A stretch of DNA of 64,000 bases from Candidatus Omnitrophota bacterium. Its GTDB lineage: Bacteria; Omnitrophota; Gorgyraeia; JABMRN01; RBG-13-46-9. The translations under genes were made by a program, and so were the position numbers. The stretch is taken from the NCBI GenBank assembly GCA_020346285.1, contig CP070780.1, positions 1,113,021 to 1,177,020 of the forward strand. The letters run 5' to 3'. The notes under the pieces are model-generated. The model did not search any database and had not been told where the DNA came from. It saw only the letters and a program-made list of their open reading frames with translations. Shown here in pieces: positions 1 through 64,000 of the stretch (its first letter is position 1; every line of letters begins with the position of its first letter).

Positions 1-1
1 G

Positions 2-481
2 AATAAACGTAGCTGGTTTTATGAGATTGTAACCGAAGGATATAGATACCACATGAGCAATATAAATGCAAGCATCGGTATTGCACAATTTAAAAAATTC
101 GAGAAATTTATAGAAAAGAAAAAGCGTATTGTTAAAGAGTACGACGATTTTTTTAAATATGTAAAGGGCATAGAACTTTTGCGTAGAAATTATACTGAAA
201 GCGCACCGTTTAATTATACGATAAGGGTTTCTGGTTCGAATAGAGAAAATATCAGGGATAGGTTTATAGGTTATATGGCAAAGAGGGGCATATCAATAGG
301 CATAAATTATATACCCAATCACATTCAGCCATTTTTCAGAAGATTCCGAAAAAGACTGCCTGTTACAGAAAAGGTCTGGAAAGAAATCGTATCCCTGCCG
401 CTTTATTACGATATGACGAAGGCTGAACTGAAAAAAGTGGAGTATTCTGTTAAAAGATTTATGGAAGGTAAAAGAAAATGA
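2..481 (+). CDS. DegT/DnrJ/EryC1/StrS-family PLP-dependent sugar aminotransferase, C-terminal part (5'-truncated by the window edge)
   Basis: The reading frame is open from nt 2 (NKRSWFYEIVTEGYRYHMSNINASIGIAQFKKFEKFIEKK). GYRYHMSNI..IGIAQ matches the conserved GxNYRM(T/S)(E/N)(I/L)QAA(I/L)G(L/I)AQL block of DegT enzymes, followed by the usual C-terminal domain. Confidence 0.6.
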   Translation, partial: NKRSWFYEIVTEGYRYHMSNINASIGIAQFKKFEKFIEKKKRIVKEYDDFFKYVKGIELLRRNYTESAPFNYTIRVSGSNRENIRDRFIGYMAKRGISIGINYIPNHIQPFFRRFRKRLPVTEKVWKEIVSLPLYYDMTKAELKKVEYSVKRFMEGKRK

Positions 482-1563
482 AAGTGCTTTTCATACCATA
501 CGGCACAGTAAAGGCGCCGGCGACACGTTACAGGGTTACGCAGTACCTTCCACATCTCGAGAGAGGGGGAATCGATTATTTTGTATTTTCAGCGATTTCG
601 AAGCTTTCGACTTCGTTTATGATTAAATCTCCCGATTTTGCGCCGCCCTTAAGATTTCTATATTATGTATATGTATCTATGGAAAGGGTATTTCGTTTTC
701 TGGCAATACTCTTTATTTCGAGGGGATTCGACATAATCTTTTTGCAGAGAACCACTTTTCCCCTTCGATTGGAGATGTTGCTCTCGATGGCGAATAACAA
801 TATCATCTTCGATATAGACGATGCCATATATTTACCTGATAGGGAGGGGGATGATTTTCTAACCCGCATAAAAAAATATATTAAAAAAAGCGAAGTAATA
901 AATATACTTAGGATATCCAGAATTGTCATTGTGGAAAACGAATATATAAAAAAATTTGTATCGCAATATTGTAAGGAAATCTTGAAATTACCGGGTCCTA
1001 TTGATACCGAGCGGTTTTTTATTCGCAATAAAGAAAACCTTGATGAGGTTGTTATCGGCTGGATAGGCTCTCCGGCCACAACCTTTTACCTTCACATGCT
1101 GGATAATATATTTGGAGATATTAAACAAAAATATGATTTTGTGAAGTTCAGATTTATAGGCCTGGGAAAGTATAAAAATCCTCCAGTAGAATTCGAAAGA
1201 ATAGACTGGAGCTCTGAAACAGAGGTCACGAATCTGCAGAGTTTTGATATAGGTATTATGCCGATGCCCGATAACGAATGGACAAGGGGTAAGCTCGGCT
1301 GTAAAATGCTCCAGTATATGGCGGTAGGTATACCGGCAGTTGTCTCTTTTACTCCGACTAATGCCGAAATAATAAATGACGGTGAAAATGGATTTTTTGT
1401 TACTAAAGAAGATGAATGGATGCGTATATTGTCTATGCTGATAGAGGATGCCTCTCTCAGAAGCAGAATAGGAAAGAAGGGGAGGGGTACCATCCAGGAG
1501 TTATGTTCGCTTCGGAAAAGCGTAACTCACTTGGTTAAAATATTTGAATCGTTAAAAAGGTAG
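478..1563 (+). CDS. GT-B fold glycosyltransferase, family 1 (GT4-like)
   Basis: 361 aa. The C-terminal half has a GT1 donor-binding signature (GWIGSP...FRFIGLG..., E..GKLGCKMLQYMAVGIPAVVS...NAEII.DGENGFFV resembles the EGFG..LEAMA.G.PVI motif). The start overlaps the upstream stop (ATGA). Confidence 0.7.
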   Translation: MKVLFIPYGTVKAPATRYRVTQYLPHLERGGIDYFVFSAISKLSTSFMIKSPDFAPPLRFLYYVYVSMERVFRFLAILFISRGFDIIFLQRTTFPLRLEMLLSMANNNIIFDIDDAIYLPDREGDDFLTRIKKYIKKSEVINILRISRIVIVENEYIKKFVSQYCKEILKLPGPIDTERFFIRNKENLDEVVIGWIGSPATTFYLHMLDNIFGDIKQKYDFVKFRFIGLGKYKNPPVEFERIDWSSETEVTNLQSFDIGIMPMPDNEWTRGKLGCKMLQYMAVGIPAVVSFTPTNAEIINDGENGFFVTKEDEWMRILSMLIEDASLRSRIGKKGRGTIQELCSLRKSVTHLVKIFESLKR

Positions 1564-1602
1564 GATCACAAATCGGATCATTTTTTATAATCAAATTATT
1601 TT
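1564..1602. terminator. possible weak bidirectional terminator region between convergent genes
   Basis: Convergent 3' ends. It contains a tandem direct repeat ATTTTTTATAATC x2 and T-runs, with only a weak GATC...GATC stem. This is a low-confidence call. Confidence 0.2.
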
Positions 1603-3039
1603 TTATAATCCGATTATGGCAGAAAAGCCATCTATCTGTCCTTTTAATTGATGCAACGTCCTGATAGAGAAGAGCCTCTGCAGAATATAGCCCAATCTGA
1701 AATAAAATCTCCTGGTTGCCTTATCTAAAAAGTCAGAAAATTCGTTTTGTTTCATACCGGGATTAATATAATAAATTTGTTTATGGTCAAGTATTGTACT
1801 TTTTGAAAAATCAAAAACATGCCCTTCCCGGGTTAGTATTTCGTATAATTCCGTACCTGGCAGGGGTGTGAATTTGTTGAAGTGGGCGTAATCCAGTTTC
1901 ATATCAATCGCAAAGCGTAGAGTTTTCTCTAGGCTTTCCCATGTCTCGCCGGGGGTACCGACAATAAAATCCCCCCTTACTTCAAGTCCGGCTTCTTTCG
2001 TCAGGAGGACAGCCCTTTTATTCATTGCTACAGTATTACCTTTTTTGAGAAGTTTGAGCATTCTGTCATCACCCGACTCAAAGCCGTACAAAACCTGCCA
2101 GCACCCAGCCCGTTTCATATGGTTTAGAAGGGGGCTATCTACACACGCGCATTTTGTAAGGCAGGTCCAAGAAATCTTGAGGCGCCTTTTCTCGAATTCA
2201 TCGCAGATCTCGTGCACTCTTTTTTTATTCAGTGTAAACGTGTCGTCAAAAAATCTGATTTCCCTCACCCCGTATTTCGAGACGACGTCTTCGATTTCCC
2301 GGAAGATATTAGAGACGCTTCTCATTCTGCAAAGCTTGCCGAATATTTTCCTGTCGCAAAAAGTACATTGCGACGGACAACCGCGGCTTGTCATGATGAC
2401 GACATATGGTACCCTGCGGCAGGATGCCGGGGTCGGCTTGTAAAATTTGGGATGGGGCAACAGGTGCCTTGCCGGCATCGGTATCGAATCCAAATCTTCA
2501 ATAAAAGCCCGATCTTTATTCCGGTGGATGTTATCGCCGTCTTTATAGATAATTCCGTGAACCTTGTCTAAATTCTCAAACTTTCTGTTTTTATAGTTCT
2601 TAAAAAGCTCTTCAACGGTTGACTCACCTTCGCCGGTTATTCCTATGTCAAAGAGACCGGTTTGCATCGTTTCTTTAGGCAAAGCTGTTACGTGGGCGCC
2701 CCCGATCAGGATTTTTGTTGCCGGGAGCTTTTCTCGGATAAATTTAGCCAGCTTCTCGGCTTTTATGAATGCAGGGGTAGTAGAAGTGATGCCGATGACG
2801 TCGGGAGATGTTTTCAATACCACCTTAAAAAGATCGTCGAAGGGGATTCCTATCGCGCAGTCAATAAGCCTTACTTCTATGCCGATTTTTTCTAAGATCG
2901 CCGCGATGTACGCAATTCCGAGAGGCGGCACGATATTGATAACTTTTTTTACGCTCTTTGTTTTTCCGACAGACTCTTCCTCTTGCTCAAAAGGGGGATT
3001 GATCAGCAATACCTTCGGCATGATATTTATTTTACTCAT
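1603..3039 (-). CDS. B12-binding (class B) radical SAM protein
   Basis: 478 aa. The N-terminal Rossmann-like domain carries the cobalamin-domain motif (KILIGGAHVTALP, GG.H.T). It is followed by the radical SAM motif SRGCPSQCTFCD (Cx3Cx2C). Confidence 0.8.
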   Translation of the reverse strand: MSKINIMPKVLLINPPFEQEEESVGKTKSVKKVINIVPPLGIAYIAAILEKIGIEVRLIDCAIGIPFDDLFKVVLKTSPDVIGITSTTPAFIKAEKLAKFIREKLPATKILIGGAHVTALPKETMQTGLFDIGITGEGESTVEELFKNYKNRKFENLDKVHGIIYKDGDNIHRNKDRAFIEDLDSIPMPARHLLPHPKFYKPTPASCRRVPYVVIMTSRGCPSQCTFCDRKIFGKLCRMRSVSNIFREIEDVVSKYGVREIRFFDDTFTLNKKRVHEICDEFEKRRLKISWTCLTKCACVDSPLLNHMKRAGCWQVLYGFESGDDRMLKLLKKGNTVAMNKRAVLLTKEAGLEVRGDFIVGTPGETWESLEKTLRFAIDMKLDYAHFNKFTPLPGTELYEILTREGHVFDFSKSTILDHKQIYYINPGMKQNEFSDFLDKATRRFYFRLGYILQRLFSIRTLHQLKGQIDGFSAIIGL

Positions 3040-3775
3040 TCTGCCACGATATTAACAACCGAATGGTAGTGGCGATATATTTCCATCCGCGTTTACAATA
3101 GTCGCCAAGACTGGAGCCTGTCTTTGAATAGCCACCTCTTCTCGAAGCCCAGACATATGGGATTTCAACTACCCGATAGTTTAATTTTAGGACGCGATAA
3201 ATAAAATCGATAAAGTATTCACCATAATCACCCTTCAATTCAATCCTGTCAAAAATTTCTTTACGTGCCACTACAAAACCGCTGGTGTAATCCTTAAATC
3301 TATGGTCAAGGCAGATCTGCGTGAATAAATTCATGAGTCTACTTAATGCTACTGCTAAAGGAGTATTTGCGGGATCCGTTTTTTCGCCTATCCAATTACC
3401 TCCTAAAACAAACCGGGAGCCGACAGCCACGTCATGGCCCGCATTTATAAGGGACAAAAGTACGGGAAGATATTTCGGGGGCATTGAAAAATCACAGTCC
3501 ATCCAACCTATCGCGTCCCCCGAAGCCAACTCTATGCCCCTTTTTATGCTATTTGTCAAACCATGGCTTTCTTGCCTTACTTCAAGCTTCAAAAAGGGAT
3601 ATTTACCAGTTTTAATCATATTTTCAACAATACCAGCCGTGCCGTCAGGGGAATCGTCATCGACGACTATTATTTCATGCACGTCTTGCAGGGCGTCTTT
3701 TATGGCGTCTATTAAGGGGTGAATATTTTCGGCTTCATTTAATGCAGGCAGGATGACTGATAATCGTTTTTTCAT
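3032..3775 (-). CDS. GT2 glycosyltransferase, polyprenyl-phosphate sugar transferase type (DPM1/ArnC-like)
   Basis: 247 aa. LSVILPALNEAENI...IIVVDDDSPDGT is the GT-A DxD-region signature typical of dolichyl/undecaprenyl-phosphate hexose transferases. The start overlaps the DegT stop. Confidence 0.8.
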   Translation of the reverse strand: MKKRLSVILPALNEAENIHPLIDAIKDALQDVHEIIVVDDDSPDGTAGIVENMIKTGKYPFLKLEVRQESHGLTNSIKRGIELASGDAIGWMDCDFSMPPKYLPVLLSLINAGHDVAVGSRFVLGGNWIGEKTDPANTPLAVALSRLMNLFTQICLDHRFKDYTSGFVVARKEIFDRIELKGDYGEYFIDFIYRVLKLNYRVVEIPYVWASRRGGYSKTGSSLGDYCKRGWKYIATTIRLLISWQNE

Positions 3776-4977
3776 TGGAGCAATCCTTTTAATACATGAG
3801 AGACTTCTTTTATCTCGGTGTCTTTGATTGCCTGGCCGCTGGGAAGGTAAAAACCGCTTCTGGCGATTTTTTCCGTCACAGGGTAAGACTCGCCTTTAAA
3901 ATACCCATCCTTACGGAATAGAGGCTGCTCATGAATTCCGATAAAGAAAGGCCTTGTCTGAATGCCGCGTTCCGCCAATCTTTGCATTATTTTATATGAG
4001 GGCCAATTCTTGTGTTTCTCGGGAGTTATGTGAACCCAGCCTTTTTCAAAATATGATTGGTTTTTTTTATCTTCGTGAAGAAGAACGCTATACATCCAGA
4101 TGACATTTTTAGCCCACTTATGTTCTACAGGCAGCTGAAGAGATAAACCGTTCAGGCCTTCGGAATATTTTTTTGCCATATCGAGTTTACGTTCAATTGT
4201 TCTATCGAGGTGTTCCAATTGGGCGAGTCCGATAGCAGCCTGGATATTTGTCATCCGGTAATTATGGCCTAACTCATGATGTAAAAATCTCGGGGTTTTC
4301 AGAAAACAAAGGTTTCTATGCTTACGTAGACGCCGGACAATTGCCTCGTCAGAGGTTAAAACCATGCCTCCTTCACCGGTTGTTATATTTTTGTTGGCAT
4401 AGAACGAAAAGCATGAAAGCTCGCCGAAACTGCCGCATTTCCGCCAGTAGGCGGTTGCCCCATCCTTAGAGCCCTTGCAGGCATCTTTTTTTGCGGCCTT
4501 TGACGGCCTGGTGCTCAGATATTCCCCGCCATGCGCTTCGGCGGCATCCTCAATAATGATAAGGCCGTGTTTTTCCGCGATAGCTATTATGGGGTCCATA
4601 TCGCAAGGGTGCCCGTAAATATGCACGGGCATAATCGCGACTGTGCGTTCCGTAATTTTCTCTTCTATCTGGCCAACATCCATGCAGTAGGTTTCAGGAT
4701 TACAGTCAATGGGTACGGGCACACATCCATTTTTCACTATGGCCTGCGCGCAGGAAATAATAGTAAAGCTGGGTAAAATTATTTCACTTCCCTTGGGAAA
4801 ATTGCAGACCTCAACGGCCAATTCCAGTGCCACGGTTCCGTTCGAAACACCGACACCGTATTTCTGTCCGCAATACTGCGCCCATTCCGTTTCAAAACGC
4901 TCTAGATAATTGCCGGAAGAAGAAATCCAGCTTGTTTTAACGCAATCGGATACGTATTTTAGTTCATTTCCCGACAT
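3772..4977 (-). CDS. DegT/DnrJ/EryC1/StrS-family PLP-dependent sugar aminotransferase
   Basis: 401 aa. SGNELKYV..C.....SSSG.Y...FE..WA.Y.G.KYGVGVSNGTVALELAV; ...IEDAAEAHG...; GHNYRMTNIQAAIGLAQLEHLD. It contains an approximately 30-aa Lys-rich insertion. Confidence 0.85.
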   Translation of the reverse strand: MSGNELKYVSDCVKTSWISSSGNYLERFETEWAQYCGQKYGVGVSNGTVALELAVEVCNFPKGSEIILPSFTIISCAQAIVKNGCVPVPIDCNPETYCMDVGQIEEKITERTVAIMPVHIYGHPCDMDPIIAIAEKHGLIIIEDAAEAHGGEYLSTRPSKAAKKDACKGSKDGATAYWRKCGSFGELSCFSFYANKNITTGEGGMVLTSDEAIVRRLRKHRNLCFLKTPRFLHHELGHNYRMTNIQAAIGLAQLEHLDRTIERKLDMAKKYSEGLNGLSLQLPVEHKWAKNVIWMYSVLLHEDKKNQSYFEKGWVHITPEKHKNWPSYKIMQRLAERGIQTRPFFIGIHEQPLFRKDGYFKGESYPVTEKIARSGFYLPSGQAIKDTEIKEVSHVLKGLLQ

Positions 4978-5038
4978 TAAAGGTTCGTTTACGGGGATAA
5001 TATTTAGTCTCCCTTGTCCCGTTAGACACGAATAGTGT

Positions 5039-5476
5039 CTAACGGGGCTTAATTTTCCGTTTTGTTAAAGTAGACGAAAACCTCTCTTTTTCCTGAACAC
5101 CAATATACGGGCCTTGCTTTATCTCCAAGAATATACTGCGTTCATGGAAATGGAAACCGTGGCCCCCGGAAACAAGTATAAGGACATCGCCGGGAAAAAG
5201 TTCGCGGCTTTCTGTATAGTTCTTTTTCTGCGAATAAAAGTCGACGCGGACATGCCCGTTTCTAAGAATTAAAACCTCGGAGGTGCCTTTAATGTTGCGT
5301 GGCATTTCATGATGAATATGGGGTTCGATATCCTTATTCGCGTCGTAAACAATAAAACCCACCTGCTGTTTAAACGTTTCAGGCGTAATGAATTCCGTCT
5401 TCTCCGGATTGTAATTTGCCCTGATAATAAGGGCTAAGAGCTCGCCGTTATGTTCTATTTGCTCTTTTATGCCCAT
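5039..5476 (-). CDS. cupin-fold protein, possibly a WxcM/FdtA-like sugar 3,4-ketoisomerase
   Basis: 145 aa. It has a beta-rich sequence with His-containing cupin-like motifs (EPHIHHEMP..., GGHGFHFHE). Its position in a sugar-aminotransferase unit suggests a keto-sugar isomerase. The family assignment is weak. Confidence 0.35.
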   Translation of the reverse strand: MGIKEQIEHNGELLALIIRANYNPEKTEFITPETFKQQVGFIVYDANKDIEPHIHHEMPRNIKGTSEVLILRNGHVRVDFYSQKKNYTESRELFPGDVLILVSGGHGFHFHERSIFLEIKQGPYIGVQEKERFSSTLTKRKIKPR

Positions 5477-5533
5477 TATAAACCCCTATCTCGTGAACTC
5501 TTCTTAAGAGGAGATATCATACCTAAACCTTAT

Positions 5534-5562
5534 TTAATAACATAAAATAACGATTTAATCAA
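5534..5562 (-). promoter_or_regulatory. candidate sigma70-type promoter for the minus-strand unit (cupin/DegT/GT2/rSAM)
   Basis: On the minus strand this reads TTGATT-17nt-TATTAA (plus-strand AATCAA at 5557-5562 and TTAATA at 5534-5539). There is a GGGG Shine-Dalgarno about 7 nt before the ATG at 5476. Confidence 0.25.
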
Positions 5563-5641
5563 GCGAATTTTTAAGAATTCACTTGAAAAAAACCGGGAAA
5601 AAGAAAGGAAGTAGAAGCAATATTAAAATTTGCAATAATGA

Positions 5642-5670
5642 TTGACAACAGAAACATTGTATGCTATAGT
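5642..5670 (+). promoter_or_regulatory. near-consensus sigma70 promoter with extended -10, heading the long plus-strand gene array
   Basis: TTGACA (5642-5647), a 17-nt spacer, then TGcTATAGT (extended -10, 5662-5670). It lies about 90 nt upstream of the regulator start at 5759, which has a GAGGAG RBS. Confidence 0.5.
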
Positions 5671-5758
5671 TTGTTTAGAACGTTTTAAACGATGTGAATA
5701 TCTACAAACACGTAGAAAATTATGAGTGAAAAAGTGGAAAAAGAACGAGGAGAAAGTT

Positions 5759-6313
5759 ATGAGTGAAGAATTGGAAAAAGCCCAGGATATACTTTTGGGC
5801 AAGGTGAACCAACTATGCGCTAAATTCGGGCTCAATAATGTAATGGCCCAACTTTACATCGTACTATACTTACAGGGTAAGTCCATGTCGCTTGATGCCA
5901 TGGTTGAGCGGCTTAAGATTAGCAAGGGAAGCGTAAGCGTCAATATAAGGGCCCTTGAAAGATACGGTGCTGTAAGAAAAGTATGGGTTAAAGGCTCCAG
6001 GAAAGACTTTTATGAGGTAGAGACAGATATTTCCAGGCTAATAATAGAGAGAGTCAAGTCAATGATACAGGGTCGACTATCTGAAGTGAAGGAAGCGATA
6101 GATGCTTCGCATCGAGCGCTTAACTCCATTAAACCTGTAGATAAAGAAGAAAGGGAGTCTATAAAGGTATTTAACGAAAGGTTAAATCAGCTGAATAAAG
6201 TTCAGAACAAAGCCCGGGGCCTCTTTAATCTATTTAATTCGAGTTTTCTCAACAAAGCGATAGGCCTTAAAACCAAGAGAAATAATAAAGAAGAAATGGT
6301 TGAAATTCATTGA
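5759..6313 (+). CDS. GbsR/MarR-type winged-helix transcriptional regulator
   Basis: LGKVNQLCAKFGLNNVMAQLYIVLYLQGKSMSLDAMVERLKISKGSVSVNIRALERYGAVRKVW.KGSRKDFYE matches the GbsR-family wHTH core. I prefer the ATG at 5759 (GAGGAG RBS) over the upstream GTG at 5726. Confidence 0.65.
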   Translation: MSEELEKAQDILLGKVNQLCAKFGLNNVMAQLYIVLYLQGKSMSLDAMVERLKISKGSVSVNIRALERYGAVRKVWVKGSRKDFYEVETDISRLIIERVKSMIQGRLSEVKEAIDASHRALNSIKPVDKEERESIKVFNERLNQLNKVQNKARGLFNLFNSSFLNKAIGLKTKRNNKEEMVEIH

Positions 6314-7307
6314 AAAGATAGAATTTATGAAATTTACAATAGGTTTTGAGAAAGAAGATACGAAAAAACTCCATAAAATGTGGGATGAAATCATAAAAAC
6401 GCACAAATGGTCAGAAGGAAAGTTTACTCAAATGTTTGAGGAAAGATGGAATGCCTGTAACGATGCGGATTCCGTGGCCTTTTCAAGCTGGGGAGGTGCC
6501 GCATTGGCTGTGTTGGAGTTTTTTAATGTGAAGGGAAAAACAGTGCTTTGTCCCGCCAACACATTTATGGCCACGCCTCTCAGTATCATGAAAGCAGGGG
6601 GTAAGGTTCAATTTGTGGATTGCAATAAGAATGACCTTTGTATGAGCGCGGAAGATTTAAAAGAAAAAATAAATAAATATAATCCATTTGCCGTATTTAT
6701 AGTACATATTGGAGGGCATATAGCATTCCAGATAGAGGAAATAGCAAAATTATGCAAAGAAAAAGGCATTATATTGATTGAAGATTGCGCGCATAGCCAT
6801 GGCGCTTCCTGGAGGGGTCGAAAAGCGGGCACATGGGGGAATGCCGGTATATATTCTTTTTATTCCACAAAAACCATTTCCACAGGCGAAGGCGGCATGC
6901 TGGTTACCAGAAACAAGGATCTTCTAAATTACGCCAAAAAATACAGAAATTACGGAAAATTCGAATACGAAGTAGAGGGCTTAAATTACAGAATGAATGA
7001 GTTTACCGCAGCGGTCGGCTGCGTCCAGGTCAATAGATTGGATGAAATCGTTGATTGGAAAAATGCATACGCCAGAAAATATCTGGACCCCGAATATCCC
7101 AACAGAGTCAATTTTCCTGAAGGAATGAAATCCGGCTATTATAAGTATATCGTATTCGATGAAATTGAGAAATCCACGGGAAAGGTATACGATAAACCCT
7201 GCCATCGAATATTGAAAAAGAGCGATAGTCTGCCGAATACCGATTGGATCGCAAAGAATCATTGGTGTGTTCCCATTTATTACAAGGGTTCTTCTACGCC
7301 AAAGTAG
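6300..7307 (+). CDS. DegT/DnrJ/EryC1/StrS-family PLP-dependent aminotransferase (short N-terminus)
   Basis: 335 aa. IEDCAHSHGASWRGRKAGTWGNAGIYSFYSTKTISTGEGGMLVT...; EGLNYRMNEFTAAVGCVQVNRLDEIV. The N-terminal region is shorter than in typical approximately 380-aa homologues. Confidence 0.8.
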   Translation: MKFIEKIEFMKFTIGFEKEDTKKLHKMWDEIIKTHKWSEGKFTQMFEERWNACNDADSVAFSSWGGAALAVLEFFNVKGKTVLCPANTFMATPLSIMKAGGKVQFVDCNKNDLCMSAEDLKEKINKYNPFAVFIVHIGGHIAFQIEEIAKLCKEKGIILIEDCAHSHGASWRGRKAGTWGNAGIYSFYSTKTISTGEGGMLVTRNKDLLNYAKKYRNYGKFEYEVEGLNYRMNEFTAAVGCVQVNRLDEIVDWKNAYARKYLDPEYPNRVNFPEGMKSGYYKYIVFDEIEKSTGKVYDKPCHRILKKSDSLPNTDWIAKNHWCVPIYYKGSSTPK

Positions 7308-7312
7308 AATTT

Positions 7313-7372
7313 CACAGTAGCTGTGCTTCGAAGAATTCTACGAAGCATAGCATCAATGAAATTTCTACTGTG
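7313..7372 (+). promoter_or_regulatory. nested inverted repeat (potential stem-loop) in the largest intra-array intergenic gap
   Basis: Outer arms are CACAGTAG (7313-7320) and CTACTGTG (7365-7372). The inner imperfect palindrome GCTTCGAAGAATTCTACGAAGC (7325-7346) is centred on GAATTC. It lies in the 87-nt gap between 7307 and 7395. Confidence 0.3.
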
Positions 7373-7394
7373 GCGAAGTAGAAAGGGAGGAAAA

Positions 7395-8345
7395 GTGAAA
7401 GTACTGGTTACAGGCGGAAGCGGTTTTATTGGCTCTCATGTTGTAGAAAAATTGTTGGATAGAGGGATAAGGGTAAGGATTTATGACCTTATGTACCCCG
7501 ATTTTTTAGAAAGTCTCGCGGAGGGCAAAAGAAAAATGGTGGAATATTATCAGGGAAGCCTGCTGGAAGAAGACAGAATCAGACTGGCCCTATCAGGGAT
7601 GGATGCCATTTTTCACCTGGCCGCTGTAGCGGATGTGAATGATGTAGCAAGCGAACCCCGATACGCAGAAAATATAAACATGAAAGGGACTTTTAACATA
7701 CTTGAAGCGGCGCGCTTTACAAAGGTAAAAAGGGTTATTTTTGCAAGCACGGTCTGGGTGTACCAGGATACCCCGCAAGAAGAGAAAATCTTGACGGAAG
7801 ATTCTCCTATTTCGCTTCCTTCTCATTTTTATACCGCGACAAAATTTGCAGGGGAAGCAAATTGCACTTCTTATTCAAAACTTTTTAATGTCCCTTTTAC
7901 TATTTTAAGATTCGGTATCCCCTACGGGCCAAGAGCAAGGGGTACCACCGTCGGCGCGATTTTTGTGGATAAAGCCTTAAAGGGTGAACCACTTACTATT
8001 GCAGGAGACGGGAGCCAATATCGAAAATTTGTTTATGTAGAGGATCTGGCCGAGGGTTGCATATTGGCTTTAAAAAGTATCGCCAGAAATAAAATTTATA
8101 ATTTAGAAGGCGATAAGAAAATCACGATCAAACAAATAGCAGAGACCATAAAAGAGATATTGGGCGAGGCCAAGATTGTCTATATCGCAGACAGGAAAGG
8201 TGATTTTTCCGGAAAAGAGATTTCGAACGAAAAAGCAAAAAAAGAGTTAGGCTGGTATCCGCGAGTTTCTTTTAAAGAGGGTTTAACGGAATATATCGAA
8301 TGGTATAAGAGTGTTCTGAAAGATACCGCAGAAATAGAAATATAA
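7395..8345 (+). CDS. NAD-dependent sugar epimerase/dehydratase (extended SDR)
   Basis: GTG start after an AAGGGAGG RBS. MKVLVTGGSGFIGSHVVEKLLDRGIRVRIYDL is the GxxGxxG Rossmann motif. There is a catalytic YxxxK region (YTATKFAGE). Confidence 0.85.
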   Translation: MKVLVTGGSGFIGSHVVEKLLDRGIRVRIYDLMYPDFLESLAEGKRKMVEYYQGSLLEEDRIRLALSGMDAIFHLAAVADVNDVASEPRYAENINMKGTFNILEAARFTKVKRVIFASTVWVYQDTPQEEKILTEDSPISLPSHFYTATKFAGEANCTSYSKLFNVPFTILRFGIPYGPRARGTTVGAIFVDKALKGEPLTIAGDGSQYRKFVYVEDLAEGCILALKSIARNKIYNLEGDKKITIKQIAETIKEILGEAKIVYIADRKGDFSGKEISNEKAKKELGWYPRVSFKEGLTEYIEWYKSVLKDTAEIEI

Positions 8346-8348
8346 TTA

Positions 8349-9017
8349 ATGAAAAAAATTTTAATTATTGCCCCGCACATGGACGATGAAGTTCTTGGAT
8401 GCGGCGGCACGATATTAAGGTATACCGAAGAGAAGAAGGATGTCTTTATATGTTTTATAGCCAATAGAGCGTACCGTCACCGAATTGATAAAAATAAAAA
8501 CAGAATTCAGAAAAAACATACGCTTCTCGCAAAAAGGATTTTAGGCTATAAAGAAGCGGTATTTTATGAATTAAACGACGAACGGCTCGATATATCGGTT
8601 CAGGACATAATAATTTTGCTTGAATGCTATGTGAACAAGATACAGCCTGGCGCGGTGTACATCCCCTTTATGGGCGATAACAATCAGGACCATAGGGCAG
8701 TTTTTGATGCGGCAAGGGTTGCATTGAGGCCTGCCGCGACACCTTTTGTAAATAGTGTATATATGTATGAAATCCCGTCTTCAACAGAACAGTCACCCCC
8801 CTTAAAAGAAAGCGCATTTCTTCCAAATTACTATGTAGATATAACTAAGTACATTGACAAAAAGACGAAGGCCTTTAGCTCCTATAAAGACGAAAGACGA
8901 AAATATCCCCATCCCCGTTCCGAAAGGGCTATCAGGGCCCTGGCCCAGAAACGGGGTGTTGAAATAGGATTTAAATATGCGGAGGCCTTCATGGTTTTAA
9001 GGGAGAAAGCTCGATGA
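8349..9017 (+). CDS. PIG-L/LmbE-family N-deacetylase
   Basis: ILIIAPHMDDEVLGCGGTILRY is the hallmark (A/S)PHxDDE..G.GG motif of the LmbE/PIG-L family. Confidence 0.8.
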   Translation: MKKILIIAPHMDDEVLGCGGTILRYTEEKKDVFICFIANRAYRHRIDKNKNRIQKKHTLLAKRILGYKEAVFYELNDERLDISVQDIIILLECYVNKIQPGAVYIPFMGDNNQDHRAVFDAARVALRPAATPFVNSVYMYEIPSSTEQSPPLKESAFLPNYYVDITKYIDKKTKAFSSYKDERRKYPHPRSERAIRALAQKRGVEIGFKYAEAFMVLREKAR

Positions 9018-9655
9018 TACTCGGAATAACCCCGGCTCGCGGAGGAAGTAAAGGCATACCGAGGAAAAACATTAAAGAGATCGCCGGTAAGCCTTTAATC
9101 GCATGGACGATAGAAGCGGCGAAGTCGGCAAAATTACTCGATAGATATATTGTCTCTACGGAAGATACGGAGATCGCCCGAGTCTCGCGAAAATACGGGG
9201 CTGAAATATTAAAAAGGCCGGCATGCCTTGCAACTGATAAGGCCTCAACACTTGGCGTGCTCCAACATGCGGTTCGGCAAATTCCTTGTGATATTGTAGT
9301 GCTTCTTCAGGCTACGTCTGCAATAAGAAAATCCACCCTTATCGATGAGTGCATAAGGGAATTTATAGATAATAAATATGACTCCTTATCCACTGGTTTT
9401 ATGTGCAAATATGTGGAATATGCAAAGAACGAGCTTCGAAGGCAGGATATTAAAGGATTCTTTCATGATGATGGCAATGTCTATGTACTAAAAGCTGACC
9501 TTGTCAGAAAGGGAGACCGCTACGGTAGAAAGACCGGGAGGAAAATCGTAAGCCGGTGGGAGAACGTGGAGATAGACGATGAATTCGATTTTTGGCTAAC
9601 CGAGAAAATTCTGAAGGATAGTTATAAAGAAGTAATTAGAGAGATATGCGCGTAA
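9014..9655 (+). CDS. acylneuraminate (nonulosonate) cytidylyltransferase, CMP-NulO synthetase family
   Basis: ILGITPARGGSKGIPRKNIKEIAGKPLIAWTIEAAKSAKLLDRYIVSTEDTEIA matches the N-terminal signature of the CMP-NeuAc/CMP-Pse/CMP-Leg synthetases (CTP_transf_3). Confidence 0.8.
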   Translation: MILGITPARGGSKGIPRKNIKEIAGKPLIAWTIEAAKSAKLLDRYIVSTEDTEIARVSRKYGAEILKRPACLATDKASTLGVLQHAVRQIPCDIVVLLQATSAIRKSTLIDECIREFIDNKYDSLSTGFMCKYVEYAKNELRRQDIKGFFHDDGNVYVLKADLVRKGDRYGRKTGRKIVSRWENVEIDDEFDFWLTEKILKDSYKEVIREICA

Positions 9656-10365
9656 CGATACATCAACCGGAACATATGCCGTGGCCCGGATTTTTCCACA
9701 AGATAAACATGGCGGATACATATGTGGTTCTGGATAATGTTCAATATCGAAGGCGATATTTCCAAAATAGGAATAAGATCAGGACTGCGGATGGCTGGCA
9801 GTGGGTAACAGTTCCTTTAGAAAAAGAAACAAGGGATAGACTGTTAATAAAAGATGCCAGGATCTGGAAGGAAAATTTAAAATGGAAAAGCAAGAATCTC
9901 GAAAGCATTTATCACAACTACCGAAAAGCCGAATACTTTATATATTACTGGAATGGATTCGAGTCTATTTATAATAGAGATTATTTTTACCTGGCAGATT
10001 TCAATCTCGCTCTTTTGAAATTTTTCTTTGAAAAGCTGAAAATCAGGTGCGAAGTCCGGCGGGCTTCGGAAATGGATATTTCCGGCAGGAAGGGGGATTT
10101 GATATTTAATATCTGTAGAGCCTTAAAAGCAAAAAAATATATTTCCGGCATTTCCGGAAAGGAATATTTAAATCTAAAAGATTTTAAGAAAGTGGGGATA
10201 GGGGTAGTTTTTCAGGAATTTCACCACCCGGTTTACAAACAATTACATAAACCTTTTATTGCATGCATGTCTATAATTGACCTTTTATTTAATTACGGAG
10301 ATAGAAGCCTCAATATTATCAGGGGTAAGGGTGGTGTCCCCTTGATGGAAGAGGTAATCCTTTAA
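9646..10365 (+). CDS. WbqC-like family protein (O-antigen cluster associated; function unknown)
   Basis: MRVTIHQPEHMPWPGFFHKINMADTYVVLDNVQYRRRYFQNRNKIRT.DGWQWVTVPL matches the WbqC-like family N-terminal consensus. Confidence 0.75.
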   Translation: MRVTIHQPEHMPWPGFFHKINMADTYVVLDNVQYRRRYFQNRNKIRTADGWQWVTVPLEKETRDRLLIKDARIWKENLKWKSKNLESIYHNYRKAEYFIYYWNGFESIYNRDYFYLADFNLALLKFFFEKLKIRCEVRRASEMDISGRKGDLIFNICRALKAKKYISGISGKEYLNLKDFKKVGIGVVFQEFHHPVYKQLHKPFIACMSIIDLLFNYGDRSLNIIRGKGGVPLMEEVIL

Positions 10366-11241
10366 ATGGGGAAGACTATTATAATAGCGGAAATAGGCGA
10401 GTGTTTTAACGGAGATCTGGAGGTAGCAAAAAAACTAATGTTTGCAGCGAAGAACGCGGGGTGTGATATCGCAAAATTTCAAACACTTGACTATGAGAAT
10501 ATTCAGGAAAATGATCCGGAGTCGGATTGGTTTAAAAAAATTGCGCTTACCGTCGAGAAAATTAATCTCTTGATTAAATATGCCGATGAAACAGGCATAG
10601 ATATCCTCTTTTCGCCAGAAAATTTAAAGACTGCAAAGTGGTTAATAAGGTCAGGTTTGAAAGATGTTAAAATCGCAAGCAACACCATGCAAGATAAGGA
10701 ATTAATCAAGTTTATTAATTGCCATTTTGAACATGTTTTTATGTCAACTGGCATGGCTTTGCTTGAAGAGGTTAAGGATGCTGTGGATAGCTTAAACAAA
10801 GTTAGCGAGCTATATATAATGCATTGTGTTTCCGAGTATCCGACAGGGCCCCTTTTAGAAAAGAGAGGCCTTAAGGCATTATCCCATGATGATGTGAGGC
10901 TTAATATGATGAAAATGCTTATGGAAGAGTTTCCGCGGTACAAGATAGGATATTCGGACCATACGCAAGGGATACTCGCGCCTCTAGCAGCGGTGGCCAT
11001 GGGCGCAAAGGTAATCGAAAAACATATCACCCTTGACAGAAAGACACCTATCGAAAACTTCTTAAAAGGCAAGGAATATCTCGGAACGGACCATATTCTT
11101 TCAATAGAGCCGGATGAACTGAAGGAGATGGTAAGAAGAATACGGGAGATGGAGAGGATGTTCGGCACTAATAAATGGGAACGTTCCGAAGGCGAATATA
11201 TGTTAAGGAATTTTTTGAGAGGACGGTTTGCAAGTAAATAA
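10366..11241 (+). CDS. NeuB-family nonulosonic acid synthase, TIM-barrel catalytic domain only (no SAF/antifreeze-like domain)
   Basis: TIIIAEIGECFNGDLEVAKKLMFAAKNAGCDIAKFQT is the NeuB N-terminal signature. It is only 291 aa and the next gene overlaps its 3' end, so there is no room for the approximately 70-aa C-terminal SAF domain. Confidence 0.75.
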   Translation: MGKTIIIAEIGECFNGDLEVAKKLMFAAKNAGCDIAKFQTLDYENIQENDPESDWFKKIALTVEKINLLIKYADETGIDILFSPENLKTAKWLIRSGLKDVKIASNTMQDKELIKFINCHFEHVFMSTGMALLEEVKDAVDSLNKVSELYIMHCVSEYPTGPLLEKRGLKALSHDDVRLNMMKMLMEEFPRYKIGYSDHTQGILAPLAAVAMGAKVIEKHITLDRKTPIENFLKGKEYLGTDHILSIEPDELKEMVRRIREMERMFGTNKWERSEGEYMLRNFLRGRFASK

Positions 11242-12217
11242 AGTTAAGGTTTTATTCAAAACCAAAGGCGGGCATAAAGAGGGGATGGGGGATATTACCT
11301 CTTCTTTAGCACTGGCGGAGGCATTTAGAGATCAAGGCCATGAAGCAATGTTTATTGTCAATGATAACAAGAGTGCTATAGAGTTAATTTCTCAAAAAGG
11401 TTTCAAATATAAAATGGCCGAGACTCAAACAGAATTAGCGACATCGGTCGGCAAGGAGCCAATAGATATAGCGATTTTAAATCAGTTAAATACGCCCACC
11501 GACGAAACGCAAATCTTCAAGGCTAATTCCAAGATGCTCGTTACAATTGATGATACAGGGGATAGTGCTGAATTAGCCGATATCTCTTTTAACGTTCTTT
11601 ACCCCATAGAAAGCGCTTATGTTGACTTTAAGTACATTGCACTTTTTCCAGTATTCCAGGAGAAACATAATATTTCACGGGTGATAAAAAAAGAGGTGGA
11701 AACAATACTTGTTACCCAGGGAGGAAGCGATACTTATGGTTATACGCCGAAGATCATAAAAGGGTTATACAAAGTGACTCCCGGAATAGTCATAAACGTG
11801 GTACTCGGGCCAAACTTTTCTCACCACCTGCACCTTAAACAAATTCTGGAGGATGCACCGCGGAGTTTTAATATTATAAAAGGAAAAAACGATCTGTCGA
11901 ATTTAATGCTGCAAGCCGACATGGCTATAAGCGGAGGAGGTAATATATTGTTTGAACTGGCGTGTCTTGGCGTTCCGACCATCGTTATATGCGGCGAACG
12001 TTTCGAAGAAAAAACAGCCAAGAGATTACAAGGAGAAGGTTTTGGCATAAATTTGGGTTTCGGAAAATATGTTAAGGAAAAAGATATATGCGGTGCGGTA
12101 ACCGAGCTCATGAATGACACAAAAAAACGCAGGCAAATGAGCGCGAAAGGCATGGATCTTATTGACGGATACGGCGCGACAAGGGTTGCGGAATTAATAA
12201 TAAGACAATTGTTATGA
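11228..12217 (+). CDS. PseG/SpsG-like UDP-sugar hydrolase (GT-B-like)
   Basis: The N-terminus KVLFKTKGGHKEGMGDITSSLALAE.F resembles the G.GH..R...LA motif of PseG. A central ILVTQGGSD motif and a C-terminal ISGGGNILFELACLGVPTIVI are also PseG-like. Confidence 0.55.
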   Translation: MQVNKVKVLFKTKGGHKEGMGDITSSLALAEAFRDQGHEAMFIVNDNKSAIELISQKGFKYKMAETQTELATSVGKEPIDIAILNQLNTPTDETQIFKANSKMLVTIDDTGDSAELADISFNVLYPIESAYVDFKYIALFPVFQEKHNISRVIKKEVETILVTQGGSDTYGYTPKIIKGLYKVTPGIVINVVLGPNFSHHLHLKQILEDAPRSFNIIKGKNDLSNLMLQADMAISGGGNILFELACLGVPTIVICGERFEEKTAKRLQGEGFGINLGFGKYVKEKDICGAVTELMNDTKKRRQMSAKGMDLIDGYGATRVAELIIRQLL

Positions 12218-13275
12218 GGATAAATAAGGACCAGTTTAGTTTTTCAAAACGGAAAAATCTTATTTTTTCTTATAAAAGAGGATATGGGGCAATACCGGCG
12301 TACATTGTCAATCGTTTTCAGTGGTATTTTTATCCGAAATTGCATTACGTTTCTAAGTTTCCGATTCACCTGGATGTCGAAATTTCCAATGAATGTAACA
12401 TGCAATGCCCGATGTGCTTTAGGACCACGGAATTTTTTAAAAAGAACATAGAAAAGGGTTTCATGGAATTTTCTTTATTTAAAAAAGTAGTCAACGAAGC
12501 TCGGCGTTATGGTATTTATTCGATAAGAATAAGCCACAGGGGGGAGGCTTTTATTCACCCCAATGTTATAGAGTTTATCAGATATGCCAAGCGTTCCGGG
12601 ATTAAGGAAGTCGCTGCTCTCAGCAATATCTTGGCGCTTCCGCCTTTGCTTTTTGAAGAGGCAATGAAAGCAGGCCTGGACTGGCTCACTATTTCATTTG
12701 ACGGATTGGGCCCGACTTATGAGAAGATTAGACGCCCGGCGAAATTCAAAGATTCTTACGAGAAGGTGAAAGCATATAAGCGAATAAAAGAGAAAGCCCA
12801 TTCACATAAACCCGTTATAAAGATTCAAAGTGTATGGCCAGCCGTTAGAACCTGCGCAGAAGAATTTATCGAGAGTTTTGAACCGTATGTTGACGGCATA
12901 GCTTCTAATCCGTTGATTGACTATTTGCATAAAGACCACCCCCAAGACATAGAGTACTGGGAGAATTTTGATTGCCCTACTCCATATCAAAGATTAACAA
13001 TTCTTTTTAACGGCTTGGTACCATATTGCCACAACGATGAATTTTGTACATATATTATAGGCGATATCAAAAAAGACACAATTCGTAACGTATGGCATGG
13101 TCCGGACATGACAAAAGTAAGAAAAGCTCACAGGGCGTGTCAGGGGAGGACTGTCTTAAGCGCATGTAAACATTGTTTTTTACCCCGCAAGGCCGAGCCG
13201 GTTATAGAACATATAGGCGATAGAAAATTGGTTGTGGAGAAATACACGAAAAGAACACAAAAAATCGGTGCTTGA
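12214..13275 (+). CDS. radical SAM protein with C-terminal SPASM/twitch-like Cys-rich domain
   Basis: FPIHLDVEISNECNMQCPMC is a Cx3Cx2C radical SAM motif. The C-terminus has additional Cys clusters (CPTP...YCHND...C...CQGRTVLSACKHC). Confidence 0.8.
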   Translation: MRINKDQFSFSKRKNLIFSYKRGYGAIPAYIVNRFQWYFYPKLHYVSKFPIHLDVEISNECNMQCPMCFRTTEFFKKNIEKGFMEFSLFKKVVNEARRYGIYSIRISHRGEAFIHPNVIEFIRYAKRSGIKEVAALSNILALPPLLFEEAMKAGLDWLTISFDGLGPTYEKIRRPAKFKDSYEKVKAYKRIKEKAHSHKPVIKIQSVWPAVRTCAEEFIESFEPYVDGIASNPLIDYLHKDHPQDIEYWENFDCPTPYQRLTILFNGLVPYCHNDEFCTYIIGDIKKDTIRNVWHGPDMTKVRKAHRACQGRTVLSACKHCFLPRKAEPVIEHIGDRKLVVEKYTKRTQKIGA

Positions 13276-13290
13276 TTGATAGGATATAAA

Positions 13291-14973
13291 ATGAAAAGAT
13301 TTGTGAAGACCACCGGCCAAATGGCGGAAGCGAGGGATTATTGCTGGGAGGTTTATGAGACGGTACTTGCGCAATTATCCGAAAGGCTGAATTCTATCCA
13401 CAATGTTTCCTATCCTGCCAGGTATTGGGCAATTCTTATGGGTTCCTGGCTTTTACACTTTATCGAGGTGCTCTATGATAGATACAAAAGAATAGAAAAA
13501 ACCTTAGAGCTTTTCCCGGATTTTTACACCAGCGCACTCCCGGAGGAAAAGTGTTCGCTTGTATCTTCCGATACGTATGATTTTTTAGTCAGAAAAGTAT
13601 CACGTAACAATTATTATAACCTCAAGTTATTCAGCATGGTAGTGCGCAAGTTGTGTCCCCAACATGTGAGAGATAGGGATGTTACGCCGAAAGTCGAGAC
13701 CGGACCCAAAACACTTTCCTTTAAGCATAGCCTGAAAAGAGAAATATTTTATAAACTTCTCCGACTATTCGATATCTTTATAAAGAATCCCATAGTTTTA
13801 AGCGATATGTATCATTTGGACCCTATGGATATTCTGGCGCTGAAATTTAAGAGTTTGAAGACACTGGTTTTTATGGATTTCGAGCCATTGCTGGACTATG
13901 ATGTTTCAAAGAATTGCTATTCCGACAGCATGAGAAAGAAACTGAAATTGGGGGAAAGTAGTGATAGATTTCAATCATTGCTTTATAAGGTCATTCCCGA
14001 CGCGATACCCACATGCTATCTGGAGAATTACAGAATATACAAAGACAGTATCGGCCGCGCCAAAAACACGATGCCTATAAGTGCAATAGGGTCTGCCATA
14101 GGTTGGTTTTTTAATGAAAGGTTCAAGTTTTTTGCCGCAGAAGCGTCATTAAAAGGAACTCTCCTTATAGAGTTTCAACGCGGAGGCAACTTCGGTTATG
14201 CCGCTGTTCTCTCACATGAGGCAATGACTTTACTGGAAAAAGATATTTTTTACACGTGGGGATGGACCTCGGAAATAAATAACAAAACAAAACCTCTGCC
14301 GTCTCCACACCTTTCTAAATTGAGAGATACCCATTCAACAAAACTCGATAACGTTTTATTTATAGGTGTAGTTATGTCCCGATATCACTATAGATTTCAA
14401 AGCGCGCTCCTATCCGATGATATGCCTGGCTATTTTGAAGACAAGAAGATATTTTTCCAGGCCCTGTCAGAAGAAATTAAAAATAAGGTCCTATACCGCC
14501 CTTATGTAGATGACCGTGGATGGGGGGAGTTGGATAAAGTAAAAAAAGTATGCCCTAAAGCAAAATTTATATCAAAGGGCAAAGCTATAAAATGGATGCA
14601 GAGAGTAAAGTTGGTGGTTATAGACCATCCGCACACAAGCTTTCTTGAGGCCTTGGCTATTAATGTCCCTTGCGTTTTTTATTGGAAACACGATGTTTAT
14701 TCTATACGCCCGGAAGCAGAGAGGTATTTCGAGCTGTTAAGAGATGCCGGCATTGTTTTTAAGGATCCGTTAAGCGCCGCCGAGAAGGTTAAAGAGATAT
14801 TCAATGACCCGATGAATTGGTGGCAGAGTGACGGCGTTCAAAAAGCCCGCTTCGAATTTTGTAAACGATTTGCTTACGCCGAAAAGAATTGGCTAAAGAT
14901 ATGGACAGAAGAATTAAAAAAATTTCATGTAGACATATCCAAGAAAACAAAAGATGCAAAAGCACATTGTTAA
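13291..14973 (+). CDS. large hypothetical protein, TagF-like/CMP-sugar-transferase-like C-terminal domain (putative surface-carbohydrate transferase)
   Basis: About 560 aa. The C-terminal VKLVVIDHPHTSFLEALAINVPCVFYW resembles the donor-binding segment of TagF/capsule transferases and carries an HP dipeptide, as in sialyltransferase HP motifs. It is a paralogue of the ORFs at 19363 and 51158. I prefer the ATG at 13291. Confidence 0.35.
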   Translation: MKRFVKTTGQMAEARDYCWEVYETVLAQLSERLNSIHNVSYPARYWAILMGSWLLHFIEVLYDRYKRIEKTLELFPDFYTSALPEEKCSLVSSDTYDFLVRKVSRNNYYNLKLFSMVVRKLCPQHVRDRDVTPKVETGPKTLSFKHSLKREIFYKLLRLFDIFIKNPIVLSDMYHLDPMDILALKFKSLKTLVFMDFEPLLDYDVSKNCYSDSMRKKLKLGESSDRFQSLLYKVIPDAIPTCYLENYRIYKDSIGRAKNTMPISAIGSAIGWFFNERFKFFAAEASLKGTLLIEFQRGGNFGYAAVLSHEAMTLLEKDIFYTWGWTSEINNKTKPLPSPHLSKLRDTHSTKLDNVLFIGVVMSRYHYRFQSALLSDDMPGYFEDKKIFFQALSEEIKNKVLYRPYVDDRGWGELDKVKKVCPKAKFISKGKAIKWMQRVKLVVIDHPHTSFLEALAINVPCVFYWKHDVYSIRPEAERYFELLRDAGIVFKDPLSAAEKVKEIFNDPMNWWQSDGVQKARFEFCKRFAYAEKNWLKIWTEELKKFHVDISKKTKDAKAHC

Positions 14974-15014
14974 TAATAAAAAAAACTACATTGCAATATT
15001 CGGGAATATAAACC

Positions 15015-15989
15015 ATGTTTTTTAAAAACCCTGATTCAAAAAGGGAGAATCCTTTTAGAAAGCTGTATGACAACAAAGAATTTAAGACAATTCACCAGCG
15101 CAAAGATAAATTGCCGGATTTTCCATTTTTAGTCGATGTCGAACTCACCAATCACTGCAATTTGAAATGTATTTTTTGCGGGCAGCAAGCTATGAAAAGG
15201 GACAAGGGTTTTATGTCCGAAACAACTTTAAAGAAAATTGTAGACGAATGCGCGGGACATAATACGCCTATCAGATTTATTCGGCTCGGCGAACCATTTT
15301 TGCATCCGAAGATAACGGATTTCTGTAAATATGTGAAATCCAAGGGGCTTATCCTTCATATTACAAGCAATGGCTTGGCGATAACAGGAAATCATATGAA
15401 CTACCTGATCGAACTCGGAGTTGATTCGCTTATTTTTTCATTACAGGGAGCCACAAAAGAACAATACGAGGCGATGAGGGGGGACAATACCTATGACAGA
15501 TTAAGAGGGAATGTTTTAAAAATGGTGGAACTGAGGAAAGATAGAGAAAATCCTTTTATCCATATATCCAGCACTATGACCGATGAATCAAAAAAAGAAA
15601 TAGACAATTTCGTCAATTATTGGGGGTATCTTATTGACGCAGTTAGTATCGGAAAGACAAATCTCTCGCTCTTATCAGCGGCCCAGATAAATTCTTTTAA
15701 GGCTATCGGTAAACTCGAATTGTTGAAGAAACAGGAAACGATCAAAAAAGAGTATCGGTTGTGTACGGAGGTCTACCAGAAATTGAGTATTGACTGGGAC
15801 GGAAAGGTTACCTGTTGCTGCGGGGATTTCGATAATTTTTTGACAGTCGGCGACCTGGGCCGTTCGACACTTTTTGATATTTGGAATAGTAGCAAGGAAT
15901 TAAGAATTTTCAGAGAATTACTTGAAAAAAACATGCATAAATGTCTGACATTATGCAGCACTTGTTACCACGCATATGACGAATTTTAA
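15015..15989 (+). CDS. radical SAM protein with SPASM-like Cys-rich C-terminal domain
   Basis: FPFLVDVELTNHCNLKCIFCGQ is a radical SAM motif. The C-terminus reads C...VTCCCGDF...C..LCSTCYHAY. Its N-terminal motif is a paralogue of those at 12214 and 46280. Confidence 0.8.
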   Translation: MFFKNPDSKRENPFRKLYDNKEFKTIHQRKDKLPDFPFLVDVELTNHCNLKCIFCGQQAMKRDKGFMSETTLKKIVDECAGHNTPIRFIRLGEPFLHPKITDFCKYVKSKGLILHITSNGLAITGNHMNYLIELGVDSLIFSLQGATKEQYEAMRGDNTYDRLRGNVLKMVELRKDRENPFIHISSTMTDESKKEIDNFVNYWGYLIDAVSIGKTNLSLLSAAQINSFKAIGKLELLKKQETIKKEYRLCTEVYQKLSIDWDGKVTCCCGDFDNFLTVGDLGRSTLFDIWNSSKELRIFRELLEKNMHKCLTLCSTCYHAYDEF

Positions 15990-16005
15990 TTATGGAGTTT
16001 AACCG

Positions 16006-17004
16006 ATGGACTTGAGAAAAAAGAAAGTACTTGTAACGGGTTCTGAAGGATTTATAGGAAGCCATCTTGTCGAGAAGCTTTTGGAGGCGGGATGCGATGT
16101 CAGGACGTTTGTTTATTATAATTTTTCCAATTCCTGGGGTTGGCTGGATACCTTTTCAAAGGGTAAGTTGAATAAAATCGAAATTATTACAGGGAATATA
16201 AGAGACCCCAATAATGTCCTAGAGGCCGTAAAAGGGGTAGACGTTATATTTCATCTTGCTGCGCTGATAGGGATTCCGTTTAGTTATCGCTCTCCGGAGA
16301 GTTATGTTGATACAAATATAAAAGGCACCCTTAACATAATGAAGGCAGCGGCGGATTCAGGAGTTGAAAAAATTCTGGTTGCTTCGACATCGGAAGTATA
16401 TGGAAGCGCCAGATATGTCCCCATAGACGAAGAACACCCAAGGCAGGGGCAGTCCCCTTATTCGGCTACAAAAATAGGGGCGGATTATATAGCGCAATCC
16501 TTCCATAGGAGTTTCGGTTTGCCTGTTGTAATTGCCAGGCCTTTTAATACCTACGGGCCGAGGCAGTCTGCAAGAGCGATTATACCGACAATAATAACGC
16601 AGCTTTTATCGGGAAAAAACCGGGTAAAACTCGGCGCATTGGACCCTACGAGAGATTTTATCTTTGTGAAGGATGTGGCTGGTGCAATGGTTGAAATAGC
16701 AAAATCCGACAAGACAACTGGCGAGGAAATAAACATCGCAAGCCAAACCGAGATATCAATAAGGCACCTTGCGCGCAAACTTATAAATATGATTAACCCC
16801 GAAAGTAAGCTGGTAAAAGATGCAGCAAGGTTAAGACCGGAAAATAGCGAGGTAAAGCAGCTTCTGGGCAGCAATAAAAAAATAATGAAGCTGACAAACT
16901 GGAAAACGACATATAATCTGGATGAAGGTTTGAAGGAAACGGTCGAATGGTTTAAAAACAAAGAAAATTTAAAATTGTATAAGTCGGACATTTATAATGT
17001 GTAA
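16006..17004 (+). CDS. NAD-dependent sugar epimerase/4,6-dehydratase (extended SDR)
   Basis: KVLVTGSEGFIGSHLVEKLLEAGCDVR is the Rossmann motif. YSATKIGADY is the YxxxK catalytic motif. ARPFNTYGPRQ is typical of RmlB/GalE-like enzymes. Confidence 0.85.
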   Translation: MDLRKKKVLVTGSEGFIGSHLVEKLLEAGCDVRTFVYYNFSNSWGWLDTFSKGKLNKIEIITGNIRDPNNVLEAVKGVDVIFHLAALIGIPFSYRSPESYVDTNIKGTLNIMKAAADSGVEKILVASTSEVYGSARYVPIDEEHPRQGQSPYSATKIGADYIAQSFHRSFGLPVVIARPFNTYGPRQSARAIIPTIITQLLSGKNRVKLGALDPTRDFIFVKDVAGAMVEIAKSDKTTGEEINIASQTEISIRHLARKLINMINPESKLVKDAARLRPENSEVKQLLGSNKKIMKLTNWKTTYNLDEGLKETVEWFKNKENLKLYKSDIYNV

Positions 17005-18130
17005 AGAGATATATCTGGATGCGCCGAACATCGGAAGATTAGAAAAAGATTACCTTAGCGAAACAATAGATAGCGGTTTTGTATCTACCTTCGGGCCTTA
17101 TATTTCAAAATTTGAAGAAGAAATGGCTAAATACATGGGTGCAAAAAAAGCTGTTTCTACTCAAAGCGGGACTGCCGCACTTCACGTAGCGTTATATGAA
17201 CTCGGCATAGGCAAAGGCGACGAGGTAATAGTTCCTGCATTGACGTTTATAGCCACAGTTAATCCTGTTATATATGTTGGAGCAAAGCCTGTTTTTGCAG
17301 ACGTAGATATTAAAACCTGGAATATTTCTCCGTCAGAAATTGAAAAGAGAATAACAAAAAAAACAAAAGCAGTGATACCGGTTCATTTTTACGGGAATCC
17401 GTGTGATATGAATGAAATAATGGATATTGCCAAAAGACATAACCTCTATGTAATAGAGGATGCAACCGAAAGCCTGGGGGCAAAGTATGATGAGAGGTAT
17501 GCGGGGACTTTCGGAGATTTAAGTTGTTTTAGTTTCAATGGAAATAAAACTATTACTACGGGTGGCGGAGGCATGGTAGCCGGAAATGACGAAAAGAAGC
17601 TGGAGCATATAAAATTTTTGATAAATCAAGCAAGAAATGAATCTAAGGAATATTACCATCCCGAAATAGGCTTTAATTATAGAATGACAAATTTAGAAGC
17701 GTCATTGGGATTAGCACAAATGGAAAGAATCGATGAATTTTTAATTAAAAAAAGGAGATTCCACGATATATACAAAGAAGAACTTAAAGATATTGAAAAT
17801 GTTTATTTTCAGGAAGAATATGAAGAAGCACAAAGCTCCTGGTGGCTATCGTGCGTTATTTTTGGTAACAGCATAGATATACCCCTGTTACAGAAAGAAT
17901 TAAAGAATAACGGAATTCCGACAAGGAGGATTTTTATGCCTGTAATAGAATTTCCACCGTATGAGAACTATAAAAAAAGAGATTATAAAAATTCCTATTA
18001 TATTTATGAAAGGGGCTTATGTCTTCCTAGCTCCACGCTCAATTCCGAAGAGGGCATATATAAGGTTTGCAAAATGTTGAAAAATATCTTGCTAAAAAGA
18101 GGTGAAGGAAAATGCGTAAGGTCTATATAA
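16997..18130 (+). CDS. DegT/DnrJ/EryC1/StrS-family sugar aminotransferase (PseC/LegC-like)
   Basis: IYLDAPNIG..E..YL.E.IDSGFVST.GPY..KFE...A.YMGAKKAVSTQSGTAALHVAL; VIEDATESLGA.Y; GFNYRMTNLEASLGLAQMERIDEFL. Confidence 0.85.
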   Translation: MCKEIYLDAPNIGRLEKDYLSETIDSGFVSTFGPYISKFEEEMAKYMGAKKAVSTQSGTAALHVALYELGIGKGDEVIVPALTFIATVNPVIYVGAKPVFADVDIKTWNISPSEIEKRITKKTKAVIPVHFYGNPCDMNEIMDIAKRHNLYVIEDATESLGAKYDERYAGTFGDLSCFSFNGNKTITTGGGGMVAGNDEKKLEHIKFLINQARNESKEYYHPEIGFNYRMTNLEASLGLAQMERIDEFLIKKRRFHDIYKEELKDIENVYFQEEYEEAQSSWWLSCVIFGNSIDIPLLQKELKNNGIPTRRIFMPVIEFPPYENYKKRDYKNSYYIYERGLCLPSSTLNSEEGIYKVCKMLKNILLKRGEGKCVRSI

Positions 18131-18194
18131 TAGCCGAAGCCGGCATAATCAAAAAGAGTTTTTATGATATAGATTTTAATCTTGGGAGACAGTA

Positions 18195-19271
18195 ATGCTG
18201 AAAAAAGATATTTTAATTAACGAAGGCGCGTCCATAAAGGATGCCTTGAAGAAATTAGATAAGAGTGCTGAGAAGGTATTACTGGTAGTAGATGAGAAAA
18301 GACACCTGTTGGGAACGATGACAGACGGAGATGTCAGGCGCTGTATTTTAACCGGTAAACATCTGGGAGATGGCATAGGCGAAGTCTATCACAAAAAGCC
18401 CATTCATATAAAGAAAAAAGATTTTTCACAAGAAGTAGTGAAAAAGATAATCGTTGGAAAGAGAATAGCGCTCGTGCCGATAGTAGATGAGGGTAATAAG
18501 ATAATAGATTTCGTAACAAGAGATGAGTTATTGTTAGAAGGAAAGATAGAGCCGTTAATTACAGACAAGTTAGATATACCAGTTGTTATCATGGCAGGAG
18601 GAGAGGGCACGAGATTGGACCCCTTCACCAGGATTCTCCCAAAGCCATTAATTCCTATAGATGATAAGCCCATCGTTGAGATAGTTATAGAAGAATTTAA
18701 AAGACAGGGCCTCAGCAAGTATTATTTAACATTAAACCATAAAAGCGGAATGATAGAGGCATATTTTGATGGCATAGACAAAGACTATGAGATAAAATTT
18801 ATAAGGGAAAACACCTTTTTGGGAACCGCCGGCAGCCTAAGGCTTTTAGAGAAAGAGATCGGCAGCATATTCCTTGTTTCTAATTGTGACGTTATTGTTA
18901 AAACAGATTTTGGGGAGGCATTAAATTTTCATAAAGAACAGCGCGCACTATTAACAATTCTCTCTCCCATCCAGCACTACAAGATTCCTTATGGGGTTGT
19001 AGAATTTAAACAAGGCGGAGAGGTTAAAACTATCATTGAAAAACCAGAGTATACCTTTACCGTCAATGCAGGGATTTACGTGCTGAGTAAAGAATCACTG
19101 CAATTTATGCCGGAAAGGTCACGCTTTGATATGACTGATCTGATAAGGGCCTTGATCGAACATGATAAAAAGGTTGTTATGTATCCGGTAAATGAATGTG
19201 ATTATATAGATATCGGGCAATGGGATAAATATCAGAAAACTGTCAGCAGTTTAAAAAGTCGTATGAGATGA
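18195..19271 (+). CDS. CBS-pair + sugar-phosphate nucleotidyltransferase (PtmE-like)
   Basis: The N-terminus has tandem CBS motifs (ILINEGASIKDALKKLDKSAEKVLLVVDEKRHLLGTMTDGDVRR). The C-terminal NTP-transferase domain begins PVVIMAGGEGTRLDPFTRILPKPLIPIDDKPIVE. The same architecture is known from Campylobacter PtmE of the legionaminic acid pathway. Confidence 0.7.
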   Translation: MLKKDILINEGASIKDALKKLDKSAEKVLLVVDEKRHLLGTMTDGDVRRCILTGKHLGDGIGEVYHKKPIHIKKKDFSQEVVKKIIVGKRIALVPIVDEGNKIIDFVTRDELLLEGKIEPLITDKLDIPVVIMAGGEGTRLDPFTRILPKPLIPIDDKPIVEIVIEEFKRQGLSKYYLTLNHKSGMIEAYFDGIDKDYEIKFIRENTFLGTAGSLRLLEKEIGSIFLVSNCDVIVKTDFGEALNFHKEQRALLTILSPIQHYKIPYGVVEFKQGGEVKTIIEKPEYTFTVNAGIYVLSKESLQFMPERSRFDMTDLIRALIEHDKKVVMYPVNECDYIDIGQWDKYQKTVSSLKSRMR

Positions 19272-19276
19272 TATAG

Positions 19277-19363
19277 AGGGTAAGGCATGAGTTTGATATA
19301 AGAATGTTTGCGGATACCTCAAAATATATAACAGGCCACAATCTTGTTGTAGATGGTGGTTGA
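19277..19363 (+). pseudogene. relic of the C-terminus of a short-chain dehydrogenase (SDR) gene
   Basis: The intergenic frame reads ...MFADTSKYITGHNLVVDGG* and ends at TGA 19361-19363. This is the canonical SDR C-terminal motif (YITGq.l.VDGG), with no upstream body. Confidence 0.5.
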
Positions 19364-21150
19364 TGCAGTATATGAATCTGACTAAAAATAAAATGATTAT
19401 AGCAGTTACAAACTTAAATCTATTTGCAGCTATTAAATTGCTGACTAAAAATAGCGGTTATACCGTTTTGTATTACGAAAGATGTATCCCCGATTTTTTA
19501 TATCATCTATTAGAAAAAAGGCATCACATCAGAGAGTGCAGCAAAAGAAATAACCCCGAATATCTGAAAAATGTAGAAAATGAAAAAGAAACATTTCACC
19601 TGTCATCTAATATAGCAGGCCATGATGACTTGGCAAGTTTCATGGAAGAGATAAGCGATATCTTTTGTATTAAAAAATCACATATTAAATCCACCATGAT
19701 TAAACATTTTGTCAAATTGATAAGAGACGATATAACCCTGATGGGACTGGTAAAAAATAAATATAAGGCTAATGAAAAGGCTGAATATTGGGTGAAAAAT
19801 TACGACATTTTTACCCGACTCTCTAATTTAAACGATAATTTTATTAAAGTAAGTCAACTAAGATTATTTGATATAGCGTATGCGTGTTACATATCTATTT
19901 GGCCTATCCACATTTTCCTGTTTTTTGTTAACGGTATATTTAAAAAACGTAAGAAGCAAAATATAAAAATCGTATTCCAGCAATCATACAAGAAACGTTT
20001 CGGGCATAATCCGGAATTCGAGGCTTTTTTTAGATATTTTAAGACAAGAAACGATGTGGCTTACCATTGTTTTAAAAAGAGCGATGGAATATATCAGGCC
20101 GTGGAATCCTCCGGCAAGCCGGCTTTTACTACTCGAGATTTAAGATTGCCATTATCGGAAGGTTTATTATTAGGTTCTCTTTTATTTAGATTAGTTTTAC
20201 TTTTCCCTAAATATAATCCCCCCCAGAAGACAACGTTTTGGAGGATACTCCTTTGTATTTTCAGGGAGTATGCAGTAACAAAAAGTATATTACTGGAATT
20301 TTCACCCAAATATTTCATTCGCATACGCCAGGAGCTACACGAAAACCACCCCGTAACAACAGGGGTATGCGAACTTCTCGAATGCAGCCACATTGGTTAT
20401 GAACATGGTCCGCCTGTTTATTTTGTCGCAGATTATGCATTAACGGATTTTCATTATTTAGGTGTAATGGGTAAATCATCTATGACTGACATTTATGAAA
20501 ATTGCAAATCGGATATCAAGTGGTCCGTCCTTGGCCCGATAACCGCAGATATATGTTATGACATGCCTGTCCCGAGACGCGACTTTAAAACCATTACTTT
20601 AATAGCAGATTATTATCTTTTGCCCTGGGGAATTTTTCCTTATGAAAGTTATTTCAACGAAGTATTTTTCCCGCTTATAGATTTTATGAAAAATATAAAG
20701 AACGTGAAATTAGTATATAGAATCAAAGCCGTTAAAAAAGAGGGCAAAGCGGCATATGTAAAAAATTTATGCAAACGGCATAATATAAAGTGTGATATTG
20801 AATATTCAGCATCCGGGAAGGATATCTCCGGTTTTTCCTCATATACACTAAGAAAATCTGATTTGGTTGTTGTTCGCGGTACTTCTACAATTGCCTTTGA
20901 GTCTCTTTCACTTGGGAAAAAAGTCATTGTTTTCTGTAACAATCTAATGAAACACCCGCTGGAATCCTTTGCTCCGAAGTTAGCTGTAAGAAGCGGTGAG
21001 GAATTCAACAAAACAATATCCTGGTTATGGGGTGTACCATATCCTGAATATATCAAAAGTATAGAACATATCATCAGGCAGACTTGCAAGAAAGCAAACG
21101 GGAAAATGGTTAAGGAATTTTTTGAGGATTTTGTAGGAATAGATAAATGA
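19363..21150 (+). CDS. large hypothetical protein, TagF-like C-terminal domain (putative surface-carbohydrate transferase); start uncertain
   Basis: About 590 aa. The C-terminal SDLVVVRGTSTIAFESLSLGKKVIVF...HP has the same pattern as the ORFs at 13291 and 51158. Several candidate starts exist (TTG 19360, ATG 19363, 19372, 19393). Confidence 0.35.
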   Translation: MQYMNLTKNKMIIAVTNLNLFAAIKLLTKNSGYTVLYYERCIPDFLYHLLEKRHHIRECSKRNNPEYLKNVENEKETFHLSSNIAGHDDLASFMEEISDIFCIKKSHIKSTMIKHFVKLIRDDITLMGLVKNKYKANEKAEYWVKNYDIFTRLSNLNDNFIKVSQLRLFDIAYACYISIWPIHIFLFFVNGIFKKRKKQNIKIVFQQSYKKRFGHNPEFEAFFRYFKTRNDVAYHCFKKSDGIYQAVESSGKPAFTTRDLRLPLSEGLLLGSLLFRLVLLFPKYNPPQKTTFWRILLCIFREYAVTKSILLEFSPKYFIRIRQELHENHPVTTGVCELLECSHIGYEHGPPVYFVADYALTDFHYLGVMGKSSMTDIYENCKSDIKWSVLGPITADICYDMPVPRRDFKTITLIADYYLLPWGIFPYESYFNEVFFPLIDFMKNIKNVKLVYRIKAVKKEGKAAYVKNLCKRHNIKCDIEYSASGKDISGFSSYTLRKSDLVVVRGTSTIAFESLSLGKKVIVFCNNLMKHPLESFAPKLAVRSGEEFNKTISWLWGVPYPEYIKSIEHIIRQTCKKANGKMVKEFFEDFVGIDK

Positions 21151-21160
21151 GGAAATAAGG

Positions 21161-22549
21161 ATGAGAGTTTTGCTGGTTGCGTATGACAACGCTTCCTATA
21201 CACATTGGTTTCCGCAAGGGTTGGCATATATTGCTGCGGTTCTCCTAAAGGAAGGGCACGATGTAAGAATTTATAATCAGGATAAATTTCATTACCCGGA
21301 CAGCCACCTTACGGCGTATTTGGACAAAAACAGATTTGACATTGTTGGCGTAAGCGTAATAGCGGGGTATTATCAATATAGAAAATTACTGAAAATTTCT
21401 GATGCAATAAATCAATCTAAAAATCGTCCGTTTTATATCCTAGGAGGCCATGGCCCTTCGCCCGAACCCGATTTTTTTATTAAAAGAAGCCTGGCCGATG
21501 CGGTTATTATGGGCGAAGGCGAAAATACGATCATTGATTTAATAGAAACCATAGGTGCAAAAAGGCGGCTTGCGGATGTTAAGGGAATAGCATTTCGCGA
21601 TGGAGAAAAAGTGATTATTAATGAAAAACAACCCCTGATCGAGAATATAGATAGCATACCACCTCCCGCTTATGATTTGTTCCCGATGCATTATTATGGG
21701 CTAAGAAGAGCGCCTCACGCTACAAAATTTGATTTTGTAATTGATGTTATATCAGGCAGAGGCTGCAAGTTTAAATGTACTTTTTGCTATCGCATGGACG
21801 AGGGCTTTAGACCGCGAAGTTCTGAAGCCATTATAGATGAAATTAAATTTCTGAAAGATAAATATGGCATTACCTATGTCACTTTTGCCGATGAGTTATT
21901 GATGTCGTCGGTTGAAAGGACAGAGGCCTTGTGCAAAAGTTTTATCAAAGCCGGATTAAATATTAAATGGAGTTGCAACGGGAGGCTAAATTATGCCAAA
22001 TCAGACGTTTTAAAACTTATGAAACAAGCAGGGTGCATGTTTATTAATTATGGCGTTGAGGCAATGGATGACCAGGTTCTTAAGAATATGAAGAAAGCAT
22101 TAACCGTCAAACAGATTATTGAAGGCGTTGAAGCTACATTAAAGGTGGGGGTAAGCCCCGGTTTAAACATTATTTTTGGAAATATCGGCGATAATAAGGA
22201 AACCTTGAATAAGGGGGTTGAATTTTTATTAAAATATGACGACGGGGCACAACTACGCACTATTCGACCGGTAACTCCATATCCCGGTTGCCCACTTTAT
22301 TATTCTGCTATAGAAAAGGGGCTTCTTAAGGATTGTGAAGATTTTTATGAGAACAAACACACAAATTCGGATTTAGTAGCTGTTAATTTTACAAACTTGG
22401 ACGACGAGGAGTTTCATAAGTGTCTATTAAAGGCTAATACCAAATTAATCGAGAATTATTTCAGAAAAAAATCAAGAGTTATTATTAAACAGGCTAAAAA
22501 ACTTTATCTTGAAAAAGATACTTCTTTTCGAGGTTTTCGTCAGCTCTAA
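21161..22549 (+). CDS. B12-binding (class B) radical SAM protein
   Basis: The N-terminal domain has FYILGGHGPSPEP (GG.H). The radical SAM motif is SGRGCKFKCTFCY. Confidence 0.8.
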   Translation: MRVLLVAYDNASYTHWFPQGLAYIAAVLLKEGHDVRIYNQDKFHYPDSHLTAYLDKNRFDIVGVSVIAGYYQYRKLLKISDAINQSKNRPFYILGGHGPSPEPDFFIKRSLADAVIMGEGENTIIDLIETIGAKRRLADVKGIAFRDGEKVIINEKQPLIENIDSIPPPAYDLFPMHYYGLRRAPHATKFDFVIDVISGRGCKFKCTFCYRMDEGFRPRSSEAIIDEIKFLKDKYGITYVTFADELLMSSVERTEALCKSFIKAGLNIKWSCNGRLNYAKSDVLKLMKQAGCMFINYGVEAMDDQVLKNMKKALTVKQIIEGVEATLKVGVSPGLNIIFGNIGDNKETLNKGVEFLLKYDDGAQLRTIRPVTPYPGCPLYYSAIEKGLLKDCEDFYENKHTNSDLVAVNFTNLDDEEFHKCLLKANTKLIENYFRKKSRVIIKQAKKLYLEKDTSFRGFRQL

Positions 22550-22590
22550 AAAGCAGAGATTTTTAATTGAAAAATTGGAGGGAAAAGTAT

Positions 22591-23562
22591 ATGGAACTCA
22601 AAGAAGCTGTTAAAAACAGAGTTGCTTTAGGTAAAAGGCCAAGATTGATTGAAAATGTATTGCTAATTGAGGGAATTGCCAGGGCAGGGAAATTTCTGCT
22701 TGCGAATTGCCTCTGTGCCATAAATGATGTAGAACATACCTGCTCCAACGGCCTTTTAGACAATATTCCTTTTATGGTAAAATTCAAACTGCTCACGCCA
22801 GAGGCAGCCGAAGCCCTTATTCAGAACATAATAGATAACTCGGGGTACGATATCATGATAGGGAGAAATCTCAATTTTCGATACGATGACAAGAGCTGTA
22901 TTTATAACTCCCCAAGGCTAAAAGAATATCTGGACAGGAGCCTAAACTCTGACCGAGATGTTATTGTAGAACAGATTAAAAATAAAAGGCGTTATTTTAT
23001 GCATATTGTCCACCAGGGTTTTCCGAATATCGAAATATTCCTTCGGATGTATTCTAAGATTAAGGTCATTAGAATTGAAAGACATCCCGTTGATTTAGTT
23101 TATTCATGGTTTCAGAGGGGGTTTGGCCGGCGATTGGGCCGAGATGCCCGATTATTTATTATACCGATCCAAGGAATAAAAGGGCCTATACCGTGGTTTG
23201 CACATGAATGGGCCGAGGATTATGAAAATTCATCCGAGATGGATAGAGTAATCAGATTCCTTTACTATATAAATGAAAAAAGCAAGGAAGCATATGTTAA
23301 TCTAAACATGGAAGATAAAAAAAAGATACATACCGTGTCGTACGAGCGCTTACTTACAGAGACAGACGAAGAAATGAAAAAAATAAGCATTTTTCTGGAT
23401 AAAAAAATATTGCCAGGGATCGAGCTAGTCAAGGCGCGCGAAAGAATCCCGGCACCTAATCCTGCATTGGTAAGGAATAAAAAAATGAATTTTATTAAAA
23501 AACAGACTACACCGAAAATCTTTTCCGCACTTATGGCGATGGAAAATGGATACGAGAAATAG
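22591..23562 (+). CDS. sulfotransferase-family protein (P-loop, PAPS-dependent type)
   Basis: IEGIARAGKFLL resembles the 5'-PSB P-loop (PK.G(T/S)T.L). IRIERHPVDLVYSW resembles the 3'-PB motif (R(D/N)P.D...S.Y). I prefer the ATG at 22591 (GGAGGG RBS). Confidence 0.55.
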   Translation: MELKEAVKNRVALGKRPRLIENVLLIEGIARAGKFLLANCLCAINDVEHTCSNGLLDNIPFMVKFKLLTPEAAEALIQNIIDNSGYDIMIGRNLNFRYDDKSCIYNSPRLKEYLDRSLNSDRDVIVEQIKNKRRYFMHIVHQGFPNIEIFLRMYSKIKVIRIERHPVDLVYSWFQRGFGRRLGRDARLFIIPIQGIKGPIPWFAHEWAEDYENSSEMDRVIRFLYYINEKSKEAYVNLNMEDKKKIHTVSYERLLTETDEEMKKISIFLDKKILPGIELVKARERIPAPNPALVRNKKMNFIKKQTTPKIFSALMAMENGYEK

Positions 23563-25762
23563 AAAAAAAATAAAGATAATCACGACACTAGGACCATCGA
23601 CGAACACCGAGAAGGATTTAAGAAACATAAAGGACAAAGGCGTTGATTTTGTACGAATCAATATGTCCCACTCCAATCTCAACGATTTAAAATATTTCAT
23701 AGATATTTCAAAGAAGATAGACATACCTTTTATCCTGGATACAGAGGGCTCGCAAATAAGGGCAGTTCAACTTGGCAGGGAAAAAATCGAATTTAAGGAA
23801 GGGGATATAATAAAAATTTATAATCGAACCATAGCAGAAAACAGGGAAAAGATATGCCTACAGCCGGGGTCTATTGTAGGGCAGTTGAAGAAAGGAGATC
23901 TGATATTCGTTGATTTTAATACGTTGGTCCTTAGGGTATCAGATATTTCTATGATTACCGACGGCTATATTTCCGCGATAGTTGTTACCAACGGAATGCT
24001 CGGAAACAACAAATCTGCTGTTATTGTTTCGGGAGAACAAAAACACTTTGGATTGCCCGTTTTAACCGAAAAAGACAGAAAATCTATTCAATTGGCTTTG
24101 AAAGAAGGGATAGGGCATATTGCCGTTTCTTTTGTAAGAAGGGGGAGGGACCTTGATGAGGTAAGAAAAACGACAAATAACACAATGCGTATCATCGCAA
24201 AAATAGAATCAAAAGAATCTTTGGAAAATATAGATGAAATAATTGAAAAAACAGACGCACTTTTGATTGACAGAGGAGATCTTGGTAAAGAGATTCCGAT
24301 TGAAAGAATACCCTTTATCCAGAAGGCTGTATTAAAAAAAGCGCACGAAAGACAAAAGCCGGTATTTATCGCAACAAACCTTCTCGAATCTATGGTTGAG
24401 AAGAAAAAGCCTACAAGGGCGGAAGTCAATGATGTTATAAATACCATTTTGGACGGGGCAGATGGCTTGGTTTTATCAGCCGAAACCGCTATCGGAAAAC
24501 ACCCCATGGGATGCATCAATATACTGAACAGGCTTATTAAATATTCAGATTCCGCAAGAAATCTTAACTATGTTAGTCGTTTTTCCGATTTTAGCACTGT
24601 TTCATTAATAAAACCGCATGGAGGCAGATTAATCGAAAGATTCGCCGATAAATTACCCGGCGATTCAGATAAATTGGTAAAAATAAAACTATCCGAAGAA
24701 CAGCAAATGGATGTTGAGCAGATTGCTGTCGGGGCATTTAGCCCTTTGGAAGGCTTTATGTGCAGAAATGATTTTCAGGGTGTCCTCGACAATATGCGGC
24801 TTGTAAGCGGGGTTGTATGGCCGATTCCAATCGTGCTTGATATTTCAAAAGAAGAGGCGAAAAAGATTTCTATCGATAATGAGGTAGCCTTAATCGGTGA
24901 TAAAGACGAAATTATGGCCATCCTTCATGTAAGGGATAAATACGATTTTGACAAAAAAGAGATAATAAATAAGTTATACTGCACGGACGACAAGAGGCAT
25001 CCCGGTGTAAAAATGGCAATGAAAATGAAGCCGATCTTAGTGGGCGGCGAAATTGATTTGGTAAAGAGAAGAGAGTCCGAATACAAGGAATATGAGCTTA
25101 CCCCAAGGCAGGTGCGAAAACTGTTCGAAGATCGAAATTGGATGAAGATTGCCGGTTTTCATACAAGAAACGCAATACACAGGGTGCATGAATTTATACA
25201 ATTAAAGGCGTTGGAAAAAGCGCATTGCGATGGGCTATTTATTCACCCTGTTATTGGAAAAAAGAAACAAGGCGATTTTAATATCAAATACATAATAGAG
25301 GCTTATAAAAAAATGATGAAAGATTTTTATCCAAAAGATAGCGTTGTCTTCGCAACATTTTCCACCTTTTCGCGATACGCGGGGCCTAGAGAAGCTATAT
25401 TTACTGCCTTATGCAGAAAGAATTTTGGATGCAGCCATTTTATTGTAGGAAGGGACCATACGGGTGTCGCGAATTATTATCACCCAAAGGCATCCCAACA
25501 GATTTTTGACAGATTTCCCGATTTGGAAATAAAACCCATAAAATTTGATAAAGTGTTTTATTCGAATAAACTTAACAAATATATTCATGGAAGTGACATT
25601 TGTAAAGAGGGGGATTTAGGAGAAGTGCATATAAACGCGACACAGGCAAGAAAGATGTTACAGGCCCTTGAAATGCCACCGGATTGGTTTATGAGGCCCG
25701 AAATAGCTTTAATAATTTTAAACGGACTAAAGAACAAGGAGGAAGTGTTTGTCAAAGAGTAA
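23546..25762 (+). CDS. fusion protein: pyruvate-kinase-like N-terminal domain + full ATP sulfurylase (sulfate adenylyltransferase)
   Basis: The first approximately 330 aa match pyruvate kinase blocks (IKIITTLGPST..E.L....KGVDFVRINMSHS; IAKIESKESLENIDEI...DALLIDRGDLG.EIP.ERIP..QK....K......PVFIATNLLESMV..KKPTRAEVNDV.N.ILDGADGLVLSAETA.GKHP). The remaining approximately 400 aa match ATP sulfurylase: the PUA-like segment HGGRLIER...LSEEQ..DVEQIAVGAFSPLEGFM, the HxxH motif GFHTRNAIHRVHE, and VGRDHTGV (GRDHAG). Confidence 0.8.
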   Translation: MDTRNRKKIKIITTLGPSTNTEKDLRNIKDKGVDFVRINMSHSNLNDLKYFIDISKKIDIPFILDTEGSQIRAVQLGREKIEFKEGDIIKIYNRTIAENREKICLQPGSIVGQLKKGDLIFVDFNTLVLRVSDISMITDGYISAIVVTNGMLGNNKSAVIVSGEQKHFGLPVLTEKDRKSIQLALKEGIGHIAVSFVRRGRDLDEVRKTTNNTMRIIAKIESKESLENIDEIIEKTDALLIDRGDLGKEIPIERIPFIQKAVLKKAHERQKPVFIATNLLESMVEKKKPTRAEVNDVINTILDGADGLVLSAETAIGKHPMGCINILNRLIKYSDSARNLNYVSRFSDFSTVSLIKPHGGRLIERFADKLPGDSDKLVKIKLSEEQQMDVEQIAVGAFSPLEGFMCRNDFQGVLDNMRLVSGVVWPIPIVLDISKEEAKKISIDNEVALIGDKDEIMAILHVRDKYDFDKKEIINKLYCTDDKRHPGVKMAMKMKPILVGGEIDLVKRRESEYKEYELTPRQVRKLFEDRNWMKIAGFHTRNAIHRVHEFIQLKALEKAHCDGLFIHPVIGKKKQGDFNIKYIIEAYKKMMKDFYPKDSVVFATFSTFSRYAGPREAIFTALCRKNFGCSHFIVGRDHTGVANYYHPKASQQIFDRFPDLEIKPIKFDKVFYSNKLNKYIHGSDICKEGDLGEVHINATQARKMLQALEMPPDWFMRPEIALIILNGLKNKEEVFVKE

Positions 25763-25779
25763 TAAAAAAATCGAGGGAC

Positions 25780-27519
25780 ATGAAGCTTTCTGATTATATA
25801 ACAAGATTTTTAGCAAAGCATACCAGACATGCATTTGTAGGAACCGGCGGTTGCATCGTTCATGTTCTTGATAGCCTGAATAAGAGTCCGCACATTCACT
25901 TGGTACCTTGCGAAAATGAACAGGGGGCTGCTATCGCGGCAGAGGCCTACTATAGAGTAAAGGGGAAGATAGGCGTTGCGATAGCAACAAGCGGGCCTGG
26001 AATGATTAATTTGATCCAAGGCATCGCATGCGCTTATTTTGATTCTACCCCGTCTTTATATATTTCAGGCGCACCTCCGACCTATCATTTAAAGGGTAAA
26101 CATAAAGTAAGGCAGATGGGTTTTCAAGAAATGGATGTTATAAAAATTGTTAAACCACTAACCAAATATGCTGTATTACTTACGAATCCTAAACGGATCA
26201 GATATGAATTGGAAAAATTAATTTATTCAGCCTTTGAAGGAAGGCCCGGGCCGGTATTATTAGATTTACCTGACGATATTCAGAGGGCGCATATTAATCC
26301 TCAAAAGTTAAAATCTTTTATTCCCAAAAGAAAAACTCCTACATTGAATAAAACGGCAATAAATAAAACAATGGGCCTTATCAAAAAAGCTGCCAGGCCC
26401 GTAATTATTGTCGGCGGCGGAGTAAAGACAAGAGACGTAAGAAAGGAATTAAAAACATTTTTAAACAAAAGCCGGATACCCTTCGCCACGACTTGGGCAA
26501 CCATAGATATGTTTTTGGATAATGAGCCTAATCTTATCGGCAATTTCGGCATATCTGCAAACAGGGCCGGAAATTTTGCCATCCAGAATTGCGATTTGCT
26601 TATTAGCCTGGGTTCTAGGCTGGATACGCATGGAGCAGGAAGCGATGTGGCCCGATTTGCGCCAAAAGCCAAAAAAATAGTTGTTGACATTGACAGAGCA
26701 GAATTAGATAAACATACTAGAATGAAAACAGATTTGAAAATTCATTGCGATTTAAAGACATTTTTAAAAGGCCTCATTAACTCTTCCGAGATAGAAACGA
26801 GGGACCTAAATCAATGGAAAAGAAAAATACAAGAATGGAAAGATAGGTACCCCATATACCTTGAGAAATATTATAAGCAGAAAAACAAAGTTAATCCTTA
26901 TGTTTTTATGAATGAACTGTCTAAGGAAACAAAAGAGGGGGATATCGTTGTTACAGAGACAGGAGCGACTTTGACCTGGACTATGCAGGCTTATAAAATA
27001 AGAACCCGGCAAGCTTTGTTCAGTGCATTCAACCATGCTTCGATGGGATATGCATTGCCCGCTGCTATCGGCGCTCAATATGCCGCGCCCGAAAACCGGG
27101 TAATATGCATCACAGGGGACGGCGGCATACAGATGAATATTCAGGAACTGGAGACAATCGCTTATAATAAGTTACCCATAAAGATTTTCTTAATTAATAA
27201 CAGGGGTTACGGAATGATCAAGCAGACCCAGGATACCTGGCTCGATTCCGTGTATGTGGCCTCGGACCCAAGTTGCGGGTTAGGCTTTCCGGATTTTCAA
27301 AAGGTCGCGAAGGCCTATAAAATAAAAACACTGCAAATCGCAAATCACGGTGAATTAAAAAAGATGATAAGGAAGGTTTTGTCCTATAAGGGGCCGGTTC
27401 TTTGCGACGTTAAATTAAGGCCCGGAGAGAAAATAATCCCTAAATTGGAATTCGGAAGGCCTTTAGAAGATATGTCCCCGTTATTACCGAGAAGCGAGCT
27501 AAAGGCAAATAGGCTTTGA
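25780..27519 (+). CDS. thiamine-diphosphate enzyme, acetolactate-synthase large-subunit-like (YerE-like carboligase candidate)
   Basis: The N-terminal Pyr domain reads GAAIAAEAYYRVKGKIGVAIATSGPGMINLIQGIACAYFDSTPSLYISG. There is a central domain and a C-terminal PP domain (ITGDGGIQMNIQELET). No small subunit is present. I prefer the ATG at 25780. Confidence 0.85.
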   Translation: MKLSDYITRFLAKHTRHAFVGTGGCIVHVLDSLNKSPHIHLVPCENEQGAAIAAEAYYRVKGKIGVAIATSGPGMINLIQGIACAYFDSTPSLYISGAPPTYHLKGKHKVRQMGFQEMDVIKIVKPLTKYAVLLTNPKRIRYELEKLIYSAFEGRPGPVLLDLPDDIQRAHINPQKLKSFIPKRKTPTLNKTAINKTMGLIKKAARPVIIVGGGVKTRDVRKELKTFLNKSRIPFATTWATIDMFLDNEPNLIGNFGISANRAGNFAIQNCDLLISLGSRLDTHGAGSDVARFAPKAKKIVVDIDRAELDKHTRMKTDLKIHCDLKTFLKGLINSSEIETRDLNQWKRKIQEWKDRYPIYLEKYYKQKNKVNPYVFMNELSKETKEGDIVVTETGATLTWTMQAYKIRTRQALFSAFNHASMGYALPAAIGAQYAAPENRVICITGDGGIQMNIQELETIAYNKLPIKIFLINNRGYGMIKQTQDTWLDSVYVASDPSCGLGFPDFQKVAKAYKIKTLQIANHGELKKMIRKVLSYKGPVLCDVKLRPGEKIIPKLEFGRPLEDMSPLLPRSELKANRL

Positions 27520-27542
27520 TTGAGTAAAAAATAGGCTTTGAT
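27507..27542 (+). repeat. short tandem duplication (AAATAGGCTTTGAT x2, 22-nt period) spanning the stop codon and next start
   Basis: Copy 1 is at 27507-27520 and contains the ALS-like TGA. Copy 2 is at 27529-27542 and places TGA immediately before the ATG at 27543. Confidence 0.4.
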
Positions 27543-28214
27543 ATGAGTAGAGATTTAATTATAGCGGCTAAATGCGCCCCCCGGGAAGGGCATTTACGGG
27601 ATATTAAAAAAGCAGGATTGCAAGCAGTAGAGCTATATCTCTCGGAAGAGATTATGGAAAATCTGCCTAAGGTCATTGGACTGTGTAAAAAATTTCCATT
27701 TAGATATGCCGTTCACGCCCCTAATGCCGTATATAATCCGCGTAAATTAAGAAAATTGACAGAAGCGATCAATGCCGAAATAGCCGTTTTTCATAATGTT
27801 TATTGGGAGGATGAATGGAAGAGGGTCGCTAAAGCTTTTAAAGGCGTCAAGACTAAACTTTGCGTTGAAAATACATCTTCCACCCATGACTCGGTGAAAT
27901 TTATGAGAAGATATGGGTGGGGTAGGGCCCTGGATTTGGAACACGCGCAAATGGGATCTGCCGGTGTCTATGAAGAAGAGTTTATTACTGTTATGAAAGA
28001 GGCTGCCCATATCCACTTAACCGGTTACACCCATGGTTCGCAATTATGGCACACGCATATCCATCATTCACCGAGGCATAATTCATATTTATTGGATTTA
28101 TTAAGAAAAGCAAGATATTCAGGTTTTGTTGTCTCCGAAGCAAAAAAGTCACTCCAGACTTACGCAGAGTTTAAAAAGTTGAAAGAGTTTTATCAAAAAT
28201 GGAGAAATAAGTGA
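27543..28214 (+). CDS. xylose-isomerase-like TIM-barrel protein (sugar phosphate isomerase/epimerase family)
   Basis: 223 aa. The AVHAPN, ALDLEHAQ and HIHLTGY...HTHIHH segments resemble the metal-binding His/Glu/Asp pattern of the AP_endonuc_2/xylose-isomerase-like fold. This is a moderate-confidence call. Confidence 0.4.
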   Translation: MSRDLIIAAKCAPREGHLRDIKKAGLQAVELYLSEEIMENLPKVIGLCKKFPFRYAVHAPNAVYNPRKLRKLTEAINAEIAVFHNVYWEDEWKRVAKAFKGVKTKLCVENTSSTHDSVKFMRRYGWGRALDLEHAQMGSAGVYEEEFITVMKEAAHIHLTGYTHGSQLWHTHIHHSPRHNSYLLDLLRKARYSGFVVSEAKKSLQTYAEFKKLKEFYQKWRNK

Positions 28215-29059
28215 AGGTTCTCCTTACGGGGGTCACGGGCTTTATCGGCAGTTATTTTGTTTCTCAATGGAAAAATAACCCTTATGAGATAATTGGCATT
28301 GCCAGGCGTAATGTAAATCCTGATTTGCAGATACCGGTTGTGTATGCTGACCTGGCAGAGGGCGTTTCGTTAAAAGAGCCGGTAGATGTTATTGTCCATG
28401 CAGCAACTCAAGCATACGGACCAGACGTTCCGGCAGAGGCTTACATTCACAGTAATGTCGAAGGAATGCAGAAGCTTATTCAATATGCGCGGGATTTTAA
28501 TGTGCGAAAGTTCATCTATCTATCCAGCATGTCAATCTACGGAAAAATATCCGGTAATGTCGCAGACGAAAATACCCCCATTGTAAATCCCGGTATATAC
28601 GGTTTGAGCAAATATATGGGAGAATTGCTTCTTCGTGATGAAGCAGGGTGGCTAAATTCTGTGGTCTTACGTTTACCGGGCATTTTGGGTAAAAGCGCTA
28701 AAATTTGCTGGCTGGCCAAGGCGGCTAAAAAAATCAAGAGTGGCCAAGAGGTGTGGATATACAATCCGCAGTCGCCTTTTAACGCCACGATTCACGTCGC
28801 AGACCTCGAACGCTTTATTTCTCAGCTTATCGTTACAGAATTTAGCGGTTTTGAGATTGTTACGCTTGGATGCCGCCAGCCTATTACAATACGAGAGACG
28901 GCGGATTCTTTAAAAAAATATTTAAATTCAACCTCCAGGATACGGGTGAAAGACGCCAAGAAGAAGTGTTTCATTATTTCCACGGACAAGGCACGCAGAA
29001 TGAAATATAATCCCAGAACTGTTCGGGAAACTTTACGTGCTTATAGTAAGGAATGTTAA
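28211..29059 (+). CDS. NAD-dependent epimerase/dehydratase (extended SDR)
   Basis: MKVLLTGVTGFIGSYFVSQW is the Rossmann motif. YGLSKYMGE is the YxxxK motif. Confidence 0.8.
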   Translation: MKVLLTGVTGFIGSYFVSQWKNNPYEIIGIARRNVNPDLQIPVVYADLAEGVSLKEPVDVIVHAATQAYGPDVPAEAYIHSNVEGMQKLIQYARDFNVRKFIYLSSMSIYGKISGNVADENTPIVNPGIYGLSKYMGELLLRDEAGWLNSVVLRLPGILGKSAKICWLAKAAKKIKSGQEVWIYNPQSPFNATIHVADLERFISQLIVTEFSGFEIVTLGCRQPITIRETADSLKKYLNSTSRIRVKDAKKKCFIISTDKARRMKYNPRTVRETLRAYSKEC

Positions 29060-29072
29060 GAGGGGGTTTAAT

Positions 29073-29759
29073 ATGCGAGAATTTAATGCGTTAAAGGGTT
29101 ATCCGCAACCGAAAGGGCCGCGTTATGTCGGAGCTGACATCAGAACAATTAAGAGCAGAATTATAGCTTCGTATCGCGATGAACGGTATTATGACGGAGA
29201 CCGCAACCACGGTTATGGAGGGTTTAAATATGACGGCCGATGGAAGAAAATAGCACAATCAATGTTTAAGGATTATGGGTTAACCGAGAACTCGGCCTTA
29301 CTCCAGATAGGGTGTGAAAAAGGGTTTCTCCTGCATGATTTTCATGAGCATTTCCCGAATATGAAAATTAGAGGAGCCGAAATGTCCGATTACGCTATTT
29401 CGCATTCCATGCCGTCGGTAAAAAAATGGATTGTAAAGATGGACAATTATACCAAGCTTCCCTTCGAAAGCGGAGAATTTGATTTTGTCATTGCTATAGG
29501 GGTAGTTTATGCCTTAACCTTAAGGGATGCTATATCTTGTCTTCGCGAAATTCAGAGAGTAGGAAAGGGCAAAAGCTTTATAACCCTGGGCGCTTATAAA
29601 GACGAACGGGGAGAAAAGCTTTTTAAGAGTTGGACGGTATTAGGTGCCACCATACTTCATGTAAATGAGTGGCCCGAGGTTTTAAAGGAAGCCCGTTACA
29701 CGGGCGATTATCACTTTATGACCGACGAATATCTAAATTTGGCAGAGAAAAACGGATGA
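29073..29759 (+). CDS. class I SAM-dependent methyltransferase
   Basis: Motif I is LLQIGCEKGFLLHDF. Motif II-like is EFDFVIAIGVVYAL. I prefer the ATG at 29073 after a GAGGGGG RBS. Confidence 0.7.
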   Translation: MREFNALKGYPQPKGPRYVGADIRTIKSRIIASYRDERYYDGDRNHGYGGFKYDGRWKKIAQSMFKDYGLTENSALLQIGCEKGFLLHDFHEHFPNMKIRGAEMSDYAISHSMPSVKKWIVKMDNYTKLPFESGEFDFVIAIGVVYALTLRDAISCLREIQRVGKGKSFITLGAYKDERGEKLFKSWTVLGATILHVNEWPEVLKEARYTGDYHFMTDEYLNLAEKNG

Positions 29760-30769
29760 AAAATCAGGATTTTTTAATAAAAATATTGGATAATAATAAA
29801 ATATTAAACCTAGAGTTTTATAAGAAATTATTTTTAATCAGAAGGAGTGAAGAGAAGATTATCGAGCTTTATCCTGAAAATGAAATGAGAATGCCAATGC
29901 ATATGTCTATGGGAGGAGAGGCAATAGCAGTTGGGGTTTGTCATGCTTTAGGAATAAAAGGCCAGGTTTTTGGAAGCTACAGATCCCATGCTATATATTT
30001 AGCTAAGACGCAAGATACGAATAATTTTTTTGCTGAGATATATGGAAAAACCACATCTTCATTAAAAGGAAAATGCGGCTCTATGCATTTGTGCGCACCT
30101 GATTTTGGGTTTATGGGAGCTTCAGCAATTGTAGCAAGTATAATTCCTGTAGCCTGTGGAACAGCTTTTGCAAATAAGAGAAAAAATAATGGTAAAATTG
30201 TTAGCGTATTTTTTGGAGATGGGGCCGTTGATGAGGGTAATTTTTGGGAGAGCTTGAATGTTGCCTCTCTTATGAAACTGCCGATTTTATTTGTCTGTGA
30301 AGATAACGCTCTTGCGGTTCATACTCCAAGGCACCAAAGGCAGGGTTATGATTCTATCGTTAGTATTGTCTCTAAGTTTAACTGTAATGTTCTTGAAGAG
30401 AGCACTACCGATACAGAAGTTATTTATAGAAAAACTTGCCAGGCTATTGAGTTAATTAGAACAACCCAGATGCCCTGTTTTTTGTATTTAAGATATTATA
30501 GGTACTTGGAGCATGTTGGTACTAAGGAAGATTTTGATGCCGGCTACCGCTCAAAAGAAGAATTTGAAAAATGGCATAAAAAAGACCCTGTAAATTTACA
30601 GAGGAAAAAGCTTTTAAGATTTGGGATAGAAGAAGAACAGATAAGAAAACTTGAAGTAGAGATAGAAGGTCGCATTGAGAACAGTATAAGGTTAGCCCAA
30701 AAAGCACCCTTCACTGAAATTAGCGAATTACACAGAGATGTCTTTTATGAAGAAAATAAGAAAGATTAG
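29756..30769 (+). CDS. thiamine-diphosphate-dependent dehydrogenase E1 component alpha-subunit homologue
   Basis: MHMSMGGEAIAVGVCHALGIKGQVFGSYRSHAIYLAK...; FFGDGAVDEGNFWESLNVASLMKLPILFVCEDNALAV is the TPP-binding GDG...N motif. The start overlaps the methyltransferase stop (ATGA). Confidence 0.8.
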   Translation: MKNQDFLIKILDNNKILNLEFYKKLFLIRRSEEKIIELYPENEMRMPMHMSMGGEAIAVGVCHALGIKGQVFGSYRSHAIYLAKTQDTNNFFAEIYGKTTSSLKGKCGSMHLCAPDFGFMGASAIVASIIPVACGTAFANKRKNNGKIVSVFFGDGAVDEGNFWESLNVASLMKLPILFVCEDNALAVHTPRHQRQGYDSIVSIVSKFNCNVLEESTTDTEVIYRKTCQAIELIRTTQMPCFLYLRYYRYLEHVGTKEDFDAGYRSKEEFEKWHKKDPVNLQRKKLLRFGIEEEQIRKLEVEIEGRIENSIRLAQKAPFTEISELHRDVFYEENKKD

Positions 30770-31799
30770 TTATTGTCAGGCATTGAATGAAGCAATGCGG
30801 CAGGAAATGGAAAGAGATCCAAATATATTTGTATATGGACTAGGTGTGCCTGACCATAAAAGAGTATTCACAACTACTGCGGGGTTGGTGGAGAAATTTG
30901 GTAAGGAAAGATGTTTTGATACCCCACTGTCTGAAGATACTATGACCGGGTTCGGATTGGGCGCGGCCATTAGCGGAATGAGGCCTATTCATATCCATAT
31001 GCGAGTTGATTTTCTTCTTCTAGCAGTAAATCAGCTTGCTAATATGGTTTCTAATTACAGATATGCAACAGCGGGGAAATTAAGAGTCCCTTTGCTAATA
31101 AGGGCTGTTGTGGGCAGGGGACGGGGACAATCTTTTCAGCATAGTAAGACTATGCATTCTATCTTTGCGCACATCCCTGGATTAAAAGTTGTTTTGCCCA
31201 CTACTCCCAGGGATGCCAAAGGGCTACTTATAGCAGCTATCAGGGATGAGAATCCAGTAATTTTTATAGAACATAGATGGTTATATTTTGCGGTTGACGA
31301 AGTTCCAGAACTACCATATACCATCCCTTTGGAAGAAGCTAATATTCTGCGTTCAGGCAGAGATGTTACAGTGGTGGCAACTTCGTGGATGAATGTAGAG
31401 GCCTTAAAAGCTGCACAGGTTCTTGAACGAAAGCACAAGATAAGCGTAGAAGTGATCGACGCCAGAATAGTAGCTCCCTTCAATGATAAGCTTATTGTTC
31501 ACTCCGTCAATAAGACAGGACATTGTATTGTGGCGGACAATGATTGGCTTGATTGCGGATTTAGTGCAGAAGTAGCTGCTCGAGTTTCAGAGAAGTGTTT
31601 CAGTCAATTAAAATCCCCTGTGCAGCGAATAGGATTTGCTCCCACTCCCTGCCCTTGCACAAAGTCTTTGGAGAATTGTTTTTATCCAAACGCAATTGAC
31701 ATTATAAAAACTATAGAATCAAAGTTAAACTTGGAAGAGGCAGATTTGTCTAATGAAGACTTTTATGGCTTTGAAAATAAGTTCAACGGTCCTTTTTAA
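30738..31799 (+). CDS. thiamine-diphosphate-dependent dehydrogenase E1 component beta-subunit homologue
   Basis: Transketolase-like Pyr domain (GFGLGAAISGMRPIHIHMRVDFLLLAVNQLANMVSNYRYATAGKLRVPLLIRAVVGRGRGQSFQHSKTMHSIFAHIPGLKVVLPTTPRDAKGLLIAAIRDENPVIFIEH) plus a C-terminal domain. Confidence 0.8.
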   Translation: MSFMKKIRKISYCQALNEAMRQEMERDPNIFVYGLGVPDHKRVFTTTAGLVEKFGKERCFDTPLSEDTMTGFGLGAAISGMRPIHIHMRVDFLLLAVNQLANMVSNYRYATAGKLRVPLLIRAVVGRGRGQSFQHSKTMHSIFAHIPGLKVVLPTTPRDAKGLLIAAIRDENPVIFIEHRWLYFAVDEVPELPYTIPLEEANILRSGRDVTVVATSWMNVEALKAAQVLERKHKISVEVIDARIVAPFNDKLIVHSVNKTGHCIVADNDWLDCGFSAEVAARVSEKCFSQLKSPVQRIGFAPTPCPCTKSLENCFYPNAIDIIKTIESKLNLEEADLSNEDFYGFENKFNGPF

Positions 31800-31832
31800 G
31801 TGGTAGTTGCGTTATAAAATTTTGAGGTGGTT

Positions 31833-32612
31833 ATGAATTTTGGTATTAGCGATAAAAGGGTTTTAGTCGTAGGAACCGGCAAGGGCATCGGGGGGGCTGT
31901 TGCAAGGGCTTTTGCGGCTGAAGGTTGCAGGGTGTCAATGGTAGCCCGTAATCCAGACACGCTAAAACAGCTTCTTGAGGAGATGGGTGGTCTTGAGAAA
32001 GGCCACAGGTTCCTGACGGCAGATTTGCTGGAAGCTGGTGCACCGACAAGAGTTGTAAAAGAGTTTTCGAGCGCGGATGGCCCATTTGATATAGTCGTCC
32101 ATAATGTAGGGGGCGCAATAACGCTTAAAGATCCTCTTGGTCCGGTTGAAGACTGGATGCGCGTATGGCGGTTTAATGTTGGCATCGCCATTGAGATGAA
32201 TGCCCTTTTGGTGCCACCCATGCGGAAACAAGGCTGGGGGCGGGTCATTCACATTTCGTCAATTTCCGCAGAGTTAGGAGAGCCGCGGCTGCATCCTTAT
32301 GGGGGTGCGCTTTCCTATGCGGCGGCAAAAGCATATCTCAACGTATATGTAAGGGGATTAGGCCGCGAAGTAGCAAAGGAAAATGTTATAGTTACTGCAT
32401 TGATGCCCGGACCGATTCTTTCCGAAGGAAAATACGTGGATAAGCTCCGTAAGACGAATCCTGAACTTATGAATAACTTCTTACGTCAACACTGCCCGAT
32501 CGGACGTTTCGGGATGCCTGAAGAGATTGCACCTTTCGCAGTCTTCATGGCCTCGGAGCAAGCCTCTTATGCCAGTGGTTCCATTGTACCGATCGACGGT
32601 GGAAGAATATGA
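31833..32612 (+). CDS. short-chain dehydrogenase/reductase (classical SDR)
   Basis: KRVLVVGTGKGIGGAVARAFAAEGCRVSMVARN is the TGxxxGxG motif. YGGALSYAAAKAY is the YxxxK motif. The C-terminus is YASGSIVPIDGG. Local GC is higher than in the flanks. I prefer the ATG at 31833 (GAGGTGG RBS). Confidence 0.85.
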   Translation: MNFGISDKRVLVVGTGKGIGGAVARAFAAEGCRVSMVARNPDTLKQLLEEMGGLEKGHRFLTADLLEAGAPTRVVKEFSSADGPFDIVVHNVGGAITLKDPLGPVEDWMRVWRFNVGIAIEMNALLVPPMRKQGWGRVIHISSISAELGEPRLHPYGGALSYAAAKAYLNVYVRGLGREVAKENVIVTALMPGPILSEGKYVDKLRKTNPELMNNFLRQHCPIGRFGMPEEIAPFAVFMASEQASYASGSIVPIDGGRI

Positions 32613-32630
32613 TAGTGTGGAAGAAAAAGC

Positions 32631-33848
32631 ATGGGAATATTGTCAAAAATCACTGATCTACTTTTAGGACAGCCGATGTTCAATCTTCTCCAGAAAGCTC
32701 AAAAAATGGAGATATCCGGAAGAAGAATCATTCACTATGAGATAGGCGATCCGAGCTTTGACTCTCCTCCCCATGCTATTGAAGCGGCAAAAGAAGCTCT
32801 CGACGCAAACTTAACGCATTATACAAGTTCCATGGGGCTTTTCGAATATAGAGAAGCGATTAGAGAATACACAAAGGCCAACTCTGGTTTTAAACCCTCC
32901 ATAGATCAGGTTCTGGCCTGCCCTGCTAATGCTGTGATTGATTTTGTTATACGCTGCACAGCTAATCCTGGCGAGGAGGTTATTTATCCCGACCCAGGTT
33001 TTCCTACTTATTATTCTGCTATTACTTATAATAAGGCGATACCAGTAGGTATTTTATTAAAGGAAGAGAATATGTTTCGGATGAGCCCTCGAGATGTCCA
33101 CGATAAAATAACCGATAAGACTAGATTAATTATCATTAACAGCCCCCAAAATCCTACAGGTGCTGTTTTGAAAGAAGAGGAGATTCTTGAATTTGCCAGA
33201 ATCGCGGAGGAACATGATATTTACCTCTTAAGCGATGAGGTCTATGCAAAGCTTACTTATGATAAAGCTCATTATTCGCCGAGCGTAAGAGATCAATGTA
33301 AGGCAAGAACCATTATTTTAAACAGTCTTTCGAAACAATATTCGATGGCGGGCTGGCGCTTGGGTTATGCTATCGGCCCTGAGAAACTAATAGAAAAAAT
33401 GGGATTACTTCTGCAAACAATAATCTCGTGTCTACCGGCCTTTACACAACTTGGAGGCAGGGCTGCGCTTCTGGGCAATCAAGAGTTTATGGATGCCAGG
33501 ATTGCCATGTTGAGAGAAAGGCGCGATATATTAACCGAAGGGCTTAATAAACTTCCCGGGGTCTCATGCGTTGTACCGGATGGGGCATTTTATGTTTTCG
33601 CCAATATAAGTAAAACTGGGATAACTTCAGAGGAATATTCAGAGAAACTTTTGCAAGAGACCGGTGTCTGTGTACTAGCCGGTAATTATTTTGGAAAAGG
33701 CGGAAGTGGATACATTAGATTATGTTATGCCAGTTCGCCGATCAGCCTTATTGAAGAAACGCTTGAGAAGATGAAAGAATTCCATGAAAAAATTGTTTGT
33801 AATTCTGGATTAGTTTGTTCTGGAGGGGAAAATGCAAAGACTTACTGA
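32631..33848 (+). CDS. class I/II (aspartate-aminotransferase-fold) PLP-dependent aminotransferase
   Basis: IIHYEIGDPSFDSPPHAIEAAKEALDANLTHYTSSMGLFEYREAI...; SLSKQYSMAGWRLGYAIGP is the Lys-containing SxSK..(A/G)..G.R.G motif. Confidence 0.8.
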   Translation: MGILSKITDLLLGQPMFNLLQKAQKMEISGRRIIHYEIGDPSFDSPPHAIEAAKEALDANLTHYTSSMGLFEYREAIREYTKANSGFKPSIDQVLACPANAVIDFVIRCTANPGEEVIYPDPGFPTYYSAITYNKAIPVGILLKEENMFRMSPRDVHDKITDKTRLIIINSPQNPTGAVLKEEEILEFARIAEEHDIYLLSDEVYAKLTYDKAHYSPSVRDQCKARTIILNSLSKQYSMAGWRLGYAIGPEKLIEKMGLLLQTIISCLPAFTQLGGRAALLGNQEFMDARIAMLRERRDILTEGLNKLPGVSCVVPDGAFYVFANISKTGITSEEYSEKLLQETGVCVLAGNYFGKGGSGYIRLCYASSPISLIEETLEKMKEFHEKIVCNSGLVCSGGENAKTY

Positions 33849-35520
33849 TTATATCGCTCAATTTCTTATCGGTCAAGGCGTTAGAGATATTTTTATGCTT
33901 ACGGGCTATGGTGCAATGTATCTCAACGATGCTATTGCCCTATCGGGTATTAACTATTATGCTTCTCGAAATGAAGCAGCAGCCCCTATGATGGCTGAGG
34001 CCTATGCTCGTGTGAAACAATCGTTGGGGGCAGTATGCGTAACAGCAGGCCCGGGAGCAACAAATGCGGTATCAGGCTTAGCGGAGGCTTGGGTTGATTC
34101 AGCTCCGATAATAGTATTTTCAGGACAAGTTACAAGGAGGCACACTACCCATAACGCCAATGTTCCAGGCCTTAGGACTTTTGGAACGGCTGAGATTAAT
34201 ATTGTACCGATTGTAAAAAACCTAACCAAATATGCCGCTGTCATCGACGAACCCACGTCGGTGCGTTATCATCTCGAAAAAGCCGTTTATTATGCTACCA
34301 CAGGTCGTCCCGGCCCGGTATGGCTGGATATTCCATTAGATGTCCAACAGGCATTAATTGATCCAAGCAGTTTAGATGGTTTTATACCGCCTAAAGAACG
34401 ATGGTTTAATACGAATCTGACCGCTGCTACTAATTCTGTTATTAAGTTGCTTTTACGCGCTAAACGCCCTGTCCTTGTATGTGGTCATGGTATTCGCCAG
34501 GGGGGTGCAATTTCTGAGTGGCGGAACTTAGTTGATTTGCTCAATATGCCAGTTATATTTTCACGCTTGGGCCTGGATTTGATGCCACATTCTCACCCGA
34601 ACGTATTTGGAATGGCGGGAATTAAGGGTTCACGTTACTGTAAGTTCCTCATGAATGAGGCGGACTTGGTGATTTCGTTAGGGTCTCGCCTTGCTGTACC
34701 CTTTGTAGGTCATGACTTAGAGGCTTTTGCGCCCGGCGCAAAGATAGTGATGGTAGATATTGATAAAGCTGAGTTAAGCAAGCCAGGCGTCCATATTGAT
34801 TTACCTATTCATGCGGACATAAAACCATTTACCCAGGAATTACTCAAGGCCATTGATAACGAAAAACTACCAGACTGGGGAGGGTGGATTGAGTCTTGTC
34901 GAGAACTCACTCGGAAGTGCCCCATATTATCAGCATCTCAAAAACGAAATCCAATCGACTTATACTATTTTATGTCACGGATTGATGCGCTTTCCCAAAA
35001 ACATCACATTCTGGTGACAGATGCCGGTTCCAATTATTATGTAGGAGGCCAGGTATGGCGATTCGAGAATGCTCGGCGTGAGATTACTTCATCTGCTTAT
35101 GCCGCCATGGGCTTGAGTATTCCACTTGCGATAGGTGCAAGCATCGCAGATAAAAAAAGCCAAGTCCTGGCTATTACAGGAGATGGTTCGTTAGAGTTAA
35201 ATATCCAAGAGCTTAAGACCCTATCCCATTATAATTTGAACATCAAACTGTTTGTTATTAATAACGGCGGCTATGTCTCAATGAGAAATTGGCAGGATAC
35301 TGTCTTTGAGGGGCGCCGTATCGACACGGAAGCAACGACCGGCGCCGGAACTTTAAATCTTAGGAAAGTAGCCGAGGCCTTCAATCTCGATTATTTAAAA
35401 ATTGAGAAACATGAAGAGATCGATGAAAAGTTGAAACAAGTGATGAGCAATGATTCTCCTATATTTGTAGAAGTAATTACTGATTATAACCAGAAAATAT
35501 TAGAGCCTTTCGATAGATAA
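33832..35520 (+). CDS. thiamine-diphosphate enzyme, acetolactate-synthase large-subunit-like (second copy)
   Basis: AAPMMAEAYARVKQSLGAVCVTAGPGATNAVSGLAEAWVDSAPIIVFSGQV; the C-terminal PP domain reads ITGDGSLELNIQELKT. It overlaps the upstream aminotransferase by 17 nt. Confidence 0.85.
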   Translation: MQRLTDYIAQFLIGQGVRDIFMLTGYGAMYLNDAIALSGINYYASRNEAAAPMMAEAYARVKQSLGAVCVTAGPGATNAVSGLAEAWVDSAPIIVFSGQVTRRHTTHNANVPGLRTFGTAEINIVPIVKNLTKYAAVIDEPTSVRYHLEKAVYYATTGRPGPVWLDIPLDVQQALIDPSSLDGFIPPKERWFNTNLTAATNSVIKLLLRAKRPVLVCGHGIRQGGAISEWRNLVDLLNMPVIFSRLGLDLMPHSHPNVFGMAGIKGSRYCKFLMNEADLVISLGSRLAVPFVGHDLEAFAPGAKIVMVDIDKAELSKPGVHIDLPIHADIKPFTQELLKAIDNEKLPDWGGWIESCRELTRKCPILSASQKRNPIDLYYFMSRIDALSQKHHILVTDAGSNYYVGGQVWRFENARREITSSAYAAMGLSIPLAIGASIADKKSQVLAITGDGSLELNIQELKTLSHYNLNIKLFVINNGGYVSMRNWQDTVFEGRRIDTEATTGAGTLNLRKVAEAFNLDYLKIEKHEEIDEKLKQVMSNDSPIFVEVITDYNQKILEPFDR

Positions 35521-35540
35521 CAAAATAGAGGAATTTCCCG

Positions 35541-36368
35541 ATGCAAGAAAAAGTGCAAATGCTAAAGAAAAAAGCAAGGTGGGTGCGAACCAAGGTTCTA
35601 AATACCATAGCCAGACTAAGAAAGGGTCATCTCGGAGGTACCTTATCCTGTACGGACCTTTTGGTGGCCTTATATTACGGGAAAATCATGAGATTCGATG
35701 CTGCTAATCCAAATTGGAGCGAAAGAGACAGATTTCTTATAGGGAAAGGGCATGCCCATCTTGCCTTATATTATATATGGACTGACCTCGGATTTTTTGA
35801 TGTTCGCAAATTAGAAGAATATGGAACCGACGGTAGCTCATTAGGTTTTCAACTCGATCGTAACATTCCGGGTTCAGAATATAATACAGGTTCATTAGGA
35901 CATGTGATTGGAATCGGAGCTGGAATGGCATTAGCCGCAAAGATGGATCGCAAGGCCTATAAGACCATTGTTCTTGTCGGTGATGGGGAATGTGATGAAG
36001 GTTCTATCTGGGAAGCGGTCATGTTTGCGAGCCGATATCGATTGAATAATTTAATGACCATTGTTGATAGAAATCAGGCAACAGTCATTGAAAATAGAGT
36101 GGAAGACGATGGTTCCGGGAGATTAGAGGAAAAGTTCAAAATGTGCGGTTGGGAGTCTATAACTATCAACGGGCACTCCTTTGAGCAGATACTGTCCGCT
36201 TTCACTGGATTGGAAAAATTCAATAGGCCCCTGGCGATAATTGCCGATACGGTGAAGGGTAAAGGGGCCTCTTTTTTGGAGCAAGGGGCTAAATGGCACC
36301 ATTTGGTTCCTTCTGCAGAAGAATTTGATAGGGTAATTAGGGAGTTTGAATTGGAGGCTGAAACGTGA
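35541..36368 (+). CDS. transketolase, N-terminal (TPP-binding) subunit of a split transketolase
   Basis: HLGGTLSCTDLLVALYY...; GSLGHVIGIGAGMALAAKMDRKAYKTIVLVGDGECDEGSIWEA is the GDG...E TPP motif. It is 275 aa. Confidence 0.85.
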   Translation: MQEKVQMLKKKARWVRTKVLNTIARLRKGHLGGTLSCTDLLVALYYGKIMRFDAANPNWSERDRFLIGKGHAHLALYYIWTDLGFFDVRKLEEYGTDGSSLGFQLDRNIPGSEYNTGSLGHVIGIGAGMALAAKMDRKAYKTIVLVGDGECDEGSIWEAVMFASRYRLNNLMTIVDRNQATVIENRVEDDGSGRLEEKFKMCGWESITINGHSFEQILSAFTGLEKFNRPLAIIADTVKGKGASFLEQGAKWHHLVPSAEEFDRVIREFELEAET

Positions 36369-37300
36369 AAAATGCAATTGATTTTAGAAATGCTTTTTTT
36401 GATAACTTATATGACATAGCTATAAAAAATAAGGAGGTTGTTTTCATAACATCTGATATGCCTGCAGAAAGCCTCGTCAAATACAATAAGGATTTCCCTG
36501 ACCGATTCATTAATAGCAGGGTTGCTGAACAGAACACGGTGAGTGTAGCAGCGGGGCTTGCACTAAGCGGAAAAAAAGTTTTCATTTATGGTATGTTACC
36601 TTTTGTAACAATGCGTTGTTATGAACAGATTAAGGTTGATATTTGTAGTATGAATTTACCCGTTACTCTTATAGGGCTGGGAGCAGGATTATCCTTTGAT
36701 GTGGATGGGCCAACCGCCCATGGAGTTATTGACATTGCTATTATGCGCTCACTACCTGAAATGACCATTCTCAATCCTTCCGACCCTATTACGGCATCTG
36801 CCTTTGCAGAAACTGCATACAGTAGTTGCACTCCCACCTATATTCGGCTGCACAAAGGTAGAACCCCATCTATTTATGATAATGCTACAGATTTCTCAGA
36901 TGGATTCTCTATACTTAAAAATGGCGATGATCTTTGTATTATTACAACAGGGGTCATGCTGCATACTGCTCTTCGCATAAGAGATGAACTAAAAAGGTAT
37001 TCTCTTGATGCGGGTGTTATTGATTTATATCAATTGAAACCAATTAAAGAAGACTTGTTCCTTAAAGCGTTAACTAACCATAAAAAAATAGTGACCATTG
37101 AAGAGCATTCACTTATTGGGGGACTTGGCAGTATCATCAGTGAAATCATAACCGACAATCAGCGGCCGATTTCACTCAAGCGCATTGCACTTAAAGATGA
37201 ACAGTGTTTTCATTATGGTAAGAGAGAGTGGCTACGCGAGGTGTATAAAGTTGATGCAGATAGTATTGTTAAGCAAATTATAGCATGGGAGAAGAAGTAG
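36365..37300 (+). CDS. transketolase, C-terminal (Pyr + C-terminal domain) subunit
   Basis: FITSDMPAESLVKYNKDFPDRFINSRVAEQNTVSVAAGLALSGKKVFIYGM... It is 311 aa and overlaps the N-terminal subunit by 4 nt. Confidence 0.85.
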   Translation: MKNAIDFRNAFFDNLYDIAIKNKEVVFITSDMPAESLVKYNKDFPDRFINSRVAEQNTVSVAAGLALSGKKVFIYGMLPFVTMRCYEQIKVDICSMNLPVTLIGLGAGLSFDVDGPTAHGVIDIAIMRSLPEMTILNPSDPITASAFAETAYSSCTPTYIRLHKGRTPSIYDNATDFSDGFSILKNGDDLCIITTGVMLHTALRIRDELKRYSLDAGVIDLYQLKPIKEDLFLKALTNHKKIVTIEEHSLIGGLGSIISEIITDNQRPISLKRIALKDEQCFHYGKREWLREVYKVDADSIVKQIIAWEKK

Positions 37301-37301
37301 C

Positions 37302-38372
37302 ATGGGCCTTGTATATGCAAAAATGAAAATATTCCATTTTAAAGACAAAGTAGATTCTCTGTCAATAACAAAAGATGAAATATTGCCTCCCATACAGATA
37401 AGAATCAAACCGACGAATGTCTGCAATCATAACTGTTCCTATTGCTCATACAAGATAGATAACGTACAGATCGGTAAGGACATAGTGGCGAAGGACCGAA
37501 TCCCCAGGGAAAAGATGATGGAAATAATGGATGATATTATTGACATGCAGGTTGAGTGCGTTACCTTTAGCGGGGGAGGGGAGCCGTTCTGCTATCCTTA
37601 TTTGCTTGAGGCCGTTAAGAGGTTGTCCAGTACGCCTGTCAAATTCGCGACCCTGACGAACGGCTCAAAATTAGACGGAGAACTGGCAGAGGTCTTTGCC
37701 CACAAGGCCACATGGCTTAGGGTTTCCATAGATGGGTGGGATGACGAAAGCTATTCTGCCTACAGGGGCGTACCCAAGGGGGAATTCACAAAGGTAATCA
37801 GAAACATAGAGAATTTCAAGAAATATAGAGGAAAATGTTATTTGGGAGCCTGTATAGTTATCGATAAGAAAAACGCCTCTCATGTGTATGAATTGATAGC
37901 GCGGTTAAAAGATAGCGGTATTGACAGCGTCAAGATTGCGCCGTCTATTCTGAGTAATAGCAGTACGGAAATCAATCTATATCACAAACCCATATTTGAA
38001 CAAGTTAAAAGAGAAATTGCTAAAGCATCAGATGAACTTTCAGAGGAAGTGTTTGAGATATTCGACTCATATCATAGCCAGCTCGAAGGCTTTGAAAAAG
38101 GATATACCTGGTGCCCATATCTTCAGATATTGCCTGTTATCGGCGCAGACCTTAATGTATATTCCTGCCACGACAAGGCATATAATCTCGATGAAGGGCT
38201 TATGGGTTCCATTAAAAATCGCCGATTCAAAGATTTTTGGCTTTCGGACAAGAATAAATTTTTTAAAATAGACCCCTCTCGCCATTGCAACCACCATTGT
38301 GTGGTAGATATGAAAAATAGACTTATCCTGGACTATTTGGATGCAGATAAAGGACATTTAGGGTTTGTTTAA
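37302..38372 (+). CDS. radical SAM protein with SPASM/twitch-like C-terminal Cys cluster
   Basis: IRIKPTNVCNHNCSYCSY is a Cx3Cx2C motif. The C-terminus reads C.YLQ....YSCHD...RHCNHHC. Confidence 0.75.
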   Translation: MGLVYAKMKIFHFKDKVDSLSITKDEILPPIQIRIKPTNVCNHNCSYCSYKIDNVQIGKDIVAKDRIPREKMMEIMDDIIDMQVECVTFSGGGEPFCYPYLLEAVKRLSSTPVKFATLTNGSKLDGELAEVFAHKATWLRVSIDGWDDESYSAYRGVPKGEFTKVIRNIENFKKYRGKCYLGACIVIDKKNASHVYELIARLKDSGIDSVKIAPSILSNSSTEINLYHKPIFEQVKREIAKASDELSEEVFEIFDSYHSQLEGFEKGYTWCPYLQILPVIGADLNVYSCHDKAYNLDEGLMGSIKNRRFKDFWLSDKNKFFKIDPSRHCNHHCVVDMKNRLILDYLDADKGHLGFV

Positions 38373-38375
38373 TCG

Positions 38376-40013
38376 ATGAAAAATAATATCAGAGTTCTTC
38401 TAATGACCTCTAAAAGCGATACCCGGGATTTCTATGTAGCCTCGGCGCCGCCACTGGGTTTGTATCGGTTGCAGCATTACATAGCCGGACGGGGAATTAA
38501 GTGTGATGTGTTGGATTTAGGCGTGCAGCGCGAATTAGAGGAAAAATATCTACGCATGGTTGAAGAAGGATTATACGATATCGTGGGCATGAGCGTTACG
38601 CACCGTAACATGATTCCGGAGCTCGAAACCATATGGAAGTTCCGTGTTGCCAGTGAAAAGAGTAAAAAAAGATGTCTATTTATAGCGGGAGGACAAGACG
38701 CGACACTTAACTACAAGCAGTGGCTAAATTCCGGAATTGACCTGATTTTATTAGGTTTTGCCGAAAAAAGTCTATACGAGCTTTGCCTACGGCTTTCAAA
38801 AGGGCAGCATATCGAAACAGGTAAAATGGTCGAAGGGATGGCCGGGTGCGCCGTTCGCAATAGTAATAACCAGATTATTTATCAGCCAAGCGAAATTCTT
38901 ACAGATTCAGAATTCAAGGAGTTTTCGTTTTCTCAGATTATGGAACTGGATATACCCTATGAAATTTACTGGAAAGATTTGGGCAAATTGGACACTGTTG
39001 CCAATTTTCATGAAAACAAATTTGTTGCAAAAACAGTCAGGCTTTATACAGCGAGCCATTGCCCCATGAATTGCGGTTACTGCAGTTCGCGCTCCTTTAT
39101 CCCCGAATCACAAAAGAGAAAGTCTCCGGTTTTTATGCTCTCGGCTTCCGAGGTTCATCAATTAATCGTGCATCACGTAAAAAAATACGGCGCCATGGGC
39201 TTTCTTTTCTGCGAAGACGATTTTATGATTGGGAGCCCGAAGGGAATACAGCGTGTAGTTGATGTATGCCGCCTAATTGCGAGGTCAAAGGAAGACGGCA
39301 CTATTCCAGAAGATACCCTTTTTAACTGTCAAGCGCGAATCGATGATTTTTTGATTAGGAAAGGCCCGAATAAAAAGGTTGTAAATTTGGAAGTTATGGA
39401 CGTTCTGAAGCGTGCGGGATTTCGTGGGTTCGGAATCGGCGTTGAGACATTTTCCGACAGATTGCTTAAGTGTAAGTCGGTTAACAAGTTTGCATACTCT
39501 TACCAGGACTCCCGTTTAGTGCTTGACAGTATGTTAGAAAAGGGACTAAACCCAACGATCAACCTCATATTGGCGATCCCTGAGTCCACGGTAGAAGATA
39601 TGGTTCACTCGATGGAGGTAGCCGTAGAGTATTTCGAGAAGGGATGTCAGATGGCGGTTAGTGCGTTAATGGATTCATTTCCAGGCTCGACGATTCACGG
39701 TACAAAGGATTATCCGGCAACGACGAAAGAATGGAAAAACCCTTATACCAAAGAGATTGTTTCTATCGATGATTACTTTATTCCTAAAAACGATAGGATA
39801 GCCAGTATTACGAGCCGGTTTAGAGAGGTATCCTCTGATGAGCTGGAGAAATTGAAAATTGATGCCTCATGGACGAATTCAGCCGTTCCTAAACCGATTA
39901 CCGGGCTATCTAATTTTATAGGCATTTCAAAATTGCTAGGGAAGCATGATCTGGCTAAGCGCTTCAGGGATGTAACCTACGAGGCATTATGCAAAGAGAC
40001 AATCTTTTCTTAA
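38376..40013 (+). CDS. B12-binding (class B) radical SAM protein
   Basis: The N-terminal domain has LFIAGGQDATLN (GG..T). The radical SAM motif is TASHCPMNCGYCSS. Confidence 0.8.
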   Translation: MKNNIRVLLMTSKSDTRDFYVASAPPLGLYRLQHYIAGRGIKCDVLDLGVQRELEEKYLRMVEEGLYDIVGMSVTHRNMIPELETIWKFRVASEKSKKRCLFIAGGQDATLNYKQWLNSGIDLILLGFAEKSLYELCLRLSKGQHIETGKMVEGMAGCAVRNSNNQIIYQPSEILTDSEFKEFSFSQIMELDIPYEIYWKDLGKLDTVANFHENKFVAKTVRLYTASHCPMNCGYCSSRSFIPESQKRKSPVFMLSASEVHQLIVHHVKKYGAMGFLFCEDDFMIGSPKGIQRVVDVCRLIARSKEDGTIPEDTLFNCQARIDDFLIRKGPNKKVVNLEVMDVLKRAGFRGFGIGVETFSDRLLKCKSVNKFAYSYQDSRLVLDSMLEKGLNPTINLILAIPESTVEDMVHSMEVAVEYFEKGCQMAVSALMDSFPGSTIHGTKDYPATTKEWKNPYTKEIVSIDDYFIPKNDRIASITSRFREVSSDELEKLKIDASWTNSAVPKPITGLSNFIGISKLLGKHDLAKRFRDVTYEALCKETIFS

Positions 40014-40028
40014 AAGGGGGGCTATTAT

Positions 40029-41243
40029 ATGAACAATGGTAAATTAGCTATCTATGGCGGGCCAAAGATAAGAAAAAAACCCTTGCCATATCGGAAGCTT
40101 TTTGACGAAGAGGAATTGGAAAACGTGAAGAGGGTTTTTAAGGACAGTTGGCGGGAGGGGGTTGATTTCGGCTATCAGGGTAAATACGAGAAACTGTATA
40201 CAGACAAATTTTGCGATTTTCAAGGCGGCGGATTCGCTGATGCGGTATCTTCAGGAACAGCAGCCGTCTATCTTGCGTTAAAGGCTTTCGATATTGAACC
40301 CGGAAACGATGTCATTGTCTCTCCTGTTACCAATCCCGGTAGTGTTACTCCTGCTGTAATCCAGGGCATGAACATCGTCATTGCGGATTCCGCGCCGGAT
40401 AGTTTTAACATCGGGCCGGATGAATTTGAAAAAGCGTTAACTTCCGATACCCGCGCCGCAATTTTAACCCATCTGGGCGGGCAACCTATTGATATAGAGC
40501 CGATAATAGAAATAGCAAAGTCAAGGGGCATCAAGGTAATCGAAGATTGCTCACAGGCTCACGGCGCGTTATACAAGGGAGAAAGAGTTGGGCGTTTTGG
40601 GGATATCGCTGCTTCTTCGACCATGTTTTCGAAAACCCTTGCCACCGGAGGATGCGGGGGCCTTGTCTATATGCAGAACGAAGATTACTATTGGTTAATC
40701 CGTTCCCTGGCCGACAGGGGTAAGCATTTTCGCCTTCCCGACTTTGATTTTAGGGATACCGGCCAATGCCTGTTCCCGGCCTTGAATTTTAATCTCGATG
40801 AGCTATCCTGCGCCATCGGCCTTTCGATTCTTTCCCGATTACAGAGCATTATAGATAAGCGCCTTGAAATAACAGCTAAGATAGATACTTCCCTTGAGGC
40901 GTCGTCAGTGGTATTTCCCTGCCGAAGCCGGGACGATTGCAAACCGTCCCCCTTCTTTCATACTGTTGGGGTTGCCGTTGACAAGCTGAAGGTATCAAAA
41001 AAGGAGTTCGCAAAAGCTGTCGCCGCGGAGGGCATTTGGATTAATCCTCACTATAGCCAACTTGTCTCCGAGTGGAAGTGGTTGCATAAATACGTGAAAA
41101 ATGGCTTGAAGACACCCAACGCCAGACGCTTCAGGGATAGGACATTTAATCTCCTATTTAATGAGAAGTTTTCAGATGGCGAAGTCGAAGATATAATTTC
41201 GAGCGTAGTTAAAGTTGAATCGTTTTTTAAAAAAGATCGATGA
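40029..41243 (+). CDS. DegT/DnrJ/EryC1/StrS-family PLP-dependent sugar aminotransferase
   Basis: GKLAIYGGPKIRKKPLP...; ADAVSSGTAAVYLALKAF; IEDCSQAHGALYKGERVGRFGDIAASSTMFSKTLATGGCGGLV. Confidence 0.8.
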   Translation: MNNGKLAIYGGPKIRKKPLPYRKLFDEEELENVKRVFKDSWREGVDFGYQGKYEKLYTDKFCDFQGGGFADAVSSGTAAVYLALKAFDIEPGNDVIVSPVTNPGSVTPAVIQGMNIVIADSAPDSFNIGPDEFEKALTSDTRAAILTHLGGQPIDIEPIIEIAKSRGIKVIEDCSQAHGALYKGERVGRFGDIAASSTMFSKTLATGGCGGLVYMQNEDYYWLIRSLADRGKHFRLPDFDFRDTGQCLFPALNFNLDELSCAIGLSILSRLQSIIDKRLEITAKIDTSLEASSVVFPCRSRDDCKPSPFFHTVGVAVDKLKVSKKEFAKAVAAEGIWINPHYSQLVSEWKWLHKYVKNGLKTPNARRFRDRTFNLLFNEKFSDGEVEDIISSVVKVESFFKKDR

Positions 41244-41264
41244 CAGAGAGCGAAGAAGTATTAG

Positions 41265-42374
41265 ATGATATCAGATAAAGATTTATATAGCCAGAATAAA
41301 TTGCTACAACATTTAGAGAGATTACTTATGTGGAAGAGGGAAGGATTCGCGCACCCTATTTTTATAGACCTTGATCTTACGAATAGATGCAACAATAGAT
41401 GCCCTTTATGCGTTACTTCTCAAAATAGAGATCAAACAACAATGCCTTTCGGGCTTGCGAAAGATGTTATTTCACAACTTAAAAGTATGAATGTAAAGGC
41501 CATTCTGTTAGTCGGAGGCGGTGACCCTACCTGTCACCCTAATCTGGGGGAGGTAATAAGATTCATAAAACGAAAAGGTTTAGAAGTCGCGATCAATACC
41601 AACGCATATAAGATATCAAAAGATACTATAAAGACTATAGTTCGCTGTTGCGCATGGGTAAGAATAAGTTTAGACGCTGGCACCCCGGCAATTTATAAAA
41701 AAACACACGCTATGAATAAAAAAGCATTTTATCAGGTTGTGGACAACATATCTAATTTAGTTGACGAAAAACGAAAGCGTAAACGTAATATAGTTCTCGG
41801 AGCTACGTATCTAATCGGCCCCCATACTATAGAGGGGATATATGATGCAGCGCGGTTATGCAAAAAAATAGGCCTTGATAAGTTAAGATACAGGTTGTTT
41901 GAGCCGGAGATTGACGGTACAGAAATCAGCCTATCCAAGGACGAAAGAAAAAAAGCCGCGCCTGTAAGGCCGTGGAGCTTCACAAAAAAAGAAAAAGAAA
42001 ACATGTTTAACGAGCTGAAGAGGTGTAAAGAATTTGAAGATGAATATTTTTCATTCTCCTATTCCGAAGATAGATTTGAAGCAGTAATAAAAGGAAAATC
42101 ACGTAGTTGTAAAAGGTGCCATATCACCCACTTTATTACGTCCATAACCCCTGACCTCAAAGTATACCCTTGTCCTTATCTAAAAAACATTGAAAAATAT
42201 TGTTTAGGAGATCTGACAAAAGAGAATTTTAAAGAAATATGGTTTTCTGATAAACGGAAGAAAACTTCTGAAAAAATAAATGTCGAAAGGTGTTTCCACT
42301 CTTGCAAATATGAAAAACAAAACGAATTATTGCACAATATAAAAAAAGCAATGTTTCATCCGAATTTTTTATAA
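41265..42374 (+). CDS. radical SAM protein with SPASM-like C-terminal Cys-rich domain
   Basis: IDLDLTNRCNNRCPLCV is the radical SAM motif. The C-terminus reads CKRCHITHF...YPCPY...YC...C.HSCKY. Confidence 0.75.
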   Translation: MISDKDLYSQNKLLQHLERLLMWKREGFAHPIFIDLDLTNRCNNRCPLCVTSQNRDQTTMPFGLAKDVISQLKSMNVKAILLVGGGDPTCHPNLGEVIRFIKRKGLEVAINTNAYKISKDTIKTIVRCCAWVRISLDAGTPAIYKKTHAMNKKAFYQVVDNISNLVDEKRKRKRNIVLGATYLIGPHTIEGIYDAARLCKKIGLDKLRYRLFEPEIDGTEISLSKDERKKAAPVRPWSFTKKEKENMFNELKRCKEFEDEYFSFSYSEDRFEAVIKGKSRSCKRCHITHFITSITPDLKVYPCPYLKNIEKYCLGDLTKENFKEIWFSDKRKKTSEKINVERCFHSCKYEKQNELLHNIKKAMFHPNFL

Positions 42375-42392
42375 AAGGTGTATAAGAGGTGC

Positions 42393-42443
42393 ATGAAAAC
42401 CCGGGATTTTTTACGAAAAATTTTGGCAATGTTAACCGTTCCC
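42393..42443 (+). repeat. 51-nt direct repeat (left copy): a duplicated 5' gene fragment
   Basis: ATGAAAACCCGGGATTTTTTACGAAAAATTTTGGCAATGTTAACCGTTCCC has 47 of 51 identities to 43333-43383, the true start of the gene at 43333. It sits in an intergenic spacer and forms a 30-codon dead-end ORF. Confidence 0.7.
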
Positions 42444-42474
42444 ACAACCGAAATGTTACCAAACAGGAGAAATT

Positions 42475-43230
42475 ATGAAAGACAAAATGAGTGATTTTAG
42501 GAGCAGCAGCCCACAGGAGCTTGCTATCAGAAGAAAATTCTTGGAACATTATAAAAAAAGTCCCATTCCTGATGATCAGCTCTTTGTAAACCTCGGGCTT
42601 TTTCTGAACACCAAAAATTTATCTCGAATCTTATTTATGAATGATATATACAAACAAATTATTGATGTTCAAGGGATTATTGTTGAATTTGGTACAAGAT
42701 GGGGTCCAAACCTGTCACTTTTTGCTGCTTTGCGAGGAATTTATGAGCCATATAACATACAGAGAAAAATAGTTGGATTTGATACGTTTGAAGGATTTCC
42801 AGGCCTATCAGAAAAAGACAGCTCTAGTGATATGATGAAAATAGGTAATCTTTCCTGTTCAGAAGGATATGTTGATTATCTTACAAAGGTGATGGAATTC
42901 CAAGAAGCTGATAATCCTGTCTCACACATCAAGAAATTTGAGATAAGAAAGGGAGATGCAAACATTGAAGTGGTGAAATATCTTGAAGAAAACCCGGAAA
43001 CGATTATTGCTTTGGCTTTTTTTGATTTCGACATTTACGAACCGACTAAAAATTGTTTGCAAGCTATAAAACCCCACTTGGTAAAAGGGAGTTTATTGTG
43101 TTTTGATGAATTGAATGCCCATAGTGCCCCGGGAGAAACTATAGCATTGAAAGAGGTATACGGACTTAATAATATAAAGTTACGACGGCCCCGCTACACC
43201 ACGAGAGTATCGTACTTTATTATAGAATAA
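42475..43230 (+). CDS. TylF/MycF-family (macrocin-O-methyltransferase-like) SAM-dependent sugar O-methyltransferase
   Basis: QGIIVEFGTRWGPNLSLFAAL...KIVGFDTFEGFPG matches the TylF family core (G.(I/V)VE.G(V/T).(R/W)G.S......GRtvw.yDsFeGlP). Confidence 0.75.
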   Translation: MKDKMSDFRSSSPQELAIRRKFLEHYKKSPIPDDQLFVNLGLFLNTKNLSRILFMNDIYKQIIDVQGIIVEFGTRWGPNLSLFAALRGIYEPYNIQRKIVGFDTFEGFPGLSEKDSSSDMMKIGNLSCSEGYVDYLTKVMEFQEADNPVSHIKKFEIRKGDANIEVVKYLEENPETIIALAFFDFDIYEPTKNCLQAIKPHLVKGSLLCFDELNAHSAPGETIALKEVYGLNNIKLRRPRYTTRVSYFIIE

Positions 43231-43238
43231 AGCGTTAC

Positions 43239-43332
43239 TATAACCCTGGGCGCTTACAGGGACGAACGGAGAGAAAGGAAACGATTGTCACTTTATGACC
43301 GCCGAATATCTAAATTTGAAGGAGAAAAACAG
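43239..43332 (+). pseudogene. relic of a methyltransferase 3' end (homologous to the end of the gene at 29073-29759), internally deleted
   Basis: 43239-43278 matches 29579-29618, and 43288-43332 matches 29711-29755, both at high identity. About 90 nt of intervening sequence is missing and no upstream gene body is present. Confidence 0.6.
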
Positions 43333-43383
43333 ATGAAAAGCCGGGATTTTTTACGAAAAATATTGGCAATGTTGACCATTCCC
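43333..43383 (+). repeat. 51-nt direct repeat (right copy), part of the functional gene start
   Basis: ATGAAAAGCCGGGATTTTTTACGAAAAATATTGGCAATGTTGACCATTCCC is the partner of 42393-42443. A related start (ATGAAAAATCAGGATTTTTTAATAAAAATATTGG) occurs at 29756. Confidence 0.7.
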
Positions 43384-44505
43384 GCAGTACTTGTAATACG
43401 GATATTGCGGCCGTTCGTGCTAATCCGTTTTGGAAAACTCCTTAGCGATAGAATAGGTCATTTTGCCATCAATACAGAAGAATATCTGTGCGAGAAGGAT
43501 GCGGGCATGTACGGCCGGCGAATCTTTGATATTTTTTATACCGTTAAACCAATTTGCAATCAACAGTTGAAAAAGATGTGGAGCCGCATACTGCACATTT
43601 CCAAGATTGCGCATTTTTTTGATATTGCCAATAGATGCTTACCGGGATATGAGGACCATTCGGTTTCCTTGCTAGGGCTTATGGATGTTCATGGTCTCTT
43701 TGTGCGTACCGCGCCGCATCTTTCTTTTACCCCAAAAGAGGAACGTATGGGGCTTGATGGGCTCCGGAAGATGGGCATACCTGAAGGCGTTCCTTTTGTC
43801 TGTTTTCATGCACGCAATCAGGCTTACCTGGAAACCGTGTATCCGAAAGCGGATTGGCACAGTCACAGCCACCGTAATTCGGACATTTATAATTATATCC
43901 CGGCAGTAGAAAAATTAGTAAATAGGGGGTATTTTGCTATTAGGATGGGTGCTGTTGTAAAAAAGAAATTGAATAACAATAACCCAAGGATTATCGATTA
44001 TGCCGTAAATCACAGGACAGATTTTCTTGACATATACCTCTTGGCTAAATGCAAATTTCTTATTAATAACGAGGCAGGTATTCATGGCGTATCCGTGATT
44101 TTCAGGAGACCGGTGGTTGAGGCAAATATCGTCCACATTGACCCCCCAAATCTCATCAAAGGGGAAAATAGTTTATTTATCTTAAAAAAATTATGGTCGC
44201 GAAGAAAAGGTCGCTTTTTGACTTTTAAAGAAATACTCAACACCGGCATAGGAAAATTTTCTACAGCCCAACAATATGAAAAGTCCCAAATAGAGTTAAT
44301 AGAGAACACACCGGAAGAAATCAGCGCTGTTTCCATGGAGATGGATGAGCGATTGAAGAATACATGGCAGACGACCGAAAAAGATGAGCAGTTGCAGCAG
44401 CAATTTTGGGCAATACTTAAGCCAATCTGCCCTAATGAAAATGGAATAATTTTTCCACGACTTGGCGCAGAATTTTTGCGCCAGAATAAAGAATTGTTAA
44501 AGTAG
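43333..44505 (+). CDS. hypothetical protein (about 390 aa), possibly a glycosyl/sugar-modifying transferase; no recognisable motif
   Basis: The ORF has a consistent reading frame. I prefer the ATG at 43333 (AAGGAG RBS) over the caller's TTG at 43285. Function cannot be assigned from sequence alone. Confidence 0.4.
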   Translation: MKSRDFLRKILAMLTIPAVLVIRILRPFVLIRFGKLLSDRIGHFAINTEEYLCEKDAGMYGRRIFDIFYTVKPICNQQLKKMWSRILHISKIAHFFDIANRCLPGYEDHSVSLLGLMDVHGLFVRTAPHLSFTPKEERMGLDGLRKMGIPEGVPFVCFHARNQAYLETVYPKADWHSHSHRNSDIYNYIPAVEKLVNRGYFAIRMGAVVKKKLNNNNPRIIDYAVNHRTDFLDIYLLAKCKFLINNEAGIHGVSVIFRRPVVEANIVHIDPPNLIKGENSLFILKKLWSRRKGRFLTFKEILNTGIGKFSTAQQYEKSQIELIENTPEEISAVSMEMDERLKNTWQTTEKDEQLQQQFWAILKPICPNENGIIFPRLGAEFLRQNKELLK

Positions 44506-44519
44506 GAAGGAATATAAGA

Positions 44520-46280
44520 TTGAAGGCTTTAACTTTTATTCGTGATATCTTCAGAAAATATCCCACATTAGTTACAGTTACAACGGTACTGGTAGTTTTT
44601 GTTAGTGTAGTTGAGGCGGCTTGTCTTTTTACCGTTGGCCCGCTTGTTGATGTTTTAATTCATCCTGCTCTCGAGAACATCAGCCCTCTTACCCAAAAGG
44701 TAATGAACGTTATGCAATTTTTTGATATTCCACTGGTATTAAAAAGCTGCTTAATTGTTTTTATTGTATTTGTCATTTTAAGCAGCGCTTTGCGTATCTT
44801 GGTGCGGTATTCTATTTTGAGTATTAAATATATCGTGCTTCGCGATCTTACGGTTGGAACATTTAGTGATTTTTTCCACGCGAGGTGGTATTTTTTTAGC
44901 AGCAGTGGACAGGGCAAACTTTTAAATACTTTCCTGCGCGAACTTAATATTGTAGCCGAGGCCTTCAGGGCAGTAGCATATTTTTTTGCGGGGACCTTGC
45001 AATTAATTTTTTATCTGGCAATTCCGTTTTATATCTCCTGGCAAGTGACGAGCATTAGCCTTATGAGCGCAATTTTACTTTCCTGCCCCTTTATTTTACT
45101 CGGGAAAATCTGCTATTGGTTAGGTAAATTGAATACCGAGACAAGCAATCGGCTAGCCGCCCTCATACAGGAGAACTTTACATTAGCCAAAGTTGTTCTG
45201 GGCTTTGGCAAGCAAGAAAAAAGCATTGATAATCTTGCTTCTACTTTTGATGTTCATCGCAAAATAACCGTTAAGAGCCAGACAATTAACTTAGCCATAC
45301 CAATTCTTTATCGCCCGCTTGGCGTGGCGGTATTAGCTGCGGCCATTATTTCGGCGCAATGGTTCAAAATTCCCATTTCAGAAATGGCAGTATTGCTATT
45401 GGCATTGCTGCAGGTTGTTGTCTCTATAGGTAATTTGATAATGCGAAAAAATTCACTGGATAACTCCCTTCCCAGCTATGAACAGGTCAATGATTTACAA
45501 CGTAAAGCAAAAGAATGGAAGCAAGCCACGGGCGGTAAAATATTTTCGGGGTTTAATAAAGAAATAATTATTGAAGGTGTTTCGTTTGCCTACCCGGGGC
45601 ATGAGCCGGTGTTAAAGGACATTAATGTTAAAATTCCGAAGGGAAAAATGATTGCCTTTGTTGGTAAATCAGGCGCGGGAAAATCAACGCTGATTGACAT
45701 GATTATGGGATTTAACGAATTTATAACCGGGCGAATTACATTTGATGGCGTGAATATCGAAGAATTTAACGTCAGTTCATATCGTAAGCGCATCGGTTAC
45801 GTACCTCAGGACAGCATTCTTTTTAATATGACTATTAGAGATAACTTGCTCTGGGCCAAGGAAGATGCTACCCAAGAGGAGATCAAGTATGCTTGCCGCC
45901 AGGCAAACGCAGATGAGTTTATAGAAGCATTTTCGCATGGGTACGATACATTAGTGGGGGACCGTGGTATTCGCCTGTCAGGTGGCCAGTGCCAAAGGGT
46001 AGCATTGGCCAGAGCGATATTAAGGAGACCCGAGCTTCTTATTCTGGATGAAGCTACCAGTTCTCTGGATAGCCGTTCCGAACGATTGATCCAAGAGGCC
46101 ACTGAAAATATTGCCAAGGAAACCACGGTTATTGTCATTGCGCATCGCCTTTCCACGATTGTAAATGCGGATTATATGTATGTAATGGAAAAAGGAAGGA
46201 TAGTCGAACAAGGGATATATTCTGACCTGGTTAAAATGAACGGCCATTTTAACCGTATGGTAAAACTTCAGGTATTGTAA
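44520..46280 (+). CDS. ABC transporter, fused permease/ATPase exporter (MsbA/PglK-like)
   Basis: The N-terminal half has six predicted TM segments. The ATPase has Walker A (GKSGAGKST), the ABC signature (LSGGQCQRVALARA) and Walker B (ILILDEATSSLD). Confidence 0.85.
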   Translation: MKALTFIRDIFRKYPTLVTVTTVLVVFVSVVEAACLFTVGPLVDVLIHPALENISPLTQKVMNVMQFFDIPLVLKSCLIVFIVFVILSSALRILVRYSILSIKYIVLRDLTVGTFSDFFHARWYFFSSSGQGKLLNTFLRELNIVAEAFRAVAYFFAGTLQLIFYLAIPFYISWQVTSISLMSAILLSCPFILLGKICYWLGKLNTETSNRLAALIQENFTLAKVVLGFGKQEKSIDNLASTFDVHRKITVKSQTINLAIPILYRPLGVAVLAAAIISAQWFKIPISEMAVLLLALLQVVVSIGNLIMRKNSLDNSLPSYEQVNDLQRKAKEWKQATGGKIFSGFNKEIIIEGVSFAYPGHEPVLKDINVKIPKGKMIAFVGKSGAGKSTLIDMIMGFNEFITGRITFDGVNIEEFNVSSYRKRIGYVPQDSILFNMTIRDNLLWAKEDATQEEIKYACRQANADEFIEAFSHGYDTLVGDRGIRLSGGQCQRVALARAILRRPELLILDEATSSLDSRSERLIQEATENIAKETTVIVIAHRLSTIVNADYMYVMEKGRIVEQGIYSDLVKMNGHFNRMVKLQVL

Positions 46281-47272
46281 TGAGAAACATAATAATCGAG
46301 GTAAATTCAAATTTCCACCATATTGCCGGCGAGGATCTTTCCGATAAGGCGGACAATCGCTTCAGGGAATACAGGAAAAAGTGGGAAGAGTGGCCGAAAA
46401 ATTTCCATACGGGGGAATTTCCTCTTTTTATTGATGTTGAGGCAACAAGTGCTTGTAATCTGAAATGCCCTTTTTGTGCCACCACGTTCATGGAGAAGAG
46501 AATAAAAAAAGGATTTATATCATTTGATATCGTAAAGGGGATAATTGACGAAGGTGCCGAGAACGGCTTATACGGAATAAAACTTAACATTAGAGGAGAG
46601 CCGTTATTACATCCCCAGATTCACGATTTTGTAGAATATGCTAAAAAGAGAGGCCTTATAGATGTTTATTTCAATACCAATGCCATGCTACTTACGGAAG
46701 AGATTTCAAGGAAGTTGGTTGATGCGGGACTCGATAGGATCTCGATTTCTTTTGAAGGTTTCACGAAAGATGTTTATGAAGAATGCAGACCGGGCGCAAG
46801 CTATGAAAAGGTTTTGGCAAATATCGAAAATTTACAGACGTTAAAAAGAAAACTCGGTGTTGACCACCCAAAAGTGAGAGTTCAGGCAGTAATGATGAAA
46901 GATTTGTGGCCCACCTTTGATGAATATAAAAAATTCTGGTCAGAGCGAGCGGATGAGGCAGGCTTTCTGGACTTTAAAGAAATGAAGCGCAAAAGAACGG
47001 GTATTCGGTATCCATGGGCCTGCCCGCAAATTTGGCAGAGGATGGCTGTTTGGTGGGATGGCACCGTATTACCCTGTAACCATGATGACGACGGTCTCCT
47101 TGCGCTTGGAAACATACAAAAGGTGTCAATAAAAAAAGCATGGAATTCGCGAAAGTTGCAAGAGATAAGAAATAGCCATAAAAATGGAATCGCGCACGAA
47201 CTTAGTGCATGCAACGGGTGCTATTTACGGGATAGCGAGATACTCAAGCTTGTCGATAAGGATAAGTTGTAA
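46280..47272 (+). CDS. radical SAM protein with SPASM-like C-terminal domain
   Basis: FPLFIDVEATSACNLKCPFC is the radical SAM motif. The C-terminus reads CPQ....WDGTVLPCNHDD...SACNGCY. Confidence 0.8.
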   Translation: MRNIIIEVNSNFHHIAGEDLSDKADNRFREYRKKWEEWPKNFHTGEFPLFIDVEATSACNLKCPFCATTFMEKRIKKGFISFDIVKGIIDEGAENGLYGIKLNIRGEPLLHPQIHDFVEYAKKRGLIDVYFNTNAMLLTEEISRKLVDAGLDRISISFEGFTKDVYEECRPGASYEKVLANIENLQTLKRKLGVDHPKVRVQAVMMKDLWPTFDEYKKFWSERADEAGFLDFKEMKRKRTGIRYPWACPQIWQRMAVWWDGTVLPCNHDDDGLLALGNIQKVSIKKAWNSRKLQEIRNSHKNGIAHELSACNGCYLRDSEILKLVDKDKL

Positions 47273-48018
47273 TGATTATAGCCATTTTAATGGGAAGAAA
47301 AGGAAGTGTGGGATTTCCCGGTAAGAATGTGTACAGTGTTCTGGGAAGGCCCCTTGCGCATTACCCGATGAGAGCCGCGAAGAATTGCCCTGAGATTGAT
47401 AGGATATACCTTTCTACGGATGACAGACAACTTGCAAAACTCGCAAAAGCAAGTGGCGTGGAGGTTATTAAGCGGCCGCCCAAATTGTGCACTGATAAAG
47501 CCCTCGGCGAAGATGTGTACCTTCATGCATATAATTACGCAAAGAAGAAGAACAAGGTTCAAAAGATCGACCAGGTTATTTTGTTAATGTGTAACGCTGC
47601 TACTATTATGTCCGCAACAATTTCAAAAGGAATAAAAATTTTAAAGAAACACCCGAATTATGATTCCTGCGTTACTGTATCAAAGTATAATATGTGGAGC
47701 CCATTAAGGGCAAGAAAGATTGACAGTGACAATCTTTTAAAACCTTTTATTCCCCTTGAATTGTTTGCTGGCTCAAAGAAATTAAATTGCGACAGGGATT
47801 CACAGGGTGATGTATGGTTTGCCGATATGGGCGTTTCGATAGTCCGGCCCCGGTGTTTAGAAAATATAAAAGCGGGGCTACTTCCGCAAAAATGGATGGG
47901 GCAAAGAATATACCCACTTAAGCAAGATGGCGGCCTTGATGTCGATTACGAATGGCAGATACCGCAAATCGAATACTGGCTGAGAGAACATGGTATTTCC
48001 GGCATAAATAAGGAGTAA
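47272..48018 (+). CDS. cytidylyltransferase of the CMP-NulO/CMP-Kdo synthetase family (second copy)
   Basis: MIIAILMGRKGSVGFPGKNVYSVLGRPLAHYPMRAAKNCPEIDRIYLSTDD matches the N-terminal signature of CMP-sugar synthetases. Confidence 0.7.
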   Translation: MIIAILMGRKGSVGFPGKNVYSVLGRPLAHYPMRAAKNCPEIDRIYLSTDDRQLAKLAKASGVEVIKRPPKLCTDKALGEDVYLHAYNYAKKKNKVQKIDQVILLMCNAATIMSATISKGIKILKKHPNYDSCVTVSKYNMWSPLRARKIDSDNLLKPFIPLELFAGSKKLNCDRDSQGDVWFADMGVSIVRPRCLENIKAGLLPQKWMGQRIYPLKQDGGLDVDYEWQIPQIEYWLREHGISGINKE

Positions 48019-48022
48019 ACTG

Positions 48023-48763
48023 ATGGGTAACAAGGGCTCAAAAGGGACTGTTTTGATAACCGGCGCAACCGGCGACATAGGACGAGCAATAGCAACCAGA
48101 TTCGCCGGAGGGGGTTGGAATATAATATGCCACTATTTTTCCTCAAAAGAAAGGGCCGTGGCACTGAAGAGCATAATCGAAAAATACAAGGTCAATTGCG
48201 CTTTATTTAGGGCTAATTTGTTGTCGGAGAGGCAATTATCGGTTTTTATTAGCAGGCTTAAGAAAATTAATATTGATAGCCTTATTAATAACGCCGGCAC
48301 TTGTGTTGGGCACAAGCATTTCGATAGATTAACAGTCCGTGATATCACGAGTACATTTATGGTAAATACCTTCGCGCCCACATTACTTGCCGCGGCCGTA
48401 TTTAAGCGCATGAAGGCCAGGCGGTTCGGAAGGGTCGTTAATATAAGCTCGATTGCCGCCAAATACGGCAGTTCGAGCCATTCCATACATTATGGCACTT
48501 CTAAACTTGCATTAGAGGGGTTGACAAAAACCCTTGCCAGAGAAGGCGCCAAACACAATGTGCTTGTAAATACAATCAGGCCGGGCGTGATAAATACAAA
48601 ATTTCATAAAAAATTTCCGAAAGACATGAAAAAAAGAGTTAAACTTATTCCATTAAGAAAGATAGGCACACCGGCTGATATAGCGGATATGGCGTATTGT
48701 CTCGGTAGCGAAAAAAATAATTTTATAACGAATGAAATTATAACAATATCCGGCGGAGAATAA
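48023..48763 (+). CDS. short-chain dehydrogenase/reductase (classical SDR)
   Basis: TVLITGATGDIGRAIATRFAGGGWNI..., YGTSKLALEG, ITNEIITISGGE. There is an AAGGAG RBS. Confidence 0.85.
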   Translation: MGNKGSKGTVLITGATGDIGRAIATRFAGGGWNIICHYFSSKERAVALKSIIEKYKVNCALFRANLLSERQLSVFISRLKKINIDSLINNAGTCVGHKHFDRLTVRDITSTFMVNTFAPTLLAAAVFKRMKARRFGRVVNISSIAAKYGSSSHSIHYGTSKLALEGLTKTLAREGAKHNVLVNTIRPGVINTKFHKKFPKDMKKRVKLIPLRKIGTPADIADMAYCLGSEKNNFITNEIITISGGE

Positions 48764-48786
48764 CTTTAAAGACTGGAGGAACAAAA

Positions 48787-49665
48787 ATGAAGATAATAGT
48801 ATTCGGAGGTTCGGGATTTTTGGGCAGCCACGTTGCCGATGTACTTTCAGAAAGAGGCCATGATGTTACTATATTTGATTTAAAGCCGTCCTCGCATTTA
48901 AAAGGCAATCAAGAAATAGTAATCGGGGATATCTTGGATAAAAAAGCTGTGGAAGACATGGTAAAAGCAAAAGATTATGTCTATAATTTTGCAGGTATCG
49001 CGGATATTGACATAGCAAAGATTAATCCTACCGAAACAATCAGGCAGAATATACTGGGTAATTCCATAATCCTTGAGGCCTGCCACAAGCAGAGAATCAA
49101 GCGAATTCTCTATGCCTCTTCCGTATATGTCTATAGCAATTCCGGCTCTTTTTACCGTACCAGCAAACAGGCCTGCGAACTTCTCATAGAAGACTACCAG
49201 AAAGCTTATGGGCTCAATTTCACTGTAATGCGTTACGGCTCGCTTTATGGCCCACGCGCCGACGAAAAAAACTGGGTATACTGCATATTGAAGGATGCGC
49301 TTACGAAGGGTAAGATAACAAGAAAAGGTGATGGAGAGGAAATCAGGGAGTATATCCATGTCCATGACGCAGCCAGAATAAGCGCGGACCTTCTGGATGA
49401 GCGGTACGTTAACGAGTTCGCCATTATATCGGGAAATCAGACGATTAAGATAAAGGATCTTCTAGTGATGATTAAAGAAATAATGAATAATAAAATCGAA
49501 ATCGAATATGTTCCTGCAGGATATGAGGAGCATTACGAGGTTACGCCGTATTCATTCAACCCGAGAATCGCGAAAAAAATAATTAGTAATTCATACCTCG
49601 ATCTTGGCCAGGGAATCCTCGACATCATAGAGCGAATTTATAAGGAAACCCCGCAATGCGCATAA
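48787..49665 (+). CDS. NAD-dependent epimerase/dehydratase (extended SDR)
   Basis: MKIIVFGGSGFLGSHVADVLSERGHDVTIFDL; YRTSKQACE (YxxxK). Confidence 0.8.
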   Translation: MKIIVFGGSGFLGSHVADVLSERGHDVTIFDLKPSSHLKGNQEIVIGDILDKKAVEDMVKAKDYVYNFAGIADIDIAKINPTETIRQNILGNSIILEACHKQRIKRILYASSVYVYSNSGSFYRTSKQACELLIEDYQKAYGLNFTVMRYGSLYGPRADEKNWVYCILKDALTKGKITRKGDGEEIREYIHVHDAARISADLLDERYVNEFAIISGNQTIKIKDLLVMIKEIMNNKIEIEYVPAGYEEHYEVTPYSFNPRIAKKIISNSYLDLGQGILDIIERIYKETPQCA

Positions 49666-51158
49666 GGGATAAATTCAGAGTTTTGTTTATATACCCGAAT
49701 CTTATGATGAGCACATTGGTACCTATACATATATCGCTTTTATCCTCTTGCCTGAAACAAGAGGGTTTTCAAACAGATTTATTCGATACCACTTATTATA
49801 AAACAGAAGAGATAAGTTTTGATGAAAAAAAGGTCGAATTATTGCAGGTAAAAAAATTCAACTTGGAAGAACAAGGAGTAAAATATAAAGAAACTGATAT
49901 GTATGAAGATCTGATAAAGAAAGTAAAGGACTATAAACCGGACCTTATTGCTATAACCCTGGTCGAGGATACTTACGAGTTGGGTTTATCGTTGTTAAAC
50001 GCTATTAAAGATTTTGATATTCCGGTAATTGCAGGAGGGGTTTTTGTTACATTTTCTCCGGAGAAAACAATTACCAACGAAAATATTGATATGATATGCA
50101 TAGGCGAAGGCGAAGAAACCCTGGTAGAATTATGCGACAAGATGCGTAAAGGGCAAGATTATCCCATGGTCAAAAACTTGTGGATAAAACAAAACGGCAA
50201 AATTATAAAAAACGAACTAAGAAAAATAACAGACATAAATAATCTTCCTTTCATCGATTATGATATATTTGAGCCAAAGAGATTATATAGGCCTATGTAT
50301 GGCAGGATTTATACGATGATACATATTGAGCTGGACAGAGGCTGCCCCTATGAATGCTCTTACTGCGAATCGCCCCAGCTCAGGCGGCTTTACAGGGAGA
50401 AAGGTTGCGGTGTCTATTACAGAAAGAAAAGTGTCGCGAGAATTACCGAAGAATTAAAATGGTTGCTTAAAAAGTATAACCCCGATTATATCTATTTCAA
50501 TTCCGAATCATTTCTCGCAAAATCTCCAGCGGAACTCGGGAAATTCGCTAATCTGTATAAGCGGGAAATAGGCCTTCCTTTCTGGTGCCAATCGAGGCCA
50601 GAAACGGTTACAGAAGAGAAAATAAAAATTCTTAAAGATACGGATTGTCAGAACCTGCAATTTGGCATTGAGCAAGGGAATGAAAACTTTAGGGCAAAGA
50701 TTCTGAAGCGCAGGTGCTCTAATAAACAGATAATAGATGCCATGAAGCTGGTAGAGAAATATAAGATAGCTTATACGGTTAACAATATAATAGGCTTTCC
50801 TGATGAAACAAGAGAGCTAATCTTCGATACAATAAATATAAATCACCAGATTAATCCCACGACGCTTAATTGTTATATATTTGCGCCTTACAGAGGTACA
50901 TATCTTTATAACTACTGTTTAGAAAAGGGTTATCTTACCGAAGATTACAAGATACACCAATTGCTGGATGGTGCGAGATTAAGAATGAATAGCATTACAT
51001 ACGAAGAGTTAAAAGGATTGCAAAGGACATTTCCGCTTTACGCAAAAATGCCGGAGGAGAAGTGGCCGAAAATCAGGATTGCCGAGAGATTTGACGAAGA
51101 AGGAAATCGTATGTTTGAAAAATTACGAAAAGTGTATTATGAAAGATATTTCAAATAA
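49656..51158 (+). CDS. B12-binding (class B) radical SAM protein
   Basis: The N-terminal domain has VIAGGVFVTFSP. The radical SAM motif is ELDRGCPYECSYCES. Confidence 0.8.
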   Translation: MRIRDKFRVLFIYPNLMMSTLVPIHISLLSSCLKQEGFQTDLFDTTYYKTEEISFDEKKVELLQVKKFNLEEQGVKYKETDMYEDLIKKVKDYKPDLIAITLVEDTYELGLSLLNAIKDFDIPVIAGGVFVTFSPEKTITNENIDMICIGEGEETLVELCDKMRKGQDYPMVKNLWIKQNGKIIKNELRKITDINNLPFIDYDIFEPKRLYRPMYGRIYTMIHIELDRGCPYECSYCESPQLRRLYREKGCGVYYRKKSVARITEELKWLLKKYNPDYIYFNSESFLAKSPAELGKFANLYKREIGLPFWCQSRPETVTEEKIKILKDTDCQNLQFGIEQGNENFRAKILKRRCSNKQIIDAMKLVEKYKIAYTVNNIIGFPDETRELIFDTININHQINPTTLNCYIFAPYRGTYLYNYCLEKGYLTEDYKIHQLLDGARLRMNSITYEELKGLQRTFPLYAKMPEEKWPKIRIAERFDEEGNRMFEKLRKVYYERYFK

Positions 51159-53128
51159 TGAAAAGCATACTCTTTGTATTTGATTCCGGGATAAAAATGA
51201 AAAAGAACCTTAAATTACCGATTACATCCGGAGATTCGATATATTTGTTCCCCCTGACCTCAAAGATTTCCGTAACAGGGGCAATCTTGGAAAAAATCAA
51301 ATCTTTAAATGCCGTTTGCGTTACAATCCCCACCGGAAACGCGGTTAATTCCGCAGCCGAGAGAATAAGGGAAAGGTATATACGGTTTATAGCAGAAATC
51401 ACAAATCAGGTTAAATGCGACAACAGAAACTTAAGAGAAATTTTTGCCGTTGACCGGTACGCCAGCCTGTGGTGGCTTGGCCTTGTCTCCGAGAAGAATA
51501 CAATTAAATCCGACGTTTTTAATATTCTTGCGCAGCTCGACTCGATTGTCGAAACAATAAAAAATAAAAAGATTAGGAAAGTTATATTTGGTTGCGACAA
51601 CGAGAAATTAAAAAGTGTATTACGCGAATACGCCTCCAAAAATAGCATGGCATTTAAAGTTTTGCCTGTCAAGAAGGAAAAGGACATAAAAAAACGTTTT
51701 CGGAAGAGTCAAAGGTTATTTTACCTGCGCCATATTCTATCTTTGTTAAATACCGCATTAAAATTCTTTTTTAGGGCCAAAAAAATCAAGCGCAAACTCA
51801 AGGGCCTGCATTTACCTCCGCCCGGGCGAAGGGAATTTGCGACGATTACATATTATCCGAACATTGATGTTTCTCTTGCGCGTAAGGACATCTTTAAGAA
51901 CAGGTACTACAATAAATTACAGGAAGCGCTGGAAAATGAGAAGAAGAATATCGTATGGGTTGCCCTGTATGCAGAGAATAATTCCATATCGTTTAAGGAA
52001 TCCTTAGAGTACCTGGAACAGTTTGTAAAAGCAGGCTACGATATATTCTTTCTGGAAGAGTTTAACTCAATAAACGCAGGGATAAAAAACCTCCTCTATA
52101 TGCTTCGAAGCGGATTAAAGTTTATCAGGCTTGAGGAAAACATTCGCCGCGAACATGTTTTTGACGGTTACAATTTTTATTCACTCCTCAGAAATGACTG
52201 GTTTGCGTCATTTGTGGGAAGCGTGGGTTATTCGGGCCTTTTATTTTACAGCATGTTTAAGGCGTTTTTCAATAAAATTAAGGCTGAAAAATGCTTGTAT
52301 TTCTGCGAAATGCACGCATGGGAAAAGGCGCTCATATATGCAAGGGATGCCGTGGGTTCGAAAACGGCATTATTCGGTTACCAGCATAGTACGGTGTCGA
52401 AAATGCTTTTGAACTACTTTAATAAACCGGACGAAATAAGGAAACTTCAAAATTATATGTTTCCGCAACCGGACAGAATTATCTGTGACGGCCCACTTCC
52501 CCTGAGGTACCTGAAAGAGTCAGGCTGGCCCGAAGATAAACTTACGATTGCGGAGGCCGTACGTTATGACCATTTGAGAAAACAAATATGCAAGAGCCGG
52601 GAAAAAAAGAAAAATACGGTACTCCTGGCGCTTTCCATTAGCACAGAAGAAAGCAGCTCGATTCTTAACATTACTTACCAGGCGCTCAATCAGTTAAAAG
52701 AAATGGAAGTTTGGATTAGGCCGCATCCATTCGCATCCGTGGAAGATATATTTAAGACCTCCGGCATATCCAAAAAAAATCTTACGTTTTCAATCAGAAA
52801 CGAACCCATCGAAAAATTGTTATCCGAAGCCCATATAGTTATTGTCGGATTCTCGGGAGTTTCTGTAGAGGCCGTAGCGTTTGGTTGCAGGATTGTGACA
52901 GTTAATGTCCCCGAATGGATTAATATGTCGGCTTTAAAAGATATAAAGAGCGAGATTGTAAAAACCGCCGGTTCGCCCGCGGAATTACGGGAAATTGTTA
53001 TTAAAATCACCAAAGAGAAATACGACTTTCAAATGATTAAATCCGAATCCAAAAAGATAATAGACGCTTTCTTTTACCTAGATCGGAAATCTGACGTTCC
53101 GGAGCGGTTTATCGAATTACTCAAGTAA
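51158..53128 (+). CDS. large hypothetical protein, TagF-like C-terminal domain (putative surface-carbohydrate/CMP-sugar transferase)
   Basis: 656 aa. The C-terminus reads VWIRPHPFASVED...AHIVIVGFSGVSVEAVAFGCRIVTVNV, with an HP motif and the TagF/sialyltransferase-like segment. It is a paralogue of the ORFs at 13291 and 19363. Confidence 0.35.
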   Translation: MKSILFVFDSGIKMKKNLKLPITSGDSIYLFPLTSKISVTGAILEKIKSLNAVCVTIPTGNAVNSAAERIRERYIRFIAEITNQVKCDNRNLREIFAVDRYASLWWLGLVSEKNTIKSDVFNILAQLDSIVETIKNKKIRKVIFGCDNEKLKSVLREYASKNSMAFKVLPVKKEKDIKKRFRKSQRLFYLRHILSLLNTALKFFFRAKKIKRKLKGLHLPPPGRREFATITYYPNIDVSLARKDIFKNRYYNKLQEALENEKKNIVWVALYAENNSISFKESLEYLEQFVKAGYDIFFLEEFNSINAGIKNLLYMLRSGLKFIRLEENIRREHVFDGYNFYSLLRNDWFASFVGSVGYSGLLFYSMFKAFFNKIKAEKCLYFCEMHAWEKALIYARDAVGSKTALFGYQHSTVSKMLLNYFNKPDEIRKLQNYMFPQPDRIICDGPLPLRYLKESGWPEDKLTIAEAVRYDHLRKQICKSREKKKNTVLLALSISTEESSSILNITYQALNQLKEMEVWIRPHPFASVEDIFKTSGISKKNLTFSIRNEPIEKLLSEAHIVIVGFSGVSVEAVAFGCRIVTVNVPEWINMSALKDIKSEIVKTAGSPAELREIVIKITKEKYDFQMIKSESKKIIDAFFYLDRKSDVPERFIELLK

Positions 53129-53145
53129 AAAGGAGCATTACCAGG

Positions 53146-54054
53146 ATGAATACATTGTTGACCGGTGCAACGGGTTTACTCGGAAGTTATATAGTGAAGG
53201 CGTGGCGGCGAAGAGGAAACCTTATCGGGTTATATTCCGGTAACTATAAAATAGAAGATAAAGAGATCCCGTATTATATCTGCGATGTGCGCGATAATAA
53301 GCTGGAATCTATATTTCGGAAACACAAGATAGATTCCGTGATACACACAGCAGGAGAGAGCAGGGTAGATTTTTGCGAAAGAAATTATGAACATGCTTAT
53401 TCCACAAATGTGACAGGCACCAAAAACATAATTGAGCTGTGCAAGCGGCATAAATCACGCCTCGTTTATGTATCAACCAATGCTGTTTTTGACGGCACAA
53501 AACCGCCTTACAGAGAAACAGACACCCCCAATCCGATAAATACTTACGGCCGCATTAAATTAGAATGCGAAAAATTGGTCCGCGAGGCATCGGACAACTT
53601 TCTTATCATAAGACCCATCTTGATGTACGGATGGAATAATCCTAAGGAGCGCGAAAACATCGCGACATGGCTTTTAAGAAAACTTAAAAACAATGAGCAA
53701 ATTTTACTTGTGGATGACATATACGATAATATGCTTTACGCGCTCGAATGCGCGGACTCTTTGCTTAAACTTGCAGAAGAATCAAAGGGCAACGTGTATC
53801 ACATTGCGGGGAAGGATATTTTAAACCGTTATCAGTTCGGGTTGAAACTTGCCGAGATTTTCGGTTACGATAAAAATTTAATCAAACCCGTAAAGAATAG
53901 TTTCTTTAAGGAAATAGCGCCAAGGCCGAAAAATACCTCATACGATACGGCTAAACTGGAGAAAGAACTTAAGGCAAGGCTTATGGGCGTGGAAGCGGGC
54001 CTTTCGGCGATGTTCAAGGAGAAAAATTGTGCCAGACAAGAAGCCGTTATTTAG
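53146..54054 (+). CDS. RmlD-like NAD(P)-dependent 4-keto-sugar reductase (dTDP-4-dehydrorhamnose reductase family)
   Basis: MNTLLTGATGLLGSYIV...VIHTAGESRVDFCE.NYEHAYSTNVTGTKNIIELCKRHKSRLVYVSTNAVFDGTKPPYRETDTPNPINTYGRIKLECEK is the RmlD substrate-binding pattern (STD.VFDG....Y.E.D...P...YG.SK). There is an AAAGGAG RBS. Confidence 0.7.
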   Translation: MNTLLTGATGLLGSYIVKAWRRRGNLIGLYSGNYKIEDKEIPYYICDVRDNKLESIFRKHKIDSVIHTAGESRVDFCERNYEHAYSTNVTGTKNIIELCKRHKSRLVYVSTNAVFDGTKPPYRETDTPNPINTYGRIKLECEKLVREASDNFLIIRPILMYGWNNPKERENIATWLLRKLKNNEQILLVDDIYDNMLYALECADSLLKLAEESKGNVYHIAGKDILNRYQFGLKLAEIFGYDKNLIKPVKNSFFKEIAPRPKNTSYDTAKLEKELKARLMGVEAGLSAMFKEKNCARQEAVI

Positions 54055-54955
54055 TATAGCAGCAACGACTTATAATCACGGCGATTATATAAAGGCGACG
54101 TTGAAATCAGTGCTAGAGCAGACAATACAGGATTTTGAACTAATTCTTGTCGACGACGGCTCAACCGACAATACCAAAGAGGAGGTTTTGAGCATTAAGG
54201 ACGAGAGAATAAAGTATTTTTATCAAGCCCCCACCGGCCTACCTGCCTGCGCAAGGAATAGGTCTATCGAACGTACCTGCGGCAGGTATATCGCCCTTCT
54301 CGACGGAGACGATATATGGTCGCAGGAGAAGCTGGAGAGGTCGCTCGGGGTTTTTAAAGAGAATCCCGAAACAGATATCCTATGCCACGACGTAAATGTA
54401 ACCAATGAAAAGGCAAACAGCAAAAGGCGAGTACGCTTCGGGCCGTATCCGAAAGACCTGTATAGCAAGCTATTATGGGAAGGTTATTGCTTCGGAATAA
54501 GCATGTCCGTATTAAAAAAAGAAGTATTTTTCAAATATAACTTTTGGTTTGATGAGGATAAAAGACTTTTTGCGGTAGAGGATTACGAGTTTTTTTTGAG
54601 GCTCGCTAAATCACAAAAGTTTAACTTCTATTATCTTCCCGAGGCCTTAGCAGAACACGTTGTTTCAGAAAAGGGTGCGATATTGAATAATGTCGATAGA
54701 AATGCAAAAAACCTTCTGTATCTCTTTGATACGCACATAAAGAAGCATAATTATGATACCCCCGATAAAAAGGAACGTATCGCAAAAAGGCGTTCATCTC
54801 TTATAAGGAGTATAGCCCTTTTATATAACTATCGAAGAAATTATTCGAAAAGCCGGCTTTGGTTTATAAAAGCAATAAAGGAATATCCTTTTAACATAAA
54901 TAACTATCTAGGTGCTATACTATCTTCTTTGAAGATACGGGTAGGTACTATATGA
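54029..54955 (+). CDS. GT2 (GT-A fold) glycosyltransferase
   Basis: LFSIAATTYNHGDYIKATLKSVLEQTIQDFELILVDDGSTDNT, then ALLDGDD (DxD). Confidence 0.8.
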   Translation: MPDKKPLFSIAATTYNHGDYIKATLKSVLEQTIQDFELILVDDGSTDNTKEEVLSIKDERIKYFYQAPTGLPACARNRSIERTCGRYIALLDGDDIWSQEKLERSLGVFKENPETDILCHDVNVTNEKANSKRRVRFGPYPKDLYSKLLWEGYCFGISMSVLKKEVFFKYNFWFDEDKRLFAVEDYEFFLRLAKSQKFNFYYLPEALAEHVVSEKGAILNNVDRNAKNLLYLFDTHIKKHNYDTPDKKERIAKRRSSLIRSIALLYNYRRNYSKSRLWFIKAIKEYPFNINNYLGAILSSLKIRVGTI

Positions 54956-56397
54956 GAGTATGCCTTGTAAGAACCCCGTTTTTTAAACTTTTAGGCATAA
55001 AAAAGGTGCATTTTCCTTTAAGCATAGGTTACCTCGCCTCCTATCTTGAGAAAGGCGGCCATAACGTTAGCTTTGTAGACGGCGAAGCCATAGATTATAA
55101 CCTATACAGAGGATTATTATACAGAAGCCCTATAAATGAGATAGTTGTTTACGCAGACCCGTACTTTATACAGAGAAAAATTAATGTAGTCACGAAGATT
55201 ATGCAGGATAGAAACGCCAACGTATGGAATATATTAATCAAAAAAATATCGGAGACAAAACCCGACGTCGTAGGCATAAGCTGTTATACGGTAGATATGA
55301 CCGCTGCCAGTGTCCTGGCCGGCAGAATCAAAAAAGACTTGGGCAATATCCCGGTTGTTTTGGGAGGCATACATCCCACCTCTGACCCCCAGGGGACTTT
55401 AGAAGGGATTGAAGGTGCGGATTATGTCGTTGTTGGAGAAGGCGAGGAGAGTTTCTTAGCATTAATAAATAATATAGACAAAAAAGGCCGTTTGGATTTT
55501 CCTGTAAAGGGGATTCTTGCCAGAGGCAGAAATTATTTTGAACCGAGGCCGCTTATTGAAGATTTGGATTCAATCCCTTTCCCAAGAAGGGATTTTTACG
55601 ACAAATCAAATTATATTTTCGGCGCTGCACTTTTGACATCGAGAGGATGCGTATTCGAGTGCACATTTTGCGCTTCACATTTAACATGGACCCGAAAGGT
55701 AAGATATAGAAGCGTTGCTAACGTTATCGAAGAGTTAAAGGTTTTGAAAGCAAAATTTGACGTCAAGAGAATAAGGATACTTGACGATACGTTTGTCCTG
55801 AATAAAAAGTGGATTCTGGAATTCTGCGATGCCCTCAAGAAGAATAATCTGAAGTTCACCTTTAACTGCAGCGGCAGGATCAATACAGTAGATGAAGAGT
55901 TGCTGAGGGTTTTATCCGGAAGCGGGTTTGACTCGATAGCCTTCGGCGTAGAAAGCGGTAGCCCGCGCATCATACATAGCATAAAGAAAAATATAGATGT
56001 ATCCAGAGTCACTGATATTATAAAAATGGCTAATAGATTCAAGTTTGACACGACATCCTTTTATATGACGGGGCACCCCGGCGAGACATTGGAAGATATC
56101 AGAATGTCCGAAGAATTGTTTAAAAAATCAATGTCAAAACGCGGCGAATTGAGCATGCTGATTCCCTATCTGAAGACAGGGGTGGGCAATGAGGCCGAGA
56201 AAAAAGGGTTTAAATTTAAAATCAAAGATTGTTACAAGTTTTTTCACGCGCGAAACAGAGTGTTATTTAATATGACCAAATTGTCTGATAGGGAATTCTT
56301 GGCCGAACATAGGAGATTTGAAAAAATTATTAAGCGAAGAAATTATAAGACAGCATTTAAAAAGCTTTTGAAATTGGCTCTAAAATATTGTTTGTAA
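54952..56397 (+). CDS. B12-binding (class B) radical SAM protein
   Basis: The N-terminal domain has VVLGGIHPTSDP (GG.H.T). The radical SAM motif is TSRGCVFECTFCAS. Confidence 0.8.
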   Translation: MRVCLVRTPFFKLLGIKKVHFPLSIGYLASYLEKGGHNVSFVDGEAIDYNLYRGLLYRSPINEIVVYADPYFIQRKINVVTKIMQDRNANVWNILIKKISETKPDVVGISCYTVDMTAASVLAGRIKKDLGNIPVVLGGIHPTSDPQGTLEGIEGADYVVVGEGEESFLALINNIDKKGRLDFPVKGILARGRNYFEPRPLIEDLDSIPFPRRDFYDKSNYIFGAALLTSRGCVFECTFCASHLTWTRKVRYRSVANVIEELKVLKAKFDVKRIRILDDTFVLNKKWILEFCDALKKNNLKFTFNCSGRINTVDEELLRVLSGSGFDSIAFGVESGSPRIIHSIKKNIDVSRVTDIIKMANRFKFDTTSFYMTGHPGETLEDIRMSEELFKKSMSKRGELSMLIPYLKTGVGNEAEKKGFKFKIKDCYKFFHARNRVLFNMTKLSDREFLAEHRRFEKIIKRRNYKTAFKKLLKLALKYCL

Positions 56398-56421
56398 AGC
56401 CATAAAGGATTTACTAAAGAA

Positions 56422-57423
56422 ATGAATGGTCAGTTTTTTTGGTTAAATTGTTCTCAGAAGGATATCTGGAAAAAGTGGCTCTTAAAACTACCGCATGAGA
56501 AAAGAGACATTTATTATGAGCCGGACTATGTCGGGCTCTATGCAGAAGGCACGAGGAGCAGTGCGGACTGTTATATATATGCAAGAAAAGATAATATTTA
56601 TATTTATCCTTTTATAGTGCGCCCTATTCCTCAAATTGTCGGATATTTCGATATCTCCACCTCCTACGGATACGGTGGGCCTATCTTTAATACCGAAGAT
56701 CCTGTTTTTTTGAATCAAGCGTATCAATGTTTTTACCAGGAGGCTTTAAGACGAAACATAATAGCCGAAATAGTTAAGTTCCACCCTTTATTATGTAATC
56801 ATCCGCCGCTTGCAAATATTTTCAAAGGTAATATTATGAAAATGTGTTCTACTGTTTATGTGGATATAAATGTCGATGAAGGCTGCAGATGGAGAAATAT
56901 ATATACCCATGCAAATAGGAAAAATATAAATAAAGCTAAACGAAATAATATTGAGGTTAAGATCGATCAGAGCGAAGAAGCTTGGCAGGCTTTTAAATTT
57001 CTGTATGAGGCTACTCTGAGCGTAAATAAAGCCGATAAATTTTACTTTTTTTCACCTAAATATTTTGAAGGTATACAAGAACATCTTGCCGATAATTATC
57101 TCTTAGTTTCATGCGCAATTGAGGGAAAGATAATATCAGTGATGCTGGTGCTTCTTGGCACAGTTTATGCCCATTGCCACTTAATCGGCACCCAGAGGGA
57201 GCTTATGACTATGGGGGTTAATAATTTACTTCATCATGAACTTATTTTATGGTGTAAAAAGAATGGATATAAAGAGCTTCATATTGGCGGAGGGCGAAGC
57301 GACAGCGACGATGATTCGCTGCTCAGGTTTAAGAAGAATTTTTCAGATAAGACTTCTGCTTTATATGTAGGAGAATCTGTTTTGAATTACGAAATATACA
57401 ATAAGTTATACAGGAAACGATAG
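56422..57423 (+). CDS. FemAB-like / GNAT-fold acyl- or aminoacyl-transferase family protein
   Basis: 333 aa with a two-lobed architecture. The N-terminal lobe has YGYGGPIF, and the C-terminal lobe has a GNAT-like core (LVSCAIEGKIISVMLVLLGTVYAHCHLIGT..). The assignment is moderate. Confidence 0.45.
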   Translation: MNGQFFWLNCSQKDIWKKWLLKLPHEKRDIYYEPDYVGLYAEGTRSSADCYIYARKDNIYIYPFIVRPIPQIVGYFDISTSYGYGGPIFNTEDPVFLNQAYQCFYQEALRRNIIAEIVKFHPLLCNHPPLANIFKGNIMKMCSTVYVDINVDEGCRWRNIYTHANRKNINKAKRNNIEVKIDQSEEAWQAFKFLYEATLSVNKADKFYFFSPKYFEGIQEHLADNYLLVSCAIEGKIISVMLVLLGTVYAHCHLIGTQRELMTMGVNNLLHHELILWCKKNGYKELHIGGGRSDSDDDSLLRFKKNFSDKTSALYVGESVLNYEIYNKLYRKR

Positions 57424-57426
57424 GCC

Positions 57427-58359
57427 TTGATGATGATTGTTGAAAAAAAACAAAAAGATATAGAACGGTATGTTTTTAATTGGTCTTATTTTAACTCAGC
57501 AAGAGAAGGCTTTAGGCATATACTGGAAACCGAGGGACTAAACGGCAGGAAAATATTAGTTCCTCTTTACGTAGGATATAGTACGAAGGAAGGGTCTGGT
57601 GTTTTTGAACCGATAAGAGAAGCTAAAATGCAGTATGTTTTTTATAATCTGGATGGATGCCTCAATATTAATCTGGAAGATTTGAAGAGAAAAATTAAGG
57701 AAAATCAAAACAATGTTTTATTAATAATACACTATTTCGGATTTACAGATGGAAACCTAAAGAAAATAAAACAATATGCCAAGGAACACGGTATGATAAT
57801 TATTGAAGATTTTGCCCAGGCTTTTTTTACATTTTGGTTAAATCCCATAATTGATTTTGATTATGGTATATTCTCTATACATAAATTGTTTCCTGTAGAT
57901 TCAGGAGGCATGGTAATCGGTAGAAAAAAAATAAAGAGCAGCATTAATAACGGCAATATTAAGTATAATTTATTTAACTATAACATTAAAGAGATAATAC
58001 AAAGACGTATAGAAAATTATAAGTATATCTTGTACAGGATTAAAAAAATGACCGGCTTATATAAAATCACTGTTCTCAAAGAAAAATTGCAGGGGGTTGT
58101 CCCCCATAGTTTTCCGATTTTACTTCCCGACCGTAATATTAGGGATCAGTTGTATTTTCAAATGAATGAAGAAGGTTATGGAGTGATAAGCTTATATCAT
58201 ACATTAATAGATGAAATAGAGAGTCCTTTTACCATTGAGCATAAAATTTCAAGCAGGATATTAAACCTTCCTGTTCATCAGGATGCTGAAAAAGAGGACT
58301 TGGGCAATATGATCGATAGGATGTTTACGATTATCAATGACTATAATAAAAATGTATAG
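57427..58359 (+). CDS. DegT-like PLP-dependent enzyme (aminotransferase/dehydratase fold), N-terminally short
   Basis: GRKILVPLYVGYS...; LIIHYFGFTDGNLKKIKQYAKEHGMIIIEDFAQA...IDFDYGIFSIHKLFPVDSGGMVI follows the DegT core order, including the candidate PLP lysine (SIHK). It lacks the first approximately 50 aa of typical members. Confidence 0.45.
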   Translation: MMMIVEKKQKDIERYVFNWSYFNSAREGFRHILETEGLNGRKILVPLYVGYSTKEGSGVFEPIREAKMQYVFYNLDGCLNINLEDLKRKIKENQNNVLLIIHYFGFTDGNLKKIKQYAKEHGMIIIEDFAQAFFTFWLNPIIDFDYGIFSIHKLFPVDSGGMVIGRKKIKSSINNGNIKYNLFNYNIKEIIQRRIENYKYILYRIKKMTGLYKITVLKEKLQGVVPHSFPILLPDRNIRDQLYFQMNEEGYGVISLYHTLIDEIESPFTIEHKISSRILNLPVHQDAEKEDLGNMIDRMFTIINDYNKNV

Positions 58360-58380
58360 AGAGGGCTTAGAGAATAAAAT

Positions 58381-59061
58381 ATGACCTGGGATGATATCTG
58401 GGAAAAGGTATTTCAAGAGAATGAATGGGGCAGATATCCGGATGAGGGTCTTATCAGGTTTATCGCGAGAAATTTTTTCCAGAGAACAGATAGAGGAAAT
58501 ATCAATATATTGGAAGTTGGATGCGGTCCGGGACCTAATATCTGGTATCTTTCGAGAGAAGGCTTTGACGCTTATGGAATTGACGGCTCTACCAGTGCTA
58601 TTGAAAAGGCAAAAGGGAGGTTGGGCGAAGAGGGTTTAAAAGCATATCTAAGGATAGGGGATATAATAAGCTTACCATATAAAGATAATTTTTTTGACGC
58701 GGTTATAGATATTGAGTGTCTATACAGTAATTCGAGGGAGGATACAAAAACCATTCTCGGAGAGATAAAACGCGTATTAAAGAAAGACGGTTTATTCTAT
58801 AGCAGAACCCTTACGGATGAGATGTATTTAGGAAAAACGCAGACTAAAGTAGGTCATCTGGAGTACAAAAACATATCTGACGGGCCGATAGCTGGAAAAG
58901 GATTTGCAAGACTTATGGATAAGGTAGAAATATCGAATTTATATGGATCTTTTTTCGATATAATATCAGTTGATAAACTCGAATATACCAAAAATAACGG
59001 TTCAATGAAGATTAACGAGTGGATTATTGTTTGCCAAAATAGTCGAAAAAATAGAAAATGA
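58381..59061 (+). CDS. class I SAM-dependent methyltransferase
   Basis: Motif I is NILEVGCGPGPNIWYLSREGFDAYGIDGS. Motif II is FDAVIDIECL. Motif III is LKKDGLFY. Confidence 0.8.
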   Translation: MTWDDIWEKVFQENEWGRYPDEGLIRFIARNFFQRTDRGNINILEVGCGPGPNIWYLSREGFDAYGIDGSTSAIEKAKGRLGEEGLKAYLRIGDIISLPYKDNFFDAVIDIECLYSNSREDTKTILGEIKRVLKKDGLFYSRTLTDEMYLGKTQTKVGHLEYKNISDGPIAGKGFARLMDKVEISNLYGSFFDIISVDKLEYTKNNGSMKINEWIIVCQNSRKNRK

Positions 59062-60062
59062 ATAGAATTTTTATAATAGCGGAAGCGGGTATTAATCATA
59101 ACGGAAGCATTGTAAATGCAAAGAAAATGATAGATGGGGCGTCCGAGGCCGGCGTAGATGCAGTAAAATTTCAGACCTTTAAGGCGGAGAAGGAGATAAG
59201 TAAATATGCGCCCAAGGTTGAATACCAGAAAAGAACTACTGGCGCTGAAGAATCTCAGCTTGATATGGCTAAGAGATTTGAATTAAAGCAGAGCCAGTTT
59301 AAAGAGCTTTATAATTACTGTAAAGAGAAAAGAATTATTTTTTTATCCTCCCCATCCGATTTAGAGAGTATAGATTTTTTAATAGAACTTGAGCTCGATA
59401 CTTTAAAAATTCCTTCAGGAGAAATAACCAATCTGCCCTTTTTAAGGAAGATAGGAAGTTTAGGAAAGAAAGTTATAATGTCAACTGGGATGGCAGATTT
59501 AGAAGAGATAAAAGATGCTTTAGATATTTTAACCGAGGCAGGAACTCCCAAAAAAAATATAACTATTTTACATTGCAATACAGAGTATCCCACTTCTATG
59601 GAGGACGTAAATCTCTTAGCTATGCTTACAATTAGAGATACTTTTAAAGTAGAAGTTGGATATTCTGACCATACACTTGGAATAGAAGTTCCAATTGCAG
59701 CCGTGGCTTTGGGGGCAGCTATTATAGAAAAGCATTTTACACTCGATAGAAACATGGAAGGACCCGATCATAAAGCATCTTTAGAACTCGATGAACTAAA
59801 AGCTATGGTGAAGGCAATAAGAAATATAGAGAAAACTCTCGGCAATGGGATTAAAAAGCCTTCACCTTCAGAGATTAAAAACATAATACTAGTTCGTAAA
59901 AGCATAGTAGCAACAAGACCTATCAAAGAAGGAGAGATTTTTACAGTGAAAAACATTACAACTAAAAGACCGGCAACAGGAATAAGTCCAATGGAGTGGG
60001 ATAAACTACTTGGGACAACTGCCAAAAGAGATTTTAAGAAAGATGAGGTAGTGGAGTTATGA
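59058..60062 (+). CDS. NeuB-family nonulosonic acid synthase with C-terminal SAF domain (NeuB/LegI/PseI-like)
   Basis: IFIIAEAGINHNGSIVNAKKMIDGASEAGVDAVKFQTF; YSDHTLGIEVPIAAVALGAAIIEKHFTLDR; the C-terminal SAF domain begins KSIVATRPIKEGEIFTVKNITTKRP. Confidence 0.85.
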   Translation: MNRIFIIAEAGINHNGSIVNAKKMIDGASEAGVDAVKFQTFKAEKEISKYAPKVEYQKRTTGAEESQLDMAKRFELKQSQFKELYNYCKEKRIIFLSSPSDLESIDFLIELELDTLKIPSGEITNLPFLRKIGSLGKKVIMSTGMADLEEIKDALDILTEAGTPKKNITILHCNTEYPTSMEDVNLLAMLTIRDTFKVEVGYSDHTLGIEVPIAAVALGAAIIEKHFTLDRNMEGPDHKASLELDELKAMVKAIRNIEKTLGNGIKKPSPSEIKNIILVRKSIVATRPIKEGEIFTVKNITTKRPATGISPMEWDKLLGTTAKRDFKKDEVVEL

Positions 60063-61234
60063 AAAGAAAGGTTTGTATTGTTACAAGCTCAAGAGCAGAA
60101 TATGGTCTTTTAAGACCATTACTTGAAGAAATCGCAAATGATAAAAATTTAACTTTACAACTAATAGTTACCGGGATGCATTTATCACCTGAATTTGGAT
60201 TAACTTATAGAGAAATAGAAAAAGATGGTTTTGCCGTTGATGAAAAAATAGAAATTTTATTAAGTTCGGATACCCCCGCCAGTATTTCAAAATCTATGGG
60301 TCTGGCAATGATAAGTTTTTCCGAAGCTTATGGAAGGCTGAAATCAGATATTATTGTTGTACTCGGTGATAGATTCGAATTCCTTAGTGCGGTTGCAGCA
60401 GCTCTTATAAGCAGGATTCCTGTTGCCCATATTGCTGGTGGCGAAGTTACCGAGGCTGCTTTTGACGATTCTATCCGCCATTCTATAACCAAAATGAGTC
60501 ATTTGCATTTTACTATTATAGAAGATTATAGAAAAAGAGTTATTCAATTAGGAGAAGATCCCCAAAGGGTTTTTAATGTAGGTGCACTGGGAATAGATAA
60601 TATAAAAAAATTAAAGCTCTTTTCTAGAGAAGCTTTGGAAAAGGAGTTAAATTTTAAATTCAATAAACACAATTTGTTAGTTACTTTTCATCCTGTGACA
60701 TTGGAAAATAATACTTCCCCGCAGCAGTTCAAAGATTTACTTAGTGCATTAGAAAACCTGGAGGATACATTTATCATTTTTACTAAAGCAAATGCGGATC
60801 CAGGGGGAAGAATAATTAATAAAATGATCGATACCTATGTATCAAAAAATTGTAGTAAATCTGCGGCCTTTACTTCCTTGGGACATTTAAAATATTTATC
60901 AATACTGCAATTTGTCGATGCTGTAGTCGGGAATTCATCAAGTGGGATTGTAGAAGCTCCTAGCTTTAAGATGGGTACTATCAACATTGGTGGCAGACAG
61001 AAGGGAAGAGTAGAGCCTAAAAGTATAATTGATTGCCAACCCACAAAAGAATCAATTATCAAAGCCTTTGAAAAATTGTATTCTAAGGAATTTCAGAGAA
61101 GTCTCAAGAAGGTTGTCAATCCTTACGGCGATGGTAATGCTGCAAAAAGAATTAAAAATATACTAAAAAACTATGACATCAATAATATCTTAAAAAAGCC
61201 CTTCTTTGATATAGATTTTGGGTATAGGAGATAG
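60059..61234 (+). CDS. hydrolysing UDP/GDP-N-acetylhexosamine 2-epimerase (NeuC/LegG family)
   Basis: KVCIVTSSRAEYGLLRPLLEEI; VVLGDRFEFLSAVAAALISRIPVAHIAGGEVTEAAFDDSIRHSITKMSHLHF is the conserved NeuC core. Confidence 0.85.
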   Translation: MKRKVCIVTSSRAEYGLLRPLLEEIANDKNLTLQLIVTGMHLSPEFGLTYREIEKDGFAVDEKIEILLSSDTPASISKSMGLAMISFSEAYGRLKSDIIVVLGDRFEFLSAVAAALISRIPVAHIAGGEVTEAAFDDSIRHSITKMSHLHFTIIEDYRKRVIQLGEDPQRVFNVGALGIDNIKKLKLFSREALEKELNFKFNKHNLLVTFHPVTLENNTSPQQFKDLLSALENLEDTFIIFTKANADPGGRIINKMIDTYVSKNCSKSAAFTSLGHLKYLSILQFVDAVVGNSSSGIVEAPSFKMGTINIGGRQKGRVEPKSIIDCQPTKESIIKAFEKLYSKEFQRSLKKVVNPYGDGNAAKRIKNILKNYDINNILKKPFFDIDFGYRR

Positions 61235-61255
61235 ACATGTTGCAGAAAATGAAAA

Positions 61256-62494
61256 ATGATAGATCGTTTAAAGAGGGTTTGTTTGAAAGAAATTGATATA
61301 GATTATAATGGGCTGTTTAGACACCTCGAAGATTTAAGGAAAGTTTTGCTTGTTACGACTGGCAGGACTGGCTCAGATTTTTTTCAAAGTCTTTTAGACG
61401 GTCATTCGGAAATTTTGCAGTTTACAGGTATGTGGAAGCATCATTGGTGGTGGAAGCAAGCGAAATGCAAAGAAAATTTACCAGACTTAATTAATGAATT
61501 TATCTGGTATACATGTAGTTTTACTTTTTGTAATCATATTGCAAAATTTAAGTCTTGCTATAATAAGCAGGAACGCTGGGGTCAACTGGGAGCTAATAAA
61601 AACGAATCTTTCGAAGTAGATATGGACACCTTTAAGAATCATATGTTGAACATCTTAACCGATAAGGAGTCGAATAGTAAAAATTTCTTTTTAGCAGTTA
61701 ATTTGGCTTACGGTCTTACTACAGGAGTTGACATTAAGAAAACAAAAATAATTTTTTATCACATTCACCATTTCGAGAGATTGAAAGATTTTAAGGAAGA
61801 TTTCCCAGATTTTGACATAATTTGCACAGTAAGAGAACCACGGAATACTTTGGTCTCAGGCATAGAGCATTGGAAAAAATATGATATTAACACATATAAT
61901 TCCAGGTTTTTCTATCAGCTTTTAAAGAGAATTTTTGAAGAGTCTGAACCAATACTGCAAGATACGGGAAACATCAAGACCTTAAAATTGGAAGACTTAC
62001 ATTTATTCTCTAAAGAAACGCTAAGTGAATTTTGTCAGATGTATAATTTGGAGCTTGAGAACTGCATGTTCGAATCTTCTTATCACGGCAAAAAATGGTG
62101 GGGTGATGTTTTATCCGGCAAATATTTAGATGGCTTTAACAAAGATATTAATGAGCGGAAATGGAGAGATAAATTATTTTTTTATGACAATCTTCTAATA
62201 GAATTTATTTTGGAAGATAGATTAAGACATTATGGATATTTTATTGAGAATAAAATATCAAGAATATATTTAATCCTCATTTGGTTTTTAGTCTTTTTGC
62301 CAATGAAATATGAATTAAAGATTTTGGCTTACAATTTCAGAAGTAATAGAACCGCAAACGCCAAACTTTTAGTATTATGCAAGGGCTGGGGGTTTTATAT
62401 ACTGAGAATTCTGCTATATTTTAAATTTATTTTGAAAAAAGTTACTAAAAAAATTTTCTTGGCAGATTTTTTTATTCAAGAAAAATATCGTTAA
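61256..62494 (+). CDS. hypothetical protein with sulfotransferase-like P-loop and hydrophobic C-terminus
   Basis: VLLVTTGRTGSDFF resembles the 5'-PSB P-loop. TVREPRNTLVSGIEHW resembles the 3'-PB motif. The C-terminal approximately 60 aa are hydrophobic (ISRIYLILIWFLVFLPM...ILRILLYF). This is a weak assignment. Confidence 0.35.
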   Translation: MIDRLKRVCLKEIDIDYNGLFRHLEDLRKVLLVTTGRTGSDFFQSLLDGHSEILQFTGMWKHHWWWKQAKCKENLPDLINEFIWYTCSFTFCNHIAKFKSCYNKQERWGQLGANKNESFEVDMDTFKNHMLNILTDKESNSKNFFLAVNLAYGLTTGVDIKKTKIIFYHIHHFERLKDFKEDFPDFDIICTVREPRNTLVSGIEHWKKYDINTYNSRFFYQLLKRIFEESEPILQDTGNIKTLKLEDLHLFSKETLSEFCQMYNLELENCMFESSYHGKKWWGDVLSGKYLDGFNKDINERKWRDKLFFYDNLLIEFILEDRLRHYGYFIENKISRIYLILIWFLVFLPMKYELKILAYNFRSNRTANAKLLVLCKGWGFYILRILLYFKFILKKVTKKIFLADFFIQEKYR

Positions 62495-62530
62495 TAAAGA
62501 TAGGTTGACTAACTTTTAGAGAAGGTAGAT

Positions 62531-63316
62531 ATGAAAGCAATTATTATTGCTGCGGGAATGGGTTCGCGACTGGATCCTTTAACCAATGATGCGCCTAAAT
62601 GTATGTTAGAATTAAACGGCAAGACTTTACTCCAGCATCAGATTGAGGCATTGAGGGGTGCTGGCATAAATAGAATATCTGTAATTAAAGGATATAAAAA
62701 AGAGATGATAGACTATCCTGATTTGGTTTATTATTTCAATGACGATTATCAAGATAATAATATACTGCACTCCTTATTTTATGCAAAAGAAGAAATGAAT
62801 GATGAATTTATAGCCGCTTATTCAGATATCCTTTATAGTAGAGAGATAGTAGAGAGATTGCTTGATAGTAAAGAAGATATCTCAATAGTAGTCGACATAG
62901 ACTGGCGTGGATATTATGAAGGTAGAACAGATCATCCAATTGAAGAAGCAGAAAACGTCATTTTTGATGCTGATAATAATGTGGTTAAGATTGGTAAAAT
63001 TTTACCCGATAAAGATGCTGTTCACGGTGAATTCATTGGTATGATGAAGTGTTCAAAGAAAGGCGCGCTTATTTTTAGGAAATATTTTAACCAGCTAAAA
63101 AAGCGTTATGCCGGAAAGCCTTTTCAGAGGGCTTCTGTATTTAAAAGGGCATATTTGACCGATATTTTTCAGGATATGGCTGATTCCGGTATTAAAATCG
63201 GCTGTGTAATTATTGAAAGGGGCTGGATAGAGATAGATACTATTCAAGATTTTAAGAGGGCCGAAAAGGAATTTTCCAAGAAAGAAGAGGTATTTTTTAA
63301 AAATGAAAAACAATAA
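62531..63316 (+). CDS. LicC-family nucleotidyltransferase (CTP:phosphocholine-type cytidylyltransferase fold)
   Basis: MKAIIIAAGMGSRLDPLTNDAPKCMLELNGKTLLQHQIEALRGAGINRISVIKGYKKEMIDYPDLVYYFNDDYQDNNILHSLFYAKEEM is co-linear with S. pneumoniae LicC (MKAIILAAGLGTRLRPMTENTPKALVQVN.KPLIEYQIEFLKEKGI.DIIIIVGYLKEQFDYL...VFNDKYADYNNFYSLYLVKEEL). Confidence 0.65.
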   Translation: MKAIIIAAGMGSRLDPLTNDAPKCMLELNGKTLLQHQIEALRGAGINRISVIKGYKKEMIDYPDLVYYFNDDYQDNNILHSLFYAKEEMNDEFIAAYSDILYSREIVERLLDSKEDISIVVDIDWRGYYEGRTDHPIEEAENVIFDADNNVVKIGKILPDKDAVHGEFIGMMKCSKKGALIFRKYFNQLKKRYAGKPFQRASVFKRAYLTDIFQDMADSGIKIGCVIIERGWIEIDTIQDFKRAEKEFSKKEEVFFKNEKQ

Positions 63317-64000
63317 GACATTTTGGAATATTTGGACATCATATGCCACATATTACTTTGGAAAAGTAAATTTAAGTATAGTTGTTCCTGCGCTATTGGC
63401 TACATATAAAGACTTGAATTTATATAGTGTTGGGCTGGTGTCGAGCGGATTTTTCTTTGCCTACGCACTGGGCCAGTTCTTGCACGGTCAAATTTCAGAG
63501 CGATACAATCCATTTGTGTATATTTCGTTGGGGCTTATTAGCTCAGCGATTATGAACCTGATCCTTGGGTTTTCTGCTGGTTTTTTCATAATATTATTTA
63601 TAGGAGAGACTCTTGATGGTTTTTTTCAATCAATGGGATGGTCATCTTGCGTAAGAGCAAATGCCTTGATACAAAAGGCTGAAGATAGGGAAAGGTCATC
63701 CACAGTATTGGGAACATCATATCAGGTAGGTAATTCTGTGGCTTGGTTGATATCTGCTTTTGCTGTGGGTCATTGGGGTTGGCAAGCAGGTTTCTGGGTG
63801 GCAAGCATTTTCCTGTTGGCAAGAGGGATATTGTTGTTATTGACAAAACCAAAGATAGAAATAGCGCCCCCTCAAAAAGTGAAAGCGCAAGTAAGAAATA
63901 CTTTATCCTTTCCGATTGTATTGAGCGGTGTATCATTATGCTTACTAAATATGGTCAGGTTCGGAGTTATTACATGGATACCGTTATATTTATTTCAGAA
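63303..64000 (+). CDS. MFS transporter, organophosphate:phosphate antiporter (GlpT/UhpC-like) family, 3'-truncated by the window end
   Basis: The ATG at 63303 overlaps the upstream stop. LGQFLHGQISERYNPFVYISLGL parallels GlpT (G.VSDRSNPRVFL). GFFQSMGWSSCVRA parallels GWFQGMGWPPCGRT. Multiple TM segments follow, and the frame is open to nt 64000. Confidence 0.6.
   Translation, partial: MKNNKTFWNIWTSYATYYFGKVNLSIVVPALLATYKDLNLYSVGLVSSGFFFAYALGQFLHGQISERYNPFVYISLGLISSAIMNLILGFSAGFFIILFIGETLDGFFQSMGWSSCVRANALIQKAEDRERSSTVLGTSYQVGNSVAWLISAFAVGHWGWQAGFWVASIFLLARGILLLLTKPKIEIAPPQKVKAQVRNTLSFPIVLSGVSLCLLNMVRFGVITWIPLYLFQ

Follow-up and report, generated by a model that had tools for sequence, protein, structure and literature searches.

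The short direct repeats around a methyltransferase gene in a Candidatus Omnitrophota metagenome-assembled genome (MAG) are probably inert scars: an ancestral methyltransferase-glycosyltransferase (MT-GT) pair, translationally coupled, would have been rearranged at least twice. The window, i.e., the whole 64-kb stretch of DNA that we analyzed, consists of a single, very large cluster of glycan-biosynthesis genes. The pair is now split: the intact MT, together with 34 nt of GT start, lies at 29073-29789, and a relic of the MT stands alone before the GT (Table 1). The order, number, and mechanism of the rearrangement events given below are reconstructions.

We compared the 64 kb with itself by BLASTN, the check proposed in the initial annotation. 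The search returned exactly three internal DNA repeats at E ≤ 1e-3, all in direct orientation: 42393-42446 (R1) against 43333-43386 (R2; 54 nt, 49/54 identical, 91%, E = 9e-14), 29705-29789 (A) against 43282-43366 (B; 85 nt, 87%, E = 2e-22), and 29579-29616 against 43239-43276 (38 nt, 89%, E = 1e-6). These are the repeats first described from the sequence, and no others: the 47/51 identity between 42393-42443 and 43333-43383 was reproduced and extends to 54 nt, and the matches of 43239-43278 to 29579-29618 (35/40) and of 43288-43332 to 29711-29755 (40/45) were recovered, the latter merged by BLASTN with the start of the next gene. R1 and R2 are 940 nt apart and share at most 21 nt of uninterrupted identity; the corresponding values for A and B are 13.6 kb and 16 nt. 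A degenerate 34-nt motif had three matches in the window, exactly at the three sites (R1, R2, and 29756), where 0 were expected (100 shuffles). Across the shared 34 nt the three copies are 82-94% identical, with R1 and R2 differing at 2 positions and either of them differing from the 29756 copy at 5-6. Extra short repeats, such as 42996-43013 against 43277-43294 (15/18, at the internal joint of the relic), were judged to be chance-level two-copy matches, and the only inverted repeat in 42300-43450 was a single 18-nt, 83% pair within coding sequence. The outer pair, A and B, brackets a 13.6-kb block, a point absent from the initial annotation.

Table 1 Features at the two junction regions of the window (positions within the 64-kb stretch)
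Feature	Position	Strand	Evidence or remark
Intact MT (class I SAM-dependent methyltransferase)	29073..29759	+	Pfam Methyltransf_11/25/31
MT internal segment, codons ~170-182	29579..29616	+	matches relic piece 1
Junction copy A: last 51 nt of MT, ATGA stop/start overlap, 34 nt from the GT 5′ end	29705..29789	+	
PDH-type E1 alpha subunit gene	29756..30769	+	PF00676, E 3e-48
Radical SAM/SPASM (rSAM) gene	41265..42374	+	Pfam Radical_SAM and SPASM; stop 18 nt upstream of R1
R1, orphan copy of the first 18 GT codons, starting precisely with the ATG	42393..42446	+	91% to 43333-43386
Dead-end ORF of 33 codons: R1 and 15 unrelated codons	42393..42494	+	translation MKTRDFLRKILAMLTVPTTEMLPNRRNYERQNE*
CalS11-like NDP-sugar O-methyltransferase gene (putative), first labeled "TylF-like"	42475..43230	+	PDB 3tos/4gf5 homology
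MT relic piece 1, ~ MT codons 170-182, reading ITLGAYRDER	43239..43276	+	BLASTN
MT relic piece 2, MT codons 212-228, reading HFMTAEYLNLKEKNR*	43282..43332	+	BLASTN
TIGR04372-family glycosyltransferase (GT)	43333..44505	+	NCBIfam TIGR04372, E 8e-68
MsbA/HepA-like ABC exporter	44520..46280	+	follows GT, as in related MT-GT-ABC loci

What is repeated is the native 5′ end of the GT, from the ATG onward: the first 54 nt of this gene are R2, the source of all three copies, and residues 8-18 of its product align with the N-terminal hydrophobic segment of the TIGR04372 family. R2 runs on into the full GT and is a possible anchor; R1 breaks off at codon 18, 19 nt upstream of the ribosome-binding site of the CalS11-like gene. 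R1 has its own GAGGTG Shine-Dalgarno-like motif upstream, and blastx of the gap in which it lies matched GT residues 1-17 (E = 4e-7). The ORF that begins in R1 is a dead end, as first described, but runs for 33 codons and not 30; its stop (42492-42494) overlaps the start region of the CalS11-like gene (ATG 42475 and 42487). The third copy had been placed in front of the E1-alpha gene; in fact it provides that gene with its start codon and its first 11 codons (MKNQDFLIKIL), fused in frame. The nearest E1-alpha homologue (L083, 69%) begins MKRIELNLELYKK, without an N-terminal extension, and nucleotide homology to it is found from 29803 onward. There is no other in-frame ATG or GTG in 29790-29803, and no start other than the captured one is annotated. 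This use of a GT start by E1-alpha had escaped the initial annotation.

The relic at 43239-43332 corresponds to parts of the full-length MT at 29073; it has no start codon, lacks the first ~169 MT codons, is broken in frame, and cannot encode the protein. The two pieces of the relic are in different frames, and the second carries the AAGGAG Shine-Dalgarno motif of the GT and the ATGA overlap. A deletion of about 90 nt had been noted between them; the deletion is there, with 5 nt standing in place of 88 nt, and the net loss of 83 nt results in a frameshift. Piece 2 is closer to the MT of its own genome (40/45) than to the MTs of other genomes (77-81%), and piece 1 also matches the MT gene of L084 (91% over 33 nt).

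We compared the region with loci in other genomes, denoted by L-numbers, including 80 GT loci from GTDB representatives, a set to which the source genome itself does not belong. MT homologues at 66-81% identity are abundant. In L011, which is from Omnitrophota, an MT 79% identical overlaps the GT start by ATGA; in L085 (81%) the GT start is 4 nt ahead of the MT end, again an ATGA overlap; and in L025 (69%) the GT ATG follows immediately after the MT stop. A single gene lies between MT and GT in L084 and possibly in L086. Because orthologues of the MT immediately precede TIGR04372 GTs in other genomes, the fragment before the GT appears to be the remnant of an ancestral MT-GT pair. The GT-ABC order is also found in L003, L005, L011, L013, L041, L043, and L073. 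The closest homologue of the GT in a search of 5.8 billion proteins was just 58% identical, and a search for the exact GT protein gave no existing record. In JGI metagenome contigs the degenerate 34-nt junction motif had 0 matches, and the best relative of the rSAM gene beside R1 had at most 19% identity. No closely related genome was thus present in the searched collections, and the ancestral arrangement and the donor and recipient sequences are therefore not directly observed.

The gene between R1 and R2 had been called TylF-like, a label that did not hold: PF05711 is below the Pfam gathering threshold (20.5 bits vs. a cutoff of 23, E = 3e-4), with precomputed PF05711 matches present in a few homologues of the product. 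CalS11, a TDP-rhamnose 3′-O-methyltransferase, was matched by phmmer with E = 1e-61 (residues 8-237 of 251 to 12-242 of 257; PDB 3tos/4gf5), and on this homology the product is better described as a putative CalS11-like NDP-sugar O-methyltransferase. Its closest relative, in L082, is 81% identical in amino acids and 78% in nucleotides, and nucleotide homology between the two is confined to 42466-43228, ending at the ribosome-binding site and the stop codon. Among the GT loci a CalS11-like gene was found in 1 of 80, with a match merely 29% identical, and the gene is a rare accessory. Its GC content is 0.36 (window: 0.396); rSAM and E1-alpha have the same 0.36, so that GC is uninformative on a foreign origin. 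Intergenic gaps of more than 50 nt number only seven in the 64 kb, two of which flank the CalS11-like gene, and both are filled with relics, in agreement with the first description of direct repeats on either side of this gene and a deleted methyltransferase relic after it. The features of a gene-remnant junction were all found: a broken fragment, an intact orthologue at the same position elsewhere, and a glycan cluster with atypical gaps and an alternative-function neighbor.

We propose the following course of events. In an older event the MT would have been parted from the GT by 13.6 kb, with ~210 nt of the junction duplicated. In a later event the CalS11-like gene would have come into the old position of the MT, with duplication of the first 54 nt of the GT. 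The joints may have arisen by illegitimate or homology-facilitated recombination with DNA of the same or a close lineage, or by duplication followed by deletion, and selection would have kept outcomes that were in frame or nondisruptive. The fragments would today have no function except that of carrying ribosome-binding sites. The repeats had initially been attributed to homologous-recombination-driven module shuffling; common descent and old rearrangement junctions are borne out, and the homologous step is indistinguishable here from illegitimate joining.

The GT start might instead have been retained as a translation-initiation module, with the E1-alpha start coupled to the MT stop and the 33-codon upstream ORF (uORF) feeding the CalS11-like gene, the origin of the copies still being recombination. 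Some retained function is conceivable, for each of the three copies keeps its ATG intact, has a purine-rich motif ahead of it, and stays open in frame through the homologous part; E1-alpha has no alternative in-frame start in the stretch noted above, and the uORF stop overlaps the CalS11-like start region. We nevertheless consider this reading rather unlikely. The CalS11-like gene has an AGGAG Shine-Dalgarno motif of its own and its L082 relative lacks such a uORF, the sequence was in no other genome searched, GT N-termini are not conserved across homologues, and R1 and R2 differ by both synonymous and nonsynonymous changes. Folding energies of the three start regions (-7.7 to -10.6 kcal/mol) are ordinary for the window (median -8.0). 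Promoter-like and terminator-like sites around 41800-43800 occurred at shuffle expectation.

Alternatively, an ancestor may have had two or three full GTs (and two MTs), the bodies of which were lost to large deletions with only their ends left. Tandem TIGR04372 paralogues do exist in L047, L048, L069, L077, and L080, and a second GT paralogue, P0119, 54% identical, is present elsewhere on the same contig. However, the GT-start copies have the high nucleotide identity given above, while the tandem paralogues elsewhere have 24-40% protein identity to the window GT, a level at which no DNA similarity is expected. Such decay also requires several independent deletions, each ending in the first 11-18 codons, and near-identical 1.2-kb direct paralogues should have recombined out the intervening genes. 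We regard it as unlikely.

An active switch is very unlikely. Recombination between R1 and R2, or between A and B, would recurrently excise the CalS11-like gene or the 13.6-kb block and so vary glycan methylation or branching, much as the initial annotation had suggested in proposing a generator of glycan diversity or phase variation. The repeats are in frame and in direct orientation, an R1 x R2 exchange would leave an intact GT right after the rSAM gene, and an A x B exchange would restore an intact MT-GT pair resembling L011 and L085. Efficient RecA-dependent exchange in E. coli, however, is usually quoted as having a minimum of ~23-27 bp, and the perfect runs of 21 nt (R1/R2) and 16 nt (A/B) are at or below it. 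Because the repeats are direct, recombination gives an irreversible deletion. The 9-13% divergence among copies counts against frequent exchange or gene conversion, and the full arrangement was the only one in Logan contigs carrying these exact proteins. Among the ~59 ORFs of the window, Pfam identified no integrase, invertase, recombinase, transposase, or mobile-element family, and NCBIfam on ten ORFs around both junctions found no recombinase or transposase either. With repeats that are short, diverged, and direct, no recombinase, and one arrangement in the assemblies, the suggestion of phase variation is unsupported.

A related reading is improbable to a similar degree, namely a two-level in-frame deletion system in which rare R1 x R2 exchange drops the O-methyltransferase, rare A x B exchange drops the 13.6-kb branched-sugar block and restores MT-GT, and the captured GT start is a reusable translation-initiation adaptor. 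If the former were true, the population would continually yield cells with simpler surface glycans; if the latter were true, newly inserted genes would inherit coupling to the upstream gene.

Several established classes of element were considered and rejected. A transposon insertion with target-site duplication would conflict with the lack of a transposase and of terminal inverted repeats, and the duplication is 54 nt and diverged, as against 2-14 bp. There is no attC-like imperfect palindrome in 42300-43450 and no integrase in the window, which speaks against an integron cassette. The repeats are too short and too diverged for a RecA deletion hotspot (perfect runs of 21 and 16 nt; 87-91% overall), and a reversible switch or shufflon does not fit with direct repeats, a window free of recombinases, and a single arrangement in the available assemblies. 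Neither a tRNA gene nor an Rfam match at the gathering threshold was found in the window.

A chimeric contig or collapsed repeat, conceivable with a MAG as the source and raised in the initial annotation as a test of its own claim, is extremely unlikely: repeats this short (38-85 nt) and diverged (9-13%) would not collapse, ORFs are intact across every junction, the MAG contig is 1.43 Mb long, and two Logan contigs (SRR14739669, a separate assembly, possibly of the MAG's own run) match the window at 100% over 41476-44216, spanning both 54-nt repeats and the relic, and over 28506-30897, spanning the MT/E1-alpha junction.

Read as scars of past rearrangement, the junctions are an ordinary evolutionary footprint, with a pattern well known from O-antigen clusters and no new mechanism or class of element. 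In O-antigen clusters, gene remnants mark recombination junctions; for example, the S2 module of Yersinia pseudotuberculosis has a remnant of tyv next to abe, and Salmonella groups B1/D1 have remnants of wzy (PMC5399914, PMC3715488). As in those cases, a sugar-pathway gene in a polysaccharide cluster survives as a truncated, nonfunctional fragment beside a gene of alternative function, related clusters have the intact gene at that place, odd gaps mark the derived form, and no mobile element is required. Unlike those cases, the junction here, including the first codons of the GT, is duplicated and present in three copies, one of which has been co-opted as the start of the unrelated E1-alpha gene, and the host is an uncultivated member of the Omnitrophota without sister clusters for comparison.

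The arrangement also resembles the outcome of homology-facilitated illegitimate recombination (HFIR), which was proposed to account for T6SS effector-immunity modules being displaced one after another in Vibrio cholerae, and for orphan Rhs 3′ ends (PMC5361080, which cites de Vries & Wackernagel 2002 and Prudhomme et al. 2002 for the original HFIR work). In both, new genes stand beside a conserved gene, which in the Omnitrophota cluster is a possible anchor, and displaced pieces remain as orphans; one joint may here, too, lie in homologous and the other in nonhomologous sequence. The leftovers differ, being 5′ gene ends and a biosynthetic-gene fragment in the Omnitrophota cluster and not immunity genes as in the HFIR arrays.

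Campbell-type single-crossover integration leaves the inserted DNA flanked by direct repeats of the homologous segment, and tandem duplication followed by deletion does the same for the duplicated DNA. R1/R2 and A/B are direct repeats of this kind, but their homology is just 54-211 nt, and there is no circular intermediate and no plasmid or phage gene. A single promoterless gene between repeats in an operon-like array is likewise reminiscent of integron cassettes and phase-variation switches, from which the locus differs in having no integrase or invertase, no attC-like palindrome, and repeats that are coding 5′ ends in direct orientation.

So read, the junctions provide a sequence-level record of how a very large glycan cluster was assembled in a poorly known candidate phylum: a coupled MT-GT pair was split, another sugar methyltransferase took the old place, and E1-alpha obtained its start codon from the GT. 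They are an example of operon remodeling without mobile elements. For annotation, the 33-codon ORF and 43239-43332 are best marked as remnants, and the start of E1-alpha as chimeric. We found no mention of TIGR04372 in the literature searched; its pairing with the MT is a pointer that TIGR04372 glycosyltransferases may act together with the family of the methyltransferase at 29073.

When the window was compared with itself by BLASTN at word size 11 and E <= 1e-3, only three non-self matches came out, all among the repeats claimed in the initial annotation: 29705-29789 with 43282-43366 (85 nt, 87%, E 2e-22), 42393-42446 with 43333-43386 (54 nt, 91%, E 9e-14), and 29579-29616 with 43239-43276 (38 nt, 89%, E 1e-6). 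The identities given there were reproduced by direct comparison (42393-42443 vs. 43333-43383: 47/51; 43239-43278 vs. 29579-29618: 35/40; 43288-43332 vs. 29711-29755: 40/45). In the window, a degenerate 34-nt motif over the three ATG-proximal copies matches exactly 29756, 42393, and 43333, and it had no match in 100 dinucleotide-preserving shuffles. The copies are homologous by descent, and their anatomy reads as nested direct repeats. The outer pair is a junction of ~211 nt between a methyltransferase (MT) and a glycosyltransferase (GT) gene (29579-29789), which reappears at 43239-43366 minus an internal segment; the pair encloses 13.6 kb, from E1 alpha through the CalS11-like gene. The inner pair consists of GT codons 1-18 at 42393 and 43333 (940-nt spacing), enclosing the CalS11-like gene and an MT relic. 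Over the shared 34 nt, the 42393 and 43333 copies differ at two sites, whereas five and six sites set the 29756 copy apart from them, so the MT/GT split probably predates the duplication that flanks the CalS11-like gene. At 42393, the dead-end ORF runs to 33 codons (stop at 42492-42494) rather than the 30 first counted. Directly 5′ of it, at 42370-42391, is an 11-nt tandem duplication (TATAAAAGGTG / TATAAGAGGTG) across the radical SAM stop and a Shine-Dalgarno-like motif. It scored 37 in TRF, as one of four rows of this kind over 17 kb, and may reflect slippage at the left joint or chance alone.

Coordinates of genes at and around the repeats
Feature	Position	E-value
SDR	28211-29059	
Class I SAM methyltransferase (MT)	29073-29759	
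E1 alpha	29756-30769	
E1 beta	30738-31799	
Radical SAM/SPASM	41265-42374	
CalS11-like ("TylF-like") gene	42475-43230	
TIGR04372-family glycosyltransferase (GT)	43333-44505	8e-68
ABC exporter	44520-46280	

GT homologues from many phyla have a common N-terminal consensus (GG...LLRK....L...LA.PVVL.VR.LRP). Residues 8-18 of the window GT (RKILAMLTIPA) align with this segment, so the 54-nt repeat is native GT coding sequence, and the GT was the source of the copies. The copy at 29756, described previously as lying in front of E1 alpha, forms the actual start of that ORF. The nearest E1-alpha homologue (L083, 69% identical) starts MKRIELNLELYKK, and the window protein starts MKNQDFLIKILDNNKILNLEFYKK. 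Since nucleotide homology to L083 begins at 29803 and homology to the GT start extends to 29789, E1 alpha has captured the ATG and first 11 codons of the GT, giving it a chimeric start; 29790-29803 contains no other in-frame ATG or GTG. At its N-terminus the window GT itself is shorter than most homologues by 25-45 residues. Set against L011 9812-9960 from an Omnitrophota locus, the region 43333-43420 begins with similar residues (MKSRDFL; MSKYDDFL in the L011 GT), after which L011 has ~37 extra residues before the common LLRK motif, a hint that the window GT lost an N-terminal stretch in frame.

We searched 80 loci around GT homologues in GTDB representative genomes with all window proteins, and also inspected the surroundings of the nearest MT homologues. 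Three loci have a high-identity MT orthologue directly 5′ of a TIGR04372 GT, namely L011 from an Omnitrophota MAG (MT 79%; MT stop and GT start overlapping as ATGA), L085 (81%; GT starting 4 nt before the MT end, ATGA), and L025, a Rhodospirillaceae MAG (69%; GT ATG right after the MT stop). One small gene separates MT and GT in L084 and possibly L086, and the order MT-GT-ABC recurs in L011 and L085. Because the ATGA overlap is shared by both window junction copies (AACGGATGAAAAA at 29756, AACAGATGAAAAG at 43333), the MT-GT pair is a conserved, translationally coupled module. These relatives keep the ancestral adjacency, and 43239-43332 is the leftover of that MT 5′ of this genome's GT. The internal deletion noted in the relic is confirmed, with its size corrected from about 90 nt to 88 nt replaced by 5 nt; the two pieces (43239-43276 and 43282-43332) are consequently in different frames, and the relic is non-functional. 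The second piece matches the window MT at 40/45 sites and the MT genes of other genomes at 77-81%, so relic and intact MT come from one lineage. Five other loci (L003, L004, L005, L007, L047) carry a conserved block in which split transketolase is followed by MT, at 32-37% identity to its window counterpart, and then by radical SAM, the last being 68-70% identical to window 37302-38372 in L003-L005 and L007. At 35541-38372 no MT separates the transketolase pair from the abutting radical-SAM gene, so gene order there too varies between lineages.

The "TylF-like" label has only a sub-threshold Pfam match (E 3e-4), and the product is a full-length homologue of CalS11 (PDB 3tos/4gf5, E 1e-61), the TDP-rhamnose 3′-O-methyltransferase of calicheamicin biosynthesis. 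A CalS11-like NDP-sugar O-methyltransferase is thus the better-founded prediction. NCBI names this protein "crotonobetainyl-CoA--carnitine CoA-transferase", starting at the second ATG (247 aa); given the strong CalS11 match, the name looks like a misannotation. Its closest relative (L082; 81% aa, 78% nt) likewise lies just 5′ of a TIGR04372 GT, but neither an MT relic nor an upstream ORF is present there, and nucleotide homology is confined to 42466-43228 (RBS and ORF). A CalS11-like gene occurs in 1 of the 80 GT loci, as a distant homologue (29%).

We propose that recombination took place at least twice, with DNA from this lineage or one closely related to it. At least one joint would be illegitimate (29789/29803, 42446/42466, 43230/43239, 43276/43282) and the other possibly inside GT homology, i.e., homology-facilitated illegitimate recombination as proposed for Vibrio T6SS displacement arrays (PMC5361080); alternatively, duplication may have been followed by deletion. 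The nearest relatives are too distant to separate the two routes: the nearest GT homologue is 58% identical, the junction motif had no match in JGI metagenome contigs, and no close relative was found of the radical-SAM gene adjoining the 42393 copy.

The GT-start copies might instead be kept as a translation-initiation module, a reading compatible with a recombination origin. In all three the ATG and the open frame are intact and a purine-rich motif stands upstream, E1 alpha needs its captured start, and the stop of the 33-codon ORF overlaps the start region of the CalS11-like gene. We nevertheless consider retention of this kind unlikely, given that the CalS11-like gene has an AGGAG of its own, its L082 relative does without the upstream ORF, start-region folding energies are ordinary, and the repeat sequence is unique to this genome. 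An active deletion switch is highly improbable: the geometry would permit in-frame deletions, but the longest perfect runs between copies are 21 and 16 nt, exchange between direct repeats is irreversible, the window has no recombinase, and Logan contigs show a single arrangement. The suggested phase variation or generation of diversity is unsupported on the same points. Decay of full GT paralogues fits poorly: tandem paralogues occur in other loci, but the 82-94% nucleotide identity among copies is limited to the first 11-18 codons. An assembly artefact, named earlier as a possible refutation, is hardly credible, because two contigs of the separate Logan assembly (run SRR14739669, perhaps the MAG's own source) are 100% identical to 41476-44216 (42393 copy, CalS11-like gene, relic, and GT start) and 28506-30897 (MT/E1-alpha junction), and such short, 9-13% diverged repeats would not collapse. 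NCBI also has an entry with 100% identity to the GT protein, on a 1,432,423-bp contig of a Candidatus Omnitrophota MAG. What survives of the module-shuffling interpretation is recombination scars, and not ongoing phase variation.

Scars of this kind are classic in O-antigen loci, and the window case belongs with such gene-remnant recombination junctions. Remnants of wzy mark recombination junctions in Salmonella groups B1 and D1 (PMC3715488), and Reeves and colleagues regarded relic-filled intergenic gaps as a sign of derived modules (PMC5399914). The 64-kb window is very compact, with just seven intergenic gaps of more than 50 nt; both gaps flanking the CalS11-like gene are among them, are relic-filled, and carry the same signature. 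Unlike O-antigen remnants, the window has a gene start in triple copy, a GT start captured by an unrelated gene (E1 alpha), and a host in the phylum Omnitrophota. No window ORF matched an integrase, invertase, or transposase family, and mobile-element machinery is absent from the window. Tests of the locus as an integron cassette, a transposon insertion, and a recombinase-driven switch were each negative. The case is valuable chiefly for annotation and as a neat illustration of how an operon was remodelled in an uncultivated lineage.

A glycan-biosynthesis supercluster takes up all 64 kb, nearly all of it on a single strand, with a sugar-modification repertoire exceptionally elaborate for a ~1.4-Mb contig. 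Its products are two NeuB homologues, a UDP-GlcNAc 2-epimerase, cytidylyltransferases, numerous DegT aminotransferases and SDR epimerases, five B12-binding radical-SAM enzymes, five radical-SAM/SPASM enzymes, four TPP-dependent systems (two acetolactate-synthase-like enzymes, a PDH-type E1 alpha/beta pair, and a split transketolase), sulfotransferases, glycosyltransferases, and an MsbA/HepA-like ABC exporter. By blastx, the gap at 18131-18194 weakly matches the C-terminal end of the UDP-GlcNAc 2-epimerase at 60059-61234 (60% over 15 aa, E 0.007) and, marginal as this match is, may be another gene-end remnant. Two DegT-family ORFs (6300-7307 and 57427-58359) cover only positions 4-251 and 79-185 of the 360 in the Pfam profile; they may be aminotransferase genes that are truncated or in decay, and so further scars of rearrangement. 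At 23546-25762 (+), adjoining a sulfotransferase-like gene (22567-23562), one 738-aa ORF unusually fuses a pyruvate-kinase barrel (PF00224, E 1e-73) with PUA_2 and ATP-sulfurylase domains, and presumably supplies sulfate activation for glycan sulfation.
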